A stretch of 63,951 bases of DNA, filler included, from Acidimicrobiia bacterium (GTDB taxonomy: Bacteria > Actinomycetota > Acidimicrobiia > Spongiisociales > CAZKJJ01), in assembly GCA_046759765.1 (NCBI GenBank). It is 6 parts of 6 records of this genome, joined end to end, with 100 filler letters (N's around TTAATTAATTAA, not from the genome) between each part and the next. Parts side by side here need not be neighbours in the genome. Positions count along the whole stretch, not along the records: positions 12,087 to 23,964 come from JBHICV010000066.1; 5 more parts are not named here. One strand, 5' to 3'. Under the pieces are notes generated by a model that saw nothing but the letters and a program-made list of their open reading frames with translations, ran no database searches and had not been told where the DNA came from. Numbering within the stretch: position 1 is the stretch's first letter; each line of letters begins with the position of its first letter. Of this stretch, positions 1-63,951 are shown one piece after another. The position numbers were made by a program, and so were the translations under genes.

Positions 1-66
1 ACGGCGAACTGCTTCTGCACCTGCCGAGGCTAAGCCCCAGGACCTCGCTCCGCTCGGCCCCTCGTC

Positions 67-125
67 CCCTCCCCCTGCTTCGCAGTTTCCCCCTCCCACT
101 TCGTGGGAGGGGGTTAGGGGGAGGG
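67..125. repeat. REP-like nested palindromic element
   Basis: CCCCCTCCCAC-TTC-GTGGGAGGGGG hairpin (89-113) nested within CCCTCCCCCT/AGGGGGAGGG outer arms. Confidence 0.6.
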
Positions 126-168
126 TCTGGCTTGGCTGTTACGGTACGAGCCGAGCGCGGAGGACGGA

Positions 169-1326
169 GTGGAGATCGATATCGGCATCGGCAAGTCGGG
201 GAGGCGTGCCTACGGGCTCGATGACATCGCGATCGTTCCGAGCCGGCGGACACGGGACCCTGCAGACATCGACCTGACTTGGCAACTCGATGCTTTCGAC
301 TTCGAGTTGCCGTTGATGTCGGCGGCGATGGACTCAGCGATCTCGCCCGGGACGGCAGTCGAGATAGGACGCCTCGGGGGGTTGGCAGTCCTGAACCTCG
401 AGGGCCTATGGACACGCTATGAGGATCCGGAGCCCGCGTACATGGAGATCGCCGAGCTTTCGGCGGAGAAGGCCACGCGCCGCATGCAGGAGATCTATCT
501 CGAGCCAATCCGTCCCGAGCTCATCGGGCAGCGAATCTCAGAGATCAAAGAAGGGGGGTTGGTCACCGCAGCCAGTCTCACTCCGCCTCGGGTTGAGTCC
601 TACGCCGAGCTCACGGTCGAGGCCGGCCTCGACATTCTCGTTATCCAGGGAACGGTGGTCTCGGCCGAGCACGTCTCGAGCCGAAGCGAACCCCTCAACC
701 TCAAGCAGTTCATCTCCGAGTTCGAGCTCCCCGTCATTGTGGGAGGCTGTGCCTCCTACTCGACGGCACTGCACCTCATGAGGACGGGAGCAGTCGGGGT
801 GCTCGTAGGGGTAGGTCCGGGCGCCGCATGTACGACCCGCGGGGTACTGGGAATAGGCGTGCCTCAGGCTACGGCGATCGCCGACGCCTCCGGAGCTCGG
901 ATCAGATACCTGGACGAGACCGGCCGATACGTCCATGTGATCGCAGACGGGGGCATGCGCACCGGAGGCGACATTGCCAAGGCCATCGCCTGCGGAGCCG
1001 ACGCGGTAATGATCGGTTCGCCTCTTGCAGCCGCGGAGGAGGCTCCGGGCCGCGGGAAGCATTGGGGAATGGCCACCTTCCATCCTGAGTTGCCTCGCGG
1101 CGCGCGAGTTGATGTGGGGACACTGGGCACCCTGCGCGAGATACTTACCGGCCCGGCGCATGAGAACGACGGCCGCCGCAATCTGTTCGGTGCGCTTCGG
1201 GTGTCCATGGCGACCACGGGCTATGAAGATGTCAAGGAGTTCCAGAAAGCCGAGATCATGGTCGCTCCGGCGTTAAAAACCGAAGGCAAGGAGCTCCAGC
1301 GCTCCCAGAGAGTCGGCATGGGCTGA
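169..1326 (+). CDS. guaB3: GuaB3-family IMP dehydrogenase-related protein
   Basis: [19 protein letters not shown]-terminus, GPGAACTTR catalytic Cys loop, IADGG motif, no CBS pair; directly upstream of guaA. Confidence 0.9.
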
Positions 1327-1335
1327 CCCCGGCGG

Positions 1336-2874
1336 ATGGCTGACGGCTCGCTGGACACCGTTCTGGTCGTAGACCTCGGAGCGCAGTACGCCCAGCTGAT
1401 CGCACGCCGTGTGAGGGAAGCACAGGTCTATTCGGAGATCGTCCCCCGCGACATCACAGCCGCCGAGGTTCGGAGCCGCGACCCGGCCGGTGTGATCCTG
1501 TCCGGCGGTCCAGCCTCCGTCTACGCCGAGGATGCATACCGGATCGACCCGGATTTGTTCTCGGCTGAGATCCCGATGCTCGGGATTTGCTACGGGCACC
1601 AGCTCATGGCCGATGAGTTGGGCGGAGAGGTCGCCCAGACGGGAGCCAGGGAATACGGACGCACGCCTTTAAGCGTCACCGCTCCCTCCACCCTGTTCGG
1701 ACAGCTCCCAAACACTCAGGACGTGTGGATGAGCCATGGAGACGCGGTCGTTCGCCCACCTTCTGATTTCGCTGTCGTGGCCGAGACGGCCGGTTCCAAG
1801 GTGGCGGCCATGGAGAATGCAGCCCACAGACTGTACGGAGTCCAGTTTCACCCCGAAGTGGCTCATACGCCGCATGGCCAGGACGTCCTTAGGCACTTTC
1901 TCTATGACGTCTGTGGAGCCAAACCCACCTGGACCCACGTTGGGATTATCTCCCAGGCGGTCGACAGGATCAGCGCAGTCGTCGGATCCGAGTCAGTCAT
2001 CTGCGGCCTGTCGGGCGGAGTCGACTCCGCCGTCGCGGCCGCGCTCGTGCACCGGGCGGTTCCGGATCAGCTCACTTGTATCTTCGTTGACCATGGGCTC
2101 CTGCGAGACGGTGAGGCCGATCAAGTAGTCGAGACCTTTCGCAAGACGTTCGAGATCGACCTGATTCACGTCAACGCCGCCGACCGCTTCCTGGCGGGAC
2201 TACAGGGTGTGTCTGAGCCGGAGAAGAAACGCCGCGTCATCGGCGAGACCTTCATCCGTGTTTTCGAGGAAGTCGCTTCGGGCATCGACGCTCGGTTCCT
2301 CGTTCAAGGAACGCTGTATCCGGATGTGATCGAATCGGGGACACGAGATGCGGCCAGGATCAAGAGCCACCACAACGTCGGTGGGCTGCCGGAGGTCATG
2401 GCTTTCGAGCTGGTCGAGCCGCTGCGCGGACTCTTCAAAGACGAGGTGAGGGCGGTCGGTGAGGAGCTGGGACTTCCGGAGGAAATCGTCTGGCGGCAGC
2501 CGTTTCCTGGCCCGGGCCTGGCGGTGCGCGTTATCGGTGAGGTAACCCCGGAACGGCTGGCGACGCTGAGAGCAGCCGACGCGATCGTTACGGAGGAGAT
2601 CCGCCGGGCAGGTCTCTACCGCCGGATGTGGCAGTCCTTCGCGGTGCTGCCTGCCGTCAGAACGGTGGGGGTACAAGGCGACGAACGGACCTACGCACAT
2701 CCTCTCGTCATCAGGGCGGTCGAGAGCGAGGATGCCATGACCGCCGACTGGGCCCGTCTTCCGTACGAGGTGTTGGAGCGGATCTCGTCCAGGGTCATGA
2801 ACGAGGTGCCGGGCATCAATCGGGTCGCCTACGACATCTCGTCCAAGCCTCCGGCAACCATCGAGTGGGAGTGA
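1336..2874 (+). CDS. guaA: GMP synthase (glutamine-hydrolysing)
   Basis: GICYGHQ and QFHPEV glutaminase motifs, SGGVDS PP-loop, [12 protein letters not shown]-terminal KPPATIEWE. Confidence 0.98.
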
Positions 2875-2904
2875 TCTGCCTCAAGTGCGTTTTCTCCGAG
2901 GACG

Positions 2905-5049
2905 ATGTTCCTCTGGAAGCTTCGCGCCGAGGTGCCGCAGTTGGATCCTGCCCACTCCGATGACTATCTATACGATCCCGAGCTCCGGAATATCTTCCAG
3001 GAGGAGCTCTCTGAGCGCGCTTCTCACCTACTAGAAGGAGCCGCCCGGCTCGGGGACGGAGAGATCGATTCGGCCGAGCTCGAGACCCTGGCCCGAGATG
3101 CGCACACCATCAAGGGCAACGCGGGAGTGATGGGCTTCTCCGATATCGCAGAGCTGGCGCTGGCCCTCGAGCACGCCTGGCGGGGTCTCGAGAACGGGTC
3201 TCTTCATGCCTCCGATGAACTGGCCGGCTACCTGCTGGAGGCGTCGGAGCTACTGCCCACGCTCACGGAGCCAACGACCATTTCCGCCGCCAGGGCCCGT
3301 GCGCTGGCGGGAAAGCTCGGGGAAGAGGAGATCAGGGCGCCCGCGGCGGCTCCAGTGGATCCCTCGCCCGGTCCACCGCCGCCGCCTCAACCTGACGTCA
3401 CGTCATCGAGTGCGGCTAACCCGGCTCAGGCGATCAACACGCCGCCTCTGTCACCTGGCGCGGCAGATGAGCCCGATGATCTCGGTGGTCTGTTGTCATC
3501 AATCGAGCAGCAGATAATCGGAGCCAACACTCGCGTCGACACTGCCAAGCTCTACCGGCTGATCAACTCGATCGCCGAGGCCAGACTCGATGCGGGAGCG
3601 CTGGCGGCGTCCGGTGAAGGCGCCTCTTCTGAGCAAGTCGGCGCTCTCAGTGGAAACATGGAGGCTCTTCAGGGTCGAGCGCTGGAGCTCGCGTCGGTAT
3701 CCCTCCGCGATGTGACGGACACCTTTCCACAGCTGGTCCGCTATCTCTGTCGGCGAACCGGCAAAGAAGCCCGATTCGAGTTCGACGCCGCTGATGCGCA
3801 CGTAGATCGGCAGATAGCAGACCACCTCCGGGAACCCTTGCGGCATCTGGTCGTCAACGCGGTGGATCACGGGATCGAAGCGCCCGACGAGCGAACCGCG
3901 AAAGGCAAACCTGCGTCCGGGTCGCTTGCGATACGCGCAACCACTGCGGACGGGCGCCTGCAGATCACCGTCGAGGACGACGGCAGGGGAATCGACTGGG
4001 ACCGCGTCGCCGAAGCTGCCAGGGCCGACGGCCTGATCGACGGCGAGCCCTCTCCCGGGGAGCTGTCCAGGCTGCTGTTCCGCAGGGATTTCACGACCCT
4101 CGACGAGCCCACGGACCTCAGCGGCGACGGCGAGGGCCTCTTCGCGGTTGCCGAGCTGACGGAACAGCTGAACGGGGCGCTCACCATCGAATCCGTGCCC
4201 GGACAGGGGACCGCGGTTGTCGTGACCCTGCCTTCCTCGTGGTCGCTCCAGGATGTGGTGCTCGTCAGGGCCGAGGGCAAGGTCTGGGGTATTTCCGCCG
4301 CGGCTGTTCTGGCGACCTTCCCGCTCGCCGCCGCCGATGTGCGCCCCGGCGAGGACCGTATGGAGCTGACCTATCAGGGCCACGAGCAGATCCCCATCTC
4401 CTCTTTTGCGGCGGCGGTTGGGCTGCCCGAAGTCGAGCCGGTGGAGGAAGTCGTTGTGCTCGTCACCAGGGGCGGGAGGATCGCGGTGACGGTTCCCGAG
4501 ATCGTCGGTCGGCGTCAGGTGGCGGTAAAGGGCCTGGGTCCGCTGCTCAAGGGAACACCGCTGCTCGTCGGTGCCGCCTTCCTCGGCGGAGGAGAGGTTG
4601 TCGTAATTGTCGAACCCAACCGGCTCGGCGAGCGGGTGAGAACCGTCCCGTCGCCGGTTACGTCACGCGCACGCGTACTCGTTGTGGACGACTCGATGGG
4701 AGTCCGCCAGCTGGTTTCGGCTGCGCTGACCAGCCACGGCTTTGAGGCTCTGGTAGCAGCCGACGCCGCCGAGGCCTTGGCTCATCTGGCGTCGGAATCG
4801 TTCGATGCGCTTGTGGTGGATTACGCGATGCCCGGTGAGACAGGGGTGGATCTGATTCGCACGATTCGCGAACGGACAATCTCGATTCCCATCGTGATGG
4901 TCTCCGCAGTTGCCTCGGCGGATGACCAGGCAGCAGCGTGGGAAGCGGGCGTCGACGCCTATCTCGACAAATTCGATCTTCGCACCGGCGTGCTGGCATC
5001 GACTCTGAACTCCCTCGTACAGCTGCGTTCGCCCAGGGGAGAATCATGA
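2905..5049 (+). CDS. CheA-like hybrid chemosensory kinase (Hpt-dimerisation-HATPase-CheW-REC)
   Basis: Hpt AHTIKGNAGVMG, Pro-rich linker, TRVDTAKLYRLIN, N-box HLVVNAVDHGIE, G1 EDDGRGID, CheW-like region, C-terminal REC (VLVVDDS...VVDYAMPG...YLDK); start codon uncertain. Confidence 0.9.
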   Translation: MFLWKLRAEVPQLDPAHSDDYLYDPELRNIFQEELSERASHLLEGAARLGDGEIDSAELETLARDAHTIKGNAGVMGFSDIAELALALEHAWRGLENGSLHASDELAGYLLEASELLPTLTEPTTISAARARALAGKLGEEEIRAPAAAPVDPSPGPPPPPQPDVTSSSAANPAQAINTPPLSPGAADEPDDLGGLLSSIEQQIIGANTRVDTAKLYRLINSIAEARLDAGALAASGEGASSEQVGALSGNMEALQGRALELASVSLRDVTDTFPQLVRYLCRRTGKEARFEFDAADAHVDRQIADHLREPLRHLVVNAVDHGIEAPDERTAKGKPASGSLAIRATTADGRLQITVEDDGRGIDWDRVAEAARADGLIDGEPSPGELSRLLFRRDFTTLDEPTDLSGDGEGLFAVAELTEQLNGALTIESVPGQGTAVVVTLPSSWSLQDVVLVRAEGKVWGISAAAVLATFPLAAADVRPGEDRMELTYQGHEQIPISSFAAAVGLPEVEPVEEVVVLVTRGGRIAVTVPEIVGRRQVAVKGLGPLLKGTPLLVGAAFLGGGEVVVIVEPNRLGERVRTVPSPVTSRARVLVVDDSMGVRQLVSAALTSHGFEALVAADAAEALAHLASESFDALVVDYAMPGETGVDLIRTIRERTISIPIVMVSAVASADDQAAAWEAGVDAYLDKFDLRTGVLASTLNSLVQLRSPRGES

Positions 5050-6041
5050 GGGTTCTCGTCGCAGACGACAGCTCCGTCATAAGAGCCACGGTCACCGCAC
5101 TTCTTACCGGTGCCGGACTCGAGGTGGTGACTGCCGAGGACGGGCTCGACGCCCTTCAGGTCTTTTACGCCGAGGGGCCCGACCTGGTGCTCATGGACCT
5201 CAAGATGCCGCGAATGAATGGATACGTGGCGTGCAGAGTGATCAAAGAGGACCTGCAGATGGGCCATGTCCCCGTGCTGATCCTGACTGCACACGACAGC
5301 GCCGAAGACCGGTACTGGGCCGAGAAGTCGGGAGCCGACGCCTATCTCACGAAAGAGAATCTGGGCGAGGAGCTGCTCGGTGCCGTCCGGTCCGCGGAAG
5401 CCACCCAGGCACTCTCCGAGCTCTCCCGGGGCGACGAGGCACAGGAGCTGGATCAGGTCGATGTCCTGGCGCGGGTCTGTGAGATCCTCGATCGCAAGCT
5501 CTTCGAGGCCACGATGGTCAATGAGATCGTGACGATGGCTACCCGCGCCATGGATCTCCGTAGCACCCTCGACGAGTCTCTGGCGCGCATCGCCCGGTTC
5601 GTTCACTACCAGCTCGCCGGTATCACACTCGTCCGGCAACGAGTCCTCGCGGTGCGCCTGACCGCACCGTGTAGCCAAGCGGACTTCGACCACTTCAGGT
5701 CGTTGACCGCCGGGCACACTCAGCAGCTCGCCAACGTATCGTTTAGCGCGGACGAGCTTACGATTTGGAACTCAGATCCCTCGCAGCTCAGAGACAGCGA
5801 GTCCTCCGATGACGGCTGGCCGTCCTTCTTCGCCATGCCCCTTCGCTCGCGAGGGGCCGTACTTGCACTTTTGACGCTCGCGGATCGGAAGCCCGGTGCC
5901 TACGCGCCGCAAGATGTCCGAAATCTCAGGATGATCGAGCACACGTTTGCCGCCGTTATCGACACGGCTCTCCATCACCAGGAAATGCTGGAGCAAGAGG
6001 CGCGTCTGAGCCTCTCCTCGCTGTACGAACGGGAAGCCTGA
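5046..6041 (+). CDS. Response regulator, REC plus GAF-like domain, no output domain
   Basis: ATG overlaps cheA stop (ATGA); RVLVADDS...LMDLKMPRMNG...LILTA...YLTK; C-terminal GAF-like SFFAMPLRSRGAVLALLTLAD. Confidence 0.82.
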   Translation: MRVLVADDSSVIRATVTALLTGAGLEVVTAEDGLDALQVFYAEGPDLVLMDLKMPRMNGYVACRVIKEDLQMGHVPVLILTAHDSAEDRYWAEKSGADAYLTKENLGEELLGAVRSAEATQALSELSRGDEAQELDQVDVLARVCEILDRKLFEATMVNEIVTMATRAMDLRSTLDESLARIARFVHYQLAGITLVRQRVLAVRLTAPCSQADFDHFRSLTAGHTQQLANVSFSADELTIWNSDPSQLRDSESSDDGWPSFFAMPLRSRGAVLALLTLADRKPGAYAPQDVRNLRMIEHTFAAVIDTALHHQEMLEQEARLSLSSLYEREA

Positions 6042-6046
6042 GAGGA

Positions 6047-6127
6047 ACCCCCTCCGGCCCTTCGGGCGGTCCCCTCCCCGCAGGGCTGCGCCCTGGGTTA
6101 GGCGGAGGGCAGATCTCGCCTAGCCCC
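6047..6127. repeat. Degenerate REP-like multi-hairpin element
   Basis: GCCC-TTC-GGGC, CAGGGC-TGC-GCCCTG and GGGTTAGGCG...CGCCTAGCCC stems; CCCCTCCCC and GGGTTAGG motifs shared with the 67-125 element. Confidence 0.45.
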
Positions 6128-6179
6128 TAACTCAAGTGGACTGTTCGCGACGCCGATTATCTGTGAAGCCACTGGTCAA

Positions 6180-7049
6180 ATGGAAGGCGTTCTCATCTTC
6201 ATGGCCGTCGGCCTGGCGGTAGCCGCACTGGGGGCGATTCTCCTCGCGGCTAGAGCCGTGCGGGCTGGCGAGCAGCGGGAAGCAGCGGCGGTCGAGGAAG
6301 CCGAACGGGCGCAGCAGATCAAGACCGAGTTCGTGGCCATGGTCAGTCACGAACTACGAACTCCGCTCACTGCGATCGCCGGTTTCACCGAGACACTCCA
6401 GCAAGGCTGGAAGGATCTCTCGGTCTCCGAGATCGAGGAATTCCTCGAGATCATCGCGGAGGAATCGAAGCACCTCTCCGAGCTCGTGGAGGACGTGTTG
6501 GTGATGCCTCGGTTGGAGGCAGGACGGCTTCCGCTCAACTACGAGACCTTCGAGCTGGCCGCGGTTGCCCATCAGGTCACGGACATGATGTTCTCGGTGG
6601 GTTCGCCTCGAGAAGCAAGCGTTGCGATCCCGTCCGGGATGACCGTCTACGCCGATCGGCGCCGGACTATGCAGATCCTGCGGAACCTCGTCGAGAACGC
6701 CGGCAAGTACGGGGGCGACCAGATTCTGGTTGAAGCCATCTGGACGGGCACGGAGACGCTCGTCACGGTCGCCGACAACGGCCCGGGTGTGCCGCCGGAG
6801 GAGGCGGAGACGATCTTCGAGAGGTTCGAGCAGCTTTCGAAGGGCGACAACCGCACGGCTTCCGGTGTCGGCCTGGGCCTGCCGATCGCGAGACGCCTGG
6901 CCATTGCGATGGGCGGCGACGTCTGGTACGAGTCTCGGTTCCCAACGGGGAGCCGGTTCTGCTTCACGCTCCCGGCTCGCCAGGAGCCCGATGCCGATAC
7001 CGGAAGGGAACAGCCGACGGTTCCCTTAGTGCAGAACCGTAGAACCTAG
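6180..7049 (+). CDS. Single-TM sensor histidine kinase (HisKA-HATPase)
   Basis: N-terminal hydrophobic helix; H-box VSHELRTPL, N-box NLVENAGKY, DNGPG, GVGLGL. Confidence 0.92.
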   Translation: MEGVLIFMAVGLAVAALGAILLAARAVRAGEQREAAAVEEAERAQQIKTEFVAMVSHELRTPLTAIAGFTETLQQGWKDLSVSEIEEFLEIIAEESKHLSELVEDVLVMPRLEAGRLPLNYETFELAAVAHQVTDMMFSVGSPREASVAIPSGMTVYADRRRTMQILRNLVENAGKYGGDQILVEAIWTGTETLVTVADNGPGVPPEEAETIFERFEQLSKGDNRTASGVGLGLPIARRLAIAMGGDVWYESRFPTGSRFCFTLPARQEPDADTGREQPTVPLVQNRRT

Positions 7050-7079
7050 AACCTGAGGAGCCGTCGGTACCATCCGGCT

Positions 7080-9275
7080 ATGGATACGGCCGATGCGGAG
7101 CTGATGGACTCGCCTCTCTTCGAGGCGCTGAACCCGCGCCAACGGGAAGCGGTGGCGGCAACGGAGGGCCCGGTCCTAGTAGTCGCCGGCGCCGGTTCGG
7201 GCAAGACCCGGGTGCTAACCCACAAGGTCGCTTATCTCATTCGGGAGCTCGGGGTCTCACCTCACTCCGTCCTCGCGATCACGTTCACGAACAAGGCTGC
7301 CGACGAGATGCGACAGCGCGTAACTCAGCTCGTAGGAAGGGTCGTCGACCAGATGTGGGTCTCGACGTTTCACTCCGCCTGTGTCCGGATTCTTCGGCGG
7401 GAGGCACCTCGCCTCGGCTACCGCTCGTCGTTTTCTATCTACGACGAGGCCGACTCGCTCCGGTTGGTCACGCTTTGCATCAGAGACCTGGATCTCGACC
7501 CCAAGCGGTTCCCACCCCGCAACCTCAAGGCCGCGATCAGCGCAGCCAAGAACGAGCTGATCGATTTCGAGGCATATCGGGGCCACGGTGAAGGCTTCTA
7601 CTACGAGCAGGTCTCAGACGTCTATCGCCTGTATCAGCAGCGGCTCGTGGCCAGCTCGGCGATGGATTTCGATGACTTGCTCATGGTGACCGTCGAGCTG
7701 CTGGACGCGTTTCCGCCGGTGCTGCGCTCCTACCAGGACCGGTTTCAGTACGTGCTCGTGGATGAGTACCAGGACACCAACCACGCCCAGTATCGCTTTG
7801 TCTCCCAGATCTCGGGCCTGTACCGAAACGTATGTGTGGTCGGTGACTCCGACCAGAGCATCTATGCCTTTCGAGGCGCGGACATCAGGAACATCCTCGA
7901 GTTCGAGCAGGACTTTCCTGACGCCCGGGTCGTAACGCTCGATCAGAACTATCGATCGACGGAGACGATCCTCGAAGCCGCCAACGCAGTGATCTCGAAC
8001 AATCCCGATCGCAAGCCCAAGCATCTCTGGAGCGAACTGGGCAAAGGAGTGCCCATCGTCCGCTTCGAGGCCCAGGACGAGGACGACGAGGTCGGCTTCG
8101 TCTCCGAGGAGATCCGGGCTCTGACCGACGACGGCCACCGGCTCTCTGACGTGGCAGTTTTCTATCGCACGAATGCCCAGAGCCGGGTCTTCGAAGAAGC
8201 CTTTGTCCGACACGGCGTCCCGTATCAGGTCGTAGGAGGCACCAAGTTCTATGAGCGGAGGGAGATCCGCGACGTGCTCGCCTATCTCCGGGCGTTAGTC
8301 AACCCGGAGGACGAGGTCGCCTTCAAGCGGATTATCAACGTGCCCAAGCGCGGAATCGGTTCCACTACGTTGGGCCACCTCGATCGTTTCGCTCAGGGCG
8401 AAGGAATTCACTTTTCCGAAGCGTTGCTACGGGTAGATGACATCCCCGCCCTGACCGCGAGGGCAGTCCGTCAGATCCTGGAATTCAATGCGATCTTGGA
8501 TGAGCTCCGGAACAAGGCCGAGGCCGGCCCCAGCGCGGCGGTCAAGGGCGTTCTCAAGGACACCGGCTACGAGGCAGAGCTGGAGGCTGAGAAGACCATC
8601 GAGGCTCTGGGAAGGGTGGAGAACCTTCAAGAGCTGGCGACCGTTGCTTCGCAGTTCACCGAAGAGCAGGAAGACACCATCATCGACGATGAGCCCTGGG
8701 AGCAGCTGCCGGGCCTGCGGCGCCTCGAGCTGTTCCTGGAGTCGGTGAGCCTCGTGACCGAGATCGACGAGATGGATGAAGAAGCCGACGCGGTAACGCT
8801 CATGACTATCCACAACGCCAAAGGGCTCGAGTTTCCGATCATCTTCCTGGTCGGGCTCGAGGACGGGGTCTTTCCTCATATGAGATCGCTCGGCGATCCT
8901 CAGCAGCTGGAGGAAGAGCGGCGGCTCTGCTACGTGGGCCTGACCCGAGCACAGCAGCGCCTCTTCTTGTCGCACGCCTGGAGCCGGACACTGTTCGGCG
9001 GGACCAACTTCAACGCGCCCAGCAGATTCTTGGGAGAGATACCCGAGCACACCTATGAGACCGCCAAGCGGAAGAAGCGCCTGCCCGCGGTTACCGATGA
9101 TCTGAAGCCCGTCTCGGATCTCCGTACCGGGGATCAAGTGCGGCACGACAAGTGGGGGATAGGGATCGTAAGGGAGATCAATGGCGGCGGTGACCGAGCA
9201 GAGGCGGTGGTTGAATTCGAGCACGCCGGCACCAAGCGTCTGCTGTTGGCATGGGCGCCTTTGGAGAAACTATGA
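7080..9275 (+). CDS. pcrA: ATP-dependent DNA helicase PcrA/UvrD1
   Basis: AGAGSGKT, VDEYQDTN, QNYRST, TIHNAKGLEF, EERRLCYVGLTRA, C-terminal Tudor-like VRHDKWGIG. Confidence 0.96.
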   Translation: MDTADAELMDSPLFEALNPRQREAVAATEGPVLVVAGAGSGKTRVLTHKVAYLIRELGVSPHSVLAITFTNKAADEMRQRVTQLVGRVVDQMWVSTFHSACVRILRREAPRLGYRSSFSIYDEADSLRLVTLCIRDLDLDPKRFPPRNLKAAISAAKNELIDFEAYRGHGEGFYYEQVSDVYRLYQQRLVASSAMDFDDLLMVTVELLDAFPPVLRSYQDRFQYVLVDEYQDTNHAQYRFVSQISGLYRNVCVVGDSDQSIYAFRGADIRNILEFEQDFPDARVVTLDQNYRSTETILEAANAVISNNPDRKPKHLWSELGKGVPIVRFEAQDEDDEVGFVSEEIRALTDDGHRLSDVAVFYRTNAQSRVFEEAFVRHGVPYQVVGGTKFYERREIRDVLAYLRALVNPEDEVAFKRIINVPKRGIGSTTLGHLDRFAQGEGIHFSEALLRVDDIPALTARAVRQILEFNAILDELRNKAEAGPSAAVKGVLKDTGYEAELEAEKTIEALGRVENLQELATVASQFTEEQEDTIIDDEPWEQLPGLRRLELFLESVSLVTEIDEMDEEADAVTLMTIHNAKGLEFPIIFLVGLEDGVFPHMRSLGDPQQLEEERRLCYVGLTRAQQRLFLSHAWSRTLFGGTNFNAPSRFLGEIPEHTYETAKRKKRLPAVTDDLKPVSDLRTGDQVRHDKWGIGIVREINGGGDRAEAVVEFEHAGTKRLLLAWAPLEKL

Positions 9276-9913
9276 GCGTTTCCTTCCTCGACGCGGTGAT
9301 ACGGCTAGCGGCCGCGGCGCTCCTCTCCGGCGTGATCGGCTTCGAGCGCGAGTTTCAAAAGAAGCCGGCCGGTCTACGCACTCACATGCTGGTAGGCATG
9401 GGTTCGGCCCTTTTCGCAATTGTCTCACTCAGCTCGTTTGAGGCGCTGGACCCGTCCCGCATCGCAGCTGGAGTAGTGACGGGGGTCGGGTTTCTGGGCG
9501 CAGGGGCCATCTTCCGCGAAGGCCAGTTCGTGAGGGGGCTCACCACCGCCGCAGGACTCTGGGTTGTGGCCGGCATAGGGCTGGCGGCGGGAGCCGGCGA
9601 CATCGGATTGGCGGCGGTAGCGAGCGGAGTTGCGCTGACCGTCCTCCTGGTGTTGGGGGCCCTGGAGAGCTATCTGGGCAAGAAGAAGGGTGACGTGGTT
9701 CAGATGCAGGTCCTCATTGCGGACGAAATCGCGATCGGCAAGGTCATGAAGCTGGCCGAGCGCCACGACCCTGAGCTCGGAGAAGTCTCGTTTGAGACTT
9801 CGGACGACGAACGGGTCGGAACCCTGGTGCTACACGTGTCACGAAATCGGGCCGAAGTCGTGGCGGCGATGCTGGCGGCCGTGGACGGGGTCTCGGGCGT
9901 CGAGGTCGGTTAG
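9272..9913 (+). CDS. MgtC/SapB family membrane protein with C-terminal ACT-like domain
   Basis: IGFERE...PAGLRTHMLV, DPSRIAAGVVTGVGFLGAG, GLTTAAGLW; ATG overlaps pcrA stop. Confidence 0.9.
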   Translation: MSVSFLDAVIRLAAAALLSGVIGFEREFQKKPAGLRTHMLVGMGSALFAIVSLSSFEALDPSRIAAGVVTGVGFLGAGAIFREGQFVRGLTTAAGLWVVAGIGLAAGAGDIGLAAVASGVALTVLLVLGALESYLGKKKGDVVQMQVLIADEIAIGKVMKLAERHDPELGEVSFETSDDERVGTLVLHVSRNRAEVVAAMLAAVDGVSGVEVG

Positions 9914-11364
9914 GTACCGACCCAGTCGGCGAACCCGTCCCATCCAACTCTTGCCACCTTCTGGCCAGCGGCCTCGAGTGCCTCGGCATCTCCAGCTGCC
10001 TGCGCGGCTACTAACCGACCGAACGTGTGCTCCTGACCCGGTATCGGCAGATCCTCGGTGTGTTCGGCGAGCACCACCAGGGCCCGAAGCCGCTTGGGAC
10101 CTCCCTTGTGGAGTTGTCCCGACGAGTGCAGATATCGAGGACCGAATGCACCGCCGGTCGCGACACCGTGTTCGGTTCCGAGTCGCAGGCGCGCCTGGGC
10201 GATGATCTCCTTGTTTTCACGGGTAACGGGCGCGAACGCCAAGATGGCGGCGTAGGAGGGTGGTGCGAGGCCGGAGAACAGCTCGTCGGGGTCATCGTCC
10301 GGCCAAGGAGGCGGTGCGGACTGTTCGAGGGCAGCTCGGGCCGCTCGCTTGGCCGCCTCGACATCGGGCTGATCGAAGGGGTTGATGCCTAAACCGAGCC
10401 CGGCGGCGGCCGTGGCGAACTCCCAGTGGTATATCTCCGCCCCCAGCTCTTCCGGTGACCTCAGCTGGCGATGAACTGCTGCACTGGCAATCCCCTCGCC
10501 GGCAAGCTGCAGCGTGGCGAACATGCGATCCGGCCCATAGTCGTCCAACGGGGGCTCGGAAACGATGGGCACGATGCCCGTGCCGTGTTTTCCGGTCGAC
10601 TCGGCCAGTAGCTGCTCCACCCAGTCGCCGAACAAATGGATGGTCGGAGACGTGCTGATCGTGAGCTTGTCCCGCCCTTCCGCCACCGCGGTCGCCAGCT
10701 GCGAACCAAGGCTCAAGGCCGGGCTGGCCGGGTCCCTTGTCCTGCCCGCTTCCTCGGCCGAGGAGTCGAGTAAGGCCTGAACGTCGGCACCGACGAGCGC
10801 CGCGGGTAACAGTCCAAAGAGAGAAAGAGCTGAGTAGCGCCCTCCCACGTCCGGAGGGTTTACGAAGAGGGCTCTGAAGCTCTCCTCCCGGGCGAGTGCG
10901 GCGAGTGGAGTCTCAGGATCGGTTATCGCGACGTAGTGACGCCCGTCGGGCACCAGAGCGCGGAAGTGGCGGTAAAGAGCGAGCGTCTCTGCCGTGGTTC
11001 CTGACTTGCTGGCCACACAGAAGAGTGTGTGGTCGAGTTCGACGCTGTTCGTGACTTGGTGCACTTGGTCCGGATGGGTGGAGTCCGCTACGACCAGATC
11101 CGGGTAGTCAGCACTTCTCAGCACAGACGCATACAGCTCCGGAGCGAGGCTCGACCCTCCCATACCAAGCAGCGCAATGGTGCGGAAGCCCTCCGAGGTG
11201 ACCTGTTCGGTGAGCTCCTGCAATCTGGGTAGCTCGGCTCGCATAGTCTTCGGCAGGTCGAGCCAACCCAGCCGGTCGGAGGAGCGATCCTCACCCTTCG
11301 CCCACAGCGAGTCGTCCCGTGCCCAAATGCGTTGGGCCGTATCGGCTGGAATGGAGGCGGTCAC
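9910..11364 (-). CDS. pgi: Glucose-6-phosphate isomerase (Tal-Pgi C-terminal type)
   Basis: LLGMGGSSL, ASKSGTTAET, VGGRYSALS, EQLLAESTGK, NPFDQPDVEAAK, YLHSSGQLHKGG. Confidence 0.88.
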   Translation of the reverse strand: MTASIPADTAQRIWARDDSLWAKGEDRSSDRLGWLDLPKTMRAELPRLQELTEQVTSEGFRTIALLGMGGSSLAPELYASVLRSADYPDLVVADSTHPDQVHQVTNSVELDHTLFCVASKSGTTAETLALYRHFRALVPDGRHYVAITDPETPLAALAREESFRALFVNPPDVGGRYSALSLFGLLPAALVGADVQALLDSSAEEAGRTRDPASPALSLGSQLATAVAEGRDKLTISTSPTIHLFGDWVEQLLAESTGKHGTGIVPIVSEPPLDDYGPDRMFATLQLAGEGIASAAVHRQLRSPEELGAEIYHWEFATAAAGLGLGINPFDQPDVEAAKRAARAALEQSAPPPWPDDDPDELFSGLAPPSYAAILAFAPVTRENKEIIAQARLRLGTEHGVATGGAFGPRYLHSSGQLHKGGPKRLRALVVLAEHTEDLPIPGQEHTFGRLVAAQAAGDAEALEAAGQKVARVGWDGFADWVGT

Positions 11365-11986
11365 GCGCCTTTGGGCAGCCGGCTGCTGTCGATCGCCTCG
11401 ATCAGCTCGTGGAAGGAGTCGGCGAACTTCTCGACACCTTCCCGTTCGAGAGTCGCAGTCACATCGTCGTAGTCGACGCCGACTGCGGCCAGGGCTTCGA
11501 GATCGGCCCGGGCCTGGGCGATCTCCGCTTCACCAAACAGGTCGGGTTCAACGGGCCCATGATCCGCATAGGCCTCCAAGGTGCTGCGCGGCATGGTGTT
11601 TACCGTGTCTGAGGCAGCCAGCGAGTCCACATAGAGGGTGTCGGGATAATCCGGGTTCTTGGTTGACGTGCTAGCCCAGAGCGGACGCTGCAACGCGGCG
11701 CCATCGGCGGCCAGGGCATCCCAGCGCCCTCCCACAAAGACCCGGCGAAACAGCTCGTAGGCGACTCTTGCGTTGGCTACTGCGGTCTTACCTCTCATCT
11801 CCAGTGCCTCGGAGGTTCCGATTGTGGTGAGACGCGGGTCCGTCTCGGTGTCGAATCGCGACACGAAGAACGAGGCGACCGAGTTGACTCTGGAGACGTC
11901 TCCACCGATGCTCTGCAGCTTCTCCAGCCCGCTGAGGTATGCCTCCATCACCCGCTGGTAGCGATCGAGCGAAAAGATGAGCGTTA
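11361..11986 (-). CDS. tal: Transaldolase, 5'-truncated by contig end
   Basis: SVASFFVSRFDT, QRPLWASTSTKNPDYPDTLYV, TVNTMP; frame stays open to the gap. Confidence 0.93.
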
Positions 11987-12086
11987 NNNNNNNNNNNNNN
12001 NNNNNNNNNNNNNNNNNNNNNNNNNNNNNNTTAATTAATTAANNNNNNNNNNNNNNNNNNNNNNNNNNNNNNNNNNNNNNNNNNNN
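11987..12086. other. Artificial contig linker
   Basis: 44 N + TTAATTAATTAA (stop in all six frames) + 44 N. Confidence 0.99.
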
Positions 12087-12135
12087 ACGCGTTCGAGTGT
12101 CACCCTTCTGCTGCATTCTCGCGCCGGTCATCGGC

Positions 12136-12176
12136 AAAAGAAGCGAGGGAGCCGGGCCGAGGTCCGACTCCCTCAC
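12136..12176 (-). terminator. Intrinsic terminator / stabilising hairpin after the SBP gene
   Basis: Minus strand GAGGGAGTCGG...CCGGCTCCCTC stem followed by GCTTCTTTT. Confidence 0.6.
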
Positions 12177-12183
12177 GTTTCTG

Positions 12184-13503
12184 TTACCACTCTGCCTTCG
12201 GGTACACGAGGTCGACCGTGCCTTCGAACTCGCCCACGGGGAACACGAACTCGAGATCTTCGTCCTGCCACTGCGTCAGGAGGTAGTCCCGATCGATGGG
12301 AAGCCCCCGGGAGTCCCAGTGGAAGTCGCCGAGTACGGTCTTGACCGGATCGCCGGCCGTCCGTCCCCTCAGCCAAGTGGCCATGGCGGCATTGTCGGTG
12401 CTGCCCGCGCCCCGGATCGCCTGCTCCATGCCCTGGCACACGGCGAACGGAATCGCCTCGTCCTCATCGGGCGGCCGACCGTGAACCGCTTCGAAGTCGG
12501 CAATGAAGTCCGAGTTGCTGTAGGGCTCTCCCGCCAGCTCACCCTGGAAGTTGACGAGGGGGTGCCAAACGGTGTGAATGGCAATGTGCTGGGTGGGATC
12601 CCCGAGCTCATTCAGGAACTCGATCTGCGCACCCTGGGACATGTATATGTAGGTCGGCTGATGGTCGACCTGCTGCAACGCCTGAACCAGCGAGATCGCT
12701 TCGTCGACGGAAGCCGTCGCGGCGAACACGGTCTCCGCCCCACTTCCCTTGATCGAGTTGGCGAAAGTCGTCCAGTCGGTGAACCCCACGGGCCACTGCT
12801 CGTCGAAGACGATCTCGATTCCTGCCTCCGCCAGGAATCCGGGCGAGAGGTCGGCGAGAACATCTCCGGTGGCTGGATCATTGACCGTCCCGCCTGCCAG
12901 CCCGTTCCGGATGGCAGCAGCGAAGAAGTCGTCGGCGTATACGACCGCGGCCGTCGCCGGGTAGTCCTCATCGGAGATGAGTCCCTGTTGGTTGTAGTAG
13001 TTCAGCGCGTTTACCGATGCGCTACCGATCCCCTCGGCCGGGCGAGCCTGGAAGTAGAAGAGGTGTGTGAAGCCGCGCTCCCAGATTCGCTGCGCACCTC
13101 CGGATGGAACCGGATACACCATGCCGTTCTGCTCGGCGATGGCCGAGGTGGGCGCCGTAATCAAGCTGGAGAAGGTCCCGAACAGAACGTCGGCCTCGGT
13201 CACGAATCGCTCGTACTGCGAGACCGCGATCTCGGTGTCGGACTGGTTGTCCTCAACCGCGAGCTGGAGCGGGCGACCAAGTACTCCACCCTTTTCATTG
13301 ACCAGGTCGACGCAGAGCTGATACCCATCCCGATGCTTGATCGCCGGGATGGAGAACTCCCCGGTCAGCGGAAGAGATGTGCCGATCACGATCGGCTCGC
13401 CGGTAGGGGCCCCTTCTGTGGTCGCGGTCGTATCCTCGCCGCAAGCGGCTGCGATCAAAGCCAACGCAAACAGCCAGATCACGGGTTTTCGCATAAATCT
13501 CAT
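12184..13503 (-). CDS. LivJ-type (branched-chain amino acid/aromatic family) ABC substrate-binding lipoprotein
   Basis: Lipobox LIAAAC, PIVIGTSLPLTG, VNEKGGVLGRPLQLAVEDNQSD; GAGGAG RBS before ATG 13503. Confidence 0.88.
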   Translation of the reverse strand: MRFMRKPVIWLFALALIAAACGEDTTATTEGAPTGEPIVIGTSLPLTGEFSIPAIKHRDGYQLCVDLVNEKGGVLGRPLQLAVEDNQSDTEIAVSQYERFVTEADVLFGTFSSLITAPTSAIAEQNGMVYPVPSGGAQRIWERGFTHLFYFQARPAEGIGSASVNALNYYNQQGLISDEDYPATAAVVYADDFFAAAIRNGLAGGTVNDPATGDVLADLSPGFLAEAGIEIVFDEQWPVGFTDWTTFANSIKGSGAETVFAATASVDEAISLVQALQQVDHQPTYIYMSQGAQIEFLNELGDPTQHIAIHTVWHPLVNFQGELAGEPYSNSDFIADFEAVHGRPPDEDEAIPFAVCQGMEQAIRGAGSTDNAAMATWLRGRTAGDPVKTVLGDFHWDSRGLPIDRDYLLTQWQDEDLEFVFPVGEFEGTVDLVYPKAEW

Positions 13504-13696
13504 TGTCAGCTCCTCACGCTCAATGGCCAATCGGAACCAGGTTTGCTGCAAACGATTGGGTCGGTGGCGAGTATATGAATGCTCGCCGAGGCGGGTCAAC
13601 AAGTTGCAGGTGCTCGGAGCTCGCCCCGGTCGCCGTCGATTACGGTCTGGTTATGCCGGATTCGATCTGTGCCGCAGGTGAAAGGCGAGAGCCTCG

Positions 13697-14749
13697 GTGA
13701 AGAAGGTCCGACTGGCATCGATCGGGCTAGGCGCTTGGGCGAAGGTGCTGGCCCGGGCGGCGCAACGCGGCGACGTGATCGAGTTGCGAAACTGTTTCAG
13801 TCGCTCCGAGGAGACCCGTCGGTCCTTCCAAGATGAGTTCGGGATCCCGAGGTCTGCGGCCACGCTGGACGAGCTGCTCGCCGATCCCGAGGTGGAAGGA
13901 GTCATCGTCTCAACCCCCAACGACTCCCATCGCGAGGTCATAACCGCCGCTCTTGACGCTGGGAAGGCGGTCTTCACGGAGAAGCCCGTTACCCATACCT
14001 TGGAGGACGCTTTTGCGGTCAAGCGGGCAGTCGAGGACAGCGACGTTGTCTTCTCGGTCGGACATTCGGCGAGGAGATTGTCAGGTCACCGCGTCATGAA
14101 GGAGTGGGTCGACACCGGACGGCTGGGGCAGGTGTCCCTTGCCGAGGCCAATTTCTCCAACCCCATCGGTCTCCAGCTCTCACCCCAGGCGTGGCGCTGG
14201 TATGAGGACAAGAGCCCGGGTGGCTCATTCATCCAGATGGGGGTGCATCACGCGGATACGCTCCAGTATCTGTTGGGTCGAGTGGTCCGGGTAAGCGCCC
14301 ACGCCCGAAGGCTGTATACCGAAGCCGAGATTCCCGATGCGGTGATGGCAATCTGCGAGTTCGAATCGGGCGGCCTCGGATACATCGGATGCGGCTGGGC
14401 CTCACCCGGTGTCTATCAGCTCCGTTTGCAGGGGACGGAAGCCAACCTGATGTACGACGTCGATCAGACTCGCTGGAGTAGATCCGATGAGATCGACGGA
14501 GCGAGCACGCTTGTCTCTCAGGTCCCGGAGCAGTCGGGACGAACGGAGATTCAGCTGTCCCCGACCGATATGTTCCGAGCCGAGCTGGAGGAGTTCGCCC
14601 TGGCGATCCGGGGAGAGGCCTCGATCGAGGTTGGGATCGACGATGCGATCCGGGCCCTGGCGGTGGTGCAAGCCGCCGTCGCGTCTTCCGCGCGAAATGG
14701 CGCCGCAATTGACATAGAGCCGATGCTCGCAGGAGAACCAGTCCCGTGA
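13697..14749 (+). CDS. Gfo/Idh/MocA family NAD(P)-dependent oxidoreductase
   Basis: IGLGAWA, STPNDSH, VFTEKP, GGSFIQMGVHHAD. Confidence 0.92.
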   Translation: MKKVRLASIGLGAWAKVLARAAQRGDVIELRNCFSRSEETRRSFQDEFGIPRSAATLDELLADPEVEGVIVSTPNDSHREVITAALDAGKAVFTEKPVTHTLEDAFAVKRAVEDSDVVFSVGHSARRLSGHRVMKEWVDTGRLGQVSLAEANFSNPIGLQLSPQAWRWYEDKSPGGSFIQMGVHHADTLQYLLGRVVRVSAHARRLYTEAEIPDAVMAICEFESGGLGYIGCGWASPGVYQLRLQGTEANLMYDVDQTRWSRSDEIDGASTLVSQVPEQSGRTEIQLSPTDMFRAELEEFALAIRGEASIEVGIDDAIRALAVVQAAVASSARNGAAIDIEPMLAGEPVP

Positions 14750-15597
14750 CCGCGTCGCCTCGCTTCTCGTTCAAGGTCTGGCCTCAAGACATTGATTGGG
14801 CTGAGCTCAAGGACGTATGGGTGGAGGAGGACACACACGACAGATACGACGGCGGCTGGCTCTTCGATCACTTCTACCCACCGCGCCCCGGCCAACGCGC
14901 GGCCCTTTTCGAGGCATGGACGCTCCTGGCCTCGCTGGCCGCAGTCACTGAGCGCCTTCGTCTGGGCGTAATGGTCTCGGCCAACACGTTTCGGCATCCC
15001 TCCCTCCTGGCCAAAATGGCCGCGACTGTGGACCAAGTGACGAATGGCCGCCTCGACATCGGGCTCGGCGCGGGCTGGCATGAAGAGGAGCACCGAGCTT
15101 TCGGCATCGAGTTGCCTGGTGCCGAGCAGCTCTGGCGGCGGCTCGACGAGGCCTGCGCGATCATCGATGGGCTGCTGACGCAAGAAGTGTTCTCCTTCGA
15201 CGGGGCTGACTTCCAACTGCACGAAGCGGAGCCGGGTCTCAAGCCGGTGCAAGGGCCGCGGCCGCCGATCGTCATTGGCGGCATCGGGCGCCGGCGAACG
15301 CTTCCGATCGTGGCCAAGTGGGCCGACCACTGGAATTACTTCGGACGCCAGATGACTCCGGAGGACCTCCTCAGCCGTCATGAGCTCCTGAAGAAATTCT
15401 GCACTGACGTTGGCCGCGATCCCGACGAGATCGATGTCTCGGTCCAGCTGCTCTACGCCGATGAACCTTCCGGGCTGGTCTCGGCAGCTGCGGACTATGT
15501 CGAAGCCGGGGCGGACGAGATCCTGGTTAGCTTTCGAACCCCGCTGGCTCCAGGAGCGGTCGAGACATGTGGGTCTGCCCTGGCGAGCCTTCGATGA
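14746..15597 (+). CDS. LLM-class (probably F420-dependent) oxidoreductase
   Basis: WLFDHFYP, EAWTLLASLAAVTERLRLG, RHPSLLAKMAATVDQVTNGRLDIGLGAGW, PPIVIGG. Confidence 0.9.
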   Translation: MTASPRFSFKVWPQDIDWAELKDVWVEEDTHDRYDGGWLFDHFYPPRPGQRAALFEAWTLLASLAAVTERLRLGVMVSANTFRHPSLLAKMAATVDQVTNGRLDIGLGAGWHEEEHRAFGIELPGAEQLWRRLDEACAIIDGLLTQEVFSFDGADFQLHEAEPGLKPVQGPRPPIVIGGIGRRRTLPIVAKWADHWNYFGRQMTPEDLLSRHELLKKFCTDVGRDPDEIDVSVQLLYADEPSGLVSAAADYVEAGADEILVSFRTPLAPGAVETCGSALASLR

Positions 15598-15607
15598 CGG
15601 GCATCTG

Positions 15608-16558
15608 ATGGCGGCTACCCAAGCGCGAGAGCACGGTCACGGGTCGCAAGGAGAAGGGTGGCTGACCGAACACTCAGTCACAACCGAATCCATTGCCGGT
15701 TCCACGGTTCATCTCATACACGTGGAGACGATGGACGGTCTGTACGCGCCTATCGGGCTCCGCAAACCGCCCGGGGAGGGTCCGTTCCCGATTGTCCTGC
15801 TGGCATCTGGTAACGGGGGCGGCGGGATGGCGTGGATTCGTGATGCACTTCTGAACAGCGGTTACATCATGGGCCGACTCCTCGGCGAGGGCTACGCGTG
15901 CGCCTGGCTTCGTTATCGATCCGAAGTGGAGCTCGGATACCACCTGGGAGGAAAGCTCGTACGAGACACCCGACAGGGCCGTGACCTTTTCAACCGGTCA
16001 CCTCTCGAGTACGAGGACGAGATCGCAATCATCGAGTTCGTCAAGACCCTCTCATTTGTCGACCCCGACCGGGTGGCACTCATCGGCATGAGCCACGGAG
16101 GGGAGATGGTGCTGAAGATCACGTCGGAGTATCACGGCGCCGCCGTCGCTGTCGCCAGTGAACCGGCGGCCCACGAGTTCCTGGCCCTCGATCCCGACGA
16201 GACGGCCTTCGTGGACGCCAGCACCCAGCTCCGCAATATCGAGAGTATGCAGATGCGGCAGGTCGAAAAGGTCAGGGAGCGCATCGACACTGAAGTAGCG
16301 GCGGCACGCATAAGCAGCATTGAGACACCGCTCCTGGTCATGGGCCGCGAGTCGGACCATCTTCAGGGAATCTTTCGGGCGACCTACGAGCTGCTGGCGG
16401 AAGCGGGCAAGGACGTCGAGTGGGTCTCGTACGACCACACCCTGCACGGCTATGTCTTCCCGGTCCGCGGAGCCGACGGCGCCTACGAAGTGGATGAGAC
16501 GCAGACAACCGCTATCGAGGGTGTGCTCAGTTACCTCGCTCGGTATCTGACGGCCTAG
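15608..16558 (+). CDS. Alpha/beta hydrolase (S9/DLH-like fold)
   Basis: DPDRVALIGMSHGG nucleophile elbow, LVMGRESD, C-terminal HGY; start set at ATG 15608. Confidence 0.78.
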   Translation: MAATQAREHGHGSQGEGWLTEHSVTTESIAGSTVHLIHVETMDGLYAPIGLRKPPGEGPFPIVLLASGNGGGGMAWIRDALLNSGYIMGRLLGEGYACAWLRYRSEVELGYHLGGKLVRDTRQGRDLFNRSPLEYEDEIAIIEFVKTLSFVDPDRVALIGMSHGGEMVLKITSEYHGAAVAVASEPAAHEFLALDPDETAFVDASTQLRNIESMQMRQVEKVRERIDTEVAAARISSIETPLLVMGRESDHLQGIFRATYELLAEAGKDVEWVSYDHTLHGYVFPVRGADGAYEVDETQTTAIEGVLSYLARYLTA

Positions 16559-16561
16559 ATC

Positions 16562-17695
16562 TCACGACAGCTTCTCCCGAAGCCAGGCAAACGAGGCCGG
16601 AGCCCACTCGTCGAAGTACTTGAAGGCACAGTGTCCAGCGTCGGGGTAGACCCGCGCCTCGCGGCCGGTGACCGGGCCGTTCTCGAGCATGAAGTAGATG
16701 TTGCCGATGGGCGCGAGATGGTCGAGCTTGCCGTTGATCATCAACAGCGGCTGGGTGATGTAGTCGAGGATCCCGAGCTCCGACAGGGCCCAGCGACGAA
16801 ACTTTGACCTCTCGGCCTCGGCCGTGGTGGGAGGGAACGAAGGGGGTCCGTCAGGTTCTCCGAACAGATAGGTAGAGCGACGGTTCTGGGCGGCCACGAA
16901 ATCCTCCAGCTCGTCGTCACCCATCACGTAGCCAAAGGGATGGCCCGCGATGGCGACGACGGCACGAACTGCGTCTGGATAGGTGCCGGCGAGCTGCATG
17001 ACGGAGTACCCGCCCCGGCTGATGCCGAATGCGCCGATACGGCCGGCATCGACCTCGGATCTGCCTGCCAGGTAGTCGATGGCTGCGATCCAGGCCTTCA
17101 CCGACTCCGGTTCGGGGGGAAACGGGTTCTCGCCGGTGCCGGGTCCGTCCATCACCAGCGACGCGAGTCCTTCGGAGAGCGCCATCTCACCTGCCCACCC
17201 GCGATCTTCCTTGAAGACATCCGCTCCGCACATGATGAGGACCGCCGGCGTCTGACCTAAAGCTCTGTGCGAAGCACGGAAATGTGCCCGGATCGTCTCG
17301 CTTTCACATGGAATCTCGACCACCTCGAGCGGCGGGTCGAGGTGGCGGCATGCCTTTCGGTACGCACGGGCACAGTCGGCGCTCACCTCCGCTTTGAGCG
17401 GGGTTATCTCACCCGGGAAGCGCCCGATCGCGTAGTAGGTCTTGGCCTGGAGGAACTCCCGGCGGGCACCCTCAGCGTCGCCCTCGGCTGCGAGCCGGTC
17501 TCCTTCGTTTTCGTGAAAGCTCCCACGCTCCCGCCACACCGGGACCCATATGTCTTGGGTCGTTCCGTCCAGCCGGGAAACAGTCGCCTTGAGCTCGTCG
17601 AGATCGTCGATCATCGAGAGCCACCGGCGGTAGAAGCCACCGTGCGCCACGACGAAGGGGTCCTCGCTGGGCGCGAACCCAAGTTCGATCATCAA
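16562..17695 (-). CDS. Alpha/beta hydrolase of the FrsA / 2,6-dihydroxypseudooxynicotine hydrolase / Ayg1 group
   Basis: Helical N-domain with AKTYYAIGRFP, GADVFKED, DGPGTGE, GISRGG, NGKLD, AGHCA. Confidence 0.8.
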   Translation of the reverse strand: MMIELGFAPSEDPFVVAHGGFYRRWLSMIDDLDELKATVSRLDGTTQDIWVPVWRERGSFHENEGDRLAAEGDAEGARREFLQAKTYYAIGRFPGEITPLKAEVSADCARAYRKACRHLDPPLEVVEIPCESETIRAHFRASHRALGQTPAVLIMCGADVFKEDRGWAGEMALSEGLASLVMDGPGTGENPFPPEPESVKAWIAAIDYLAGRSEVDAGRIGAFGISRGGYSVMQLAGTYPDAVRAVVAIAGHPFGYVMGDDELEDFVAAQNRRSTYLFGEPDGPPSFPPTTAEAERSKFRRWALSELGILDYITQPLLMINGKLDHLAPIGNIYFMLENGPVTGREARVYPDAGHCAFKYFDEWAPASFAWLREKLS

Positions 17696-17840
17696 ATCCG
17701 GGCTCCCTAGTCCGTTCGCTCCGATCCCGTTGACACCCGCCGCAGGCGGTGTTTATGTTATCGCCGCGGCGCGGTACCGAACGGCGGGCTATTCTGCAAT
17801 GGATTGTGCTCACCTGAATCTGGACCGAGGAGGAGGGCCG

Positions 17841-19607
17841 ATGTTCACTACTAACAGTGGAGCTAGTCGATGGCGCCTGATCTGGGTGATGGCGGCGGTA
17901 CTGGCACTATTCGCGGCTGCGTGCACAACCGAAGAGGAGCCCCCGGGCGTCGCCCCGACCCCTGCTGCAACGACTGCCCCGCCGGCGGAAACGGCACCAC
18001 CGACCGAAGAACCGCCGACGGAGGAACCACCCTCCGACGTGAACAATCCGGGAGTCCTCGTTCACGCGGCCGACGATGAACCCACGACTCTCGACCCGGC
18101 CCAGGTGGAGCCAGGGGAGGGCGGGGAGACCGTCATTCTTCAGGTGTATGAAAGGCTTCTCGAGATCTCCGCAACCGGCCCGGAACTGGTTCCGGCGTTG
18201 GCTACCGAAGTGCCAAGCACCGAAAACGGACTGATCTCGGCCGACGGGTTGACGTACACCTTCCCGATCAGAGAAGGAGTGGTGTTTCACGACGGCTCAC
18301 CCCTGACTGCGGACGACGTCAAGTTCTCTTGGGACCGAGTCATGACGATGGATCTTCCCGAAGGAGCGGCGAGCGTGCTGACCGACATCGTGGCCGAGAC
18401 CCGCGTAGTCGATGCCTCCACGTTCGAAGTCACGCTCCTGGAGACGAGCGCCAGCTTCCTCAACGGAGCCGTCGTCGCCATGGTGTCTTCCATCGTCAGC
18501 CAGGAAGCAGTCGAAGCCAACGGAGGCGTGACCGCGGGCGAGCCGAATGAGTTCATGGCCACGAACATGGTCGGAACCGGTCCGTACAAGTTCAACGCCT
18601 GGAACCGCAACGAGAACCTGATTCTCGACATCAACGACACCTACTGGGGCACTCCGGCCAACCTGGCTGTTCGCATCGAGATCGGTTCCGACCCGGATGT
18701 GCGCGTGCTGGGGCTACGGGCGGGCGACTTCGATACGATCGAGACGGACCCTTCGTTCATCGCCGACATTGAAGGTGCCGAAGGCGTCGCGATCTTCAGC
18801 GGAGGGCTCCTCCTGGAGCCGATCCACATCGGTTTCAACCTCAACATTCCTGAAGGAGTCCTGCCCCCCGAGGACACGATCGCCACCGATTTCTTCCACG
18901 ATCCGAGGGTTCGTCAGGCGTTCAATTACGCCTTCGACTACTCGGCGTTCCTCCTCGGACCGCTGGCTGGTTTCGGTGACTTCAACCCTCATTACATTCC
19001 CATTGGGATCTTTGGGTATGACCCCACCGCTCCGGTGTACGCCGAGCAGGATCTAGCGAAAGCGGAGGAGTTGTTCCGGGCGGCTGGATATTGGGATGAA
19101 GGCTTCACGGTATCCGTGATCACAGAAGAGCAGAACCTGTTCGCGGACGCGGCTCTCGTCCTCAAGGACTCGATGGCGGAACTGAACCCGAGCTTCGTTA
19201 TCAACGTTCTCGCGGTTGCCGAAGCGGTGTTCGACGATGCTCACGCCCAGAACCCGGTCGAGTACGCGATGTGGGTCAAGAACGCCGACCCGTTCGCGGA
19301 TCCCCACCCGTATCTGCAGTCGTATCAGCATCCGGACGGCGAGTGGGGTGAGGTGCACGGATTCGCCAACGGGTATCAGGACCCGGCGAAGATCGCCGAG
19401 CTGATCGACGCCGGCGCAGTGGAGCTCGACGCGGCCCGCAGAGCCGAGATCTACGCGGAGCTACAGCCACTGCTGTTCGAGGACCCGATGTGGCTGATCG
19501 CCGCTCAGGAGGGTGTGCTGATGGCGTACCGCGACTGGCTGGATGGGTTCGTGATGCAGCCGTTGTGGCCCCGACCGAGCTTGAAGTTCCAGTTCTTCGA
19601 CAAGTAA
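17841..19607 (+). CDS. Dpp/Opp family 5 ABC substrate-binding lipoprotein
   Basis: Lipobox LFAAAC, P/T/E linker, PTTLDPA, YTFPIREGVVFHDGSPLTADDVKFS, GTGPYK; GAGGAGG RBS. Confidence 0.93.
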   Translation: MFTTNSGASRWRLIWVMAAVLALFAAACTTEEEPPGVAPTPAATTAPPAETAPPTEEPPTEEPPSDVNNPGVLVHAADDEPTTLDPAQVEPGEGGETVILQVYERLLEISATGPELVPALATEVPSTENGLISADGLTYTFPIREGVVFHDGSPLTADDVKFSWDRVMTMDLPEGAASVLTDIVAETRVVDASTFEVTLLETSASFLNGAVVAMVSSIVSQEAVEANGGVTAGEPNEFMATNMVGTGPYKFNAWNRNENLILDINDTYWGTPANLAVRIEIGSDPDVRVLGLRAGDFDTIETDPSFIADIEGAEGVAIFSGGLLLEPIHIGFNLNIPEGVLPPEDTIATDFFHDPRVRQAFNYAFDYSAFLLGPLAGFGDFNPHYIPIGIFGYDPTAPVYAEQDLAKAEELFRAAGYWDEGFTVSVITEEQNLFADAALVLKDSMAELNPSFVINVLAVAEAVFDDAHAQNPVEYAMWVKNADPFADPHPYLQSYQHPDGEWGEVHGFANGYQDPAKIAELIDAGAVELDAARRAEIYAELQPLLFEDPMWLIAAQEGVLMAYRDWLDGFVMQPLWPRPSLKFQFFDK

Positions 19608-19610
19608 AGG

Positions 19611-19680
19611 CGCGCCGGGCCAGACACACGCTCTGCCCCGGCGCGGCAAGGGAGGGCACCGCTGTGCCTGACCGCGCCGG
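19611..19680 (+). promoter_or_regulatory. Intercistronic alternative hairpins between SBP and permease
   Basis: CGCGCCGGG(19611-19)/CCCGGCGCG(19637-45) competes with CCGGCGCGG(19638-46)/CCGCGCCGG(19672-80). Confidence 0.45.
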
Positions 19681-19693
19681 ATAACCTCTCCTT

Positions 19694-20707
19694 ATGCAGG
19701 TCCGCGACTATGTCCTGAGGCGACTGATCTCCCTACCGCTGCTCATCATCGGGACCTCGATCGTGGTATTTGCGCTGACGAGGGTGGGCGGCTCACCGAT
19801 CGGGATCTACCTGTCCCACGAGATGACCCCTGACGAGGTGGCCGAACTCGAGGCACGGTTTCATCTCGACGAGCCGCTACCGGTCCAGTACTTCTACTGG
19901 GCCTCAGGCGTTCTGAGGGGTGACCTCGGCTGGTCGGGAGTAGCGGCGGCGCCGGTCACGGAGGTCTTTCCGGACAAGCTGGCAGCCACGATGGAGCTGG
20001 CGGTGGCCGCCGGACTGGTTGCCGTCGTCCTGGGAGTCGTGCTCGGCACCTATGCAGGCGCTCGACGGAACCGCCTGCCGGACCACGTAACGCGAGTCGT
20101 CTCCATCAGTGGCGCGAGCATGCCGCTCTTCTGGTTCGCCATTCTCCTGTTGATCGTTTTCTGGGTTTATCTGGGTTGGTTCCCGATCGGAAGGAGCGAC
20201 CCGGACGTCTGGGCTTCGATTGCCCATCCCACCGGCCTGTACACCGTGGACTCAATCCTGGCCGGGAGTTTCGACGCTTTCAAAGACGCGCTCTGGCACC
20301 TGGTGCTGCCGGCATTTGCTCTCGGCTACGGAGCCACCGCCATCATCGCCCGGATGTTGCGATCGTCCCTCGTGGAAGAGATGCAAGAGGACTACGTCGA
20401 CTCGGCCCGTGCCAAAGGACTGCCCGAGCGACTGGTGCTGAGACGGCATGCGAGGCGCAACGCGCTCATCCCGACCGTTACGGTCATTGGGCTCACCTTT
20501 GGATTCCTGCTTCAGGGCACGGTGGTCGCCGAGATCATCTTCCGCTGGCCGGGCTTGGGCCGATGGATGGCCGACTCCGTTCTGCGGGGGGACCAAGCAA
20601 CGATCATGACCTACGTGATGTTTACGAGCGTCTTGTTCTTGGTCGTCAACCTCGTGGTGGACGTCATTTACGCCTATCTAGACCGGCGCGTCGAGCTGGG
20701 GGTCTGA
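19694..20707 (+). CDS. dppB: Dpp/Opp ABC permease (DppB-like)
   Basis: LDEPLPVQY, GDLGWS, EAA loop DYVDSARAKGLPERLVLRRHARRNAL, WPGLG. Confidence 0.92.
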   Translation: MQVRDYVLRRLISLPLLIIGTSIVVFALTRVGGSPIGIYLSHEMTPDEVAELEARFHLDEPLPVQYFYWASGVLRGDLGWSGVAAAPVTEVFPDKLAATMELAVAAGLVAVVLGVVLGTYAGARRNRLPDHVTRVVSISGASMPLFWFAILLLIVFWVYLGWFPIGRSDPDVWASIAHPTGLYTVDSILAGSFDAFKDALWHLVLPAFALGYGATAIIARMLRSSLVEEMQEDYVDSARAKGLPERLVLRRHARRNALIPTVTVIGLTFGFLLQGTVVAEIIFRWPGLGRWMADSVLRGDQATIMTYVMFTSVLFLVVNLVVDVIYAYLDRRVELGV

Positions 20708-21636
20708 TGGTCGAAGCAGCCGAGCAGCGTCCTGCGATAGCGCCGCCATCGGAGAGCGCATGGAAGGTGCGCACGCAGCGGCTCTGGGAGCTGACGTCCG
20801 GCGCGCTCTCCAACCCGACCACCGTCGCGGGTTTCCTCATCGTGACGCTGATGATCGCGATGGCCGTTTTCGCTCCCCTTCTCACGGAGCCCAATGTCCC
20901 TGATCCATACCAGATGCCTCGTGACTGGGAGATGCCCCGGGCCCCGCCCGGCACACCTGGCCACCCTTTGGGCACCACCAACAACGGCGGAGACGTGCTC
21001 TACGGCGTCATCTGGGGAGCGAGAACGTCCCTGCGTCTGTCGCTCATCGTGGTCGGACTCACGGTGGCGATTGGTGTGACGGTCGGCAGCATCGCCGGCT
21101 ACCGAGGGGGACGAATCGATGAGTTCTTGATGCGCATAGTCGATGTGTTCCTGTCGATACCGGAGCTGATATTCGCCCTGGCCATCGCCGCGGTCCTCGG
21201 TCCTTCCTTCCGCAACATCGTCCTCGCACTCGCCATCGTCTTCTGGGTCAAGTACGCGCGTATTACTCGCGCTCAGATCATCCGTGTGAAACAGAACGAA
21301 TACGTCGATGCAGCGCGCGCAATCGGCGACTCGGAGCTACGCATTTACATGAAGGACGTGCTACCCAACTCGGTCACACCCGTTGTCGTACAGGCCACGT
21401 TGGACATGGGCAATATCGTGTTGATCGGGGCGACTCTCGCCTTCATCGGCCTATCCGAAGCGGGTATCGCCGAATGGGGAGTGCTCGTATCGGAGGGTCA
21501 AGCCGGAATCTCGTCGGGTCGATGGTGGGCATCGACCTTCCCCGGTTTGATGGTTTTCCTGTGGGCCTTGGCGTTCAATCTCCTCGGAGACGGTCTCCGT
21601 GACGTCTTGGATCCTCGCACCGAGATGGCACGGTGA
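20707..21636 (+). CDS. dppC: Dpp/Opp ABC permease (DppC-like)
   Basis: HPLGTTNNGGDV, GARTSL, EYVDAARAIG, FNLLGDGLRDVLDPR; ATG overlaps dppB stop. Confidence 0.92.
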   Translation: MVEAAEQRPAIAPPSESAWKVRTQRLWELTSGALSNPTTVAGFLIVTLMIAMAVFAPLLTEPNVPDPYQMPRDWEMPRAPPGTPGHPLGTTNNGGDVLYGVIWGARTSLRLSLIVVGLTVAIGVTVGSIAGYRGGRIDEFLMRIVDVFLSIPELIFALAIAAVLGPSFRNIVLALAIVFWVKYARITRAQIIRVKQNEYVDAARAIGDSELRIYMKDVLPNSVTPVVVQATLDMGNIVLIGATLAFIGLSEAGIAEWGVLVSEGQAGISSGRWWASTFPGLMVFLWALAFNLLGDGLRDVLDPRTEMAR

Positions 21637-22964
21637 CCCTGACCAACACGGGAGCGGCGACCACCGAAACTCGGCCCCCGGCCGCTATCGCCTCCGTCGA
21701 CGGTCTGAAGGTGCACTTTGAGTCCAAGCGAGGCATCGTGTACGCGGTCGATGGTGTTTCGTTCGACATTCTTGACGGCGAGACGGTCGGCCTGGTCGGT
21801 GAGACGGGCTGTGGCAAGACGGTCACGGCCAGATCTTTTCTCCGGCTCGTGCCGATGCCGCCCGGTATTCAGGTCGGCGGCTCGATCTTCTTCAGGCCGC
21901 GCCGGCCATGCGACCAGTGCGACGGAAGTGGTTGCGAGCACTGCGACCAGAGCGGCAGACTTCCGGCGACCTGTCCGCACTGCAACGGCGAGGGGTGCGG
22001 AAATTGCGATGGCACCGGGATCGAGAGCATCGATCTCTTGACTATCTCTGAATCGCGGATGAGAGAGATCCGCGGAGATCGCATCGCCATGATCTTTCAG
22101 GATCCCGGCAAAGCGTTGAATCCGGCTCTGACAGTCAGAGACCAGATTGCAGAGGTCCTCTATCACCATCGCTCAGGCGACCTCCTCGAGGCATCGGGGA
22201 TCGGTGCAGAAGAGTCAGGCCTCGAAATGGCTCTTCTCCGGCGGCGAGCCACCCAGCGCGACCGGCGCCTCGAACGTTTGCTCATGTCGCTACCGCCCAT
22301 TCGGTCCCGCCGTGACCGGCTGACTCGAGCTACGGACACGATGATCGCAGCTTCTCTGGCAGAGACGCAGATCCCTAACCCGGCCAAGATCATGCAGCGC
22401 TACCCCCATGAGCTGTCCGGGGGAATGAAACAGCGAGTCATGATCGCTCAGGCCCTCGCCTGTGATCCCGACCTCCTCATTGCCGACGAACCCACCACCG
22501 CCCTCGACGTGACCGTGCAGGCTCGGATCCTGGAGTTGGTCAAGGGACTACAGGAGCGACACCGGACCGCGGTCCTGTACATCAGCCATGACCTCTCCGT
22601 CGTAAGACAGGTGAGCGATCGCGTGGCGGTCATGTACGCAGGGCGAATCGTCGAAGTGGGACTGACCGGGGACATCTTCCGGCAGCCACTGCACCCCTAT
22701 ACGCAGGGACTGCTGACCGCAGTCCCTTCCCGGGTTCACGAGCGGGGTCGGCTGACAGCTATCGAGGGAACGGTGCCCGAGCTCGTGGAGCCACCCCCGT
22801 CTTGCCGTTTCACGGGTCGGTGTCCCTACGAGGCTGAGGTGTGTGGTAGCTCCGATCCGGATCTCCGGACGGCCGCCGAAAGGCATACGGTGGCGTGCTT
22901 CATATACCACCCACCGCCCAGTTCCGGCCATCGCCGGCCTTCCTTTGCCGAAAGGACGCGATGA
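21633..22964 (+). CDS. dppD: Dpp/Opp ABC ATPase (DppD-like) with Cys-rich insertion
   Basis: [39 protein letters not shown]-terminal CRF..RCP...C...C; insert of four CxxCxxxG at 21909-22019. Confidence 0.92.
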
Positions 22965-23964
22965 CCGCAACTACAGAGGCCGCCGATCGAGCCGAACCTG
23001 TGGCGGCAAACGAGTACGTCGTAGCAATCAACGGACTGGCGAAGCACTTTCCGATCCGGGAAGGAGCTCTCCAAAGGGTGGCAGGACAGGTTCGTGCCGT
23101 TGACGGCGTCAGCTTCGACATCAAGCGGGGCGAGACCGTGGGGCTGGTCGGGGAGAGTGGTTGTGGCAAGACGACGCTGGGACGCTGCGTCAGTGGCTTG
23201 ACTGAACCCACTGCCGGCGGTGTCTACTTCGACGTCTCGGCCCAGGAGCTCTCCCGGCTCGAGAACATCCTGGTCAGACCGGCTGAGGAGTGGACCGCGG
23301 ACATGAGAACGGATCTCGAGGAGTTCACTCGAAGCCATAGGGTCGACCGGCTCAAGGGGCCGGCGTGGCGCCGCTATCGGCGCAACTGTCAGATCGTGTT
23401 TCAGGACTCTTTCGCTTCTCTGAATCCCCGCCAGCTGGTCAAGAACATCGTGGGACGCCCGCTCCGAGTGCACAAGGAGGCTTCGGGTATTGAGCTAACT
23501 GAGCGCGTGGTGAGCCTGCTTGAGCAGGTAGGGCTCGGACGCCAGCATCTCTACCGTTACCCACATCAGTTCTCGGGTGGTCAAAGACAGAGAATCTCGA
23601 TCGCGCGGGCGTTAGCGCTCGATCCCGAGCTGGTGGTTCTGGACGAACCAACCAGCGCACTGGACGTGTCCGTGCAGGCGCAGATCCTCAACCTCCTCCA
23701 TGAACTTCAGCAGAGTCGAGGTCTCGCCTACCTATTCATCACCCACGATCTCCAGGTCGTTCGACACATGGCCGATCGGATCGTCGTCATGTACGTCGGC
23801 AAAGTGGTGGAAGCCGGCGATGCCGATGCTTTGTTCGAGCACCCCCGCCACCCGTATACGGACGCGCTGCTCGCTGCCAACCCCGACCTAGCGGAGGCAT
23901 CAGAAGCGGTGCCTAGGGCGCTGGAGGGGACGGTGCCTGACCCTGCTCGCCCGCCGCAGGGATG
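22961..23964 (+). CDS. dppF: Dpp/Opp ABC ATPase (DppF-like), 3'-truncated
   Basis: [36 protein letters not shown] overlaps dppD stop. Confidence 0.92.
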
Positions 23965-24064
23965 NNNNNNNNNNNNNNNNNNNNNNNNNNNNNNNNNNNN
24001 NNNNNNNNTTAATTAATTAANNNNNNNNNNNNNNNNNNNNNNNNNNNNNNNNNNNNNNNNNNNN
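23965..24064. other. Artificial contig linker
   Basis: N44-TTAATTAATTAA-N44. Confidence 0.99.
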
Positions 24065-25078
24065 GATCTGCGCCGAGCCGTTGCCCTGTCGGCTATCGCT
24101 CTCGGCGCCCTCGCCGCACCCATCGCTTGGTTGTTCTACACGGGCGACGAGCCACTGCTGGCGATTGGCTATGCGGCCGGCGCCGCCTTCCTCAACGGGT
24201 TGATCGGAGGACTAGTAGCGGTGGCTGCCTTGTCCTTCCTCGAGATCATCTTCGATGTCACGACAACCCTCCGGCTGCTGGACCTCACCGACCGGAACCA
24301 CCCGGCCCTGCAGCTCCTGGAGGAGAAAGCCCGCGGGACGTTCAACCACTCGCTCACGGTCGGAACCCTGGCGGACGGAGCTGCCCGTGCGATCGGAGCC
24401 GCCAACCTGCTGGCCCGCTCGGCGGCCTACTACCACGACCTCGGGAAGACCGAGAACCCGACCTTCTACATTGAGAACCAGTTTGGAGGCTTCAACCCGC
24501 ACAACCAGCTGCTTCCCGAAGAGTCGGCTGAGATCATCCGCCAGCACGTAATCGAGGGCGTCCGCCTCGCCAAGGAGTATCGAATTCCGACCGACGTGGC
24601 GGAGGGAATCCTCACCCACCACGGCGACGGGATCATGCGGTACTTCTATCACAAGGCGCTGGAGCGATATCCCGAAGCGCAGGTCGACGTGGAGGACTAC
24701 CGCCACATGGGGCACAAACCCCAGTCCAAGGAGATGGCGATCCTGATGTTGGCTGACTCGGTCGAGGGTGCCTGTCGGGCGGTCTTCGCCGAGAAGGATC
24801 CCTCGCCGGAGGCCATCGCCGATGTCGTCGAGCGGGTGACAGGAGAGAAGGTTTCGGACGGGCAGCTGTCGGAGAGCTCGCTGACGATGGGTGAGCTAAC
24901 CCGCGTCAAGGAATCCTTCATAGACTCCCTGATCGGCAACTATCACCAACGTATCCCATATCCGGAATTCCCTCGACTCGAGGAAGGAGTAGCAGGGGCG
25001 ATCGGTCCGGGCGCCTCCGTCGGAGGCGACACCGACGATGCTTCCGACTCATCGGTCCGATCCGCAGACGTAGAGTGA
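24065..25078 (+). CDS. Membrane HD(HDIG) phosphohydrolase, PgpH/YqfF-like, 5'-truncated
   Basis: TM helices then GTFNHS, YYHDLGK, FYIENQ, HHGDG, MLADSVEG, HQRIPYP; upstream of ybeY. Confidence 0.88.
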   Translation, partial: DLRRAVALSAIALGALAAPIAWLFYTGDEPLLAIGYAAGAAFLNGLIGGLVAVAALSFLEIIFDVTTTLRLLDLTDRNHPALQLLEEKARGTFNHSLTVGTLADGAARAIGAANLLARSAAYYHDLGKTENPTFYIENQFGGFNPHNQLLPEESAEIIRQHVIEGVRLAKEYRIPTDVAEGILTHHGDGIMRYFYHKALERYPEAQVDVEDYRHMGHKPQSKEMAILMLADSVEGACRAVFAEKDPSPEAIADVVERVTGEKVSDGQLSESSLTMGELTRVKESFIDSLIGNYHQRIPYPEFPRLEEGVAGAIGPGASVGGDTDDASDSSVRSADVE

Positions 25079-25539
25079 AGGACGTGAACGTCTACCTCGC
25101 TGACGAGCAAGACGAACCCTTAGGAACGAGCGCTCTGCGAAGACTCGCAGAGCAAGTATTAGAGGTGGAGCGGCTACCGGCCGGCACCGAAGTGTCCATC
25201 CTGTTTGTGACGCCTTCCCAGATCACCGAATACAACGAACGCTTCATGCAGCGGGAAGGACCGACGGACGTTCTTGCTTTCCCCCTCGAGGCTATGGAGC
25301 CGGGCTCGGTGCCGGAGCCTGTGACCAACGGACCGCCCCTGAACCTGGGCGATGTGGTTATTGCACCTGCCTATGTGCGAAGCCGGGCCGAGGAGGCCGG
25401 TGTGCGCTTCGAGGACGAAATGGCTGCTTTGGTTGTACACGGGCTGTTGCATCTCCTGGGGTATGACCATGCCGAAGACACAGACGCCGACTTGATGGAG
25501 CAGAGGGAAAGGGACTTGCTGGCCCTGGTGGCTTCGTGA
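25075..25539 (+). CDS. ybeY: rRNA maturation endoribonuclease YbeY
   Basis: PTDVLAFP, LGDVVI, HGLLHLLGYDH. Confidence 0.96.
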   Translation: MKDVNVYLADEQDEPLGTSALRRLAEQVLEVERLPAGTEVSILFVTPSQITEYNERFMQREGPTDVLAFPLEAMEPGSVPEPVTNGPPLNLGDVVIAPAYVRSRAEEAGVRFEDEMAALVVHGLLHLLGYDHAEDTDADLMEQRERDLLALVAS

Positions 25540-26723
25540 TCGCAGCTCTCATCCTGGCGGCCGTTCTGCTGATCCTGGCCGCGGCACTGCGTGCGGCCGG
25601 CGCCTCGCTGGTGCGAACGTCTCGAGCAGACGCTCTCCACGATTATGCGGAAGGGCAAGCGGCGGCCGGCATCGTGGCCGAGCTTCTCGAGGACCGAGCC
25701 CGCCTTCAGCCCTCTGTGGGAATGGTGCACTCGGCGTTGCTAGTGGCGGCGGCGGTGCCCGCGGCATGGGCACTTACCGTCCAACTATCGGGTTGGGCGC
25801 TGGTGGCAGCGTTGGTCGTCCTGGCCATCACTTTGGTGGCGGTCGGAGACGTGATACCGAGAACGGTCGGCAGACGACGGCCGCGGGACCTCGCCTATCG
25901 CTTCGCTCCTCTGCTGCGACGAGCTGACCGGCTGGGGGAGGCCGCCACGGACCTGATGATCGACGAGCCGGACGAGCCCGTCGAGCAGGTCTCCAACAAC
26001 AACCAGGAGCGGGAGCTGATCTCGTCCGTGTTGGAGTTCTCCGAAACTCTGGTCAGAGAGGTGATGGTGCCGAGGACCGATATGGTCGTCATCGATCGGT
26101 CGGCATCCACGGACGATGCCCTCGACCTCTTCATCGAACAGGGTTACTCCCGCATTCCCGTGGTGGCGGGCAACGGCGCCGAGGACGTGGTCGGCATCGT
26201 TTATGCCAAGGATCTCCTCCGCTTGATGGACGAGGGTGCGCCCGCCCGGCCGGTCCCGGAGCTCATGCGTGAGGCCTACTTCGTTCCGGAGAGCAAGCTG
26301 GTACCGGATCTCTTGGGCGACATGCAGGCATCCAAGGTGCATATCGCCGTAGTCGTGGACGAGTTCGGAGGAGTGGCCGGTCTGGTGACGATCGAAGACC
26401 TGCTCGAAGAGCTGGTCGGAGAGATCACCGACGAGTACGACAGCGAAGCGCCCTACGTCGTGGAGCTTCCGGAGGGTGGATTCTTGGTCGATGCCCGCCT
26501 GCCGGTGGACGACCTCAACGACCTCCTGGGCGTGGAGCTGCCGCAGCACGAGTGGGACACAGTTGGAGGTCTGGTCCTGGAGCTGGCCGGGAGAGTGCCC
26601 CGTGAAGGAGAGCAGTTCGAAGCCGACGGCGTTCTGCTGATAGCCGACCGCGTACAGGGCCGCAGGGTCTCGCAGGTGCGTGCGGTCACGAAGGGGCTCC
26701 CGGGAGCCGCGGCCGGCGCGTGA
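25536..26723 (+). CDS. Hemolysin/CorC-family protein (DUF21-CBS-CorC)
   Basis: TM N-terminus, VREVMVPRTDM, YSRIPV, VVDEFGGVAGLVTIEDLLEELVGEI. Confidence 0.92.
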   Translation: MIAALILAAVLLILAAALRAAGASLVRTSRADALHDYAEGQAAAGIVAELLEDRARLQPSVGMVHSALLVAAAVPAAWALTVQLSGWALVAALVVLAITLVAVGDVIPRTVGRRRPRDLAYRFAPLLRRADRLGEAATDLMIDEPDEPVEQVSNNNQERELISSVLEFSETLVREVMVPRTDMVVIDRSASTDDALDLFIEQGYSRIPVVAGNGAEDVVGIVYAKDLLRLMDEGAPARPVPELMREAYFVPESKLVPDLLGDMQASKVHIAVVVDEFGGVAGLVTIEDLLEELVGEITDEYDSEAPYVVELPEGGFLVDARLPVDDLNDLLGVELPQHEWDTVGGLVLELAGRVPREGEQFEADGVLLIADRVQGRRVSQVRAVTKGLPGAAAGA

Positions 26724-27610
26724 AGTCCGGCTTCGTAGCCGTCGTCGGACGGCCCAACGTCGGGAAATCCACCCTCGTCAACAGCCTGGTCGGAAGCAAG
26801 GTCGCCATCACCTCGGCCAGACCGCAGACGACCCGTAACACCATCCGGGGGATCGTCACCCTGCCGCCGGACGGAACTCCGGAGTACCAAGTCGTCCTGG
26901 TGGATACTCCCGGGCTCCACAAGCCGCGCAACGTGCTCGGCGAGCGCCTCAACGCCCTCGTCTATGGGACGCTGGCTGATGCCGACGCAGTCGTCTTCAT
27001 CGTGGACGCCACTGCCAGGATCGGTCCCGGCGACCGGCTGATCGCCGAGCGGCTTCGTGACGCCGACGCCGCCACCATTGTGGCGGTGAACAAGGTGGAC
27101 GCCGCTTCTCGGGAGCAGGTCGCCGACCAACTGGCGGAGGCGGGGGATTGGGACTTCGATTCCTATGTTGCGATATCCGCCTTGGACGGAGCCGGTCTCG
27201 ACGTACTGATGGAGGAAGTGACGGCGAGGCTGCCCGAAGGCCCGCTCTACTTCCCGCCGGAAGAAACCACCGACCAACCTGACGAGCTGATGGCGGCCGA
27301 GGTCGTGCGGGAGAAGTACCTCGATCGGCTGCGGGACGAGCTGCCCCACTCGCTGGCGGTCGTCACTCGGGAGATGGCTATGCGACCGACGGGCACTCTC
27401 TACATCGAGGCGGCAGTGATCGTGGAGAGGTCGTCGCAGAAGGGGATCGTGATCGGCCACCGCGGCGAGATGCTGGCTCAGGTGGGCAAGGAGGCAAGGC
27501 AGGAGCTGGAGTCGATCTTCGGTGCTCCCGTCTACCTTGACTTGCGGGTGAAGGTCGAGAAGGAGTGGCAGCGGAGGGAAGAGCTCCTCGACCGAGTTCT
27601 CGAAATCTGA
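26720..27610 (+). CDS. era: GTPase Era
   Basis: GRPNVGKS, PQTTR, DTPG, NKVD, KH domain SQKGIVIG. Confidence 0.97.
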   Translation: MKSGFVAVVGRPNVGKSTLVNSLVGSKVAITSARPQTTRNTIRGIVTLPPDGTPEYQVVLVDTPGLHKPRNVLGERLNALVYGTLADADAVVFIVDATARIGPGDRLIAERLRDADAATIVAVNKVDAASREQVADQLAEAGDWDFDSYVAISALDGAGLDVLMEEVTARLPEGPLYFPPEETTDQPDELMAAEVVREKYLDRLRDELPHSLAVVTREMAMRPTGTLYIEAAVIVERSSQKGIVIGHRGEMLAQVGKEARQELESIFGAPVYLDLRVKVEKEWQRREELLDRVLEI

Positions 27611-27657
27611 CCATCACTGGCGGCCGGGTGGGGCACCTCGGGTCGCGTAGGCTCGGC

Positions 27658-28287
27658 ATGGTGGGGATCGAGCAGCGGGCGCGACGAGTCGCCGACCTGG
27701 CGGCGGCGGGAGACCTCGCAGAGGCATGTTTCGAGCTGGCAGGCTTCGAGTATCCCGATCTCGACGCCTCCCGATATCGGGTTCGCCTGGATGAGCTGGG
27801 GGCCCTCGTTGACGGTTCCGACTACTCGGCCCTGCGGCGTGTCATTGCTATCCAAGAGGGCTACGGCGGCACCCTCGAGAACTATCACGATCCGGCCAAC
27901 TCATATCTTCACGAGGTCCTGGACCGGAGGACGGGGCTTCCCATCACCCTGGCGACGATCTGGATCGAGGTCGGCCAAAGAGCAGCGCTGGATGTGCAGG
28001 GAGTCGGGCTGCCGGGACACTTCCTGATATACGCCCAGGGTCAGCTGATCGACCCCTTCCACGGCGGGGAACCGATCGGATCGGACGAAGCGGCAGCTCT
28101 GGTCGCCGAGGCGCTGGGCGGTCCCCGGCGCTTGAATCCGGACTGGTTGGAACCGGTCACTGAAGCCGAGATCGTCGAACGGATGCTCCGCAACCTCCAC
28201 CAGGCGTACTCGCTGGCTGAAGACGAGCCGCCGCGGCCGTGGATCGACGCCTGCTTCGAGGCCCTGGGCGTCGGTTCGGGCGTGTAG
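27658..28287 (+). CDS. SirB1-like transglutaminase-core protein
   Basis: YHDPANSYLHEVLDRRTGLPITL, GVGLPGHFL, IDPFHGG, RMLRNL. Confidence 0.85.
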   Translation: MVGIEQRARRVADLAAAGDLAEACFELAGFEYPDLDASRYRVRLDELGALVDGSDYSALRRVIAIQEGYGGTLENYHDPANSYLHEVLDRRTGLPITLATIWIEVGQRAALDVQGVGLPGHFLIYAQGQLIDPFHGGEPIGSDEAAALVAEALGGPRRLNPDWLEPVTEAEIVERMLRNLHQAYSLAEDEPPRPWIDACFEALGVGSGV

Positions 28288-28292
28288 CGGTT

Positions 28293-29360
28293 GTGCTGCT
28301 CAACCTCGCCGACTACGAGGAAGCCGCGCGGGCCAACCTGACGGAGATGGCTTACGACTACTACGCCGGAGGCAGCGACGACGAGGTGGCCCTGCGACGC
28401 AACCGGGAAGCGCTCCAGGAGCTGAGCCTGCTGCCTCGAGTTCTGGTGGACGTGTCCAAGATCGACACTGCTACGACGGTGTTGGGCGCCCCCGTGGCGA
28501 TGCCGGTGCTGCTGGCGCCGGTGTCAGCCCAGCGGTTGGCTCACCCCGAAGGTGAGCTGGCGACAGTACGGGCGGCCGGGTCGGCAGGGACAGTCATGAT
28601 CCTGTCGACGCTGGCGACCGTGGCGGTGGAGGAGGTGGTCGCGGCCGCGTCAGGACCGGTGTGGTTCCAGCTCTATGTCTATCGAGACCGGCAGGTCACG
28701 GCCGACCTCGTGGGGCGAGCGCAAGCCGCCGGGTGTCAGGCGCTGGTGGTGACCGTGGATGCTCCGTGGCTGGGGAACCGTGAGCGGGACATCAGGAACT
28801 CGTATCACTTTCCTAAGGGGATACGGTTCGAGAACCTGCTCCCTGCCGGCTGGTCAGAGATGCCCGAGGTGGAGGGCTCTTCAGGCCTGGCAGTACACAT
28901 CGAGACGCTGCTAGATCCCGCCCTGACCTGGGATGACCTGGCATGGCTCAAGGGCCTCACCGATCTGCCCCTGGTCGTTAAAGGCATCATGCGAGCAGAT
29001 GACGCCGCCCGAGCCGTGGAGGCCGGCGTCGACGCGATTGTCGTTTCGAACCATGGTGGCCGCCAGCTGGATGCGGCGGCGGCGACGATTTCTGCGTTGC
29101 CGGCCGTATTCGAAGCTGTTGAAGGACAGTGCGAGGTGCTGGTGGATGGGGGCGTTCGCCGGGGAACCGACGTCGTCAAGGCTCTGGCCCTGGGCGCGCA
29201 GGCGGTCCTGATCGGAAGACCGATCCTCTGGGGCCTGGCCGCCGACCCCGAGACCGGGCTCTCGGACCTGCTGGAGCTCTTGCGGCGCGAGGTCGAGCTG
29301 GCGATGGCGCTCTGCGGCTGCCGCAACGTGGGCGAGATCGGGCCCGACCTGATCGGCTGA
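28293..29360 (+). CDS. FMN-dependent alpha-hydroxy acid oxidase
   Basis: YDYYAGG, WFQLY, TVDAP..GNRERD, VVKGI, VSNHGGRQLD, DGGVRRGTD. Confidence 0.93.
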   Translation: MLLNLADYEEAARANLTEMAYDYYAGGSDDEVALRRNREALQELSLLPRVLVDVSKIDTATTVLGAPVAMPVLLAPVSAQRLAHPEGELATVRAAGSAGTVMILSTLATVAVEEVVAAASGPVWFQLYVYRDRQVTADLVGRAQAAGCQALVVTVDAPWLGNRERDIRNSYHFPKGIRFENLLPAGWSEMPEVEGSSGLAVHIETLLDPALTWDDLAWLKGLTDLPLVVKGIMRADDAARAVEAGVDAIVVSNHGGRQLDAAAATISALPAVFEAVEGQCEVLVDGGVRRGTDVVKALALGAQAVLIGRPILWGLAADPETGLSDLLELLRREVELAMALCGCRNVGEIGPDLIG

Positions 29361-29423
29361 CTCGGTTTCGCGTCAATGCACGCGTCGCTTTCCGACGCGG
29401 CGATTGACAGGAACGCGGGCGGG

Positions 29424-29702
29424 TTAGACCAGGCTGTTGATCTTGGCCGCCAGGTCGGTGTCCTTGTGAGTCAGCCCGTCGGCGTGGTGCGTGGTCAGGA
29501 CCAGCTTCACCCTGTTCCAGCGGATATCGATGTCGGGGTGGTGGTCGGCGGTCTCGGATAGCAGCGCGACCTGAGTGACGAAGGCCATCGCTTGGGAGAA
29601 ATCCTTCAGCTTGAAGGTGCGGCTGATGGTTTCGCCTTCGAGTTCCCAGTCCGGATAAGAGGCGAGGAACTCGGCCCGGGCTTGACTGTCGAGTAGGTCC
29701 AT
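29424..29702 (-). CDS. Pterin-4-alpha-carbinolamine dehydratase
   Basis: RTFKLKDF, DHHPDIDIRWNRV, TTHHADGLTHKDTDLA. Confidence 0.92.
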   Translation of the reverse strand: MDLLDSQARAEFLASYPDWELEGETISRTFKLKDFSQAMAFVTQVALLSETADHHPDIDIRWNRVKLVLTTHHADGLTHKDTDLAAKINSLV

Positions 29703-29761
29703 AGGGGGAGTATCGAGTGGCCGGCTGGAGCAAGCAAATGGTGATCTGCGCCCTATCGGCA

Positions 29762-29796
29762 TTGATAGCTGATTGCTGACGGCTGGCGACTGGTTC
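29762..29796. repeat. Degenerate heptamer tandem repeat (CTGAnnG)
   Basis: TTGATAG CTGATTG CTGACGG CTGGCGA CTGGTTC. Confidence 0.55.
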
Positions 29797-29815
29797 TCAG
29801 TACCATCCCTTTTCT

Positions 29816-30535
29816 ATGGGCCTCCGTCGCGACCAGGGCATCGTTCTGCGCGGCTATCCATTCGGTGAAGCCGACCGGGTGGTCGTGTTCCTGAGTCCCA
29901 ACCACGGCATGGTCCGCGCGGTCGCCAAGGGCGTTCGCAAGACCAAGAGTCGCTTCGGCGGCCGCTTGGAGCCCTTCAATCAGGTGGATCTGGTCCTCTA
30001 CGAAGGGCGGAACCTCGATACCGTCACCCAAGTCACTCCGATTGACGTCTTTCCTCACCTCCGCCAGGACCTGGACAAGGTGACTGTCGCCGGGACCATG
30101 ACCGAGGCCGCAGGTCTCGTTGTCCAGGAGGGGGAGTCGTCCGTCCGTTTGTACCTCCTGCTACAGCGTGGCCTGTACACGCTCGACCGCGAGCCCCTGC
30201 ATCCTGATCTCTTAACGAGCTTCCTGCTGAAGCTGGCCGGAGTCGTCGGAGTGGCTCCTGCGCTGGATCTCTGCGTGTCGTGCGGGCAGGCCGAGCCCCT
30301 GTCGAGCTTCAGCTTCGGGGCAGGGGGAGCGGTCTGCAGCCGTTGCCAGGTGGAGGGAGCCTTCCTGGTCCGCGCCGGGACGATGGAGTACCTGGGCCAG
30401 CTCGCAGCGGCCGACTTCGGCGATCTCCCCGATACCCATGAGGATCTGTCGGCCAGCGCTCAGGGAACCGCCCGCCGGTTCGTCGAATTCCACATCGAAC
30501 GCTCGCTCCGGACTTTGGTCCTACTCGATGTCTGA
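29816..30535 (+). CDS. recO: DNA repair protein RecO
   Basis: GEADRVV, AVAKGVRKTKSRFGGRLEPF, CVSC...CSRC zinc motif. Confidence 0.95.
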   Translation: MGLRRDQGIVLRGYPFGEADRVVVFLSPNHGMVRAVAKGVRKTKSRFGGRLEPFNQVDLVLYEGRNLDTVTQVTPIDVFPHLRQDLDKVTVAGTMTEAAGLVVQEGESSVRLYLLLQRGLYTLDREPLHPDLLTSFLLKLAGVVGVAPALDLCVSCGQAEPLSSFSFGAGGAVCSRCQVEGAFLVRAGTMEYLGQLAAADFGDLPDTHEDLSASAQGTARRFVEFHIERSLRTLVLLDV

Positions 30536-31268
30536 GGAAATGGATCTCTCCCGGCTCGATCTCGAACGTCTGCCGCGCCATGTCGGGATCATCCTCGACG
30601 GCAACGGTCGCTGGGCCCAGCAGCGCAACTTGCCTCGCACGGCCGGGCATCAAGCCGGCGAGGAGGCCCTGTTCGACACCGTCAACGGTGCACTGGACAT
30701 AGGCCTCGAGTGGATGAGTGTCTACACGTTCTCGACCGAGAACTGGTCACGACCACAGGAGGAAGTCGAGTTCCTCATGTGGTTCAACGAGGATCTGCTC
30801 CTCCGCCGCCGCGACGACCTCCACTCCAAAGGCGTACGGATTCTGTTTGCAGGGGAGAGGGACGACCCGCGGATCCCGGACCGCAACAAGCGGCACATGG
30901 CCGAAACGGAAGCGCTAACCGCCGGCAACGAGCGCATGAGCCTGGTCTTTGCCTTCAATTACGGCTCGCGGGTCGAGATCGCCATGGCTGCCCGGGAACT
31001 CGCCGCACGGGTGGCCCAAGGCGAGTTGGACCCGGAGAAGATCACCGACGACGAGCTCAGCGAGGCTCTCTACGTACCTGACATGCCCGATGTAGACATG
31101 GTGATCAGGACTTCAGGCGAGCTAAGGCTTTCCAACTTCCTGCTCTGGCAGGCCGCCTACGCCGAGCTGGTGTTTGTCGACACGCTTTGGCCGGACTTTC
31201 GACGCCAGAACCTGGCCGACTGCATTACGGAGTATCAACACCGGGTGAGAAGGTTCGGAACCGCTTAG
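30528..31268 (+). CDS. uppS: Polyprenyl diphosphate synthase (isoprenyl transferase)
   Basis: PRHVGIILDGNGRWA, FSTENWSRP, FNYGSR, IRTSGELRLSNFLLWQ. Confidence 0.96.
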   Translation: MSEEMDLSRLDLERLPRHVGIILDGNGRWAQQRNLPRTAGHQAGEEALFDTVNGALDIGLEWMSVYTFSTENWSRPQEEVEFLMWFNEDLLLRRRDDLHSKGVRILFAGERDDPRIPDRNKRHMAETEALTAGNERMSLVFAFNYGSRVEIAMAARELAARVAQGELDPEKITDDELSEALYVPDMPDVDMVIRTSGELRLSNFLLWQAAYAELVFVDTLWPDFRRQNLADCITEYQHRVRRFGTA

Positions 31269-31270
31269 GT

Positions 31271-32569
31271 ATGACCGTTTCTCTCGACACCATCGCCAAC
31301 CTCGCCAAGCGCCGCGGCTTCGTATTCTCGGCGTCCGAGATCTATGGCGGCCTGCGCTCCGCCTACGACTACGGGCCGGTGGGCGTGCTTCTGCTCAACA
31401 ACGTCAGGGCGGAGTGGTGGCGGTCGATGGTCCAGTCCCGAGCTGACATAGTCGGCGTCGACTCTGCCATCTTGCAGTCCCGGCGGGTCTGGCAGGCGTC
31501 GGGCCACGAGGCCGGGTTCCACGACCCGCTGGTGGAGTGCACCAACTGCCACATGCGGTACCGACCCGACCAGCTCGAAGACCCCGACCGATGCCCCAAC
31601 TGCGGGGAGAAAGACTCCTTTACGGATCCCAAGCAGTTTCAGCTCATGATGAAGACCTACCTCGGGCCGATCGAGGACGACTCGCACCTCGTCTACCTCC
31701 GCCCCGAGACCGCCCAAGGCATCTTCACCAACTACGAGAACGTGCGCCGAAGCGCGCGGCTGAAACTCCCGTTCGGCATCGCCCAGATCGGACGCTCATT
31801 CCGCAACGAGATCACGCCGGGCCAGTTCGTCTTCCGTACACGTGAGTTCGAGCAGATGGAGATGGAGTACTTCTGCCGGCCCGAAGAGGCAGACGAGTGG
31901 TTCGACTATTGGGTCGATAACCGACGCCGCTGGTATGTCGACCTGGGAATGAGCGACGAGAACTTACGATTCCGTGAACACGATGCCGAAGAGCTCTCCC
32001 ACTATTCGGCGCAGACCGTCGACGTCGAATATCGATTTCCGTGGGGATGGGACGAGCTCGAGGGGATCGCTAACCGGACGGATTACGACCTACGAGCCCA
32101 CACAGAAGCAAGTGGAGAGGATCTCACCTATTACGACCAGGAAGCCGACGAGCGGTTCTTTCCATATGTAATCGAGCCGGCGGCAGGGGCAACCCGCACC
32201 GCCTTTGCCTTCCTGATCGACGCGTATCACGCCGAGGAGGTGCGGGGCGAGACCCGGGTCGTATTGAAGCTCCACCACCGGATCGCGCCGTATCAGGTGG
32301 CGGTTTTACCGCTGTCGAGCAAGCTCGAAGCCGAAGCGGCGAAGGTGGCCGAGATGTTGCGACCCGAGTTTATGGTCGAGTTCGACTCGACCCAGTCGAT
32401 CGGGCGTCGGTATCGCCGCCAGGACGAGATTGGGACGCCGCTAGCGGTCACCTTCGACTTCGATTCCCTGGAAGACAACGCCGTCACGATCCGGGACCGG
32501 GACACGATGGGCCAGGACCGGTTCGCGATCGACCGGTTGGCAGAAGCGCTCGGCGACCGCCTCGCATGA
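31271..32569 (+). CDS. glyQS: Glycine--tRNA ligase (alpha2 type)
   Basis: KRRGF..EIYGG, YLRPETAQG, SFRNEITP, FRTREFEQME, SIGRRYRRQDEIGTP. Confidence 0.96.
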   Translation: MTVSLDTIANLAKRRGFVFSASEIYGGLRSAYDYGPVGVLLLNNVRAEWWRSMVQSRADIVGVDSAILQSRRVWQASGHEAGFHDPLVECTNCHMRYRPDQLEDPDRCPNCGEKDSFTDPKQFQLMMKTYLGPIEDDSHLVYLRPETAQGIFTNYENVRRSARLKLPFGIAQIGRSFRNEITPGQFVFRTREFEQMEMEYFCRPEEADEWFDYWVDNRRRWYVDLGMSDENLRFREHDAEELSHYSAQTVDVEYRFPWGWDELEGIANRTDYDLRAHTEASGEDLTYYDQEADERFFPYVIEPAAGATRTAFAFLIDAYHAEEVRGETRVVLKLHHRIAPYQVAVLPLSSKLEAEAAKVAEMLRPEFMVEFDSTQSIGRRYRRQDEIGTPLAVTFDFDSLEDNAVTIRDRDTMGQDRFAIDRLAEALGDRLA

Positions 32570-32687
32570 GCCGTTCCTCCCAGAATCTGGCAGACAGGCT
32601 CCACACCGCAGTGGCCGATTCATTAGGGTCATCGTGAATCGGCGCGTCATATACGCGCCAGAGCTTTCGCAAAAAGAGGAGAAGCCT

Positions 32688-34025
32688 ATGAAGAAGGCCT
32701 TATGGCTATCGGTGGGGGTTTCATTGATGCTCATCGCCGCGGCGTGTGCCGGGGAGACGGTAACCGAGACGGTGATCGTTGAGGTCACGGTTCCGGGAGA
32801 GGAAATAACCGTTACGGAGACCGTGCTCGTTCCCGCAGAAACCGGTGTGGTGACAGTGCTGGGCACTTGGGGTTCAGAGCAGGAGCAGTTCTCCGCCGCT
32901 TACCAGCCGTTCGTGGAGGAGACCGGCATCGGTGTGGCGTTCGAGGGCACGCGTGACCTCCCAGCTGTTCTGACCACTCGCCTAGCTGCGGGTAATCCGC
33001 CCGATCTGGCGATCATTCCGAATCCAGGTCAGATGATCGAGCTCCAGGCAGAAGGGGCCCTGGTGGATCTCAGCACGGTGCTGGACATGGAGTACATGAC
33101 CGCCAACTACACGCCGGGTATCCTCGAGACCGGCTCGGTCGGCGGCACGCTGTACGGCCTGCCGTTCAAGCTCGATGTGAAGAGCTGGGTCTGGTACGTT
33201 CCGGCAAACTTCGAGGCGGCCGGGTACACCGTCCCCACCACCTGGGACGAGATGATCGCCCTCTCGGATCAGATCGTGGCCGACGGGGGAACGCCCTGGT
33301 GCATGGGATTCGAGTCGGCGGCGGCCAGCGGTTGGCCGGGCACTGACTGGATCGAAGCGATCATGCTTCGGACCGTGGGACTAGACACCTATTTCCAGTG
33401 GACTAATCACGAGATCCCCTGGACCGACCCCGCTGTGGTGGCGGCGTGGGAAGAGTTCGGGAAAGTCACGCAGACCGAGGGCTATGTCTTCGGTGGAACC
33501 ACGGGTGCCGTCTCGACGAACTTCATCGTTGCAGCCGCGCCCTTGTTTACTGATCCGCCGGGGTGCTACATGCATAGTCAGGCGCTGTTCATCAAGGGCG
33601 AGTTCCCAGACGATGCTGTTCCTGTGGAGGACTACAACAACTTCCAGCTGCCGGCTATAAACCCGGAGTTTGGTGAGCCGTCCCTCTACGCGGGCGACAT
33701 CGTGATCATGTTCAACAACACTCCGAACGCGGCGGCCTTCATGAATTACCTGGCGACTGATGTGCCTCAGGACATTTGGGCGGCTACCGGAACCGGGATC
33801 TTCCCCAACGCTGACCCGGCCGTCTATCCCGATCCGTTCTTCGGCAAGGCCGGCGACCATGTGGCCACCGCCGCGGTGGGCGCCTTTGACGGAGGCGACC
33901 TGATGCCGTCGGCGGTTGGTGGTGGAACCTTCTGGTCCGGCGTCATGGACTTCGTCGCCGGTGAGTCCCTTAGCTCCGTTCTCGACACGATCGAGACGAG
34001 TGCGGTGGAGGCTTACGGAGGCTGA
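32688..34025 (+). CDS. Sugar ABC substrate-binding lipoprotein (alpha-glucoside AglE-like)
   Basis: Lipobox LIAAAC, GNPPDLAIIPNPG, KSWVWY, WCMGFESAAASGWPGTDWIE, FDGGDLMP. Confidence 0.88.
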   Translation: MKKALWLSVGVSLMLIAAACAGETVTETVIVEVTVPGEEITVTETVLVPAETGVVTVLGTWGSEQEQFSAAYQPFVEETGIGVAFEGTRDLPAVLTTRLAAGNPPDLAIIPNPGQMIELQAEGALVDLSTVLDMEYMTANYTPGILETGSVGGTLYGLPFKLDVKSWVWYVPANFEAAGYTVPTTWDEMIALSDQIVADGGTPWCMGFESAAASGWPGTDWIEAIMLRTVGLDTYFQWTNHEIPWTDPAVVAAWEEFGKVTQTEGYVFGGTTGAVSTNFIVAAAPLFTDPPGCYMHSQALFIKGEFPDDAVPVEDYNNFQLPAINPEFGEPSLYAGDIVIMFNNTPNAAAFMNYLATDVPQDIWAATGTGIFPNADPAVYPDPFFGKAGDHVATAAVGAFDGGDLMPSAVGGGTFWSGVMDFVAGESLSSVLDTIETSAVEAYGG

Positions 34026-34045
34026 CCGAAACCAACAGCTAACAA

Positions 34046-34073
34046 GAGAGAGGGCCCTCCGGGGCCCTCTCTC
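34046..34073 (+). terminator. Perfect hairpin after the SBP gene
   Basis: GAGAGAGGGCCC-TCCG-GGGCCCTCTCTC, 12-bp stem, no U-tract. Confidence 0.65.
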
Positions 34074-34132
34074 ATCGGGCGAGCCCGGGAGCCGTTTGCT
34101 AGGTTCGCGGGCGGTGGCTGGAAGACGGGCTC

Positions 34133-35311
34133 GTGGGTGACATCGTCGAACGGATCGGCTCGGCGTTGCTGGCCGTACTTGTCGGCTCTGGCTTCGTCCT
34201 GCTGATCTACGTCCTGGGCGATCTGCTGCTGCAACGGGTCTTCTCCGATCGAACCCAGGCCAAGTTGCGACCGTGGCTGTGGGTCGGACCCACGATCATT
34301 CTCCTGGCGGTATTTCTCGTCTATCCCGTGATCGACACGGTGAGGAGGAGTTTCCTAGACGATCGCTCGCAAGAGGGTGTCGGTTTCGAGAACTACGAAT
34401 GGGCCTTCACTTCGCCGGAGATGCTGAACGCCTTCCGCAACAACCTGTTCTGGTTGGTGATATTCACAGTCGGGGTGATTCTGCTGGCGATTGGGATCGC
34501 TGTTCTTGCGGACCGGGTGCGGTATGAGTCGGCGGTCAAGAGCACCGTGTTTCTGCCCATGGCGATCTCGTTTGTAGGCGCCTCGGTGATCTGGAGATTC
34601 GTCTATGAGTTCAGGCCCGAGGGGGCCGCTCAGATCGGCATCGCCAACGCCGTTCTCGTTCCTTTAGCTCAATTCGCTCGGGATGCCGAGACGTTCTTCA
34701 GCACCGCTCGCTGGGTGTTCTTGTTTCTCGGCATCGCCTTTCTCCTGGTGGGCTATGCAGCCGGCCGGCAGGCAGCAGGAAGAGGGCGCGGTTGGACGAT
34801 TGGGGGAGGAGTACTTCTCTTCTTCGCCTTTGGGCTATTCCTCTTCTACGGGTTCGCCACATGGGAGATTCCCGTCGGCTGGCTCGTCAACAAGGCGATC
34901 AACAACTTTGCTCTCATCGGGGTTGGTATCTGGGTCTGGGTCGGCTTCGCCGTTGTGATCCTGTCCGCGGCAATCAAAAATGTGCCGGAGGAGCTCCTCG
35001 AGGCCGCTCGGGTCGACGGAGCCACCGAGTGGACGGTCTTCCGTCGGGTGACCATTCCGATGATCAAGGTGACCATCGCGGTGGTGACCACGACCATGGT
35101 CATCAACGTTCTCAAAGTGTTCGACATCGTTTTCGTGATGACCAACGGGAACTTCGACACCGAAGTGCTGGCCAACCGCATGTACAAGGAGATGTTCAAT
35201 TTCACCAACTTCGGTAGGGGGGCTGCCGTCGCCGTGATCCTTTTCCTCGCCGTCGTGCCGGTGATGGTGTGGAACATTCGCCGCTTCCGTGAGCAGGAGT
35301 TGATCCGATGA
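34133..35311 (+). CDS. Sugar ABC permease (AglF-like)
   Basis: FLPMAISFVGASVIW, EAA loop ELLEAARVDGA, LKVFDIV. Confidence 0.9.
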   Translation: MGDIVERIGSALLAVLVGSGFVLLIYVLGDLLLQRVFSDRTQAKLRPWLWVGPTIILLAVFLVYPVIDTVRRSFLDDRSQEGVGFENYEWAFTSPEMLNAFRNNLFWLVIFTVGVILLAIGIAVLADRVRYESAVKSTVFLPMAISFVGASVIWRFVYEFRPEGAAQIGIANAVLVPLAQFARDAETFFSTARWVFLFLGIAFLLVGYAAGRQAAGRGRGWTIGGGVLLFFAFGLFLFYGFATWEIPVGWLVNKAINNFALIGVGIWVWVGFAVVILSAAIKNVPEELLEAARVDGATEWTVFRRVTIPMIKVTIAVVTTTMVINVLKVFDIVFVMTNGNFDTEVLANRMYKEMFNFTNFGRGAAVAVILFLAVVPVMVWNIRRFREQELIR

Positions 35312-35870
35312 CTGCGGAAGCAACGACCGCTGCGCCGAACGGCGGAGGCGGCGAGCGCTGGCGCAACCGCATCAAGCGCGTCCCGACCCATGCTGTTCTC
35401 ATCGTCATGGCGGTCATCTGGGTTGTGCCGACGATCGGCCTCCTGATCAGCTCGATCCGCCAGAAGGACGACATTCTCAGCTCTGGCTGGTGGACGGTCC
35501 TGTCACAACCGTTCGACTTCACCCAGTACACGCTGGAGAATTACGACACAGTTATCTTCGACTCCGGCCTCGGGCAGGCGTTCTTGAACAGTCTGACGAT
35601 TGCCATCCCGGGGACCATCATCCCGATCACCGTGGCCGCCTTCGCCGGTTATGCGTTCGCCTGGCTGGACTTCCGCGGCAAGTACATCCTGTTTGTGATC
35701 GTCGTCGGGCTCTTGGTCGTGCCGCTGCAGATGACCCTCATTCCCATCCTGACGCTCTTCAACAATCTCGGGCTCTCCGGCGAGTTCCTGTCCGTGTGGC
35801 TGGCACATGCGGGATATGGGCTGCCTTTTGCAATCTTCTTGCTAACCGCTTTCATCGCCGCCTTACCCAA
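35308..35870 (+). CDS. Sugar ABC permease (AglG-like), 3'-truncated
   Basis: PTIGLLISS, SGWW, TLENY, AGYAFAW, VPLQMTLIP. Confidence 0.9.
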
Positions 35871-35970
35871 NNNNNNNNNNNNNNNNNNNNNNNNNNNNNN
35901 NNNNNNNNNNNNNNTTAATTAATTAANNNNNNNNNNNNNNNNNNNNNNNNNNNNNNNNNNNNNNNNNNNN
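35871..35970. other. Artificial contig linker
   Basis: N44-TTAATTAATTAA-N44. Confidence 0.99.
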
Positions 35971-36075
35971 TCTGTGGACGACCTTCGGAAACGGTACGGC
36001 AGGTCCATCGTGCGACCTGCTTCGTTCGATCCGAGTAGGGAACACTGGTTGACAAGGCTTCCCCGGAGAGACTGA
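35971..36075 (+). CDS. C-terminal tail of a probable DinB/Y-family polymerase
   Basis: Manual translation SVDDLRKRYGRSIVRPASFDP...RD* resembles the D.IR.RFG...V..AS tail of DinB; only 34 codons visible. Confidence 0.5.
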   Translation, partial: SVDDLRKRYGRSIVRPASFDPSREHWLTRLPRRD

Positions 36076-36117
36076 AGCCCCTAGCCAGGCTGCCAACACT
36101 GCGCTAAGAGTTACTCG

Positions 36118-36855
36118 ATGATCTTTGTGCTGATACCTGCTTTCAATGAAGCAGGGCGTCTCAAAGAGCTGTTGCCGGGCATTCCCGACTCGGTCGACGA
36201 CTCGGCGGTACGCACCATCGTCATCAGCGACGGATCAACGGATGGAACGCCGGAGATCGCCGCCGAGTTGGGAGCAGAAGTGATCGCCCTGCCGTCGAAT
36301 CGGGGCAAGGGCGCCGCGCTACGCAAGGGAGCGGCCGCGCTTGAGAACCGCGCCTTGGACTGCGTCGTGCTCATGGATGGAGACGGTCAACACGACCCCA
36401 GCTTCCTCTCCTCCGTCGTCGCACCCGTCCTTTCCGGGGACTACCACGTCGTAGTTGGATCGCGCTATCTCGATGATCCAAAACGAGGTGCGACACCTCG
36501 CAACCGATATCTCGTACGCAGGCTTGTGACCTGGTATCTGCGGCGGCGGCTATCCCAGCCCGTGACCGACCCGTTCTCCGGGTACCGGTGTCTGTCCCAA
36601 TTTGCCTTCGACACCATCAGCCTCCGTGGCAACGAGTACGAGGGAGAGCTCGAGATGCGGTTCGAAGCCGAGATTCATGGCCTCGAGCTCGAAGAGGTCC
36701 CAATACCAAGGGTCTACATGGACAACTTCTCGAAAATGGGTAGCCATGGAGGCCCGCTGGTCGGCCGACTTCGAGCGATTGGGCAGTACGTGCGGACGAT
36801 CGTCCGCAAACGCAGAGAGCTAGCTTCAGCCACACGGTCCGCCGTCGCCGCATGA
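36118..36855 (+). CDS. Glycosyltransferase family 2 (DPM1-like)
   Basis: IPAFNEA, SDGSTDGT, NRGKGAA, MDGDGQHDP, VVGSRY, DPFSGYR. Confidence 0.92.
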   Translation: MIFVLIPAFNEAGRLKELLPGIPDSVDDSAVRTIVISDGSTDGTPEIAAELGAEVIALPSNRGKGAALRKGAAALENRALDCVVLMDGDGQHDPSFLSSVVAPVLSGDYHVVVGSRYLDDPKRGATPRNRYLVRRLVTWYLRRRLSQPVTDPFSGYRCLSQFAFDTISLRGNEYEGELEMRFEAEIHGLELEEVPIPRVYMDNFSKMGSHGGPLVGRLRAIGQYVRTIVRKRRELASATRSAVAA

Positions 36856-37568
36856 GGAGTCGGGTGTCAGAGGAGCAGGAAGCCAAGCTGCTCGTCGAGT
36901 TCGAGGAGCTCGTCGCCACTGACCAGCTCCCTCGCGAAGGCGAAGGCTTCATGGACCGGGTGTCCCAGATGGTCGACGGTTTCCTCGGCAGCGGACGGTT
37001 CACGGTGGCGGAGGATCCGTTCCGGGGCCGCGACAGGGAGCTGGCGGAGAGCTCTCATCTCTTCTATGTCATGTTCTGGCGCATGTTCGACCAAACGCCG
37101 GCCGCTCTCATGCAGGACTTTGCCATCAAGCTCCGCCGGATCCTGGCGGCCAAGGTCTTCCGGAGCGTCGGAGTCGATCCCGTGTTCCACCACAAAGTGC
37201 TCTTCAGCTCCGGCCGCAACATCTCCATCGGGAACGGCGTATTCGTGAACCGGTACGTGATGCTCGATGACCGGGCGCCGATCGAAATCGGCGACCACAC
37301 GATGATTGCCGCCGGCGTGATCATCGAGACTCACAGGCACGTGATCGACGACTTCTCTCAACCGATGCCGCTGGGTGGCAGAACGACCGAGCCCGTAAAG
37401 ATCGGTAGCAACTGTCTCATTGGCTACAACGCCGTGATCACAGCAGGTACGACAATCGGCGACAGAGCCGTTGTTGCTTCAAACGCGGTAGTGACCCACG
37501 ACGTCGGGGATCGACAGGCTGTTGGAGGAGTACCGGCCCGCCTCATCAAGGTCATCGAGCCAAGGTGA
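36852..37568 (+). CDS. Hexapeptide-repeat acyltransferase
   Basis: ISIGNGVFVN, IEIGDHTMIAAGV, VKIGSNCLIG, VGGVPARLIK. Confidence 0.88.
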   Translation: MRSRVSEEQEAKLLVEFEELVATDQLPREGEGFMDRVSQMVDGFLGSGRFTVAEDPFRGRDRELAESSHLFYVMFWRMFDQTPAALMQDFAIKLRRILAAKVFRSVGVDPVFHHKVLFSSGRNISIGNGVFVNRYVMLDDRAPIEIGDHTMIAAGVIIETHRHVIDDFSQPMPLGGRTTEPVKIGSNCLIGYNAVITAGTTIGDRAVVASNAVVTHDVGDRQAVGGVPARLIKVIEPR

Positions 37569-37613
37569 CCTTGATCTCGGGCGCTTGACGAGCTCGGGTA
37601 CCCTCCCTTCGCA

Positions 37614-38492
37614 GTGCGCACTCCCCTCTCGAAACTGGCTGCTGTCACAGCAGTCGCTACCTATTTGCTGATCGTTCTGGGGGCCGTGGTGCGGGCCACG
37701 GGCTCAGGTCTCGGCTGCCCCGACTGGCCCACCTGTCACGGCCGCTGGATTCCTCCCTTCGAACGGGAAGCCCTGATTGAGTACTCCCACCGGAGCTTGG
37801 CCGTGATAGTTGGCGCCCTCGTCGTCGCGATATTGATCACAGCTTGGCGATCGCGCCGGCTCGATCGCCGTTCCTGGCAGCTGGCACTTGCCTCGTTTGG
37901 ACTGCTGCTGGTCCAGGCTTGGCTCGGTCGCCAGGTCGTGCTCACCGAGCTCTCGCCAGCCTTGGTGACCGTCCACCTTGGAACTGCAATGACCTTGCTG
38001 GCGATACTGCTGCTAATAGCACTGCCACACGCAAGACCGGAACCCCAACCTCGACTGGCCTGGCGCTATTGGGCGGCCGTCGGAGGCGTCCTGGCCGTGA
38101 TCTTGGCCGGTGCACTCGTTCGCGGAGCGGGAGCCGGTCCCGCCTTCGGAGACTGGCCGCTCATGGATGGCTCCCTCATACCCTCGGGTCTCGACCGTTC
38201 ACTCCGAGCCCTCCACTTCCTGCACCGGACCGTCGCGCTGGTCGTCGGTATCTATCTCGTCTACTTGTTGGTCTTTCTCCGCAGGTCCGAAGGGCTACCA
38301 AGGACACTCGCCTCAGCGATCGGTCTCTATCTACTTCAGGCCTCGATCGGCGCGGCCGCCGTCTGGACGGTTCTGGCGCCGTGGACCGTAGTGAGCCACG
38401 TGGCAGTGGGGTCGCTCACCTGGGCTTTTGCCTTTCTGCTCCCCTTCTCCCGTTCACTGGCGCGAGAACGGTTGGTAAGCACTGAGAGCTGA
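37614..38492 (+). CDS. ctaA: Heme A synthase (COX15/CtaA)
   Basis: GSGLGCPDWPTC, IEYSHR, VTVHLG, HFLHR, multiple TM helices. Confidence 0.9.
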   Translation: MRTPLSKLAAVTAVATYLLIVLGAVVRATGSGLGCPDWPTCHGRWIPPFEREALIEYSHRSLAVIVGALVVAILITAWRSRRLDRRSWQLALASFGLLLVQAWLGRQVVLTELSPALVTVHLGTAMTLLAILLLIALPHARPEPQPRLAWRYWAAVGGVLAVILAGALVRGAGAGPAFGDWPLMDGSLIPSGLDRSLRALHFLHRTVALVVGIYLVYLLVFLRRSEGLPRTLASAIGLYLLQASIGAAAVWTVLAPWTVVSHVAVGSLTWAFAFLLPFSRSLARERLVSTES

Positions 38493-38511
38493 CAGCTGAT
38501 AGCTGACGGCT
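38482..38511. repeat. Heptamer tandem repeat (CTGAnnG)
   Basis: CTGAGAG CTGACAG CTGATAG CTGACGG; overlaps the ctaA stop codon. Confidence 0.65.
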
Positions 38512-38528
38512 TGAGTTCTAGGGTGCCG

Positions 38529-39716
38529 GTGGTGACTCGAATTCTCTATCAAGATGCTGCCCTCGCCGACGGGCGCTCGGACACCCTGCGACTCGGCGTG
38601 AGTGTTACGGTCGAGGACGGCCGCATCATCGCAATCACCGAGGGCCAGGAGGCCGATCCGGGCAGAGACACGAAGGTCATCGACGCCGGCGGTACGACGA
38701 TTGTCCCCGGCATGGTCGACGCCCACAGCCATGTGACCCTGTCCGGAGGCTCGCATTGGATCGACCGCGGTCTGGACGAAACCGAGGAACTACTAGGGGT
38801 TGCCGAGCACAACGCCGAGCTCCTGAACCAGGCGGGAGTTCGGTGGGCACGTGATGTCGGAGCCCCCCGAAGGCTATTCAACGGGCGAGAACGAGCTCTG
38901 AGCCTGGAGGTACGCGAGCGCTGGAGCGAAAGACGCGACCGCCCTTATCTGCGAGCCGCCGGTACATGGCTCACAGTCTCGGACTTTCTGCCGGCCGGAC
39001 TGACGGTCGAGGTCAAGGACGGTGAAGCGCTTCTCGAAGCGGCTCTTCAGCAACTCGAGGAAGGTGCCGACCTCCTCAAGCTCTACCTCGACGGGCCGAA
39101 CTCGGACACTTCGCCGTTCACAGCCGCGGAGGTGAATCGGGTCGTAGAGAACGCCCATGAACGCGACGCCAAGGTCACTGCGCATACCACCAAGCTCGAC
39201 GGAGCCCGTGTCGCTGCCGAGGGACGAGTTGATTCAATCGAACACGGGATGGAGCTCGACCGGGATGTCGCTCGAGATATGGCGACACACGGAATCGCCT
39301 TGGTCTCGACGCTGACGGTGCTCCGGTCTTGGATCACGTTCGGGCAGACGACGACACTTCCGCGGTTTGCCGAAGAAGAAGGGCGCCTGGCCATCCAGGA
39401 GCGGTACGAGCGTGCCCAGAAGAGCGTAAGCATCGCTCACTCGGAGAACGTCGCCATCGCCGCTGGCACCGATTTCGGAGGAGGGTCAGCGCGCGCCAAT
39501 CAGCTCGCATGGGAGGTCGAATCCCTTGTGAAGGCCGGGCTCAAACCCTGGGAAGGATTGGCCGCGGCCACCTGGCGAGGCGGCGAGCTGCTGGGCGAGC
39601 CCGACGCCGGAGTCGTACGAGAAGGAGGTCCGGCGGACTTCTTTCTCGTCCATGGTGATCCCTTGTCGGATCCATCCGCGCTATGGCGAGTCTGGCGGGT
39701 GGCCTGGCTCGATTAA
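38529..39716 (+). CDS. Metal-dependent amidohydrolase (prolidase-like subgroup)
   Basis: PGMVDAHSH, LKLY, VTAHT, SIEHG, AGTDFG, ADFFLVHGDP; start uncertain. Confidence 0.88.
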   Translation: MVTRILYQDAALADGRSDTLRLGVSVTVEDGRIIAITEGQEADPGRDTKVIDAGGTTIVPGMVDAHSHVTLSGGSHWIDRGLDETEELLGVAEHNAELLNQAGVRWARDVGAPRRLFNGRERALSLEVRERWSERRDRPYLRAAGTWLTVSDFLPAGLTVEVKDGEALLEAALQQLEEGADLLKLYLDGPNSDTSPFTAAEVNRVVENAHERDAKVTAHTTKLDGARVAAEGRVDSIEHGMELDRDVARDMATHGIALVSTLTVLRSWITFGQTTTLPRFAEEEGRLAIQERYERAQKSVSIAHSENVAIAAGTDFGGGSARANQLAWEVESLVKAGLKPWEGLAAATWRGGELLGEPDAGVVREGGPADFFLVHGDPLSDPSALWRVWRVAWLD

Positions 39717-39724
39717 CACACCAC

Positions 39725-40483
39725 CTAGGAGTGGGTACCGAAGAATTCGAGTAACCGCTGCCAGGCGTCGTCGCACTCCTCCTGATATTTGTCGTAGGCG
39801 CGGTCGAAGAATGAGTGCGGAGCTCCCGGGTAGGTCACGATCTCATGCGCTACGCCGGCGGTCGAGAGAGCCGCATCGAAGCGCTCGACTTCTTCCGCCG
39901 GAATGGAGGGATCGGCACCGCCCATGAGGCCCAGGATCGGGCATTCCATGTCGTAGACACGCTCAACGACCGGGGCCGCTCCGGGCGGGAAAAGACGGTT
40001 CGGATGGCCGTAGAAGCCGACGGCGCCGGCCAGCCCATGCCCGTTGGCAGCCTGATGCCAGGAGTTGGATCCGCCGAAACAGAAGCCGATCGTGAACACC
40101 TTGCGGGCAGGGTCCTCACGTCTGACGTTCTCCACCGCAGCGGCGACGTCGAGACGGATGCCGTCGAACGTGGTCTGTTCGACGTGATCCATGAATGAGA
40201 AGTCATCGCCTCGCTTGCCGACGCCGGCGGTGCGACCGAAATAATCGAACGCCACCGCGTCGTAGCCCTGAGCGGCGAGCTGAGCTGCCAGTTCCTCATA
40301 GAACGGGTAGAGGCCTCTGACGTCCGGCAACACCACGACCGCGGACCCGGCCTCATTGTCGCCGGTCGCCCCCATCGCGGCGAAGGTGTTTCCGTCGGCT
40401 GCCGATAACACAAGGTCCTCCCGGAAGACAGAGCCCCCCGAGACCGGAGGCACGGGCGGGAGCGCGTCGTGGTCGAAACACAT
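39725..40483 (-). CDS. Dienelactone hydrolase family protein
   Basis: PDVRGL, GFCFGG, GGADPSI, YPGAPHSFFD. Confidence 0.92.
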   Translation of the reverse strand: MCFDHDALPPVPPVSGGSVFREDLVLSAADGNTFAAMGATGDNEAGSAVVVLPDVRGLYPFYEELAAQLAAQGYDAVAFDYFGRTAGVGKRGDDFSFMDHVEQTTFDGIRLDVAAAVENVRREDPARKVFTIGFCFGGSNSWHQAANGHGLAGAVGFYGHPNRLFPPGAAPVVERVYDMECPILGLMGGADPSIPAEEVERFDAALSTAGVAHEIVTYPGAPHSFFDRAYDKYQEECDDAWQRLLEFFGTHS

Positions 40484-40512
40484 GGGGTAGGTCTCGGCTA
40501 GCTCCGGGCACC

Positions 40513-41289
40513 TTACTGGCGGGGGGAGGCTCCGGCCGAGAAGTTGGGCCGAAAGTCCGAAATGAAGTCGGCGGGTATTCGGATCGGACGGTAGGTCTCG
40601 ATATCGACCCAGACGTACTGGCTCCGGAACCGAGCGACGAGCTTGCCCCCGGCTGAGATGAGGTAGTGGCGGATGGCCATGACCCGACGCATATCCGATG
40701 CCCAGGTTCGTATCTCAAGCTCGTCTCCCAGCGCCATCGGCTCTCCGTAGGCGATCTGGTGGCGACGAAGGATCATGGCGAATCCCGCCGCCGTGCACCG
40801 CTCCATCGGCCAGCCATAGGCCGCGCAGAGATCGACCCCGCAGTCCTCTGCGAACGCCGACAGAGTCGCGGGAGAGACCTGCGCCTGCTCGTCGACATCG
40901 CGCCACTCCACTGGGCGGGTCTGGATGAAGACCGCTTCCGGGGCATCGGGAGGATCTGGTATTCGGTCCGATGGATCCCGGTGCGATCCCGGCGTGGCCC
41001 ACAGGGCACGGGCCCGGGCAACGAGATCGGCGTCCCGGTGGAATTCGTAGGCTCGGCGGAGAGGCTCGTCAGTATCAGTGAGTGCAGTGACCGTGACCTC
41101 CTCGCCAAAGGCCAGTGGCTCGACGAATTCGATGTCGGTCGTGCGGAGCCGAGGATCGCCGTTAGGGCGCAGGCCGGCTTCGAACTCGGCTTCTTCCAAG
41201 TAGCGGAGATAGGTGGTGTTGTTCACATGTCCGTAGGCGTCGCACTCATAGCGACGAATGCGAAAGGTACGAGTGATCGGTGAAACCAT
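40513..41289 (-). CDS. Tandem hotdog acyl-CoA/ACP thioesterase
   Basis: RRYECDAYGHVNNTTYLRYLEEA then a second degenerate hotdog VEWRDVDEQAQVSP. Confidence 0.85.
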   Translation of the reverse strand: MVSPITRTFRIRRYECDAYGHVNNTTYLRYLEEAEFEAGLRPNGDPRLRTTDIEFVEPLAFGEEVTVTALTDTDEPLRRAYEFHRDADLVARARALWATPGSHRDPSDRIPDPPDAPEAVFIQTRPVEWRDVDEQAQVSPATLSAFAEDCGVDLCAAYGWPMERCTAAGFAMILRRHQIAYGEPMALGDELEIRTWASDMRRVMAIRHYLISAGGKLVARFRSQYVWVDIETYRPIRIPADFISDFRPNFSAGASPRQ

Positions 41290-41539
41290 GCGGATCGCTC
41301 CAGCGAAGCTAACCCATCAACAACCGCGCTGACACCGCGCGAACATTGACCTTGGATCGACCACGCATCGTGGTGACAGGATGCTTATAGTTAAGAAGGA
41401 CCCACTGGTCATCTTTGCCCTACCGAACAGTGGGTTGCTGCCGAACCGTCCCAACGCTAGTCCTGGGGCGGTTCGCGCCCACGGATTCCTTCCGCCTGGC
41501 CGGGTCGCCCGATGGGCCGACTGATAGCGTTCTGAATCT

Positions 41540-44500
41540 ATGGACGAGGAGAACAAGGCGCCAGAGAGCGACGCCACTTTCCGCGACGAACGGAAGGTCG
41601 TCACCGCGCTGTTCGCCGATGTGGCAGGTTCTACCGCTCTCGGAGCTCAACTCGACCCGGAGGAGTTCCGACTGATCATCGGCGATGCCGTGGATCGGAT
41701 GATTCGGGCTGTCGAGCTGTACGGGGGAACGGTCAAGGAGATCGCCGGCGACGGCCTACTCGTGTTGTTCGGAGCACCCGTAGTGCACGAGGACGACCCC
41801 GAGCGGTCCATCCACGCCGCCTTGGCGATAACCACGGCGATCGAGCGATACGCGAGAGAGGTAGAAGAGGGCTGGGGAATCAAGGGATTCTCAGTGCGGG
41901 TCGGCATATGTACGGGCGCTGCCGTTCTGGGAACCGTTGGCGACGGCGCGGCAGCCGACTACACGGCTTACGGGGACTCCGTGAACACCGCCGCCCGCCT
42001 TCAGGGACACGCCGAGCCGGGCTCGATCCTCGTTGACCGCGCCAGCCAGCTTCTCGCCGAGCCGCTCTTCTCCTGGGGATCAGCGCAGGAGCTCGACCTA
42101 AAAGGAAAAGAAGGGCCGGTTACCGCCTATGCGGTCCGCGGAACCGTGGTCTCAGCGGAGGCAGCGGGACCGCCACTCTTGCACAGCAAGTTGATCGGCC
42201 GGGACTCCGAGTACGAGACGCTGACGGAAGTAGCCGAGTCGCTGGCGGCCGGGAGAGGAAGCATCCTCTTCCTGACGGGCGAGGCCGGCATCGGCAAGAG
42301 CAGGCTTCTCGATGAGCTCCGTCGGCTGGTGGAGTCTCACCCATCCGAGGTCGGACCCGCCCTGTGGCTCGAGGGCAACGCCGCCTCCTATGGAGAGGCA
42401 ACTCCGTACTGGCCGTTTCGCGACCTGATCCGACGTTGGCTGGGTGTGGCTCAGGACGAAGGAGACCTGCGAGTCCGGGTCGCGCTTCGGCGAGAGGTCG
42501 AGCGTCTCTTCGAGGACCGGGCGGTGGAGGTTTATCCGTACCTGGCCTCCATGTTGGCGCTAGGTGTCGAGCCGGAAGCGGCGGAGTGGATAGTGGGCCT
42601 CAGCCCGGAGTCGCTGCAGTACCGCACCTTCGAAGTAATAGGACAGCTGATCGCCCAACTGGCCGACGATCGGCCGGTGGTCGTGGGAGTCGAAGACCTC
42701 CACTGGGCAGATCCGACGTCCGTTCAGCTCCTGGAAACGCTGATGCCGGCCAGCGAAAGCCTGCCGATCCTGGTGGCGGTCACCGCGCGAATGGAGCCCG
42801 ACCATCAGTCCTGGGATCTGAGGGCCGCCATGGTGAGAGAGTTTCCTCACACGACCACCGAGCTGTCGCTCGAGACTCTTCCGGCCGAAGCCAACCGCAG
42901 ACTGCTGCGTGCTCTGGTGGGGGAGGTGCTTCCGGGCGACCTGGAACGCTCTGTGCTCGAGACTGCGGAAGGGAACCCGTTCTTCCTGGAGGAACTCGTC
43001 AGAACGTTGGTCGACGAGGGCGCACTGACCGAGTCCCCCGATGGCTGGGCATTCGACCACGCCGTCGACGTCGAGCTACCTGCCACTGTGGAAAGAGTCA
43101 TCCTCGCTCGAATCGACCGGCTGGACCCTCGCACCCACGACGTCCTGCGGAGCGCCTCGGTGCTCGGCCGCGAGTTCACCATGCCGCTCCTGGAGGCGGT
43201 TACCCAGGCAAGTCAGGAGGACTTGGATCAAGCCGCCCACCAGTTGCAGCGCCTCGACTTTGTCCGCCAAACCCGGCGCTGGCCGGATCCCGAATATCAG
43301 TTCAAGCACGCCCTGATCCAGGAAGCGGCCTACCGGACCCTTCTCAAAGCAGACCGGGTGCTCCGGCACGAGCTGGTGGGTCGGTTTCTCGAGGAGACCT
43401 ACTCCGACAACCAAGATGAGGTCCTGGGACTGCTGGCGTATCACTGGGCCGCGGCCGAGGTCGAAGACAAGGCGATTCGCTACTTGACTAAGGCCGGTGA
43501 CCAGGCGCGGCTCGAGTACGCGCTCGACGAGGCGATCGATCAGTACGTCGAGTTGCTGGAGCTACTCGAGCGCCGCGGCGACGATCAGCAGGCGGCACTG
43601 ATCCTGTTCAAGCTGGCGCTGGCCCTTCACATGTCGTTGAGGTTCGCCGAGGCTAACCGCGCCTACCAACGAGCCTTCGAATACTGGAAGGACTCCGGGG
43701 TATCCCCCACCCCACCCTCGGTCACCTTGAGGGTGGGAGGAGGTCGGCCGATGTATGGGCCGGACTTCCGCTCTCACTTTCTGGGTGACATCCAGCTGAA
43801 CATGTCGCTGCATGATCGGCTGGTGGAAGCCTGGCCGGAGCGCACGATCATTCCATCTCTGGCGGAGCGATGGACCATCTCGGACGACGGCCTTCGGTAC
43901 ACATTCCATCTCCGCGAAGGGCTGACCTGGTCGGATGGGGAGCCTCTCACCGCCCATGACGTCGAGTTTGGCATCAAGCAAATCCTCGATCCGGTCGAGC
44001 CCGGCATGTCGGTGGCGATCTACTTCGTCCTGGAGGACGCACAGGACTACCACCTGGGCCGGCACCAGGATCCGGACCGGGTTGGTGTAAGGGCACTGGA
44101 CGACCGTACGGTTGAGTTCCGGCTCGTCGCTCCTGCTCCTTACTTCATGTGGGTCGTCAACCGGCCCGACGGAGGACCACAACCCCGCCACCTCTTCGAG
44201 TCCGACCAGGCAGAAAAGGTCGGAACGGAAGTTGTGTCCGGTCCTTTCCGGCTAATCGAACGGGACGACGACCATCTGGTGATCGAAAGGCGAGACGACT
44301 ACACCAGATCGCGGCCCGGTAACGTTGCCCGGGTCGAGTGGACCTTCGGGTCGGAGGAGCTGGTACCCGCCTTCCAAACCGCGGACTTGGAGCTCTTGAC
44401 GTCGCGGTTCGAACATTTCGCCGCTCTCTACGAGGCCGTTCCCGACCGCGTCCGGACGTGGCCGCCTGCGTGGGGCATGTACCTTACTTTCGACCATTCC

Positions 44501-45187
44501 CACGTGGTTACCGGAAGCGCGGACTTCCGCCGGGCGTTGGCGCACGCCATCGATAGAGAGGCGCTGCGTGAGCTAGCTCCACCGACCTGGATCATCGCAA
44601 CGGGTGGACTCGTACCGCCGCCGCTTCAGGGCCACACTCCCGACATCTCTCTCCGCTTCGAGCCGGACCTGGCTCGTGAGTCCCTGGCAAACTCGGGCGT
44701 CGACATCGGCCCGCTGGTGATCCCGGTATTACCCGGACCGTCCGATGAGCCGGTCATCAGACGAGTCAGTGAGGACTGGCGGGAGGTCCTGGACCTGGAC
44801 GTGACGACCCGCGAGCTGACGATGGATGAGTACGCCAGCGGAGAGGCCGACAAGTACCTAGTGCAAACAGGCGGTTGGTATCCGGGCTATCCCGATCCTG
44901 AGTACTTCCTGCGACTGCTGCTGCACTCGGAGAGCGCAACGAACTTCGGCGGCTTTGCCGACGAGCATTTCGACCAGCTCATCGAGCAGGCTCGCCAGGA
45001 ACGGAACGATCGCAAACGCCTCGAGCTATATCACGAAGCCGATCGCTATGCGATTGCCGATCAGGTAGCGGTGATACCCCTTTGGTACGCGGCCAACGAG
45101 ACGTTCATCCAGCCCGGAGTGGAGGGCTGGTGGGAGTTCGGGAAGAGCTGGCCCAACTACGGCGACCTGATCGTCGACAACGAGTAA
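41540..45187 (+). CDS. Class III nucleotide cyclase - STAND AAA ATPase - helical linker - SBP family 5 fusion protein
   Basis: FADVAGST/AGDG/GDSVNTAAR cyclase; GEAGIGKS, VEDLHWAD, GNPFFLEEL, FKHALIQEAAY STAND; PSLAERWTISDDGLRYTFHLREGLTWSDGEPLTAHDV and FRRALAHAIDRE SBP5. Confidence 0.9.
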   Translation: MDEENKAPESDATFRDERKVVTALFADVAGSTALGAQLDPEEFRLIIGDAVDRMIRAVELYGGTVKEIAGDGLLVLFGAPVVHEDDPERSIHAALAITTAIERYAREVEEGWGIKGFSVRVGICTGAAVLGTVGDGAAADYTAYGDSVNTAARLQGHAEPGSILVDRASQLLAEPLFSWGSAQELDLKGKEGPVTAYAVRGTVVSAEAAGPPLLHSKLIGRDSEYETLTEVAESLAAGRGSILFLTGEAGIGKSRLLDELRRLVESHPSEVGPALWLEGNAASYGEATPYWPFRDLIRRWLGVAQDEGDLRVRVALRREVERLFEDRAVEVYPYLASMLALGVEPEAAEWIVGLSPESLQYRTFEVIGQLIAQLADDRPVVVGVEDLHWADPTSVQLLETLMPASESLPILVAVTARMEPDHQSWDLRAAMVREFPHTTTELSLETLPAEANRRLLRALVGEVLPGDLERSVLETAEGNPFFLEELVRTLVDEGALTESPDGWAFDHAVDVELPATVERVILARIDRLDPRTHDVLRSASVLGREFTMPLLEAVTQASQEDLDQAAHQLQRLDFVRQTRRWPDPEYQFKHALIQEAAYRTLLKADRVLRHELVGRFLEETYSDNQDEVLGLLAYHWAAAEVEDKAIRYLTKAGDQARLEYALDEAIDQYVELLELLERRGDDQQAALILFKLALALHMSLRFAEANRAYQRAFEYWKDSGVSPTPPSVTLRVGGGRPMYGPDFRSHFLGDIQLNMSLHDRLVEAWPERTIIPSLAERWTISDDGLRYTFHLREGLTWSDGEPLTAHDVEFGIKQILDPVEPGMSVAIYFVLEDAQDYHLGRHQDPDRVGVRALDDRTVEFRLVAPAPYFMWVVNRPDGGPQPRHLFESDQAEKVGTEVVSGPFRLIERDDDHLVIERRDDYTRSRPGNVARVEWTFGSEELVPAFQTADLELLTSRFEHFAALYEAVPDRVRTWPPAWGMYLTFDHSHVVTGSADFRRALAHAIDREALRELAPPTWIIATGGLVPPPLQGHTPDISLRFEPDLARESLANSGVDIGPLVIPVLPGPSDEPVIRRVSEDWREVLDLDVTTRELTMDEYASGEADKYLVQTGGWYPGYPDPEYFLRLLLHSESATNFGGFADEHFDQLIEQARQERNDRKRLELYHEADRYAIADQVAVIPLWYAANETFIQPGVEGWWEFGKSWPNYGDLIVDNE

Positions 45188-45203
45188 GGGCGACGCGCAA
45201 GCT

Positions 45204-45642
45204 ATGAGTGCACCGGCGGAAAACGGGTTGCTCACCGCAGAACCCGAGGGAGCACCGACCGTTCTGTTTCTTCACGGTGCAGGCGCCAATGCCGCCATGT
45301 GGCTTCCCCAATTCGAGCGGCTCCAATCTGACTTTCGCCTGCCAGCGCCTTAGTTGCCGGGAGGCCATGATCAACCGCGGGCTGTCGATTAAAGCGGCGG
45401 GCCAGGTGTTGCGTCGCTTACCGGGCCGCGACTTGCCGCGGATGCTGGCTTCGTATCCGGGCCCGACGCTGATTCTCAACGGCGAGCGAGACCGCCAGAA
45501 CATCAAGTCCGCACCCCAGATGGCCGCGGCTGCTCAACATGCCTCGATCCGGGTGATAGAGGACGCCGGCCACGCGTGCAGCCTTTCTCAGCCTGACATC
45601 TTCACCGGGGCTGTTCGGGTGTTCGCAAACTCAATCGTGTGA
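45204..45642 (+). pseudogene. Alpha/beta hydrolase pseudogene
   Basis: ATG 45204 ...VLFLHGAGANAAMWLPQF...LPAP* (TAG 45351); C-terminal PTLILNGERD...IEDAGH in another frame; GxSxG region absent. Confidence 0.75.
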
Positions 45643-45692
45643 AGCAGGAACGAGCTGGTCTCGGACAGCTCCAACTCAGCCTGGCAATCCAG

Positions 45693-46169
45693 CTAGATGA
45701 TCGGCAGGATTGCGGAAAGCACGATGTAGCCGATCCAGCCTATAACCGATGCTCCGATTGCCTTGCCGAGGGACACATCGAGGCCTTCTCGTACGGCGAC
45801 GATCGTGGCCACTAACGCCCAGATCGCGCCAATCCATCCGAGGAACGGGATGATCCCGAGTACCCGAGGGGCTTGGGCGAAGCCGGTGACACGGAGCATC
45901 TCGCCGTAATCCGCGGTGCCGTCAAACAACCGGGTCCCAACCCAATACGTAAGTGCGGCCCAAACAAGCCAACCGAGCAGCGCCGCAATCGTCCCGAGGA
46001 CGACGAGCCGGAAGAATGATCGATCGAGCACGAACCAGAGACCCAGTGCCGAGAGAACACTGGCGACGACGACTACCGCCACAGCCTGAGGTGTGTACGT
46101 GTCGTCGTGCTCGACCGTGTCGTAGAACTCTTTGTCGAGCCGGGCGGCTCGAATCATGTTCTGGATCAT
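45693..46169 (-). CDS. Yip1-like membrane protein
   Basis: MIRAARLD..FY..VEHD, several TM helices, LRVTGFAQAP, AVREGLD. Confidence 0.75.
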   Translation of the reverse strand: MIQNMIRAARLDKEFYDTVEHDDTYTPQAVAVVVVASVLSALGLWFVLDRSFFRLVVLGTIAALLGWLVWAALTYWVGTRLFDGTADYGEMLRVTGFAQAPRVLGIIPFLGWIGAIWALVATIVAVREGLDVSLGKAIGASVIGWIGYIVLSAILPII

Positions 46170-46233
46170 TGCCTACCTCCGTGCCGCCCGACGGACAGGC
46201 TATTTCATGACGTGCCTCGGGCGTCGGAAATCG

Positions 46234-46596
46234 CTAATAGACGAGCACTCTGTCGGCCGCAAAGGTCAGCTGGACCAGCTTGGCAGGCATCGCGAACGAG
46301 GCATTCTTCGGCGCGATATCAGCTTCGGTGACTCCTCTCCCCTGGGCTGACATACCGGAGACGAAGATCGGCACCTCTGCATCGACTAAGGCGGGCAGGG
46401 TGTCTTCCAGCGCCCCGGTTCCGATTCCCTTGAGGGAGGACATGACCTCATCCTTGAGCAGATAGGCCGCGTCCCCCGCGAAGAACATGGTGACGTCATG
46501 GCCATCATCCACGGCCGCCTTGGCGACTAGGCAGGCCAGGGCGGCCCGAGTCGGCGCCTCCGGCCCGTGGGTTACGTGAACCAATAGTGAGCCCAA
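46234..46596 (-). CDS. DsrE-family protein
   Basis: LVHVTHGPE, HDVTMFFAGDA, VSGMSAQGRGV, ADRVLVY. Confidence 0.82.
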   Translation of the reverse strand: MGSLLVHVTHGPEAPTRAALACLVAKAAVDDGHDVTMFFAGDAAYLLKDEVMSSLKGIGTGALEDTLPALVDAEVPIFVSGMSAQGRGVTEADIAPKNASFAMPAKLVQLTFAADRVLVY

Positions 46597-46695
46597 ATCT
46601 CTCCCCTCTCGATATGCCGACGCTACCTCCCGGGACCGCGGCGCGTTCGGCAGGGATCAGTTAAGTTTCGGTAGTAGCTACCGAGGGGAAGGACC

Positions 46696-47651
46696 ATGAC
46701 GGAGCTGACCAAGATCACGCTGGACGAGTCGGAGATCCCGACCAGCTGGTACAACATCATCCCGGACCTGCCGGCGCCGCCCCCTCCGATCCTGGCACCG
46801 GACACCCTGGAGCCCGTCGGGCCAGACGCTTTCGCTCCGATCTTCCCCATGGCGCTGATCATGCAGGAGGTCTCCACCGACAGCTACATCGAGATTCCCG
46901 GAGAGGTCCTCGACGTATACCGCATGTGGCGTCCCTCGCCCCTCTTCCGAGCCCATCGGCTGGAGAAGGCACTCGGGACCAAAGCCCGCATCTACTACAA
47001 GTACGAGGGTGGAAGCGCACCGGGATCGCACAAGCCCAACACTGCCGTGGCGCAAGCCTTCTACAACAAGCAGGAGGGCGCTCAGAAGATCGCCACGGAG
47101 ACCGGTGCCGGTCAGTGGGGCAGCGCCCTCGCCTTTGCCTGCTCGGTCTTCGACCTCGAGTGCGAGGTATGGATGGTCCGGGCCTCGTATGACCAGAAGC
47201 CTTATCGGAAATCGATGATGGAGGTCTGGGGAGCCACGGTCCACCCGAGCCCCTCCGACCTCACGGAAACGGGCCGCAAGCTGCTGGCCGAGGACCCGAG
47301 CAACACAGGAAGCCTCGGTATTGCCATCAGCGAGGCCGTGGAAACTGCTGCCCAGAGCGAAACAACCAAGTATTCACTGGGAAGCGTGCTGAACCACGTA
47401 CTCATGCACCAGACGGTCATCGGCGAAGAGGCTCTGGTGCAGCTGCAAAACATTGGTGAGACTCCCGACCTGCTGCTGGGATGCACTGGCGGCGGGTCGA
47501 ACTTCGGCGGCCTCGCCTTCCCGTTCCTGCGAGAGAAGATGGCCGGCAACATGAACCCAACGATTCGCTGCGTCGAGCCGGCGGCGTGTCCGTCATTCAC
47601 CAAGGGTGAGTACCGGTACGACTTCGGCGACACGGCGCCGTTCATCCCGCT
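46696..47651 (+). CDS. trpB2: TrpB2-type PLP enzyme, 3'-truncated
   Basis: [51 protein letters not shown]. Confidence 0.92.
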
Positions 47652-47751
47652 NNNNNNNNNNNNNNNNNNNNNNNNNNNNNNNNNNNNNNNNNNNNTTAAT
47701 TAATTAANNNNNNNNNNNNNNNNNNNNNNNNNNNNNNNNNNNNNNNNNNNN
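47652..47751. other. Artificial contig linker
   Basis: N44-TTAATTAATTAA-N44. Confidence 0.99.
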
Positions 47752-48350
47752 TGGAGCGGGTAGTCGACGCTGTCGGACAGCAGCCGATAGGCCGCGACCA
47801 TCGACGGCACGTGCGAGTGCTTTACCGAGATCTTTATGTCGTGAAAGTCGACCTCTTCCAGGTAGCGAATCTCTTTGAGCGCCGATTCCACCAACGCCTC
47901 CGGAGTCGGCTTACCGAAACGCGTCAATAGCTCACGGTCCAGAGAACCCGCATTGACACCCACCCTGATGGGCACGCCGCGATCCTTGGCCTCGCGGGCG
48001 ACTGCCTTGATCTGCTCTTCCTTTCGGATGTTCCCCGGATTGAGCCGAAGAGCTTGGACACCCGCTTCGAGCGCCCCTAGCGCCAGCCGGTATTGGAAGT
48101 GGATGTCGGCAACGATGGGTACGGGGGACCGCGGCACGATCTCAGCCAGCGCCTCGGCGGCCTCCGGTTCGTTACAGGTGATTCGAACAATGTCCGCTCC
48201 GGCGCCGCGGAGCGCGTACACCTGGGCCAGCGTTCCATCGACGTCGGAGGTCTTTGTCGTCGTCATCGACTGAACGGAGACCGGGGCGCCGCCCCCGACT
48301 ACGACATCTCCCACCGCAACCGCGCGGGTCGTTCTTCGAGTGATTGCCAT
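47752..48350 (-). CDS. ispG: HMBPP synthase IspG, 3'-truncated
   Basis: VSVQSMTTT, VADIHF, RLNPGNI, IRVGVNAGSL, KISVK. Confidence 0.95.
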
Positions 48351-49460
48351 CTAACCGAAGTTGATGGGATTAACGATATCGAGAAAGAGACCGACCATTC
48401 CAATGAATACCAGCAACACGACGACCATGGCCGCGATCGGAGCGAGCTTGCGGACATCGGCCCGGCGATGCGTGACGCGTTCGTAGATGGCTACCGCGAA
48501 GTGACCTCCATCAAGCGGATATATCGGCAGTCCGTTCAGCACACCGAGGAACACGTTCAGGAAGGCCATGATCACCAGGAACCGCTCCAGTCCGAGCGCA
48601 CCCACCTGAGCACCGATCTGGGCGACTCCTAGCGGCGAGGTTGGCCGAAGGTTGTCCGGCAGGCTCTCTCCCCCGTCCGTGAAGACGGCTGCGAGCTTGG
48701 CGAGTGAGTCGGGGCGCACGAGGTTGAACAGAGCTTCGTAGGCGGTGGCGATCATCGTGATCAGCTCTCGACCTGCCATCCCCGCTGCTCGGAACGGGCC
48801 CACAAACTCCCTGGTTACCTCCGGAACGATCCCGAAGTAGCCGACCTTCTCGCCGCTGTCGGGGTGAGTGTCCCCGATAACGGGGCTCAAGGAGACCAGC
48901 TCGCCGTCGCGTTCGACTATGACAACGACGGGAGACCCGGGACGTCCCCGGATCTCCTCCACCAAGACACCCCAGTCCGTGATTGCCTCACCGTCCAAAG
49001 TGACTATGCGATCGCCGTCCTGGACGCCGGACGCTGCCGCCGGGCTCTCGGGCACGACCGCGGCCACGGTCAGCTGCACCTCACCCGTTGGAACTCCGAA
49101 CAGCGCGATGACCAGGAGAACGATCAGGTAGGCCATCACGAAGTGCAGAGCCACACCCGCCAGGACTACGACGGATTTCTCCCAGAACTTCTTCTCCCGG
49201 TACGTCCTCCCGGCGTCGGCGGGATCGACCGACTCGAAAGGATTCATACCTGTGATTCGCACGTAGCCGCCGGCGGGAATCGCCTTCACACCGTAAGTGG
49301 TTTCACCGCGAACCGTGGCCCAGAGCCTCGGCCCAAACCCAAAGAAGAACTCGGTCACCTTCATTCCGGTGAGCCGAGCTGACACGTAGTGTCCGGCCTC
49401 GTGCACCATGACGAAGAAAACCAGGGCGGAGAGCATCACGATCGCTCCGAGCGTGCTCAC
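48351..49460 (-). CDS. rseP: M50 intramembrane zinc protease with PDZ (RseP/Rip1)
   Basis: HEAGH, FFFGFGP, IPAGGYVRI, PDZ SPAAASG, PLDGGH. Confidence 0.92.
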   Translation of the reverse strand: MSTLGAIVMLSALVFFVMVHEAGHYVSARLTGMKVTEFFFGFGPRLWATVRGETTYGVKAIPAGGYVRITGMNPFESVDPADAGRTYREKKFWEKSVVVLAGVALHFVMAYLIVLLVIALFGVPTGEVQLTVAAVVPESPAAASGVQDGDRIVTLDGEAITDWGVLVEEIRGRPGSPVVVIVERDGELVSLSPVIGDTHPDSGEKVGYFGIVPEVTREFVGPFRAAGMAGRELITMIATAYEALFNLVRPDSLAKLAAVFTDGGESLPDNLRPTSPLGVAQIGAQVGALGLERFLVIMAFLNVFLGVLNGLPIYPLDGGHFAVAIYERVTHRRADVRKLAPIAAMVVVLLVFIGMVGLFLDIVNPINFG

Positions 49461-49510
49461 GACCCAATCCTCTGGGTGATCATGAGGTTCACGCTACCCG
49501 TTCAATCGGG

Positions 49511-50653
49511 CTAGCAGACCCGTCCCAGGACGCTACCAGCGAACTCCCTGGCCTCGGCGTCGACGCTCTTCACCTCGTCGATGCTGTCGACCGTGCGGTG
49601 CTCAACTCCTTCCATCGTCCGTTCGACGACTTCGGCGATACCGAGGAAGCCCAGGCGCCCGTTCAGGAATGCATCGACGGCGACTTCATCGGCGGCATTC
49701 AAGACCGTAGGGGCAGAACGGCCCAGCTTGCCGGCTTCATACGCCAATCGAAGGGCCGGTAATTGGTCGAGGTCGGGCGGATGAAAAGCCAACTCGCGTC
49801 CTACGAGATCAAACTTGGGCAAAGGACCGGGGGCGCGGTCGGGATACGTGATGGCGTACTGGATGGGGACACGCATATCCGGCTCCCCGATGTGGGCCTT
49901 GACCGAGCCGTCTGCAAACTCGACGAGCGCATGGACCAGGCTCGGTGGGTGAATGACCACATCAATCGCGTCGTAGTCCAACCCGAAGAGATAGTGAGCC
50001 TCGATCACTTCGAAGCCCTTGTTCATCAAGGTGGCCGAGTCCACGGTGATGCGGGGCCCCATCTGCCAGGTCGGGTGACGGAGGGCTTCAGCAGGAGTCA
50101 CCTCCGCCAGCTGCTCGAGCGACCAACCGAGAAACGGGCCGCCGGACGCGGTCAGTATCACTCTGAGGACTGCACCAGTTTCCTCGCCGACGAGACATTG
50201 GAAGACGGCCGAATGTTCAGAGTCGACGGGAAGGATATCGCCTCCTCCTCGTTCCCTGGCGGCCAGAACTACGGGACCACCGGCGATCAGGCTCTCTTTG
50301 TTAGCCAATGCCAGCCGGTTTCCGGCTTCCAGCGCAGCCACCGAGGCGGCGAGGCCGATCGAGCCGACAACGCCATTGAGCACCGTCGTGCCCGGAAGTG
50401 CCGCCAGCTCAGAGAGAGACTCGTTGCCCCACCGGACACGATTCCCGAGCTCGGACGAGAGCCTTTCACGTTCTTCCGAGGATGGGGAAGTAACCCCGAC
50501 GAGCGCGTCGGGCACATCACGTGCGATCTCCAAGAGAGAGTCGGAGCCTCTTCTCGCCGCGATCGCGGCTACGGGAACCTCGAGCCGATTGGCTACCTCC
50601 AGCACCTGTCGTCCGATCGAACCCGTCGCCCCGAGGACGACCAACGGGTTCAC
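49511..50653 (-). CDS. dxr: 1-deoxy-D-xylulose-5-phosphate reductoisomerase
   Basis: LGATGSIG, LANKESL, PVDSEHSA, HPTWQMG, NKGFEVIEAH. Confidence 0.97.
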   Translation of the reverse strand: MNPLVVLGATGSIGRQVLEVANRLEVPVAAIAARRGSDSLLEIARDVPDALVGVTSPSSEERERLSSELGNRVRWGNESLSELAALPGTTVLNGVVGSIGLAASVAALEAGNRLALANKESLIAGGPVVLAARERGGGDILPVDSEHSAVFQCLVGEETGAVLRVILTASGGPFLGWSLEQLAEVTPAEALRHPTWQMGPRITVDSATLMNKGFEVIEAHYLFGLDYDAIDVVIHPPSLVHALVEFADGSVKAHIGEPDMRVPIQYAITYPDRAPGPLPKFDLVGRELAFHPPDLDQLPALRLAYEAGKLGRSAPTVLNAADEVAVDAFLNGRLGFLGIAEVVERTMEGVEHRTVDSIDEVKSVDAEAREFAGSVLGRVC

Positions 50654-51900
50654 TGGACGATGCCCATCCAGAAGAGGGCGTAGTAAGCCGCCGGCAGTAC
50701 GAGAATCAGGCCGTCGACTCGATCGAGCAAGCCTCCATGCCCCGGAAGGATCGATCCCATGTCCTTGACGCCGAGAGATCGCTTGACGAGCGATTCCGTG
50801 AGATCACCGAGAGGCGAGAAAACGACAATCACAACGGCCAGGATCAGGGCCTGGCTCAGTTCGAGTACGTCGAAGTAAGAGACGGCCGTAAGACCCGCGC
50901 CTATGCCCAGTGCGATCACCGCGCCTCCCACCAGGCCCTCTACAGTTTTGGTGGGCGACAAGGCTGGAGCGAGACGAGTCCTACCCATTCCTCTCCCTAT
51001 GAAATAGGAGCCGATGTCGAGCGCCGCGTTGACAACGACGATGAACAGCACGAGAGGCTGATAGTCCGGGGAGTGAATGATCGGCATGGCAAACGACATG
51101 GCGAGCGCGATCCACAGGACTCCGAGCAACGTCAGCGACCCGTTCTCGAGCGGCCGGCGCATGCCGGTGAGGACGTACCAGAGCATCAGCACCGCGATCG
51201 TGCCGGCTGACAACGCGGCTGCCGCATAGGGGCCGTCGGATCCTGCTGCCCACGATCCAGCCAGGATCGTCGCCGAGCCCACGACACCGATCAGCACCAT
51301 CGGGTTGAAGCCAGCACCTCTAACGGTGCTGTAAAACTCGAGCAAGCCGCCCAGGGCCACGATTCCCACGAGCGCGGCAAGGACGCCCGGCTGCGGCACG
51401 ATCAGGGCCACCACGAACACCGCCGCCAGCGCTACCCCCGTCGCTACCCGGGTGAGGAAGTCCGGCTCCTCCGGGCCCTCCGGCTCGGCCTCCGTCCCGG
51501 TCACGTCTTCGAACCCGACCACTCCGTGCTCGATACCGGGCACCACCACCGCCACCGCCTGCGGTTCGTGTTCAGCTTCGTCAGCTTCGTCCACCGCCCG
51601 GGCTAGATCTTCGTATTCGCTGGTAGTTGCCGCCGCGTACTCGTCGGAGTCGGCATCGGGCTGATCGGAGGGCTCGCCCTCACTCTCATCGGTGGTCTCG
51701 TCCGCGGTGGGGAACTCCTCCTCGCCCTCGGCGTCCTCCGCTTCCTCGTCAGGTTCCATCCAGCTGAAGTCGAGATCGAACTGCTCCGGGACGCCTTCCG
51801 AGGGCTGCTCCTCTTCCTCCGACGGGTAGTTGGACGGGTGCTGTGCCGGGCCCTTGAAGGGAACTACCGAGTCGTCTGAGTCATCGCGATCGTCAGCCAA
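50650..51900 (-). CDS. cdsA: Phosphatidate cytidylyltransferase with long acidic N-terminal extension
   Basis: SPTKTVEG, GDLTESLVKR, KDMGSILPGHGGLLDRVD; TTG start behind GGAGGTG. Confidence 0.9.
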   Translation of the reverse strand: MADDRDDSDDSVVPFKGPAQHPSNYPSEEEEQPSEGVPEQFDLDFSWMEPDEEAEDAEGEEEFPTADETTDESEGEPSDQPDADSDEYAAATTSEYEDLARAVDEADEAEHEPQAVAVVVPGIEHGVVGFEDVTGTEAEPEGPEEPDFLTRVATGVALAAVFVVALIVPQPGVLAALVGIVALGGLLEFYSTVRGAGFNPMVLIGVVGSATILAGSWAAGSDGPYAAAALSAGTIAVLMLWYVLTGMRRPLENGSLTLLGVLWIALAMSFAMPIIHSPDYQPLVLFIVVVNAALDIGSYFIGRGMGRTRLAPALSPTKTVEGLVGGAVIALGIGAGLTAVSYFDVLELSQALILAVVIVVFSPLGDLTESLVKRSLGVKDMGSILPGHGGLLDRVDGLILVLPAAYYALFWMGIVQ

Positions 51901-51901
51901 G

Positions 51902-52447
51902 TCACACCTCCAGCAGCTCTTGCTCCTTGTCGGCAAGGTGCTCGTCGATGGAAGCGATGGCCGCGTCTGTGAGTTGCTGGAGCTCCTTCTCGGCTCGGTG
52001 AATGTCATCCTCGGAGATGTCGAGGTCCTCTATGTCATCCTTGGCATGCCGACGTATGTTGCGCACCGCCACCCGGCCATCTTCCGCCATCTTCCTGACG
52101 ACCCTAATGAGTTCCTTGCGGCGGTCCTCGGTCAGAGGCGGAAAGACAATCCGGAGAACCGTGCCATCGCTCGCAGGGTTGAGACCCAGGTCTGAGGACT
52201 GAATGGCCTTCTCGATCTCCGCGATCGCGGATCGGTCGTAGGGCTGCACCACCAGCAGTCGCGGCTCCGGCACCGACATGGTCGCCAGCTGCTGCAGCGG
52301 CGTCTGCGTTCCGTAGTAGGAGACGGAGATCCGCTGCAAAATCGCCGGGTTGGCTCGACCCGTCCTCACCGTGGCGAACTCCGAAAGAACGTGTTGAGTT
52401 GCCAGGTCCATGTGCTCGCGTGCGTCCTCGAGGATCTCTGCGGTCAC
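51902..52447 (-). CDS. frr: Ribosome recycling factor
   Basis: VRTGRANP, YYGTQTPL, PPLTEDRRKEL, VRNIRR. Confidence 0.97.
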   Translation of the reverse strand: MTAEILEDAREHMDLATQHVLSEFATVRTGRANPAILQRISVSYYGTQTPLQQLATMSVPEPRLLVVQPYDRSAIAEIEKAIQSSDLGLNPASDGTVLRIVFPPLTEDRRKELIRVVRKMAEDGRVAVRNIRRHAKDDIEDLDISEDDIHRAEKELQQLTDAAIASIDEHLADKEQELLEV

Positions 52448-53160
52448 TACGCCTTCTTTCCGACCAGTGTCCCGATCCGCTCTCCTCGGACTGCCTTCAC
52501 GATGTTGCCGGGTTTAAGGAGGTTGAAGACCACTATCGGAAGAGAGTGATCGCGACACATGGTTATCGCCGTGGCATCCATGACCTGGAGATCGAGGTTG
52601 ATCACATCCAGATAGCTGACCTCGTCCAGGAGCTTGGCGTCAGGATGCTCCTCCGGGTCGGCGTCGAAAACGCCGTCGACCCGAGTGGCCTTGAGCAGCC
52701 CATCGGCGCCGATCTCCGCCGCACGCAAGGCCGCGGTTGTGTCAGTGGTGAAGAAGGGATTCCCGGTTCCGCCGGCGAAGATGACAGCCCGGCCTTTCTC
52801 CAAGTGCCTGATGGCTCGGAGACGTATGTACGGCTCAGCCACTTGGTCGATTCGCAGGGCGGTCTGCAGCCGGCTCGGCACGTCCTCGTTCTCGAGGGCA
52901 TCGCGTAACGCCATCCCGTTCATGATCGTGGCGAGCATTCCCATGTAATCGGCGTTGGCGCGATCCATGCCGGCGGCAGCGGTAGAAACGCCACGGAAGA
53001 TATTTCCCCCACCTACTACGCAGGCGATTTCTGCGCCCAAAGAATGAGCTTCCGCGATCTCGGACGCTACGCGTTGAACTGTCGAGGGGTCGATGCCATA
53101 GCCGACATCGGGGTCGGCGAACGACTCGCCCGACAGCTTGAGAAGTACGCGCCTATACAT
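52447..53160 (-). CDS. pyrH: UMP kinase
   Basis: [31 protein letters not shown]. Confidence 0.97.
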
Positions 53161-53170
53161 CTCTTCGTCC

Positions 53171-53788
53171 TCAGTTAGTTGTTTCGCCTACCGCTAGGCG
53201 AGCGAACCGCTTTACGCCGACATTCTCGCCCATCTGTACTGCGGTCTGCTGGACCATCTCCCCCACCGTTCCCCCGAAGCGCTCTTCGTTGACGAACGGC
53301 TGCTCGTACAGCACCTCATCTTGGTAGAAGGACCGCATCCTCCCCTCGACGATCTTGGGAATCACTTCGTCCGGTTTGCCCTCGTTGGTGGCCTGATTGC
53401 GGATGACCTCCTCCTCGTCGGCGATCTCGGACGCAGGAACTTCCTCGACCGACACCCAGCGAGGGCGGCGGGCCGCAATATGAAGAGCAAGCTGATGAGC
53501 CAGGTCCTGAAACTCCGGAGAACGGGCCACGAAGTCGGTCTCCGAGGCCAGCTCGACTAGGACACCGACAGCGGGGTAGTCGGGATTCGGGTGGAGGTAA
53601 TAGCCAATCGTTCCCTGGTTGGCGGCCCGAGCGGAACGCTGGCCCGCTTCGGCCAATCCCTGCTCTCTTAGAAGCTTGATCGCACCATCGAAGTCTCCTT
53701 CAGTCGCTTCGAGTGCGCGCTTGGCATCCATCATTCCGACCCCGGTGGTGCGCCGCAGCCGCTGCACCTCTTCCGCCGAAGCGGTCAT
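53171..53788 (-). CDS. tsf: Elongation factor Ts (short form)
   Basis: [35 protein letters not shown]. Confidence 0.95.
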
Positions 53789-54690
53789 GGCTGGGCTACC
53801 TCGTCAGCGGCGCTTTCTGCCTCTGGGGCCGGTGCGGCGCCTTCTGTCTCCTGAGCCGGAGCGGGGCTCTCTGCCTCCTCGGCTTTAGGTTCCTGGCTTT
53901 TCTCGGCCGGTTCGCCGGCTTGGCCTGCTTCGGCGGATCGTTCCGCCAGATCCTCCACAGTCTCAAACTCCTCATCTCGTGCCTCGAACTCGTCAAGGTC
54001 CGCACCGGCAATCCGGCGCCCTTCTACGCACGCGTCGGCAATAGCCGTCGCGACTACCTGGGCAGCCCTAATGGCGTCGTCGTTGCCGGGGATTACGACC
54101 GTTATGTCGTCCGGATCCACGTTCGTATCCGCCAAGGCGATGATGGGGATGTCGAGCCGGATTGCCTCTCGAGCGGCGATGCGTTCCGTGTTCAGATCGA
54201 CGATGAAGACGGCGTCGGGAACCCGCGTCATCGAAGCAACCCCCGTGAGATCTCGCTGGAGCTTGGCGAGTTCTCGGCGGAGCCGGAGTCGTTCCTTCTT
54301 GGGCAGCGCCTCCATAGTTCCTGAGCTTTCCATCGTTTCGAGCTCTTTCATGTAGAAGATCCGCTTGTGAATGGTGGCGAAGTTGGTGAGCATGCCGCCA
54401 TACCATCGGAAGTTCACGTACGGCATAGAAGCGCGTTCGGCTTGGGTGGCGACCGCCTCGGCAGCTTGTGTCTTGGTTCCCACGAAAAGCACGATCCCGC
54501 CGTCCGCCACTATGTCTCTTATGAACGCGTAGGCGTGCTCGAGCTGGTCGAGGGTCTGGCGAAGGTCGACGATGTGTATGCCGTTGCGCTCGCCGTAGAT
54601 GTAGGGCGCCATCTTCGGATTCCACCGCCGGGTTTGGTGTCCGAAGTGAACGCCCGCTTCGAGTAGCTGTTTCATCGTGACAACGGCCAC
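53785..54690 (-). CDS. rpsB: 30S ribosomal protein S2
   Basis: LLEAGVHFGHQTRRWNPKM, RWYGGMLTNF, PGNDDAIR. Confidence 0.98.
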   Translation of the reverse strand: MAVVTMKQLLEAGVHFGHQTRRWNPKMAPYIYGERNGIHIVDLRQTLDQLEHAYAFIRDIVADGGIVLFVGTKTQAAEAVATQAERASMPYVNFRWYGGMLTNFATIHKRIFYMKELETMESSGTMEALPKKERLRLRRELAKLQRDLTGVASMTRVPDAVFIVDLNTERIAAREAIRLDIPIIALADTNVDPDDITVVIPGNDDAIRAAQVVATAIADACVEGRRIAGADLDEFEARDEEFETVEDLAERSAEAGQAGEPAEKSQEPKAEEAESPAPAQETEGAAPAPEAESAADEVAQP

Positions 54691-54699
54691 GGATCCTCC

Positions 54700-54812
54700 T
54701 GGTCTTTGGTTGCGTCTTCCGCCCGCCGGTCGCTAGGTGGCGCAAACCTCCCGCAGAGCTCGCTCCGACCGAGGGAGGGTCCGCGGCGGACGTGTGTGAT
54801 GAAAGAAGATTA
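54700..54812 (-). promoter_or_regulatory. rpsB promoter and structured leader (possible S2 autoregulatory element)
   Basis: -10-like TAATCT (54807-54812) then a CACACAC start and GC-rich leader ending in AGGAGG RBS; position matches known rpsB leaders. Confidence 0.45.
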
Positions 54813-54813
54813 G

Positions 54814-55608
54814 CTACTTGATGCTCGGTTCCGTGAGCCGGTTCCGAAGACTCATCACGGACTTGGTGTGTATCTGACAGACCCTGGACTCTGTTACGCC
54901 CAACACTTCACCGATCTCGGCCAGGGTGAGACCCTCGTAGTAGTAGAGAGTGAGCACCAATCGCTCCCGGTCCGGGAGTCGGTTGATGATGTCGGCGAGA
55001 ACTCGCTTCGTCTCCTCTCTCTGAAAGGCCGCCTCCGGACTGGTCCCCCGCGGATCGGCCAGGAGATCCCCCACCGCGGCGGAATCCGGGTCGCCCGACC
55101 GAAGCAGGTCGTCGAGCGCCACGAGGCCGAGTTGTGATATCTCGGCCAGAGACTCCTGCAGATCCTCGAGCGGCATGTTCATATGAGCTGCGAGTTCCTC
55201 CTCCGTGGCTGACCGTTGGAGCTGGTGCTCGAGCTCGGCGTTGGAACGCTCGATTTCACGTGCTCTGGCACGCACCGAGCGGGGCACCCAATCAAGCGCT
55301 CTCAACTCGTCCAGAATGGCACCCTTGATCCGGTTGATGGCATAAGTCTCGAATTTGAAGCCCCGCTCCGGCTCGAACTTGTCGATCGCGTCGATCAGCC
55401 CGAAGATGCCGTAGGACACGAGGTCGGCCTGATCGACGTTACGAGGAAGGCCTACTCCGACTCGGCCGGCGACGAACTTCACCAGGGACGAGTAGTGAAG
55501 AATCAGGCCCTCGCGGGCTTCCGGATCGGCCGTCTCCTTGAAACGGCTCCAGAGCTCTCTGACATGCTCCTCAGGGAGCCTGTCAGGCGCGGGGGTGAGA
55601 CCGGTCAT
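54814..55608 (-). CDS. whiG: FliA/WhiG-family sigma factor
   Basis: LVKFVAGRV, DLVSYGIFGLIDAIDKF, AILDELRALDWVPRSVR, LYYYEGLTLAEIG..LGVTESRVCQIH. Confidence 0.92.
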   Translation of the reverse strand: MTGLTPAPDRLPEEHVRELWSRFKETADPEAREGLILHYSSLVKFVAGRVGVGLPRNVDQADLVSYGIFGLIDAIDKFEPERGFKFETYAINRIKGAILDELRALDWVPRSVRARAREIERSNAELEHQLQRSATEEELAAHMNMPLEDLQESLAEISQLGLVALDDLLRSGDPDSAAVGDLLADPRGTSPEAAFQREETKRVLADIINRLPDRERLVLTLYYYEGLTLAEIGEVLGVTESRVCQIHTKSVMSLRNRLTEPSIK

Positions 55609-56476
55609 AAGTGGACCTGAGGTGGTGGCGGGTCACGGAAGTGTAAATCTGAGTGGTGCCCAGTTCAACGTGCCCCAGCAACTCCTGAACGGCACGAAGG
55701 TCCGCGCCTCCTTCCAGAAGGTGGGTCGCGAACGAGTGGCGCAGAGCATGCGGGAAGGTTCCGAATCGCTGCTGGACCACTCTCCGGACATCTCTGACGC
55801 CGAGTGGGCCGCCTCGAACGCCCAGCCAGAGGTACGAACCACTGGTCGGGCCTGCCAGCTGTGGACGGCCATCCTTCAAGTAACGCACGAGAGCGCGTCG
55901 GGCCGGCAAACTGAGAGGAACCATCCGCTCGCGGTCGCCCTTTCCGAGCACCCGAATGAAGTCGCGATCTGTGGCGTCATCCACCTTCAGCGCCACGGCC
56001 TCGGCCACTCTCAGACCACTTCCATAGAGGAGCTCCAATAGGGCGCGGTCCCGAAGATCGGTCGGGTCTGATCCCGCGAGGGCGTCCAGAGTCGCGGTTA
56101 CGTCACGCGCGGGCAGCGATCGAGGAAGGCGCGAGCCGAGACGAGGCCGCGGCACGCCCTCGGCCGGATTGACGTCAATCAGACCACGACGCGCCGAGTC
56201 GACGTAAAAGGCGCGAACCGCCGACGACTTGCGTGCAATCGAGGTCCGCGCATAGCCGAGTGTGTCAAGATGGGCCACGAATCTACGAATGGTCCTTCGA
56301 TCTACTGCCCGCACATCTCGGTGGCCCCATCGATCACAGAACTCGAAGAATTGAGCAAGGTCGCGGCGATATGCAGCCACTGTGTGTGCCGAGAGGCTGC
56401 GTACTTTGACCAGCCGCCTGAGGTAAGGATCCACGTCGGGCCGGGCCCAGGCGGGCAAAGCAGGTGTCGCGGGCAT
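55583..56476 (-). CDS. xerC: Tyrosine recombinase XerC
   Basis: HTVAAYRRDL, YGSGLRVAE, GKGDRER, HALRHSFATH, LLGH, TQIY; position after dprA. Confidence 0.9.
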   Translation of the reverse strand: MPATPALPAWARPDVDPYLRRLVKVRSLSAHTVAAYRRDLAQFFEFCDRWGHRDVRAVDRRTIRRFVAHLDTLGYARTSIARKSSAVRAFYVDSARRGLIDVNPAEGVPRPRLGSRLPRSLPARDVTATLDALAGSDPTDLRDRALLELLYGSGLRVAEAVALKVDDATDRDFIRVLGKGDRERMVPLSLPARRALVRYLKDGRPQLAGPTSGSYLWLGVRGGPLGVRDVRRVVQQRFGTFPHALRHSFATHLLEGGADLRAVQELLGHVELGTTQIYTSVTRHHLRSTYDRSHPRA

Positions 56477-56506
56477 CACAACATGATCCCACCACTCGGG
56501 CGCTGT

Positions 56507-57538
56507 TCAGCGTATCGTCGCCAATCCTCCGTCCCAAGCGATCCGACCTCTGGCCTCGAGCCGGGCCAGCTCGGCGAGGATCTCGGGGGCAGTCCAACCG
56601 AGTTCGGCCGCCAGATCATCGGCGTGCCGTCCGACTGATGAGAGATGGGCGAGTACCGGGCTTCCGTCTTCGTCGCCCGTGGCTTTTCGAGGCGGACCGA
56701 GAACCCTTCCGACGGTTTCGATCAGGTCGTCACGTCCGAGGACGGGATGAGCCCCGTCCTGGATCAGCAGGTTGCAGCCCTCCGATGTGGGACGGTCGAT
56801 GTCGCCGGGAACGGCAAAGATGTCCCGTCCTTGTTCCAGGCCGCGACGCGCGGTGATCAACGCACCTCCATCGACCCGGGCCTCGATGACGACAACCGCC
56901 GCCGACAGGCCGGAAATGATTCGGTTCCGGGGAGGAAATCTCCAACCGGTAGGTGGCGTACCCGATGGATACTCCGACAGAACACACCCGCCCAGTTCGA
57001 TGAGCTGCTCTCGTAGCTCTCGGTGCTCAGGCGGATAGCAGAGGTCCATGCCACATCCCAGGACCGCCACCCCGACCGCTGACGCCTCCACGGTCCCTCG
57101 ATGGGCAGCTCCGTCCACACCCCGGGCAAGACCGCTGACCACCGGCCACCCGGCTTCACCGGCCGCTCGTCCAAACGTCGCGGCTATGTCCAGTCCGTAT
57201 CGAGTTGCTTTCCTGGTGCCGACCAGCGCCACACCAAGGGCCTGCGGCGGATCACCCCGGCAGAAGAGAAAATCGGGCGCATCCGGGAGCCCGGCGAGGC
57301 TGGCGGGAAAGCTTCCCTCCCCCTTTACAAGCAACCGGAGGCCCGCTCTAGCGGCCGATTCAATCCGCTCGTCGGCCGGCACCATCGCGGCCGCGCGAGC
57401 TCGTGGCGGCACCTGTATGGCTCCGCGGATAACGGCATCGAGGACTCGCTCCGCCGAGCCCAACTTGTCGAGCAACTCCCGCAGACGGTCGGGATGCATC
57501 CCGATGTGAGCGACTCGTATCAGTGCTTCGCGGCCCAT
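56507..57538 (-). CDS. dprA: DNA-processing protein DprA
   Basis: VGTRKAT.YG, VSGLARGVDGAAH, FPPRNRIISGL, GALITA. Confidence 0.95.
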   Translation of the reverse strand: MGREALIRVAHIGMHPDRLRELLDKLGSAERVLDAVIRGAIQVPPRARAAAMVPADERIESAARAGLRLLVKGEGSFPASLAGLPDAPDFLFCRGDPPQALGVALVGTRKATRYGLDIAATFGRAAGEAGWPVVSGLARGVDGAAHRGTVEASAVGVAVLGCGMDLCYPPEHRELREQLIELGGCVLSEYPSGTPPTGWRFPPRNRIISGLSAAVVVIEARVDGGALITARRGLEQGRDIFAVPGDIDRPTSEGCNLLIQDGAHPVLGRDDLIETVGRVLGPPRKATGDEDGSPVLAHLSSVGRHADDLAAELGWTAPEILAELARLEARGRIAWDGGLATIR

Positions 57539-59004
57539 AACTCACTCCGGAAGGCGAGAGCTTCTGCGACGTGTCCCTCCGATATCTCATCCCCCCCGCC
57601 GAGATCAGCGACTGTGCGCGCGACGCGACGCACCCGATCGAAGCCTCTGCCGCCGAGCCCATCGAAGGCAGACTTCAGAAGTCCTTTGGCTTCGGGGGTG
57701 TATGGCTGATCGTCGAGCGCCGGTCCATCGAGGTTTCGGTTCAGGACTCTTCTGTCCAGCTGTCGTGCGCGGGCTGCCACCACACGAGCCTTCACTTCAT
57801 GGCTCGGTTCGCTACGTATGCCGAAGTAGCTCTCTTTATCTGGTCTCCGAATCGGGAGTCGGATGTCGAACCGATCGAGCAGAGGTCCCGAGAGACGGCG
57901 GCGATACCGCTGCTGAACCGCCTGCGAGCAACCGCACGCCTGCCGGCTGTCATCTTTGAAGCCGCAGGGACACGGGTTAGTCGCCGCGACTAGCTGGACA
58001 TCGCAGGGGAAGACTCCGGTTCCTCCCCTGCGGGCGATTACCACCGTCCGGTCTTCTAGCGGCTGGCGCAGCGCGTCCAAGAGATGTCGTGGAAACTCCC
58101 CCAGCTCATCGAGAAACAGCAGGCCTCTGTGGGCGAGCGAGATCTCACCAGGCTGGGGGAAACCAGACCCGCCGCCAATCAGAGCTGCCAAGGAAGTCGT
58201 GTGGTGGGGCCGCCGAAGAGGCGGGCGCCGGCTGATGGGTCGTGCTCGGCCAGAGGCCGACCATACCTGCGACACCTCGAGCGCTGCTTCATCAGCGAGT
58301 GGGGGAAGCAGCCCGGGCAGCGCTCGCGCCAGCATGGTCTTGCCAACCCCGGGAGGCCCCCACAGGAGGAGGTGATGCCCGCCCGCGGCGCCCACCTCGA
58401 GAGCTCGGCGGGCCGATTCCTGGCCTCGGACCATGGCGAGATCGACAAGGTCCTCCTCGGGAGTCGTCGGCGTGGGCTCCGGTATGGGAGCGCCCCGATG
58501 CCGGTGCTTGGCAACGGCAACGGCTTCGGAGAGCGTGCGAGCGGCTCTCACCTCAACACCCGGCACCGCGGCTGCCTCGGTTGCGGAGAGCGGAGGGAGA
58601 ATGCACGGCTCGCCCACCGATCCGGCAACGATTCCCGCGGCAAGACCTCCTCTCACGGGCCGCAAGGACCCGTCGAGCGCCAGCTCCCCCAGAGCAACTC
58701 CCGTGGCGGCGTCTTCCGGCAGGACCCGATCGGCCACCAAGATGCTGAGCGCAATCGGCAAGTCGTAAGCCGACCCTCCCTTGGGAATGTCGGCTGGGGC
58801 CAGGTTCACCGTCACCCGTCGCGCCGGAAACGGGAAGCCGGTGGTGGCGAGCGCAGCACGAACTCGGTCGCGAGCTTCCCTCACCGCGGTATCGGGCAGA
58901 CCCACGACACAGAAGGAGGGCCGACCGCTGCCGATGTGGGTCTCCACCCGCACGGGCGTCGGATCAATGCCCACCATCGCGGCCGAAAGCACTGTCGAGA
59001 ACAT
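57520..59004 (-). CDS. comM: YifB/ComM Mg-chelatase-like AAA ATPase
   Basis: VGLPDTAVREARDRV, GPPGVGKT, AHRGLLFLDE, NPCPCG, SGPLLDRFD. Confidence 0.92.
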   Translation of the reverse strand: MFSTVLSAAMVGIDPTPVRVETHIGSGRPSFCVVGLPDTAVREARDRVRAALATTGFPFPARRVTVNLAPADIPKGGSAYDLPIALSILVADRVLPEDAATGVALGELALDGSLRPVRGGLAAGIVAGSVGEPCILPPLSATEAAAVPGVEVRAARTLSEAVAVAKHRHRGAPIPEPTPTTPEEDLVDLAMVRGQESARRALEVGAAGGHHLLLWGPPGVGKTMLARALPGLLPPLADEAALEVSQVWSASGRARPISRRPPLRRPHHTTSLAALIGGGSGFPQPGEISLAHRGLLFLDELGEFPRHLLDALRQPLEDRTVVIARRGGTGVFPCDVQLVAATNPCPCGFKDDSRQACGCSQAVQQRYRRRLSGPLLDRFDIRLPIRRPDKESYFGIRSEPSHEVKARVVAARARQLDRRVLNRNLDGPALDDQPYTPEAKGLLKSAFDGLGGRGFDRVRRVARTVADLGGGDEISEGHVAEALAFRSELWAAKH

Positions 59005-59062
59005 GAGGCCAACGTAGAGACGGGGTGTGACAAGAGTTGCGCGGCCTCGCGAGACTCACGTC

Positions 59063-59341
59063 ATGCCCCCCGTCCAGTCGGATCTCGTGGATGCGATTCT
59101 CCGCTCGGGGATCACGGACGATCGCCTCGTCCAAGCCTTCCGTGAGGTTCCGCGGGCAGGCTTCGTACCTCCGGACTTCATTCACATGGCGTACGAGGAT
59201 CGACCGGTCCCCATCCCCCATGATCAGGTGACGACCCAGCCGTCGCTGTCGGCGAAGATGATCGAAGCCCTCGAGCTGACACCTACGAGCCGGGTTCTGG
59301 AGGTGGGAACGGGCTACGGATTCCAGACCGCCTTACTCGCC
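59063..59341 (+). CDS. pcm: Protein-L-isoaspartate O-methyltransferase, 3'-truncated
   Basis: VPRAGFVP, AYEDRPVPI, TTQPS, VLEVGTGYGFQTALLA. Confidence 0.88.
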
Positions 59342-59441
59342 NNNNNNNNNNNNNNNNNNNNNNNNNNNNNNNNNNNNNNNNNNNNTTAATTAATTAANNN
59401 NNNNNNNNNNNNNNNNNNNNNNNNNNNNNNNNNNNNNNNNN
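59342..59441. other. Artificial contig linker
   Basis: N44-TTAATTAATTAA-N44. Confidence 0.99.
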
Positions 59442-60104
59442 TTGCTCCTGCTCGATGACAAGTCCGGACTCGAACCCATCGTGATGGGATCGAGCAGCGA
59501 CATTGAGGTAGGTGATCCCGTCGTCGCCATTGGCAACGCCCTCGGCCTCGGCCTCTCAGTCTCGGTCGGCATCGTGTCCGCCAAGGGACGGAACGTGGCA
59601 ACTGAGACGTCGTCGTTAGAGGGAGTGTTACAGACCGATGCCGCCATCAACCCCGGGAACTCGGGTGGGCCATTGCTGAACGCCCGCGGCGAGCTGGTGG
59701 GCATCAATACCGCCGTTGCAACGGAAGCCGAGAACATCGGCTTCGCCATCCCCATCGACCAAGCGCTCCCCTTCATCGGTTACGTGGTCGCCGAGGCCGG
59801 CCAACCCTTCATCGGCGTCGGCCTGCGCACCATCACTCCGCAGCTGGCAGGACAATTCGCCCTACCCGTCGAACAAGGGGCGGTGATCACTGAGGTCTTC
59901 GGAGGCAGCCCAGCGACGGAGGCCGGATTGATGGTGGGCGACATCGTCATCGCCGCCGATGGAGTACCCGTCTCCAGTCGGGACGACCTGTTACGGCAAG
60001 TCGACGAGGCAGGCGTCGGGAACAAACTGGCGCTGACCCTCATGCGTATCGTCGGGGACAGCTTCCAGACGACCGAAATCACCGTCGAAGTAGCTGCAAG
60101 ATAG
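59442..60104 (+). CDS. HtrA/DegP-type serine protease with PDZ, 5'-truncated
   Basis: VAIGNALG, QTDAAINPGNSGGPL, GFAIP, PDZ GSPATEAGL. Confidence 0.93.
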   Translation: MLLLDDKSGLEPIVMGSSSDIEVGDPVVAIGNALGLGLSVSVGIVSAKGRNVATETSSLEGVLQTDAAINPGNSGGPLLNARGELVGINTAVATEAENIGFAIPIDQALPFIGYVVAEAGQPFIGVGLRTITPQLAGQFALPVEQGAVITEVFGGSPATEAGLMVGDIVIAADGVPVSSRDDLLRQVDEAGVGNKLALTLMRIVGDSFQTTEITVEVAAR

Positions 60105-60540
60105 AAGAAAACGAGACACCAGATTCCCGCGGAGGCGGCAGTCCCGACTTCGACCGGACGGCGCCTGTCCGGATTATCGGTTAGGAATTCATATCGATCA
60201 CCCCGCAGCACTTACGCGCGCGACCCTCAGCACAGCAGAGTAAATTCCCGCACCATCGCACTGCAGCGTCCATCCATCATCGTCCGTGGCCGGGTACGGG
60301 CGTCGAAGGTCATCGGCGGCCAGCCGGGTCCGCAGCTGGCGAAGACCCGTGGAGGAGCCGCGCGACAAGCGGGCATGGGCAGCCGGTAACATCCGCTTGT
60401 GTCAGGCAAGCGCTGGGTGAAGCGCCGGTATCTGGCTGCGTGTTGGGTTTTCGACCTGCTGCCCAGAGGCCCGGTTTGTTCTCGCTTGGCCCTCGCAGAC
60501 GGGCCCGCTGCCCGCGACCGACACGGGCGACGGAGTCGTA

Positions 60541-62640
60541 GTGACTGACCCCGCTCAGAGCTGGTCGGAGGTCGGGAGGGTTCCGGCCGTACTGCGAGGC
60601 GGGATCGCCACCATTGCGGACCGGGCCTTCTGCTACTCCGGCCGCAGCGGCAACCTGGCCGGTACGGGTCCTCAGGGATTCTTCTACGACGACACGAGAT
60701 TCCTCTCCAAATTTCACCTGCTCGTCAACCAAACTGAGCCGGAAGTCGTAGATACTGCACTCATTCGAGCCGACGAAGCCCTGTTTCAATTGCGCAGCCG
60801 CGTCGCCGGAGAAGTGCAGCACCCTGAGCCGACGTTGCTCGTGAGTCGTCACCGCTACCAGAGCAACACTCTGCATGAAGACGTCCTCGTTGAGAACCGC
60901 AGTGGTGCACCGACCTCAGTCACTGTGGAGTTGATCCTGGGTGCGGACTTTGCTGCCCTTCTCGATGTTCGACTGGCTGGATCGGGAGAGGGGCGCCTTG
61001 TAAAGGCGAGCAAGGTCAACGAAGCGATGCGGTTCAGCTACCACTCGGGGTCCGTCGAGCTGGCTACCTGGGTCTCCACCTCTTACCCGGGCGACATCGA
61101 CGGTGACACCATCCGCTTCTCGCTTTCACTCGACGAAGGTGAGCTCTGGAAGACGTGCGTGGATGTTGTCCCCCAAGCAGCGGGCGAGGTGATGCCGGTT
61201 GGCAGAACCTGCACCACACGGGGCCCTGAGCGCCATCCCTTTACGATCCCCACATGGCTAGCGGACGCGCCTCGCCTGCGATCATCGGCCGATACGCTCG
61301 AGCACCTGTGGGCCCAGAGCATGGACGACCTCGCCGCCCTCGAATTCTCCCTCGAGGGTCGTCGGGCCTTTGCGGCGGGGATTCCGTGGTTCGTCGCCCT
61401 GTTTGGCCGCGACAGCATCATCTCCGCAATCCAAACAATGCTGCTGGGCTTAGGCGCCTCGCTGGAAACAGCCGAGTTGCTGGCACATCTCCAGGGTCGG
61501 GAGGTGAATCCGGCGATCTCGGAAGAGCCCGGCAAGATCCTGCACGAAGCCCGATTCGGCGAGCACAGCTCGATTATGGCGCGCAAAACTCGATTCTACG
61601 GCGCAGTGGACGCCACTCCGCTTTTCTGCATGCTGCTCGGCGAGCTATGGGATTGGGGGTGCAGCCCGGATCGGTTGAAGAATCTGCTACCCGCGATGCG
61701 AGCCGCGGTGGGATGGATCGAACACCGTCTCGAAGTCGGAGACGGTTTGCTGACCTATGAGAGCGATGCCACACAGGTGAACCAATCCTGGAAGGACTCA
61801 CCCGATTCCGTGGTCGACAGCTCCGGGCACCTACTCGACCCGCCCATCGCCATGATCGAAGTTCAGGGGTATGCGGTGGCGGCTCTGGGCGCCGCTGCGA
61901 GGCTAGAAGCCGGGCTGGGCAGGTTCTCGCGCGAGGCTCCTCATCGTGCCCTAGCCGATGAGCTCCAACAGCGCATCGAGGAACGGTTCTGGCTGGATGA
62001 CCTGGAGACGTTCGCCATGGCTCTCGGGGGCGATGGTCATATGGCCGACACCCTGTCCTCCAACCCCGGTCACCTGCTGTGGGCGGAGGCCGTGCGACCC
62101 GAGCGTGCCGTCGCCGTCGCGCAGACGTTGGTTGGGGAGGAGCTGTGGTCGGGGTGGGGCGTCCGAACTCTGTCGGCAAAGAACCCTGCCTTCAATCCGA
62201 TCTCCTACCACCGAGGCAGCGTCTGGCCGCACGACAACATGCTCTGCATCGCCGGACTTTTCAACTACGGCCACACAGACCAGGCGCTCACCGTGGTCGG
62301 CGGGCTCCTGGCCGCGGCCTCTCACTTCTCATATCAACTGCCGGAGTTGTTCTCGGGATTCGATCGCGAGGAGGTCCATTACCCCGTCGCCTATCCGACC
62401 AGCTCGGCACCCCAGGCATGGGCCGCCGGGGTTCCCGTCCACCTCGTGCAGTTGCTGCTGGGCATTCGCCCACAGATCTCGGACCGCGGCGTGCTCGTCG
62501 TATCGCCGCGGCTTCCGGATGGCATCGATCTCCGTCTCGAAGGGGTGCGGGTAGGGGAAGGTATGCTGTCGGTGAGGGCCGAGGGAGGCACAGCCCAGCT
62601 GCTCGAGGTGCCGAAAGGTCTCGATATCGTGGTGCGCTGA
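60541..62640 (+). CDS. Amylo-alpha-1,6-glucosidase / glycogen debranching family protein
   Basis: GFFYDDTRFLS, AAGIPWFVALFGRDS, EEPGKILHE, DATPLF, WKDS, SYHRGSVWPHDN, LPELFSG, PQAWAAG. Confidence 0.9.
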   Translation: MTDPAQSWSEVGRVPAVLRGGIATIADRAFCYSGRSGNLAGTGPQGFFYDDTRFLSKFHLLVNQTEPEVVDTALIRADEALFQLRSRVAGEVQHPEPTLLVSRHRYQSNTLHEDVLVENRSGAPTSVTVELILGADFAALLDVRLAGSGEGRLVKASKVNEAMRFSYHSGSVELATWVSTSYPGDIDGDTIRFSLSLDEGELWKTCVDVVPQAAGEVMPVGRTCTTRGPERHPFTIPTWLADAPRLRSSADTLEHLWAQSMDDLAALEFSLEGRRAFAAGIPWFVALFGRDSIISAIQTMLLGLGASLETAELLAHLQGREVNPAISEEPGKILHEARFGEHSSIMARKTRFYGAVDATPLFCMLLGELWDWGCSPDRLKNLLPAMRAAVGWIEHRLEVGDGLLTYESDATQVNQSWKDSPDSVVDSSGHLLDPPIAMIEVQGYAVAALGAAARLEAGLGRFSREAPHRALADELQQRIEERFWLDDLETFAMALGGDGHMADTLSSNPGHLLWAEAVRPERAVAVAQTLVGEELWSGWGVRTLSAKNPAFNPISYHRGSVWPHDNMLCIAGLFNYGHTDQALTVVGGLLAAASHFSYQLPELFSGFDREEVHYPVAYPTSSAPQAWAAGVPVHLVQLLLGIRPQISDRGVLVVSPRLPDGIDLRLEGVRVGEGMLSVRAEGGTAQLLEVPKGLDIVVR

Positions 62641-62770
62641 TGTCGTCAGGGCCCTGGCAGCTCTGGAAGTGCTGCTCGCCTAGGGGCTTGTCGACTGTCG
62701 GCTCTCCGACGACGGGGACTAAGGGCCTCTAGCCTCGGTCGGGGAGGCACGTCATGCTCGCACCAGAACG

Positions 62771-63832
62771 ATGAGAATCCTCCAACTCGCCCCGCCCTGG
62801 TTTCGGGTTCCGCCCGACTCCTACGGCGGCATTGAGCTGATGGTATCGGTGCTTGCTGACGGTTTGGTGCAAGCGGGGCACGACGTGACCCTGGTGGCTT
62901 CGGGTGACTCCCGGACGGAGGCCCGCTTGGTGTCCGTCTTCGAGGAGCCGCCGACCGAGGAACTGGGCAACAGCTTCATCGAGGCAGCACAGGTGCTGGC
63001 CGGCTACCTAGAACGAGGACGCTACGACGTCATCCACAACCATTGCGACGTGGTTGGAACGGCGCTTGGCGCAGTCATCGAGGCCCCACCAGTCGTCCAT
63101 TCCCTCCACTACGGCCTCACCGAGGACAGGGTACGGCTTTACCGGGCCGTGGCGCCCTACTCGTACCTTGTGGCTATCAGCCACCACCAAGTCGAGCGTA
63201 TGCCGGCCGACATTCCGCTCGCCGGGGTCGTGTACAACGGCATTCCGATCGAGCGGTACCGGTTTGTTAAGGAGAAGGAAGATTTCCTGCTATTTGTGGG
63301 ACGCGCCAACCGAGAGAAAGGGCCCGAAGTGGCGGTCGAGGTGGCGCGCCGGCTAAGAAAGCCGCTCGTGATGGCGATCAAGATCAACGAACCCTATGAG
63401 AAGGTCCACTGGGAGAAGGTGGTGGCACCCCGCTTGGACGACGTCGATGTGACGATCCTCCGTCACGCCGGCCCGGAGGAGATAGTCGACATCATGGGCC
63501 GCGCGAAAGCGGTGCTCCTTCCACTTCAATGGCCGGAACCCTTCGGTCTGGTGATGGCCGAGGCCAATGCGTGCGGTACCCCAGTGGTGGCGTTCGCTCG
63601 CGGCGCAGCTCGTGAGGTGATCTCGGACGGGCAATCTGGCTTCCTCGTTGAGCCTGGAGACATCGATTCGTTCTGCGCCGCGGTGGAGCGAGCCGACTCT
63701 CTGGACCCCGAGACGTGCCGTGACAACGTGCTGAGGAATTTCACCGACCAGCGGATGATCGCGGGCTACCTGCAGATCTACGCCGATGCGGCAGCGGATC
63801 GCAGCCGCCGGACTCTCAATGCAATGAGGTGA
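62771..63832 (+). CDS. Glycosyltransferase family 4
   Basis: APPWFRVPPDSYGGIE, VYNGI, EKGPE, WPEPFGLVMAEANACGTPVV. Confidence 0.93.
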   Translation: MRILQLAPPWFRVPPDSYGGIELMVSVLADGLVQAGHDVTLVASGDSRTEARLVSVFEEPPTEELGNSFIEAAQVLAGYLERGRYDVIHNHCDVVGTALGAVIEAPPVVHSLHYGLTEDRVRLYRAVAPYSYLVAISHHQVERMPADIPLAGVVYNGIPIERYRFVKEKEDFLLFVGRANREKGPEVAVEVARRLRKPLVMAIKINEPYEKVHWEKVVAPRLDDVDVTILRHAGPEEIVDIMGRAKAVLLPLQWPEPFGLVMAEANACGTPVVAFARGAAREVISDGQSGFLVEPGDIDSFCAAVERADSLDPETCRDNVLRNFTDQRMIAGYLQIYADAAADRSRRTLNAMR

Positions 63833-63919
63833 CACTTCGGCGTCCGGCGTCACGTCCCGGATCAGGTCGCGATGGGTGCACTCTCTGGCAAAAATTCGAC
63901 GTTCGGCTGTCGGACTCAT
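63833..63919 (-). pseudogene. N-terminal remnant of a small UBP-type zinc-finger protein
   Basis: GAGGGGAG RBS then MSPTAERRIFARECTHRDLIRDVTPDAE, resembling the CxHL..I..VTP start of bacterial zf-UBP proteins; the following CxxC is absent. Confidence 0.4.
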
Positions 63920-63951
63920 GCTCCCCTCACCAACCCAAGTCTGTGACCCGA

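Follow-up and report, generated by a model that had tools for sequence, protein, structure and literature searches.

The window (the whole stretch of DNA analyzed, 63,951 nucleotides, drawn from the MAG of an uncultured actinobacterium) contained an operon for a peptide-type ABC importer in which one of the two ATPase subunits carried a mini-domain with eight cysteines. Pfam matches gave a five-gene layout of a family-5 solute-binding protein (SBP), two permeases, OppD, and OppF, at the following positions:

17730..19607, + strand: family-5 SBP; Pfam SBP_bac_5, E 3e-63; start codon uncertain
19694..20707, + strand: OppB/DppB-like permease, 337 aa; Pfam BPD_transp_1 and BPD_transp_1_N
20707..21636, + strand: OppC/DppC-like permease; Pfam BPD_transp_1 and OppC_N
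21633..22964, + strand: OppD/DppD-type ABC ATPase, 443 aa (P0001), host of the insert; Pfam ABC_tran and oligo_HPY
22895..23964, + strand: OppF/DppF-like partner ATPase, truncated by the end of the contig (Ns begin at 23965); Pfam ABC_tran and oligo_HPY

Translation of oppC probably begins with the ATG at 20707, a codon overlapping the stop of oppB; this gives a protein of 309 aa, and relatives are 307–309 aa long. Of 14 related loci, three (L001, L107, and L109) had the complete order SBP-permease-permease-D-F; in the remainder it was partial, owing to truncated contigs or to flaws in the greedy gene calling. In the contig search for related loci, which used generic patterns, two of the 80 matches listed (L001 and L002) belonged to the subfamily. 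Among 12 loci, the eight with a clean-looking gene call had full-length OppF relatives of 434–476 aa; in the other four, greedy calls gave longer proteins, 496–563 aa. The window OppF had a Cys-free insert of its own, helical and placed between Walker A and Q-loop; the sequences in which it was read were those of the window and of the two-unit locus L085.

The window OppD matched PF00005 (ABC_tran) at 83.4 bits (cutoff 25) and PF08352 (oligo_HPY) at 67 bits (cutoff 27.1), and its top Foldseek match was E. coli OppD (8z21_C; TMt 0.87, E 1e-28). With the NCBIfam equivalog models for OppD and DppD it scored 281.7 and 276.5 bits against cutoffs of 575 and 541, respectively. As judged by these scores, it is a broad-family OppD/DppD member and not an equivalog of the characterized OppD or DppD. 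The features of the protein were as follows:

21798..21821, + strand: Walker A, GETGCGKT, residues 56–63; invariant in alignment A1
21888..22019, + strand: insertion 1 relative to solved OppD, residues 86–129; the phmmer alignment to 8j5q_D breaks between residues 85 and 130
21909..21956, + strand: predicted zinc-knuckle unit 1, residues 93–108, 16 aa; Cys and Gly invariant in 120/120
21972..22019, + strand: predicted zinc-knuckle unit 2, residues 114–129, 16 aa; four Cys, Gly121, and Gly129 invariant in 120/120
22092..22106, + strand: Q-loop, IFQDP, residues 154–158 (Q156); motif read in the sequence
22173..22367, + strand: insertion 2, residues 181–245, helical and Arg-rich, in the helical subdomain; alignment gap against 8j5q_D
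22413..22490, + strand: ABC signature LSGGM (residues 261–265) and Walker B LLIADE (residues 281–286); read in the sequence and invariant in A1
22803..22898, + strand: C-terminal four-Cys motif, C391, C397, C404, and C422, invariant in A1; expected [4Fe-4S] site

An earlier note on this DNA had described the ATPase motifs as intact and the C-terminal four-Cys motif as retained, and both statements held: Walker A, Q-loop, signature, Walker B, and the H-switch (H319) were all readable, and Cys391, 397, 404, and 422 paired one-to-one with the cysteines of M. tuberculosis OppD in the alignment. The spacing of these cysteines, 6/7/18, equals that of the [4Fe-4S] ligands of E. coli DppD, given as C284, C290, C297, and C315 in the legend to Fig 1F of PMC12136057, and we expect them to form the predicted cluster site. 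The solved OppD/DppD proteins (E. coli OppBCDF 8z21 and DppBCDF 8z1v-8z1z, M. tuberculosis OppABCD 8j5q, and Caldanaerobacter DppD 4fwi) have in common with the window OppD the fold, the motifs, an oligo_HPY region with four Cys, and the five-gene layout. M. tuberculosis OppD aligned to residues 21–85, 130–180, and 246–423 of the window protein. Insertion 2, which amounts to roughly 46 extra residues in the window OppD and none in the solved chains, formed helices from 181 to 244 in the AlphaFold2 model and was present also in L090 and L002, orthologues without the Cys insert.

The Cys-rich insert itself lay in frame between Walker A and Q-loop at 21909–22019, confirming the position first proposed for it, and comprised 37 aa (residues 93–129). 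The site is normally a short hairpin, as had also been claimed: the solved chains have about 1 residue there versus 44 in the window OppD, M. tuberculosis OppD having about 1 residue in place of residues 86–129; canonical relatives read G.V.F.GE.L; and the distance from Walker A to Q-loop was 90 residues, whereas 291 NBD segments from 149 other representatives had a median of 45. The eight Cys formed four CxxC knuckles, three of them strict CxxCxGxG and the second CxxCxxxG in the window protein, arranged as two tandem 21-residue units, each CxxCxGxG-CxxCxxxG plus a linker; the linker after unit 1 contained the invariant Arg109. Tandem Repeats Finder returned 0 rows for 21850–22080, and thus a duplication of the units is not visible at the DNA level. 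When the whole MAG was scanned in six frames, the tight unit C..C.G.GC..C...G occurred in the OppD gene only (one frame of at least 80 aa). An origin of the insert from the genome's own DnaJ was discarded, as the same scan gave no evidence of a donor and the DnaJ spacings were wider.

Conservation was assessed with 120 aligned homologues (62–74% identity) from JGI, ENA, NCBI, and Logan. All eight Cys, together with Gly98, Gly100, Gly108, Gly121, Gly129, and Arg109, were conserved in 120 of 120 (100%), and Gly119 in 99%. Knuckles 1 and 3 were invariant as CxxCxGxG across the 120-member family; in knuckles 2 and 4 the family consensus was CxxCxxxG, of which the last Gly alone was fixed (Gly106 32%, Gly127 39%). 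Because the eight Cys were invariant in every homologue, the insert lies far beyond chance, and it is not an assembly artefact. The homologue search thereby rejected both sequence-level objections that had been foreseen, namely an insert confined to a single assembly and cysteines not conserved in relatives. A word-indexed search with residues 84–136 matched only the protein itself (one of two candidates); a hypervariable insert has too few exact words in common with other sequences for such a search, which is thus uninformative on other hosts. The other 22 of the 37 positions were hypervariable, with a mean entropy of 2.72 bits versus 0.95 for the whole protein; 65% of the residues at these variable positions were A/S/T/D/G/P and 12% hydrophobic, and the net charge ranged from −6 to +2. 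As these non-ligand positions are hypervariable, mostly small or polar, and so seldom hydrophobic, there is no conserved binding surface, and the insert is, to judge from its residue composition, an exposed surface without a conserved patch. Recognition through shape, backbone, or charge may nevertheless be compatible with such a surface. The distance from Walker A to Q-loop was 90 residues in all 120 homologues, and in this alignment the fixed length and the invariant Arg109 show more constraint than a neutral decoration would need.

Structure prediction, which had been proposed as a check, gave a confident small fold with two four-Cys loops. In AlphaFold2 models the pLDDT was 82–90 over the insert for the full protein and 83–95 across the core (construct residues 11–60) for a 63-aa construct of residues 78–140 alone, and the strands were alike in both models (86–87, 90–92, 109–111, 113, 130, and 133–134), describing a small beta-meander. 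Unit 1 was modeled as a closed loop between strands 90–92 and 109–111. From this strand pattern each four-Cys stretch would be a loop closed at its base, and the models suggest that the knuckles are paired sequentially (1+2, 3+4), not interleaved as in DnaJ. Searches with the 63-aa module found no overall relative: Foldseek against the PDB gave nothing at E ≤ 0.001, the domain being too small for this to show fold novelty, and its best whole-module match was DnaJA3 (2ctt; E 0.7, TM 0.28, rmsd 11.4); VIA-align against 48,161 chains gave nothing at Z ≥ 2, which at this small size shows neither novelty nor relatedness. The only structural matches were local and were to zinc knuckles, for example that of anti-TRAP (2zp9_C; 23 columns, rmsd 0.9). 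A query of the ESM Atlas with residues 84–136 returned no usable feature match, and its structure rows (PheRS alpha, ArdA, and others) were set aside as not meaningful, with TM about 0.5 over about 35 residues. We found no Pfam or NCBIfam model covering the module and no solved structure containing it, and full-text literature searches returned no paper that describes an insertion rich in Cys or binding zinc in OppD/DppD or in another ABC importer ATPase.

The earlier note had described the insert as DnaJ-like repeats, a description that survives for the motif and fails for the domain. The Gly-rich CxxCxGxG knuckle is a zinc-binding motif in DnaJ and anti-TRAP, with a related finger in BSD2, and the DnaJ CR domain (PF00684), like the insert, has four knuckles, eight Cys, and presumably two Zn. 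However, the insert scored 19.2 bits with PF00684 against a gathering cutoff of 32.7 (E 0.0015; profile positions 1–26 of 65), whereas the two DnaJ proteins of the same genome, serving as the positive control, passed at 51.4 and 62.9 bits. The spacers between knuckles are 0, 5, and 0 residues in the insert and hairpins of about 6–14 in the DnaJ CR domain, which is an interleaved V shape with beta-hairpin spacers, Zn1 being held by repeats 1+4 and Zn2 by repeats 2+3. This interleaved topology was absent from our models, in which the strands close adjacent knuckle pairs, and the one-unit variants described below keep adjacent knuckles. The locations also differ, the CR domain lying between the J-domain and DnaJ_C and the insert inside an ATPase. 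By its Pfam score and its predicted topology, then, the insert is not a DnaJ CR domain. UvrA is likewise an ABC-type ATPase with Cys4 zinc modules in its nucleotide-binding domains, and the UvrA of this genome has two CxxCxGxG knuckles; unlike the window OppD, UvrA is not a transporter, and its zinc modules anchor large DNA-binding and UvrB-binding insertions elsewhere in the ABC fold. No sequence relation between the UvrA modules and the OppD insert was found. In the adenylate kinase LID and the C+/C− ribosomal proteins, small Cys4 zinc sites stabilize a protruding element and are replaced or deleted in close relatives with the core function kept, a lineage variability like that of the insert, although in other proteins and with other motifs.

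These likenesses bear on the identity of the metal. The metal of a Cys4 site is not assignable from sequence alone and the host family consists of Fe-S proteins, so that the insert could instead bind iron, in rubredoxin-like Fe(Cys)4 sites or Fe-S clusters that would add redox centers to the C-terminal [4Fe-4S]. We regard this as very unlikely, since the spacing and the invariant Gly match the zinc knuckles of DnaJ and anti-TRAP, the ferredoxin-type motif, CxxCxxCxxxCP, is unlike the insert, and the 12-residue Cys4 span is probably too tight for a cubane ligated in the usual way.

The insert varied in number of units among orthologues. One-unit forms were L106, with an exact 21-aa deletion, and P0249; what L106 misses is one repeat period that spans parts of both units. 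The one-unit orthologues show that a pair of neighboring knuckles is enough to make a unit. Zero-unit forms were L090 and L002, which kept the rest of the protein, and the zero-unit G109 orthologue L115, which had the same oppC-oppD-oppF gene cluster and whose OppF, 476 aa long, likewise fell in sequence cluster c0. In an OppD tree built with the insert columns removed, four changes of state among zero, one, and two units were needed. L106 grouped with two two-unit rows in a starred clade (SH-aLRT 96), and L090 fell, with weak support (SH-aLRT 81), inside a 12-row two-unit group. As one-unit and zero-unit orthologues nest in this way among two-unit forms, the transporter evidently works without the module. 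At the base of the tree, P0249 sat on a long branch and L002 in an open fork, which makes gain and loss indistinguishable there.

We propose, as the best and a reasonably probable reading, that the insert is a double Zn(Cys)4 module with a structural role, stiffening the hairpin that protrudes here, and that the transport cycle can do without it. The module would be self-folding, each unit closing a 16-residue loop around one tetrahedral Zn(Cys)4 site, with both loops hanging from a short three-stranded beta-meander that would lengthen the hairpin, normally a tight one, that lies between Walker A and Q-loop in the antiparallel beta-subdomain of OppD. The metal sites would lend rigidity to a protrusion exposed to solvent and lacking a hydrophobic core. 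It would thus be an accessory decoration of one divergent subfamily of Opp/Dpp-type importers, outside the catalytic and coupling machinery, that probably originated by duplication of a single four-Cys unit and was later halved or lost in some lineages. We infer that the metal is zinc, that two ions are bound, and that the module has no regulatory role.

The genes beside the operon were catabolic and encoded a luciferase-like monooxygenase, Gfo/Idh/MocA, alpha/beta-hydrolases, a creatininase, a 2-hydroxyacid dehydrogenase, and an MFS protein. Among the neighborhoods compared, no metal or redox regulator, metal-homeostasis gene, or thiol-system gene recurred beside the operon, and no extra partner gene co-occurred specifically with insert-bearing operons in the 15 neighborhoods compared. 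The best NCBIfam matches of the SBP (GsiB, NikA, and DppA) were all well under their cutoffs, and its closest solved relatives bind varied ligands. These observations make it extremely unlikely that the insert is a cytoplasmic metal sensor for trans-inhibition of a NikABCDE/Cnt-like importer of metal chelates (nickel or metallophore). Such a reading has in its favor that the ATPase family of OppD includes NikD, NikE, CntD, and CntF and that NikA and CntA are among the weak SBP matches; however, every Nik and Cnt model scored far below its cutoff (NikA 80/393, CntA 59.5/800, NikD 206/318.7), the recurrent neighbors are not metal genes, and the invariant Cys4 and Gly geometry resembles that of permanently filled structural sites. 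A metal-chelate importer as the leading reading was rejected on the Nik/Cnt scores, the SBP relatives, and the catabolic neighbors.

The same neighborhoods bear on a thiol-zinc redox switch, in which oxidized thiolates would release zinc, as in Hsp33, RsrA, and DnaJ, the hairpin beside the nucleotide-binding beta-subdomain would unfold, and the ATPase would be turned down, acting jointly with the oxidant-sensitive C-terminal [4Fe-4S] cluster. We consider such a switch, and its joint action with the cluster, quite unlikely: the neighborhoods show no recurrent redox regulator or thiol-system gene, half-module and module-free orthologues persist in the same operon type, and nothing in the sequence separates a switch from a purely structural site. 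It is in keeping with a switch that eight invariant Cys lie on the ATP-binding beta-subdomain and that Zn-thiolate switches are known in Actinomycetota. The family is, moreover, already redox-sensitive, as PMC12136057 includes the statement that the E. coli DppBCDF complex is dissociated by oxidants via its C-terminal cluster. A two-input importer that joins a zinc-thiolate sensor to an oxidant-labile [4Fe-4S] cluster, with loss of zinc or oxidation unfolding the hairpin and switching off ATP binding, seems to us improbable to the same degree; if true, it would be an undescribed regulation of an ABC importer from the cytoplasmic side.

A protrusion of this kind might also serve in docking or bracing, as a rigid contact for a regulator, an enzyme, the cytoplasmic face of OppB, the extra domains of OppF, or the membrane surface. 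The predicted rigidity and confident fold of the module, its fixed length, and Arg109 speak for this, and the OppF of the same operon has unusual inserts of its own, so that co-evolution is possible; but the lack of a conserved surface, the lack of a gene specific to insert-bearing operons, and the persistence in zero-unit L115 of the gene cluster, with an OppF from sequence cluster c0, make it unlikely. The interpretation offered in the earlier note, in which the importer is gated by metal or redox or the insert serves for docking, accordingly found no support: there is neither a conserved surface nor a partner or metal gene, and one-unit and zero-unit orthologues are nested among the two-unit forms.

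Whichever role it has, the insert indicates that a whole, independently folding predicted metal module can be accommodated in the hairpin that follows the Walker A helix in an ABC importer ATPase, and it adds an unannotated mini-domain to the known inserts of PepT-type ATPases. If the module is structural only, as we favor, it is a tidy but modest example of modular zinc-knuckle evolution; a switch, if true, would amount to a principle of regulation new to ABC importers. The natural zero-, one-, and two-unit forms in one orthologous group constitute a ready deletion series with which to ask whether the module stabilizes, regulates, or docks. Separately, we noted in the Thermoplasmatota locus L004 a Lys-rich, Cys-free insert at the same hairpin, as well as an insertion in OppF that lies within the Fe-S motif.

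The cysteine-rich stretch, residues 93-129 of ATPase D (P0001), corresponds exactly to window positions 21909-22019 and, as the earlier note had claimed, lies in frame between Walker A (residues 56-63) and the Q-loop (Q156), with these motifs and the signature, Walker B and H-switch all intact. An AlphaFold2 model of the protein (mean pLDDT 78.9, pTM 0.80) compared with E. coli OppD (8z21_C) gave a target-normalised TM score of 0.87. In phmmer alignments, M. tuberculosis OppD (8j5q_D) aligned with P0001 residues 21-85, 130-180, and 246-423; the alignment breaks therefore define two insertions:

Residues 86-129: insertion 1, Cys-rich, replacing about one residue of M. tuberculosis OppD
Residues 181-245 (window 22173-22367): insertion 2, helical and Arg-rich, situated in the helical subdomain and exceeding the M. 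tuberculosis OppD segment by about 46 residues

The first of these confirmed that the loop is normally short. The usual C-terminal four-cysteine motif was also present: Cys 391, 397, 404, and 422 align with cysteines of M. tuberculosis OppD, and their spacing, 6/7/18, equals that of the [4Fe-4S] ligands of E. coli DppD (PMC12136057, section 6 and the legend of Fig 1F). The earlier description of this protein was thus correct in all details. Ligation of iron or an Fe-S cluster by the cysteines of the insert itself is, we consider, very unlikely.

The insert repeats with a period of 21 residues (93-113 and 114-134). Identity between the two units is 42%, nearly all of it through the fixed Cys and Gly residues (14% at other positions), and there was no detectable repeat in the insert at the DNA level. 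The consensus for the family is two copies of (CxxCxGxG)(CxxCxxxG), with spacers of 0, 5, and 0 residues. In the full-protein model the insert had pLDDT values of 82-90; a 63-aa construct folded alone from a 20-sequence alignment gave a mean of 83.5, with 83-95 across residues 11-60 and a drop towards either end. Strands agreed in both models (86-87, 90-92, 109-111, 113, 130, and 133-134), and the insert is accordingly predicted to be a three-stranded meander whose connecting loops are formed by the two 16-residue, four-Cys stretches. Ligand pairing, as judged from the strand pattern and the natural variants described below, would favour sequential ligation (knuckles 1 with 2 and 3 with 4), because adjacent knuckles survive as a unit.

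The DnaJ zinc finger has an interleaved topology; in contrast, that predicted for the insert is sequential. The DnaJ likeness proposed earlier was limited to the knuckle itself: PF00684 scored 19.2 bits against the insert (cutoff 32.7), aligning positions 1-26 of the 65 in the profile; the two DnaJ proteins of the same genome, used as positive controls, scored 51.4 and 62.9 bits. Fold searches with the module gave no significant match; only isolated knuckles, from anti-TRAP and PheRS, superposed tightly on part of it. The module lacks a Pfam or NCBIfam model, none of the solved OppD/DppD structures contains it, and full-text literature searches turned up nothing on it. The UvrA protein of the source genome (C180:148-3042, L121), itself an ABC ATPase, has two isolated CxxCxGxG knuckles, CEECSGIG and CENCRGDG; UvrA provides the closest precedent for an ABC nucleotide-binding protein with zinc knuckles in it.

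Homologues bearing the insert were found. A word-indexed search listed 120 clusters (62-100% identity, about 440 aa; from JGI, ENA, NCBI, and Logan), several named Acidimicrobiia. All 120 had exactly 90 residues from Walker A to the Q-loop and all eight insert cysteines (119 by regular expression; the other, P0079, confirmed by reading). In the 120-sequence alignment the eight Cys, Gly98, 100, 108, 121, and 129, and Arg109 were 100% conserved and Gly119 99%, whereas the other 22 insert positions had a mean entropy of 2.72 bits, compared with 0.95 for the whole protein; 65% of residues at these variable positions were A, S, T, D, G, or P, and 12% were hydrophobic. An exhaustive HMMER search of the 50% clusters yielded, in its best 150 matches, just three full-length single-domain relatives (P0032, P0122, and P0249); the remainder were two-NBD fusions. 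Among 291 NBD segments from 149 other representatives, with a median Walker A to Q-loop spacing of 45 residues, two or more CxxC motifs in that interval occurred only in the subfamily members P0122 and P0249.

Natural variants of the insert were also found within the same orthologous group. The locus L106 (genome G649) encodes a one-unit form that differs by an exact 21-aa deletion, P0249 is a second one-unit form, and P0122 has two units, with six residues separating knuckle 1 from knuckle 2. Two orthologues have no cysteines at all, L090 (genome G109), with a short GPEKT loop, and L002, which reads WSSETRAAGGGP; insertion 2 is conserved, and both retain it. In a quick maximum-likelihood IQ-TREE analysis of 31 rows, including four canonical outgroups, from which the insert columns had been taken out, the subfamily formed a clade with SH-aLRT 98. 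Within it, L106 grouped with two two-unit rows (SH-aLRT 96) and L090 was nested in a 12-row two-unit group (SH-aLRT 81); of the basal rows, L002 was placed in an open fork and P0249 on a long branch. The unit states require at least four changes, which we take to reflect a halving on one or more occasions and, probably, a single complete loss. In this respect the insert resembles the Cys4 sites in adenylate kinase (LID domain) and in the C+/C- ribosomal proteins, which vary by lineage.

Because the ligands and turn glycines are invariant, the polar surface is hypervariable, the predicted fold is confident and self-contained, and close orthologues dispense with it, we propose that the insert is probably a structural metal site, which would stabilise a small protrusion lacking a hydrophobic core on ATPase D. 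The fixed length and invariant Arg109 speak against a purely neutral decoration. The earlier note had inferred a metal- or redox-gated importer or a docking module; a docking or bracing role seems to us rather unlikely, and a redox or zinc switch, acting through cysteines that L090 and L002 lack, unlikely.

Whole-genome searches with a 78-aa query region gave full-length matches at E <= 1e-21 in nine of 401 genomes of a phylum sample, the source genome included (seven without the unpublished genomes G018 and G239). In a class sample, 14 of 401 genomes matched at E <= 1e-12; the 13 besides the source were all labelled as the same order, and no match was found in the other orders sampled. By family the counts were f2 4/48, f3 0/12, f4 2/25, f5 4/9, f80 2/3, f81 0/5, f82 1/2, and f83 0/5, and occurrence was patchy even within genera (g3 2/9, g262 2/4), as expected for an accessory transporter. 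Within the source genome the tight unit C..C.G.GC..C...G was confined to this one gene.

The source genome comprises 308 contigs (2.73 Mb, 92% complete). The window concatenates such MAG contigs with paired 44-N runs (11987-12086, 23965-24064, 35871-35970, 47652-47751, and 59342-59441), and genes flanking a run are not genome neighbours. The insert lies on contig C66 (window 12087-23964), the end of which is occupied by a five-gene Opp/Dpp-type operon:

17730-19607: family-5 solute-binding protein
19694-20707: permease B
20707-21636: permease C
21633-22964: ATPase D (P0001, 443 aa), with ABC_tran and oligo_HPY domains
from 22895: ATPase F (oppF), cut at 23964 by the contig end

Recurrent neighbours in several genomes (window 13697-17695; L107-L112) encode a luciferase-like monooxygenase, a Gfo/Idh/MocA oxidoreductase, two FrsA/S9-like alpha/beta-hydrolases, a creatininase-family amidohydrolase, a D-2-hydroxyacid dehydrogenase, and an MFS transporter, which suggests that the cluster is catabolic and that its substrate contains an amide or ester group and is not simply a peptide. 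That these neighbours are catabolic enzymes, and that Nik and Cnt models score far under their cutoffs, makes metal sensing for a metallophore importer highly improbable. At the contig start, a 493-aa ORF (12097-13578, + strand) without a Pfam match at E <= 0.001 is overlapped by a 472-aa ORF on the opposite strand.

Between its Walker A and Q-loop, OppF (window 22895-23964) also bears an insert, a helical one free of Cys; both motor subunits of the subfamily are therefore decorated, though differently. Full-length OppF relatives (e.g., L108:10880-12244) also extend about 100 residues past the oligo_HPY domain, and eight of 12 gene calls are 434-476 aa long, compared with about 330 in E. coli. 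In the archaeal OppD of a Thermoplasmatota MAG (L004:3530-6200), the hairpin that bears the Cys-rich insert in P0001 carries a Lys-rich one without Cys, and the helical subdomain holds a further, very large insert; in the OppF of this MAG, a long insert separates C-terminal Fe-S cysteines.

Follow-up and report, generated by a model that had tools for sequence, protein, structure and literature searches.

Can a binding domain of the transporter type serve as the sensor of an NLR-like ATPase? The locus described here raises this question: a transporter-type binding domain occupies the place where NLR-like ATPases normally carry their sensor. In the window (the whole 63,951-nucleotide stretch that was analysed), a single unbroken ORF with an ATG start runs on the + strand from 41540 to 45187 (stop codon 45185-45187) and encodes 1215 aa, as claimed in the original prediction. 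The ORF, its Pfam domains and its full-length homologues describe a putatively soluble cyclase-STAND-TPR-SBP5 protein. What had been observed before (the ORF, the Pfam domains, the motifs and their places, no export signal) is confirmed as a whole. Of the interpretation, the layout, the cytoplasmic location and the sensor position stand; peptide binding is not supported for this clade, and the repeats are not fully replaced.

The window is made of six contig pieces linked by 100-nt N/TTAATTAATTAA spacers. The gene lies entirely within the piece 35971-47651, whose 11,681 bp equal the length of the contig on record for this protein, and this piece alone is its true context. No ABC permease or ABC ATPase had been seen next to the gene, and this holds for the real contig, where no transporter gene was found. 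The Opp-type operon at 17730-23964 and the sugar-type SBP and permease at 32634-35311 are both on different pieces. The neighbours on the 11.7-kb contig are unrelated enzymes, and the genomic context gives no functional hint.

The three expected Pfam families (Guanylate_cyc, AAA_16 and SBP_bac_5) all scored far above their cut-offs. Guanylate_cyc covers aa 19-199 (41594..42136, +; E 9e-20, 71.5 bits against a cut-off of 21.9), a class III nucleotide cyclase domain that matches 2w01, CyaB (3r5g) and CyaC (1wc0) in the PDB with E-values of 5.5e-22 to 1.2e-19. The metal-binding residues Asp27 and Asp71 and the transition-state residues Asn149 and Arg153 align to their CyaC/CyaB counterparts. An alignment of 32 family members, with a mean column identity of 71% over the full length, shows no substitution at Asp27, Asp71 or Asn149, and Arg153 is near-invariant. 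Judged from the sequence alone, the intact catalytic residues argue for an active cyclase. The base-specifying pair is Glu67/Thr142, which is non-canonical and differs from the adenine-specifying Lys/Asp (or Lys/Thr) pair; Glu67 lies four residues ahead of the GD motif, and Lys66 misses this register by one residue. The family has Asp67 at the first position with Ala, Gly, Ser or Thr at the second. A pair with Glu first is the guanylate-cyclase pattern (PMC4215837). Because the pair is Glu/Thr instead of Lys/Asp, the product is left between the nucleotides: it could be cAMP or cGMP, and may not be cAMP. The profile for the TOMM kinase/cyclase fusion protein (TIGR03903) reached 249 bits against a cut-off of 705.75, with the match limited to aa 12-684.

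The nucleotide-binding domain of the STAND module (AAA_16, E 4.9e-24) comprises aa 217-412 (42188..42775, +). The motifs named in the original prediction are all in place: Walker A GEAGIGKS at aa 247-254 (42278-42301, +), Walker B VEDLHWAD at aa 384-391 (42689-42712, +) and GNPFFLEE from aa 478. All 32 aligned sequences share G247, E248, G250, G252, K253 and D386, and G478, N479, P480 and F481 of GNPFF (aa 478-482) are likewise invariant. The helical and winged-helix part, assigned by conservation and model fold matches, spans aa 413-620 (42776..43399, +) and includes the FKHALIQE motif, whose His590 is near-invariant. At the sequence level the protein has Walker A and B as well as two further STAND features, a GxP-type motif within the helical domain and, in the winged-helix region, a His that is conserved. 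An AlphaFold model of aa 200-730 (pLDDT 84.4, pTM 0.72) gave as best fold matches Apaf-1 (1z6t, E 4e-8), the STAND-TPR protein 6mfv, CED-4 and MalT (8bob, E 2.4e-7, TMt 0.55). Avs3, NOD2 and plant NLRs were also among the top PDB matches, which ranged from E 4e-8 to 1e-5 with moderate TM-scores of 0.28-0.48 on the query. As modelled, the central module is a STAND with the NBD-helical-winged-helix fold of Apaf-1, CED-4 and MalT. No HTH family was found in the protein with Pfam or NCBIfam, and the LuxR-type C-terminal HTH of MalT/LAL proteins is thus absent. The predicted order of effector, STAND NTPase and C-terminal sensor is borne out by Pfam, the STAND model and its fold matches.

A short TPR-like arm of five paired helices follows at aa 625-715 (43412..43684, +). 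It is seen in both models; TPR_12 matches aa 662-715 under the cut-off (E 0.0039), and a family profile of aa 661-723 matches consensus-TPR proteins (E 2e-7). About 10 residues join the last TPR helix to a complete family-5 (OppA/DppE-like) solute-binding domain at aa ~726-1215 (43715..45184, +). SBP_bac_5 matches aa 769-1133 over profile positions 1-366 of 368 (E 2.4e-54), and the sequence matches in the PDB are DppE (8ay0, 9.5e-39), OppAIV (4gl8) and OppA (1b05). The fold of the SBP part of a near-full model, in which inter-domain placement is uncertain (pTM 0.54), matches OppAIV, DppE and OppA with TMt 0.73-0.76. The earlier view that the SBP had replaced a repeat sensor holds for its position, but the five paired helices were kept; these are predicted to form a docking surface for the SBP. 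Homology and the flytrap fold are those of a family-5 SBP, whereas an export signal and, on the contig, linkage to a permease or ATPase are absent. As anticipated, homologues are named 'ABC transporter substrate-binding protein'.

Complex prediction of aa 225-720 with aa 725-1215 returned scores of 0.87, 0.87 and 0.84 against 0.03 for the best control; the score is the model's own confidence and is built on an alignment that we made. Among solved complexes, 116 of 157 scored this high, as did 2 of 215 mismatched pairs. At least 85% of contacts recur between the runs, with a partner pLDDT of 85-87. Contacts near the cut are trivial, since both chains come from a single polypeptide split in two. 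The predicted interface involves the TPR helices 654-718, residues 330, 350-362 and 396 of the NBD, and segments of the SBP that map onto both of its lobes. Invariant residues are over-represented there (15/35 against 106/461, p 0.0099; 18/38 against 114/453, p 0.0039), in a test that depends on the same alignment that drives the model.

When just the SBP domain was used as the query, a set of 1.84 billion representatives yielded 945 matches at E<=1e-30. Among 36 long representatives drawn from the best 150, 33 combine AAA_16 with a C-terminal SBP_bac_5, and their N-termini carry Guanylate_cyc (15), BTAD (10), Pkinase (3), BTAD plus Pkinase (2), HTH_3 (1) or none of these (2). With purpose-built HMMs, AAA_16 and SBP occur together in 68 of 151 rows. 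A further 71 rows were 'SBP only'; many of them look like fragments of fused proteins because they start inside the STAND or TPR helices, and one alone (P0235) has a signal-peptide-like N-terminus. In a tree of the SBP domain the output labels are interleaved, and well-supported branches force at least 8 changes of the cyclase label. The TPR-SBP region of a BTAD member matches cyclase-, kinase- and BTAD-headed proteins with 58-88% identity. The STAND-SBP5 unit is a reusable chassis, on which cyclase, SARP/BTAD, Ser/Thr kinase and HTH outputs have been swapped repeatedly. This strengthens the earlier claim that SBP5 holds the sensor position, as its nearest relatives sit almost all behind AAA_16 with interchangeable outputs. 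Our literature search found no paper on the cyclase/output-STAND-SBP5 architecture and no description of BTAD- or Pkinase-AAA_16 forms ending in SBP5; the protein is one member of a large and apparently unstudied class of such receptors.

We favour, as reasonably probable, a soluble cytoplasmic STAND switch with an SBP5 flytrap sensor on a short TPR arm and a class III cyclase output. This reading is backed by the domains and folds, the intact catalytic and P-loop residues, the lack of export signals, conservation, and output swapping. Ligand binding, autoinhibition, oligomerisation and cyclase activation are steps that we infer. At rest, the SBP domain and the TPR arm would pack on the nucleotide-binding domain and keep it closed. 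A small intracellular ligand entering the SBP cleft would shift the angle between the lobes. Release of this lock would allow nucleotide exchange and self-association of the STAND module, and the cyclase domains, which need pairing for their active sites, would be brought together to produce a cyclic nucleotide.

Other explanations have to be weighed against this one. A window pieced together from six contigs makes artefacts conceivable in principle, and faulty assembly or gene calling might have fused a cyclase-STAND gene and the gene of a transporter SBP into one ORF. We regard this as practically dismissed. The gene lies within one contig piece and has a flat GC content along its length (0.62-0.66), and the Pfam E-values exclude chance matches. 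At least 120 homologues are listed, and every one of them is full length and carries all three Pfam domains (55-58% identity with the query excluded, 98-100% coverage, 1200-1282 aa). Of 452 genomic relatives found, 80 loci were fetched and 59 have an intact ORF spanning more than 1000 query residues; two Atlas clusters with 74 and 169 members have the full architecture. A misassembly at the STAND/SBP junction or a lack of full-length homologues, named beforehand as what would overturn the prediction, is excluded by these data, and the gene is real and conserved in soil actinobacteria. A second explanation, which we consider very improbable, makes the hydrophobic helix at aa 685-703 (43592..43648, +) a membrane anchor; the receptor would cross the membrane once, N-in/C-out, with its SBP5 outside the cell. 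This helix was examined further because its Kyte-Doolittle mean of 1.65, the highest of any 19-residue window, is borderline and because it sits exactly between STAND and SBP. The highest window reaches up to 1.92 in homologues (median 1.63 in 119 proteins, wherever that window falls). However, Lys691, His697 and Arg701 within the helix are invariant, as is F690, and both AlphaFold models set it in the paired-helix stack (pLDDT above 80 in both, 82-87 in the near-full one) that the TPR profile match covers. With interface residues at 687-718, it is predicted to be a TPR helix buried at the TPR/SBP interface and not a membrane span. Inspection of the sequence showed an acidic N-terminus that resembles neither a signal peptide nor a lipobox; C124 is the single Cys. 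With no export signal and its sole hydrophobic helix assigned to the TPR arm, the protein is probably soluble and cytoplasmic, in line with the original prediction, which had seen no signal peptide, lipobox or convincing TM helix and would have been overturned by one between STAND and SBP. A role in defence, as an anti-phage NLR-like (Avs/bNACHT-type) or Pycsar-like system in which the SBP sees a phage product and the cyclase makes an alarm nucleotide for a killing effector, is improbable. Defence systems commonly include STAND proteins, whose sensors are diverse, the STAND fold matches Avs3 too, and the cyclase matches PADLOC PycC models (best E 7.3e-16). Yet ordinary adenylate/guanylate cyclases match it better (5.5e-22), the PADLOC matches are confined to PycC cyclase models, with none to Avs, to NLRs or to any further STAND defence model, and no cNMP-binding effector domain was found among the Pfam-scanned ORFs of the contig. 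There is no conserved partner gene across the 80 loci: the commonest non-family neighbour cluster occurs at just 9, and the ten commonest, when scanned, contain one with an ABC_tran ATPase and no permease. Across Actinomycetota (76 of the 80 loci) the family is conserved, with 52-60% identity, among ordinary metabolic genes, and the chassis also drives outputs of the SARP and kinase kinds, which are regulatory and not suicidal.

Rather unlikely, but deserving more weight, is a reading in which SBP5 is a degenerate flytrap that acts as a structural lid or as a protein-interaction or oligomerisation surface and senses no small ligand; a partner protein on the TPR arm, the nucleotide state or phosphorylation would then control the switch. 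In the alignment to 1b05, 4gl8 and 8ay0, the position of OppA Asp419 is taken by Gly1116 (codon 44885..44887, +) in the motif GW[YLF]PGYPDPEY, and that of Arg413 by Thr1110. Because these anchoring residues are absent, the cleft might be degenerate. Gly1116 is invariant in 32 family members, and both the Asp and the Arg that anchor the peptide in OppA are lost clade-wide, with Asp/Glu at the Asp419 column in 0 of 10 rows of the query's well-supported clade. Many invariant SBP residues (APAPYF, GGxVPPxLQGHTP, 1155-1165) also sit at the predicted STAND interface, off the recognised ligand positions. Against a mere lid, the SBP is complete and conserved as strongly as the catalytic domains. Among the 58 rows outside the clade, an acidic anchor persists in 54 (51 Asp, 3 Glu; 57 of the 58 are STAND-fused), which argues that the ancestral module binds a ligand. 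Asp419 of S. enterica OppA binds the N-terminal amine of the peptide, lactococcal OppA binds peptides without using such an Asp (PMC5736914), and SBP_bac_5 members take many non-peptide ligands (PMC8050422, table). For the query's clade, a peptide with a free N-terminus, held as in OppA, is an unlikely ligand. An OppA/DppA-type peptide-binding domain had been proposed; the complete SBP5 fold was found, but not the peptide anchor.

The STAND switch with a flytrap sensor, our preferred reading, can be compared with several known systems. OppA, DppE, MppA and OppAIV, the family-5 SBPs of ABC importers, share the fold and full-length homology of the sensor (E to 9.5e-39, TMt to 0.76). They are exported, have permease partners and use a conserved Asp to hold the N-terminal amine of the peptide, whereas the SBP5 here is predicted to be cytoplasmic and is fused, with no transporter on the contig and Gly at the anchor. 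SgrR-type regulators, which combine an HTH with a cytoplasmic SBP5 domain, are a precedent for an intracellular SBP5 one-component sensor, but have no STAND between sensor and output, and their output is DNA binding instead of a cyclase. MalT, the E. coli maltose regulator, is also a STAND ATPase. Its self-association is controlled by a C-terminal sensor to which a small metabolite of the cytoplasm binds; this sensor is a superhelical repeat and the output of MalT a LuxR DNA-binding domain, in contrast to the flytrap and the lack of an HTH here. Cyclase-AAA_16-TPR proteins likewise start with a class III cyclase and go on to an AAA_16 STAND. Paralogues of this kind adjoin family members at two loci (L031 and L064) and align over aa 16-720 with 29-32% identity, but they continue into a long C-terminal TPR array, to which a LuxR HTH may be added, where this protein has five helices and a 490-aa SBP5. 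The group includes the mycobacterial Rv0386-type cyclase-ATPase-HTH proteins, and Rv0386 also has been reported with non-canonical base-specifying residues. SARP/AfsR-type (BTAD-NB-ARC-TPR) regulators and STAND-linked Ser/Thr kinases follow the same effector-STAND-sensor logic; the C-terminal part of classical AfsR consists of TPR repeats (PMC1262709), and BTAD-AAA_16-SBP5 and Pkinase-AAA_16-SBP5 proteins have the TPR-SBP module in common with the cyclase versions. Apaf-1, CED-4, animal and plant NLRs and bacterial Avs proteins share the NBD-helical-winged-helix fold and the three-part layout, but their sensors are WD40, LRR or TPR-like repeats and their outputs death or immune effectors.

The query protein is encoded by a single ORF on the + strand (41540-45187, 1215 aa). 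Pfam identifies Guanylate_cyc (aa 19-199, E 9e-20), AAA_16 (aa 217-412, E 4.9e-24) and SBP_bac_5 (aa 769-1133, E 2.4e-54, 366 of 368 profile positions), together with a weak TPR_12 match (aa 662-715, E 0.0039) that lies under the cut-off. NCBIfam matches aa 750-1197 to OppA-type binding proteins, and aa 12-684 bear a partial, sub-threshold likeness to its TOMM kinase/cyclase fusion protein model. The ORF call and Pfam confirmed the ORF, the domains and the motifs at the residues named in the original prediction.

The window consists of six contig pieces split by five 100-nt spacers (11987-12086, 23965-24064, 35871-35970, 47652-47751 and 59342-59441), each made of an N-run, TTAATTAATTAA and a second N-run, which rules out reading it as contiguous DNA. 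The query gene lies wholly inside the piece 35971-47651, whose 11,681 bp equal the recorded length of this protein's contig. The rpsB-tsf-pyrH-cdsA-dxr-rseP-ispG block and the Opp operon were rejected as gene context, since they are on other contig pieces. The 'truncated ispG' (47752-48350) was likewise rejected as a real truncation and is a contig end; a PLP enzyme (46696-47651) is cut by a contig end, and the GC dip at 47500-48000 is a spacer. Besides this truncated gene, the piece carries a GT2 glycosyltransferase, a hexapeptide transferase, CtaA, an amidohydrolase, a dienelactone hydrolase and a thioesterase divergent from the query gene, a small ORF 21 nt downstream of it, Yip1 and DsrE. 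The piece lacks any transporter gene, and the claim that no ABC permease or ATPase genes adjoin the query gene holds there. The small ORF (45208-45642, +, 144 aa) starts 21 nt past the stop codon of the query gene and matches only the C-terminal third of Abhydrolase_6 (150-214 of 217, E 1.6e-5); it could be either what is left of a gene or a genuine small one. A canonical Opp/Dpp-type importer is found on another contig piece (17730-23964), with a 625-aa SBP_bac_5 protein, a permease and two oligo_HPY ATPases; the last ATPase extends into the spacer. The SBP5 protein of this importer (17730-19604) was rejected as the source of the fused domain, with 41% identity over 71 residues only. The first contig piece holds a chemosensory-type signalling cluster unrelated to the query gene (2905-7046), in which a CheA-like hybrid kinase (Hpt-HATPase-CheW-receiver) precedes a receiver-GAF protein and a histidine kinase.

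A word-seeded protein search gave 2855 matches among 8000 candidates. The 120 homologues listed from these matches are all 1200-1282 aa long and all carry the same three Pfam domains; those other than the query share 55-58% identity over 98-100% of its length. Full-length homologues of the same architecture thus exist, GC is flat across the gene, and the misassembly at the STAND/SBP junction considered in the original prediction is not the case. The listed homologues are mostly named 'ABC-type oligopeptide transport system substrate-binding subunit/class 3 adenylate cyclase' or 'ABC transporter substrate-binding protein', the latter being the automatic name that had been anticipated. Two SBP-specific peptide patterns, run against 185,579 species genomes, picked out 545 candidate stretches, and 452 of these were confirmed as relatives. 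The best 80 of these 452 loci (52-60% identity) are from Actinomycetota (76) or unclassified (4), with 11 labelled Thermoleophilia and 9 Gaiellales. The ORF is intact over more than 1000 query residues in 59 of the 80; the remaining loci show contig-end cuts or frameshift splits. At five loci from long-read-style assemblies (L004, L013, L044, L067 and L075), the family gene appears as two or three adjacent same-strand ORFs, most likely through frameshift errors and not as real splits. Mean column identity is 71% over the whole length of 32 aligned members. The probability that the three-domain ORF is an artefact is negligible.

The SBP domain alone (aa 717-1215) was searched against 1.84 billion representatives, giving 38,188 matches at E<=1e-3, of which 945 reach E<=1e-30. 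Among the best 150 matches, many are proteins of 1000-1650 aa with the match at the C-terminus. When Pfam was run on 36 long proteins from these 150, picked by length (1024-1627 aa), 33 showed AAA_16 with a C-terminal SBP_bac_5, an arrangement we call the STAND-SBP5 chassis. The N-termini of the 33 are Guanylate_cyc (15), BTAD (10), Pkinase (3), BTAD plus Pkinase (2), HTH_3 (1) or unassigned (2); the other three long proteins are tandem SBPs without an ATPase. Purpose-built HMMs from the AAA_16, SBP and output regions, applied to the best 150 and the query, found the ATPase together with the SBP domain in 68 of 151 proteins. A further 71 of the 151 were 'SBP only'. Many of the latter look like fragments of larger proteins because they start within recognisable STAND or TPR sequence, and a signal-peptide-like start was seen in just one of them (P0235). 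Three giant proteins, P0121 (2843 aa), P0133 (2704 aa) and P0200 (3461 aa), have three or four SBP5 matches; the purpose-built HMMs resolve P0121 into BTAD-AAA_16 and, after it, four SBP5 domains in tandem.

A maximum-likelihood tree (IQ-TREE quick, LG+G4) was built from 67 fused SBP domains and the standalone P0235. The output labels are interleaved on this tree, and branches with SH-aLRT >=95 force at least eight changes of the 'cyc' label. The labels came from the purpose-built HMMs and agree with Pfam on the scanned proteins except for weaker matches such as the protein P0178. The TPR-SBP region of a BTAD-headed member found matches of 58-88% identity headed by BTAD, Pkinase, Guanylate_cyc or nothing, and the few organism names shown among them are Anaerolineae, Chloroflexi, Promineifilaceae and Fidelibacterota. 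In the ESM Atlas, two cyclase/AAA_16/SBP_bac_5 clusters have 74 and 169 members from Actinomycetota, and an AAA_16/SBP_bac_5/BTAD cluster has 69 from Chloroflexota. Repeated swapping of the output domain on a constant switch and C-terminal module is a classical sensor signature, and this repeated exchange is the best support for the prediction that SBP5 holds the sensor's place. At two loci, tandem zinc-ribbon-cyclase-AAA_16-TPR_12 paralogues (L031:3459-7328, L031:7341-10733 and L064:10573-14301, − strand) directly adjoin an SBP5-ended family member, which suggests local duplication and sensor exchange inside one locus.

The STAND part of the query contains Walker A and B motifs, G478-N479-P480-F481 of GNPFF and a near-invariant His590 (FKHALIQE). 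The fold search with a near-full model was swamped by SBP matches, and a separate STAND-only model (aa 200-730; pLDDT 84.4, pTM 0.72) was therefore used. Its best fold matches are Apaf-1, the archaeal STAND-TPR protein 6mfv, CED-4, MalT, Avs3, NOD2 and plant NLRs. By sequence, a profile of the STAND part against the PDB found no solved STAND relative, returning consensus TPRs and weak AAA+ P-loop matches only. PADLOC yields generic PycC cyclase matches only and no conserved partner gene recurs at the 80 loci; an anti-phage system of the NLR-like or Pycsar-like kind is very unlikely. A membrane-anchored receptor is less probable still. The N-terminus of the protein is acidic and has no lipobox, and the sole candidate membrane span (aa 685-703, Kyte-Doolittle 1.65) sits exactly between the STAND and SBP parts, where a transmembrane helix would have spoken against the original prediction. 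This helix, however, has invariant Lys691, His697 and Arg701, and it lies within a run of paired helices with pLDDT >80 in both AlphaFold models. The family profile of aa 661-723 matches consensus TPR proteins (E 2e-7), and in a complex prediction the SBP domain docks onto residues 687-718. From these four results, aa 685-703 read as a TPR helix and not as a membrane span, with a small residual doubt.

In the cyclase domain, alignment to CyaC, CyaB and 2w01 shows both metal-binding Asp residues (27 and 71) and the Asn149/Arg153 pair. Where adenylate cyclases have Lys, the query has Glu67 and the family Asp, with Lys66 one residue off register; at the second specificity site the query has Thr142, and family members have Ala, Gly, Ser or Thr. 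The specificity pairs are Lys/Asp in adenylate cyclases and Glu/Cys, or Glu/Gly in Cya2, in guanylate cyclases, and Thr at the second site occurs in both (PMC4215837). With the catalytic residues present and the base-specifying positions non-canonical, the domain looks competent and may make either cAMP or cGMP.

By sequence and fold, the best solved relatives of the SBP domain are DppE, OppAIV, OppA and MppA (TMt 0.73-0.76). Counted along the 1b05 alignment, Arg413 of OppA corresponds to Thr1110 and Asp419 to Gly1116, which is invariant across the 32 aligned members. An Asp of the Asp419 type forms a hydrogen bond with the peptide's N-terminal amine, and the binding mode of lactococcal OppA is a different one (PMC5736914). 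Across 68 aligned rows this column holds Asp in 51, Glu in 3, Gly in 7 and other residues in 7. The query's clade (SH-aLRT 100; 8/10 cyclase-headed) has Gly, Ala or His and no acidic residue in all 10 rows, while its sister row P0154 keeps the Asp. Judged from this distribution, the chassis overall looks like an OppA-kind peptide binder, and the query's clade appears to have changed its ligand mode. The description 'peptide-binding' in the original prediction may thus not apply to the query's clade, where the acidic anchor is lost. The SBP domain could also be degenerate and non-sensing, which we consider unlikely. The ligands of SBP_bac_5 proteins listed in an SBP-signalling review include dipeptides, oligopeptides, murein tripeptide, AI-2, chitin and other oligosaccharides, and nickel (PMC8050422), and a non-peptide or N-blocked ligand is therefore plausible for the query's clade.

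The neighbourhood is too sparse to serve as a ligand clue. Clustering of all flank ORFs revealed no neighbour recurring in more than 9 of the 80 loci; the commonest clusters are NlpC/P60, a 463-aa ORF, a ribosomal-S4-domain ORF, a fatty-acyl reductase-HAD protein and a class A PBP. The most frequent neighbours, an NlpC/P60 peptidoglycan hydrolase (9/80) and a class A PBP with PASTA domains (7/80), as at L004:12643-13731 (−) and L011:14597-17188 (−) and in their clusters, are a weak hint to cell-wall peptides as the ligand source and may equally reflect subclade synteny.

Contact between sensor and switch was modeled as a complex of aa 225-720 with aa 725-1215, halves of one polypeptide, using an alignment made for this analysis. 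The scores were 0.87, 0.87 and 0.84, with the best control at 0.03; 116 of 157 solved complexes reach the score mark, as do 2 of 215 mismatched pairs. At least 85% of contacts are shared between the runs, and the partners have a pLDDT of 85-87. Memorisation of a solved complex by the model is an unlikely source of the score, because the sequence of the STAND part matched no PDB chain. The predicted interface is formed by TPR helices 654-718 and NBD residues 330, 350-362 and 396 on the STAND side, and by segments 767-784, 865-870, 923-924, 1021-1035 and 1155-1165 of the SBP domain, which span both lobes, going by the OppA alignment and the domain limits of OppA. Invariant residues are enriched at the interface (15/35 versus 106/461, p 0.0099; 18/38 versus 114/453, p 0.0039), conservation and complex prediction not being independent of each other. 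The prediction supports an SBP-STAND contact. By analogy with MalT, Apaf-1 and NLRs, for which such switching is established, we infer a clamp-release mechanism. At rest, the SBP domain and the TPR arm would clamp the NBD. Lobe movement on ligand binding would break the clamp, nucleotide exchange and then self-association would follow, and the cyclase domains would pair to make cNMP.

The cyclase-STAND-SBP5 architecture is already catalogued by automatic annotation. In the literature outside subscription journals and InterPro architecture tables, we found no description of it and no experiment on it, and the literature search found no paper on SBP_bac_5 together with Guanylate_cyc or AAA_16. 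The abstract of the SBP-signalling review places SBPs in the extracytosolic space, and its text does not contain 'fused' or 'AAA' (PMC8050422). Passages of an eLife paper on conflict systems mention only TM-anchored extracellular PBP domains (PMC7159879).

We rate the query protein as a STAND signalling ATPase with an unusual sensor, and the size and modularity of its class give it an interest beyond a single gene. STAND/NLR proteins play central parts in immunity, cell death and bacterial regulation, and the step from signal binding to ATPase opening is hard to study; the ligands of repeat sensors are mostly large or unknown. A STAND switch driven by a flytrap would be unusually tractable, since the closure of flytraps is well known and can readily be assayed or re-engineered. 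Probably hundreds to thousands of 'ABC transporter substrate-binding protein' entries are cytoplasmic receptors controlling cNMP synthesis, SARP-type antibiotic regulators and Ser/Thr kinases. Such misfiled receptors matter for genome annotation, for finding triggers of silent biosynthetic clusters and for building modular biosensors. Our broadest reading is a tentative one, with the balance of probability well against it: STAND-SBP5 proteins of Actinomycetota and Chloroflexota may form a large class of cytoplasmic receptors that has gone unrecognised. These would read intracellular or imported oligopeptide-like signals through a transporter-derived flytrap and pass them via an NLR-like ATPase switch to the attached output (cyclic nucleotide, SARP activation or Ser/Thr phosphorylation). 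The query's clade, with the amine-anchoring Asp lost, would be retuned to an N-blocked peptide (e.g. a muropeptide) or a non-peptide ligand and might make cGMP rather than cAMP. The class would then be a functional parallel to the RRNPP peptide receptors of Firmicutes.
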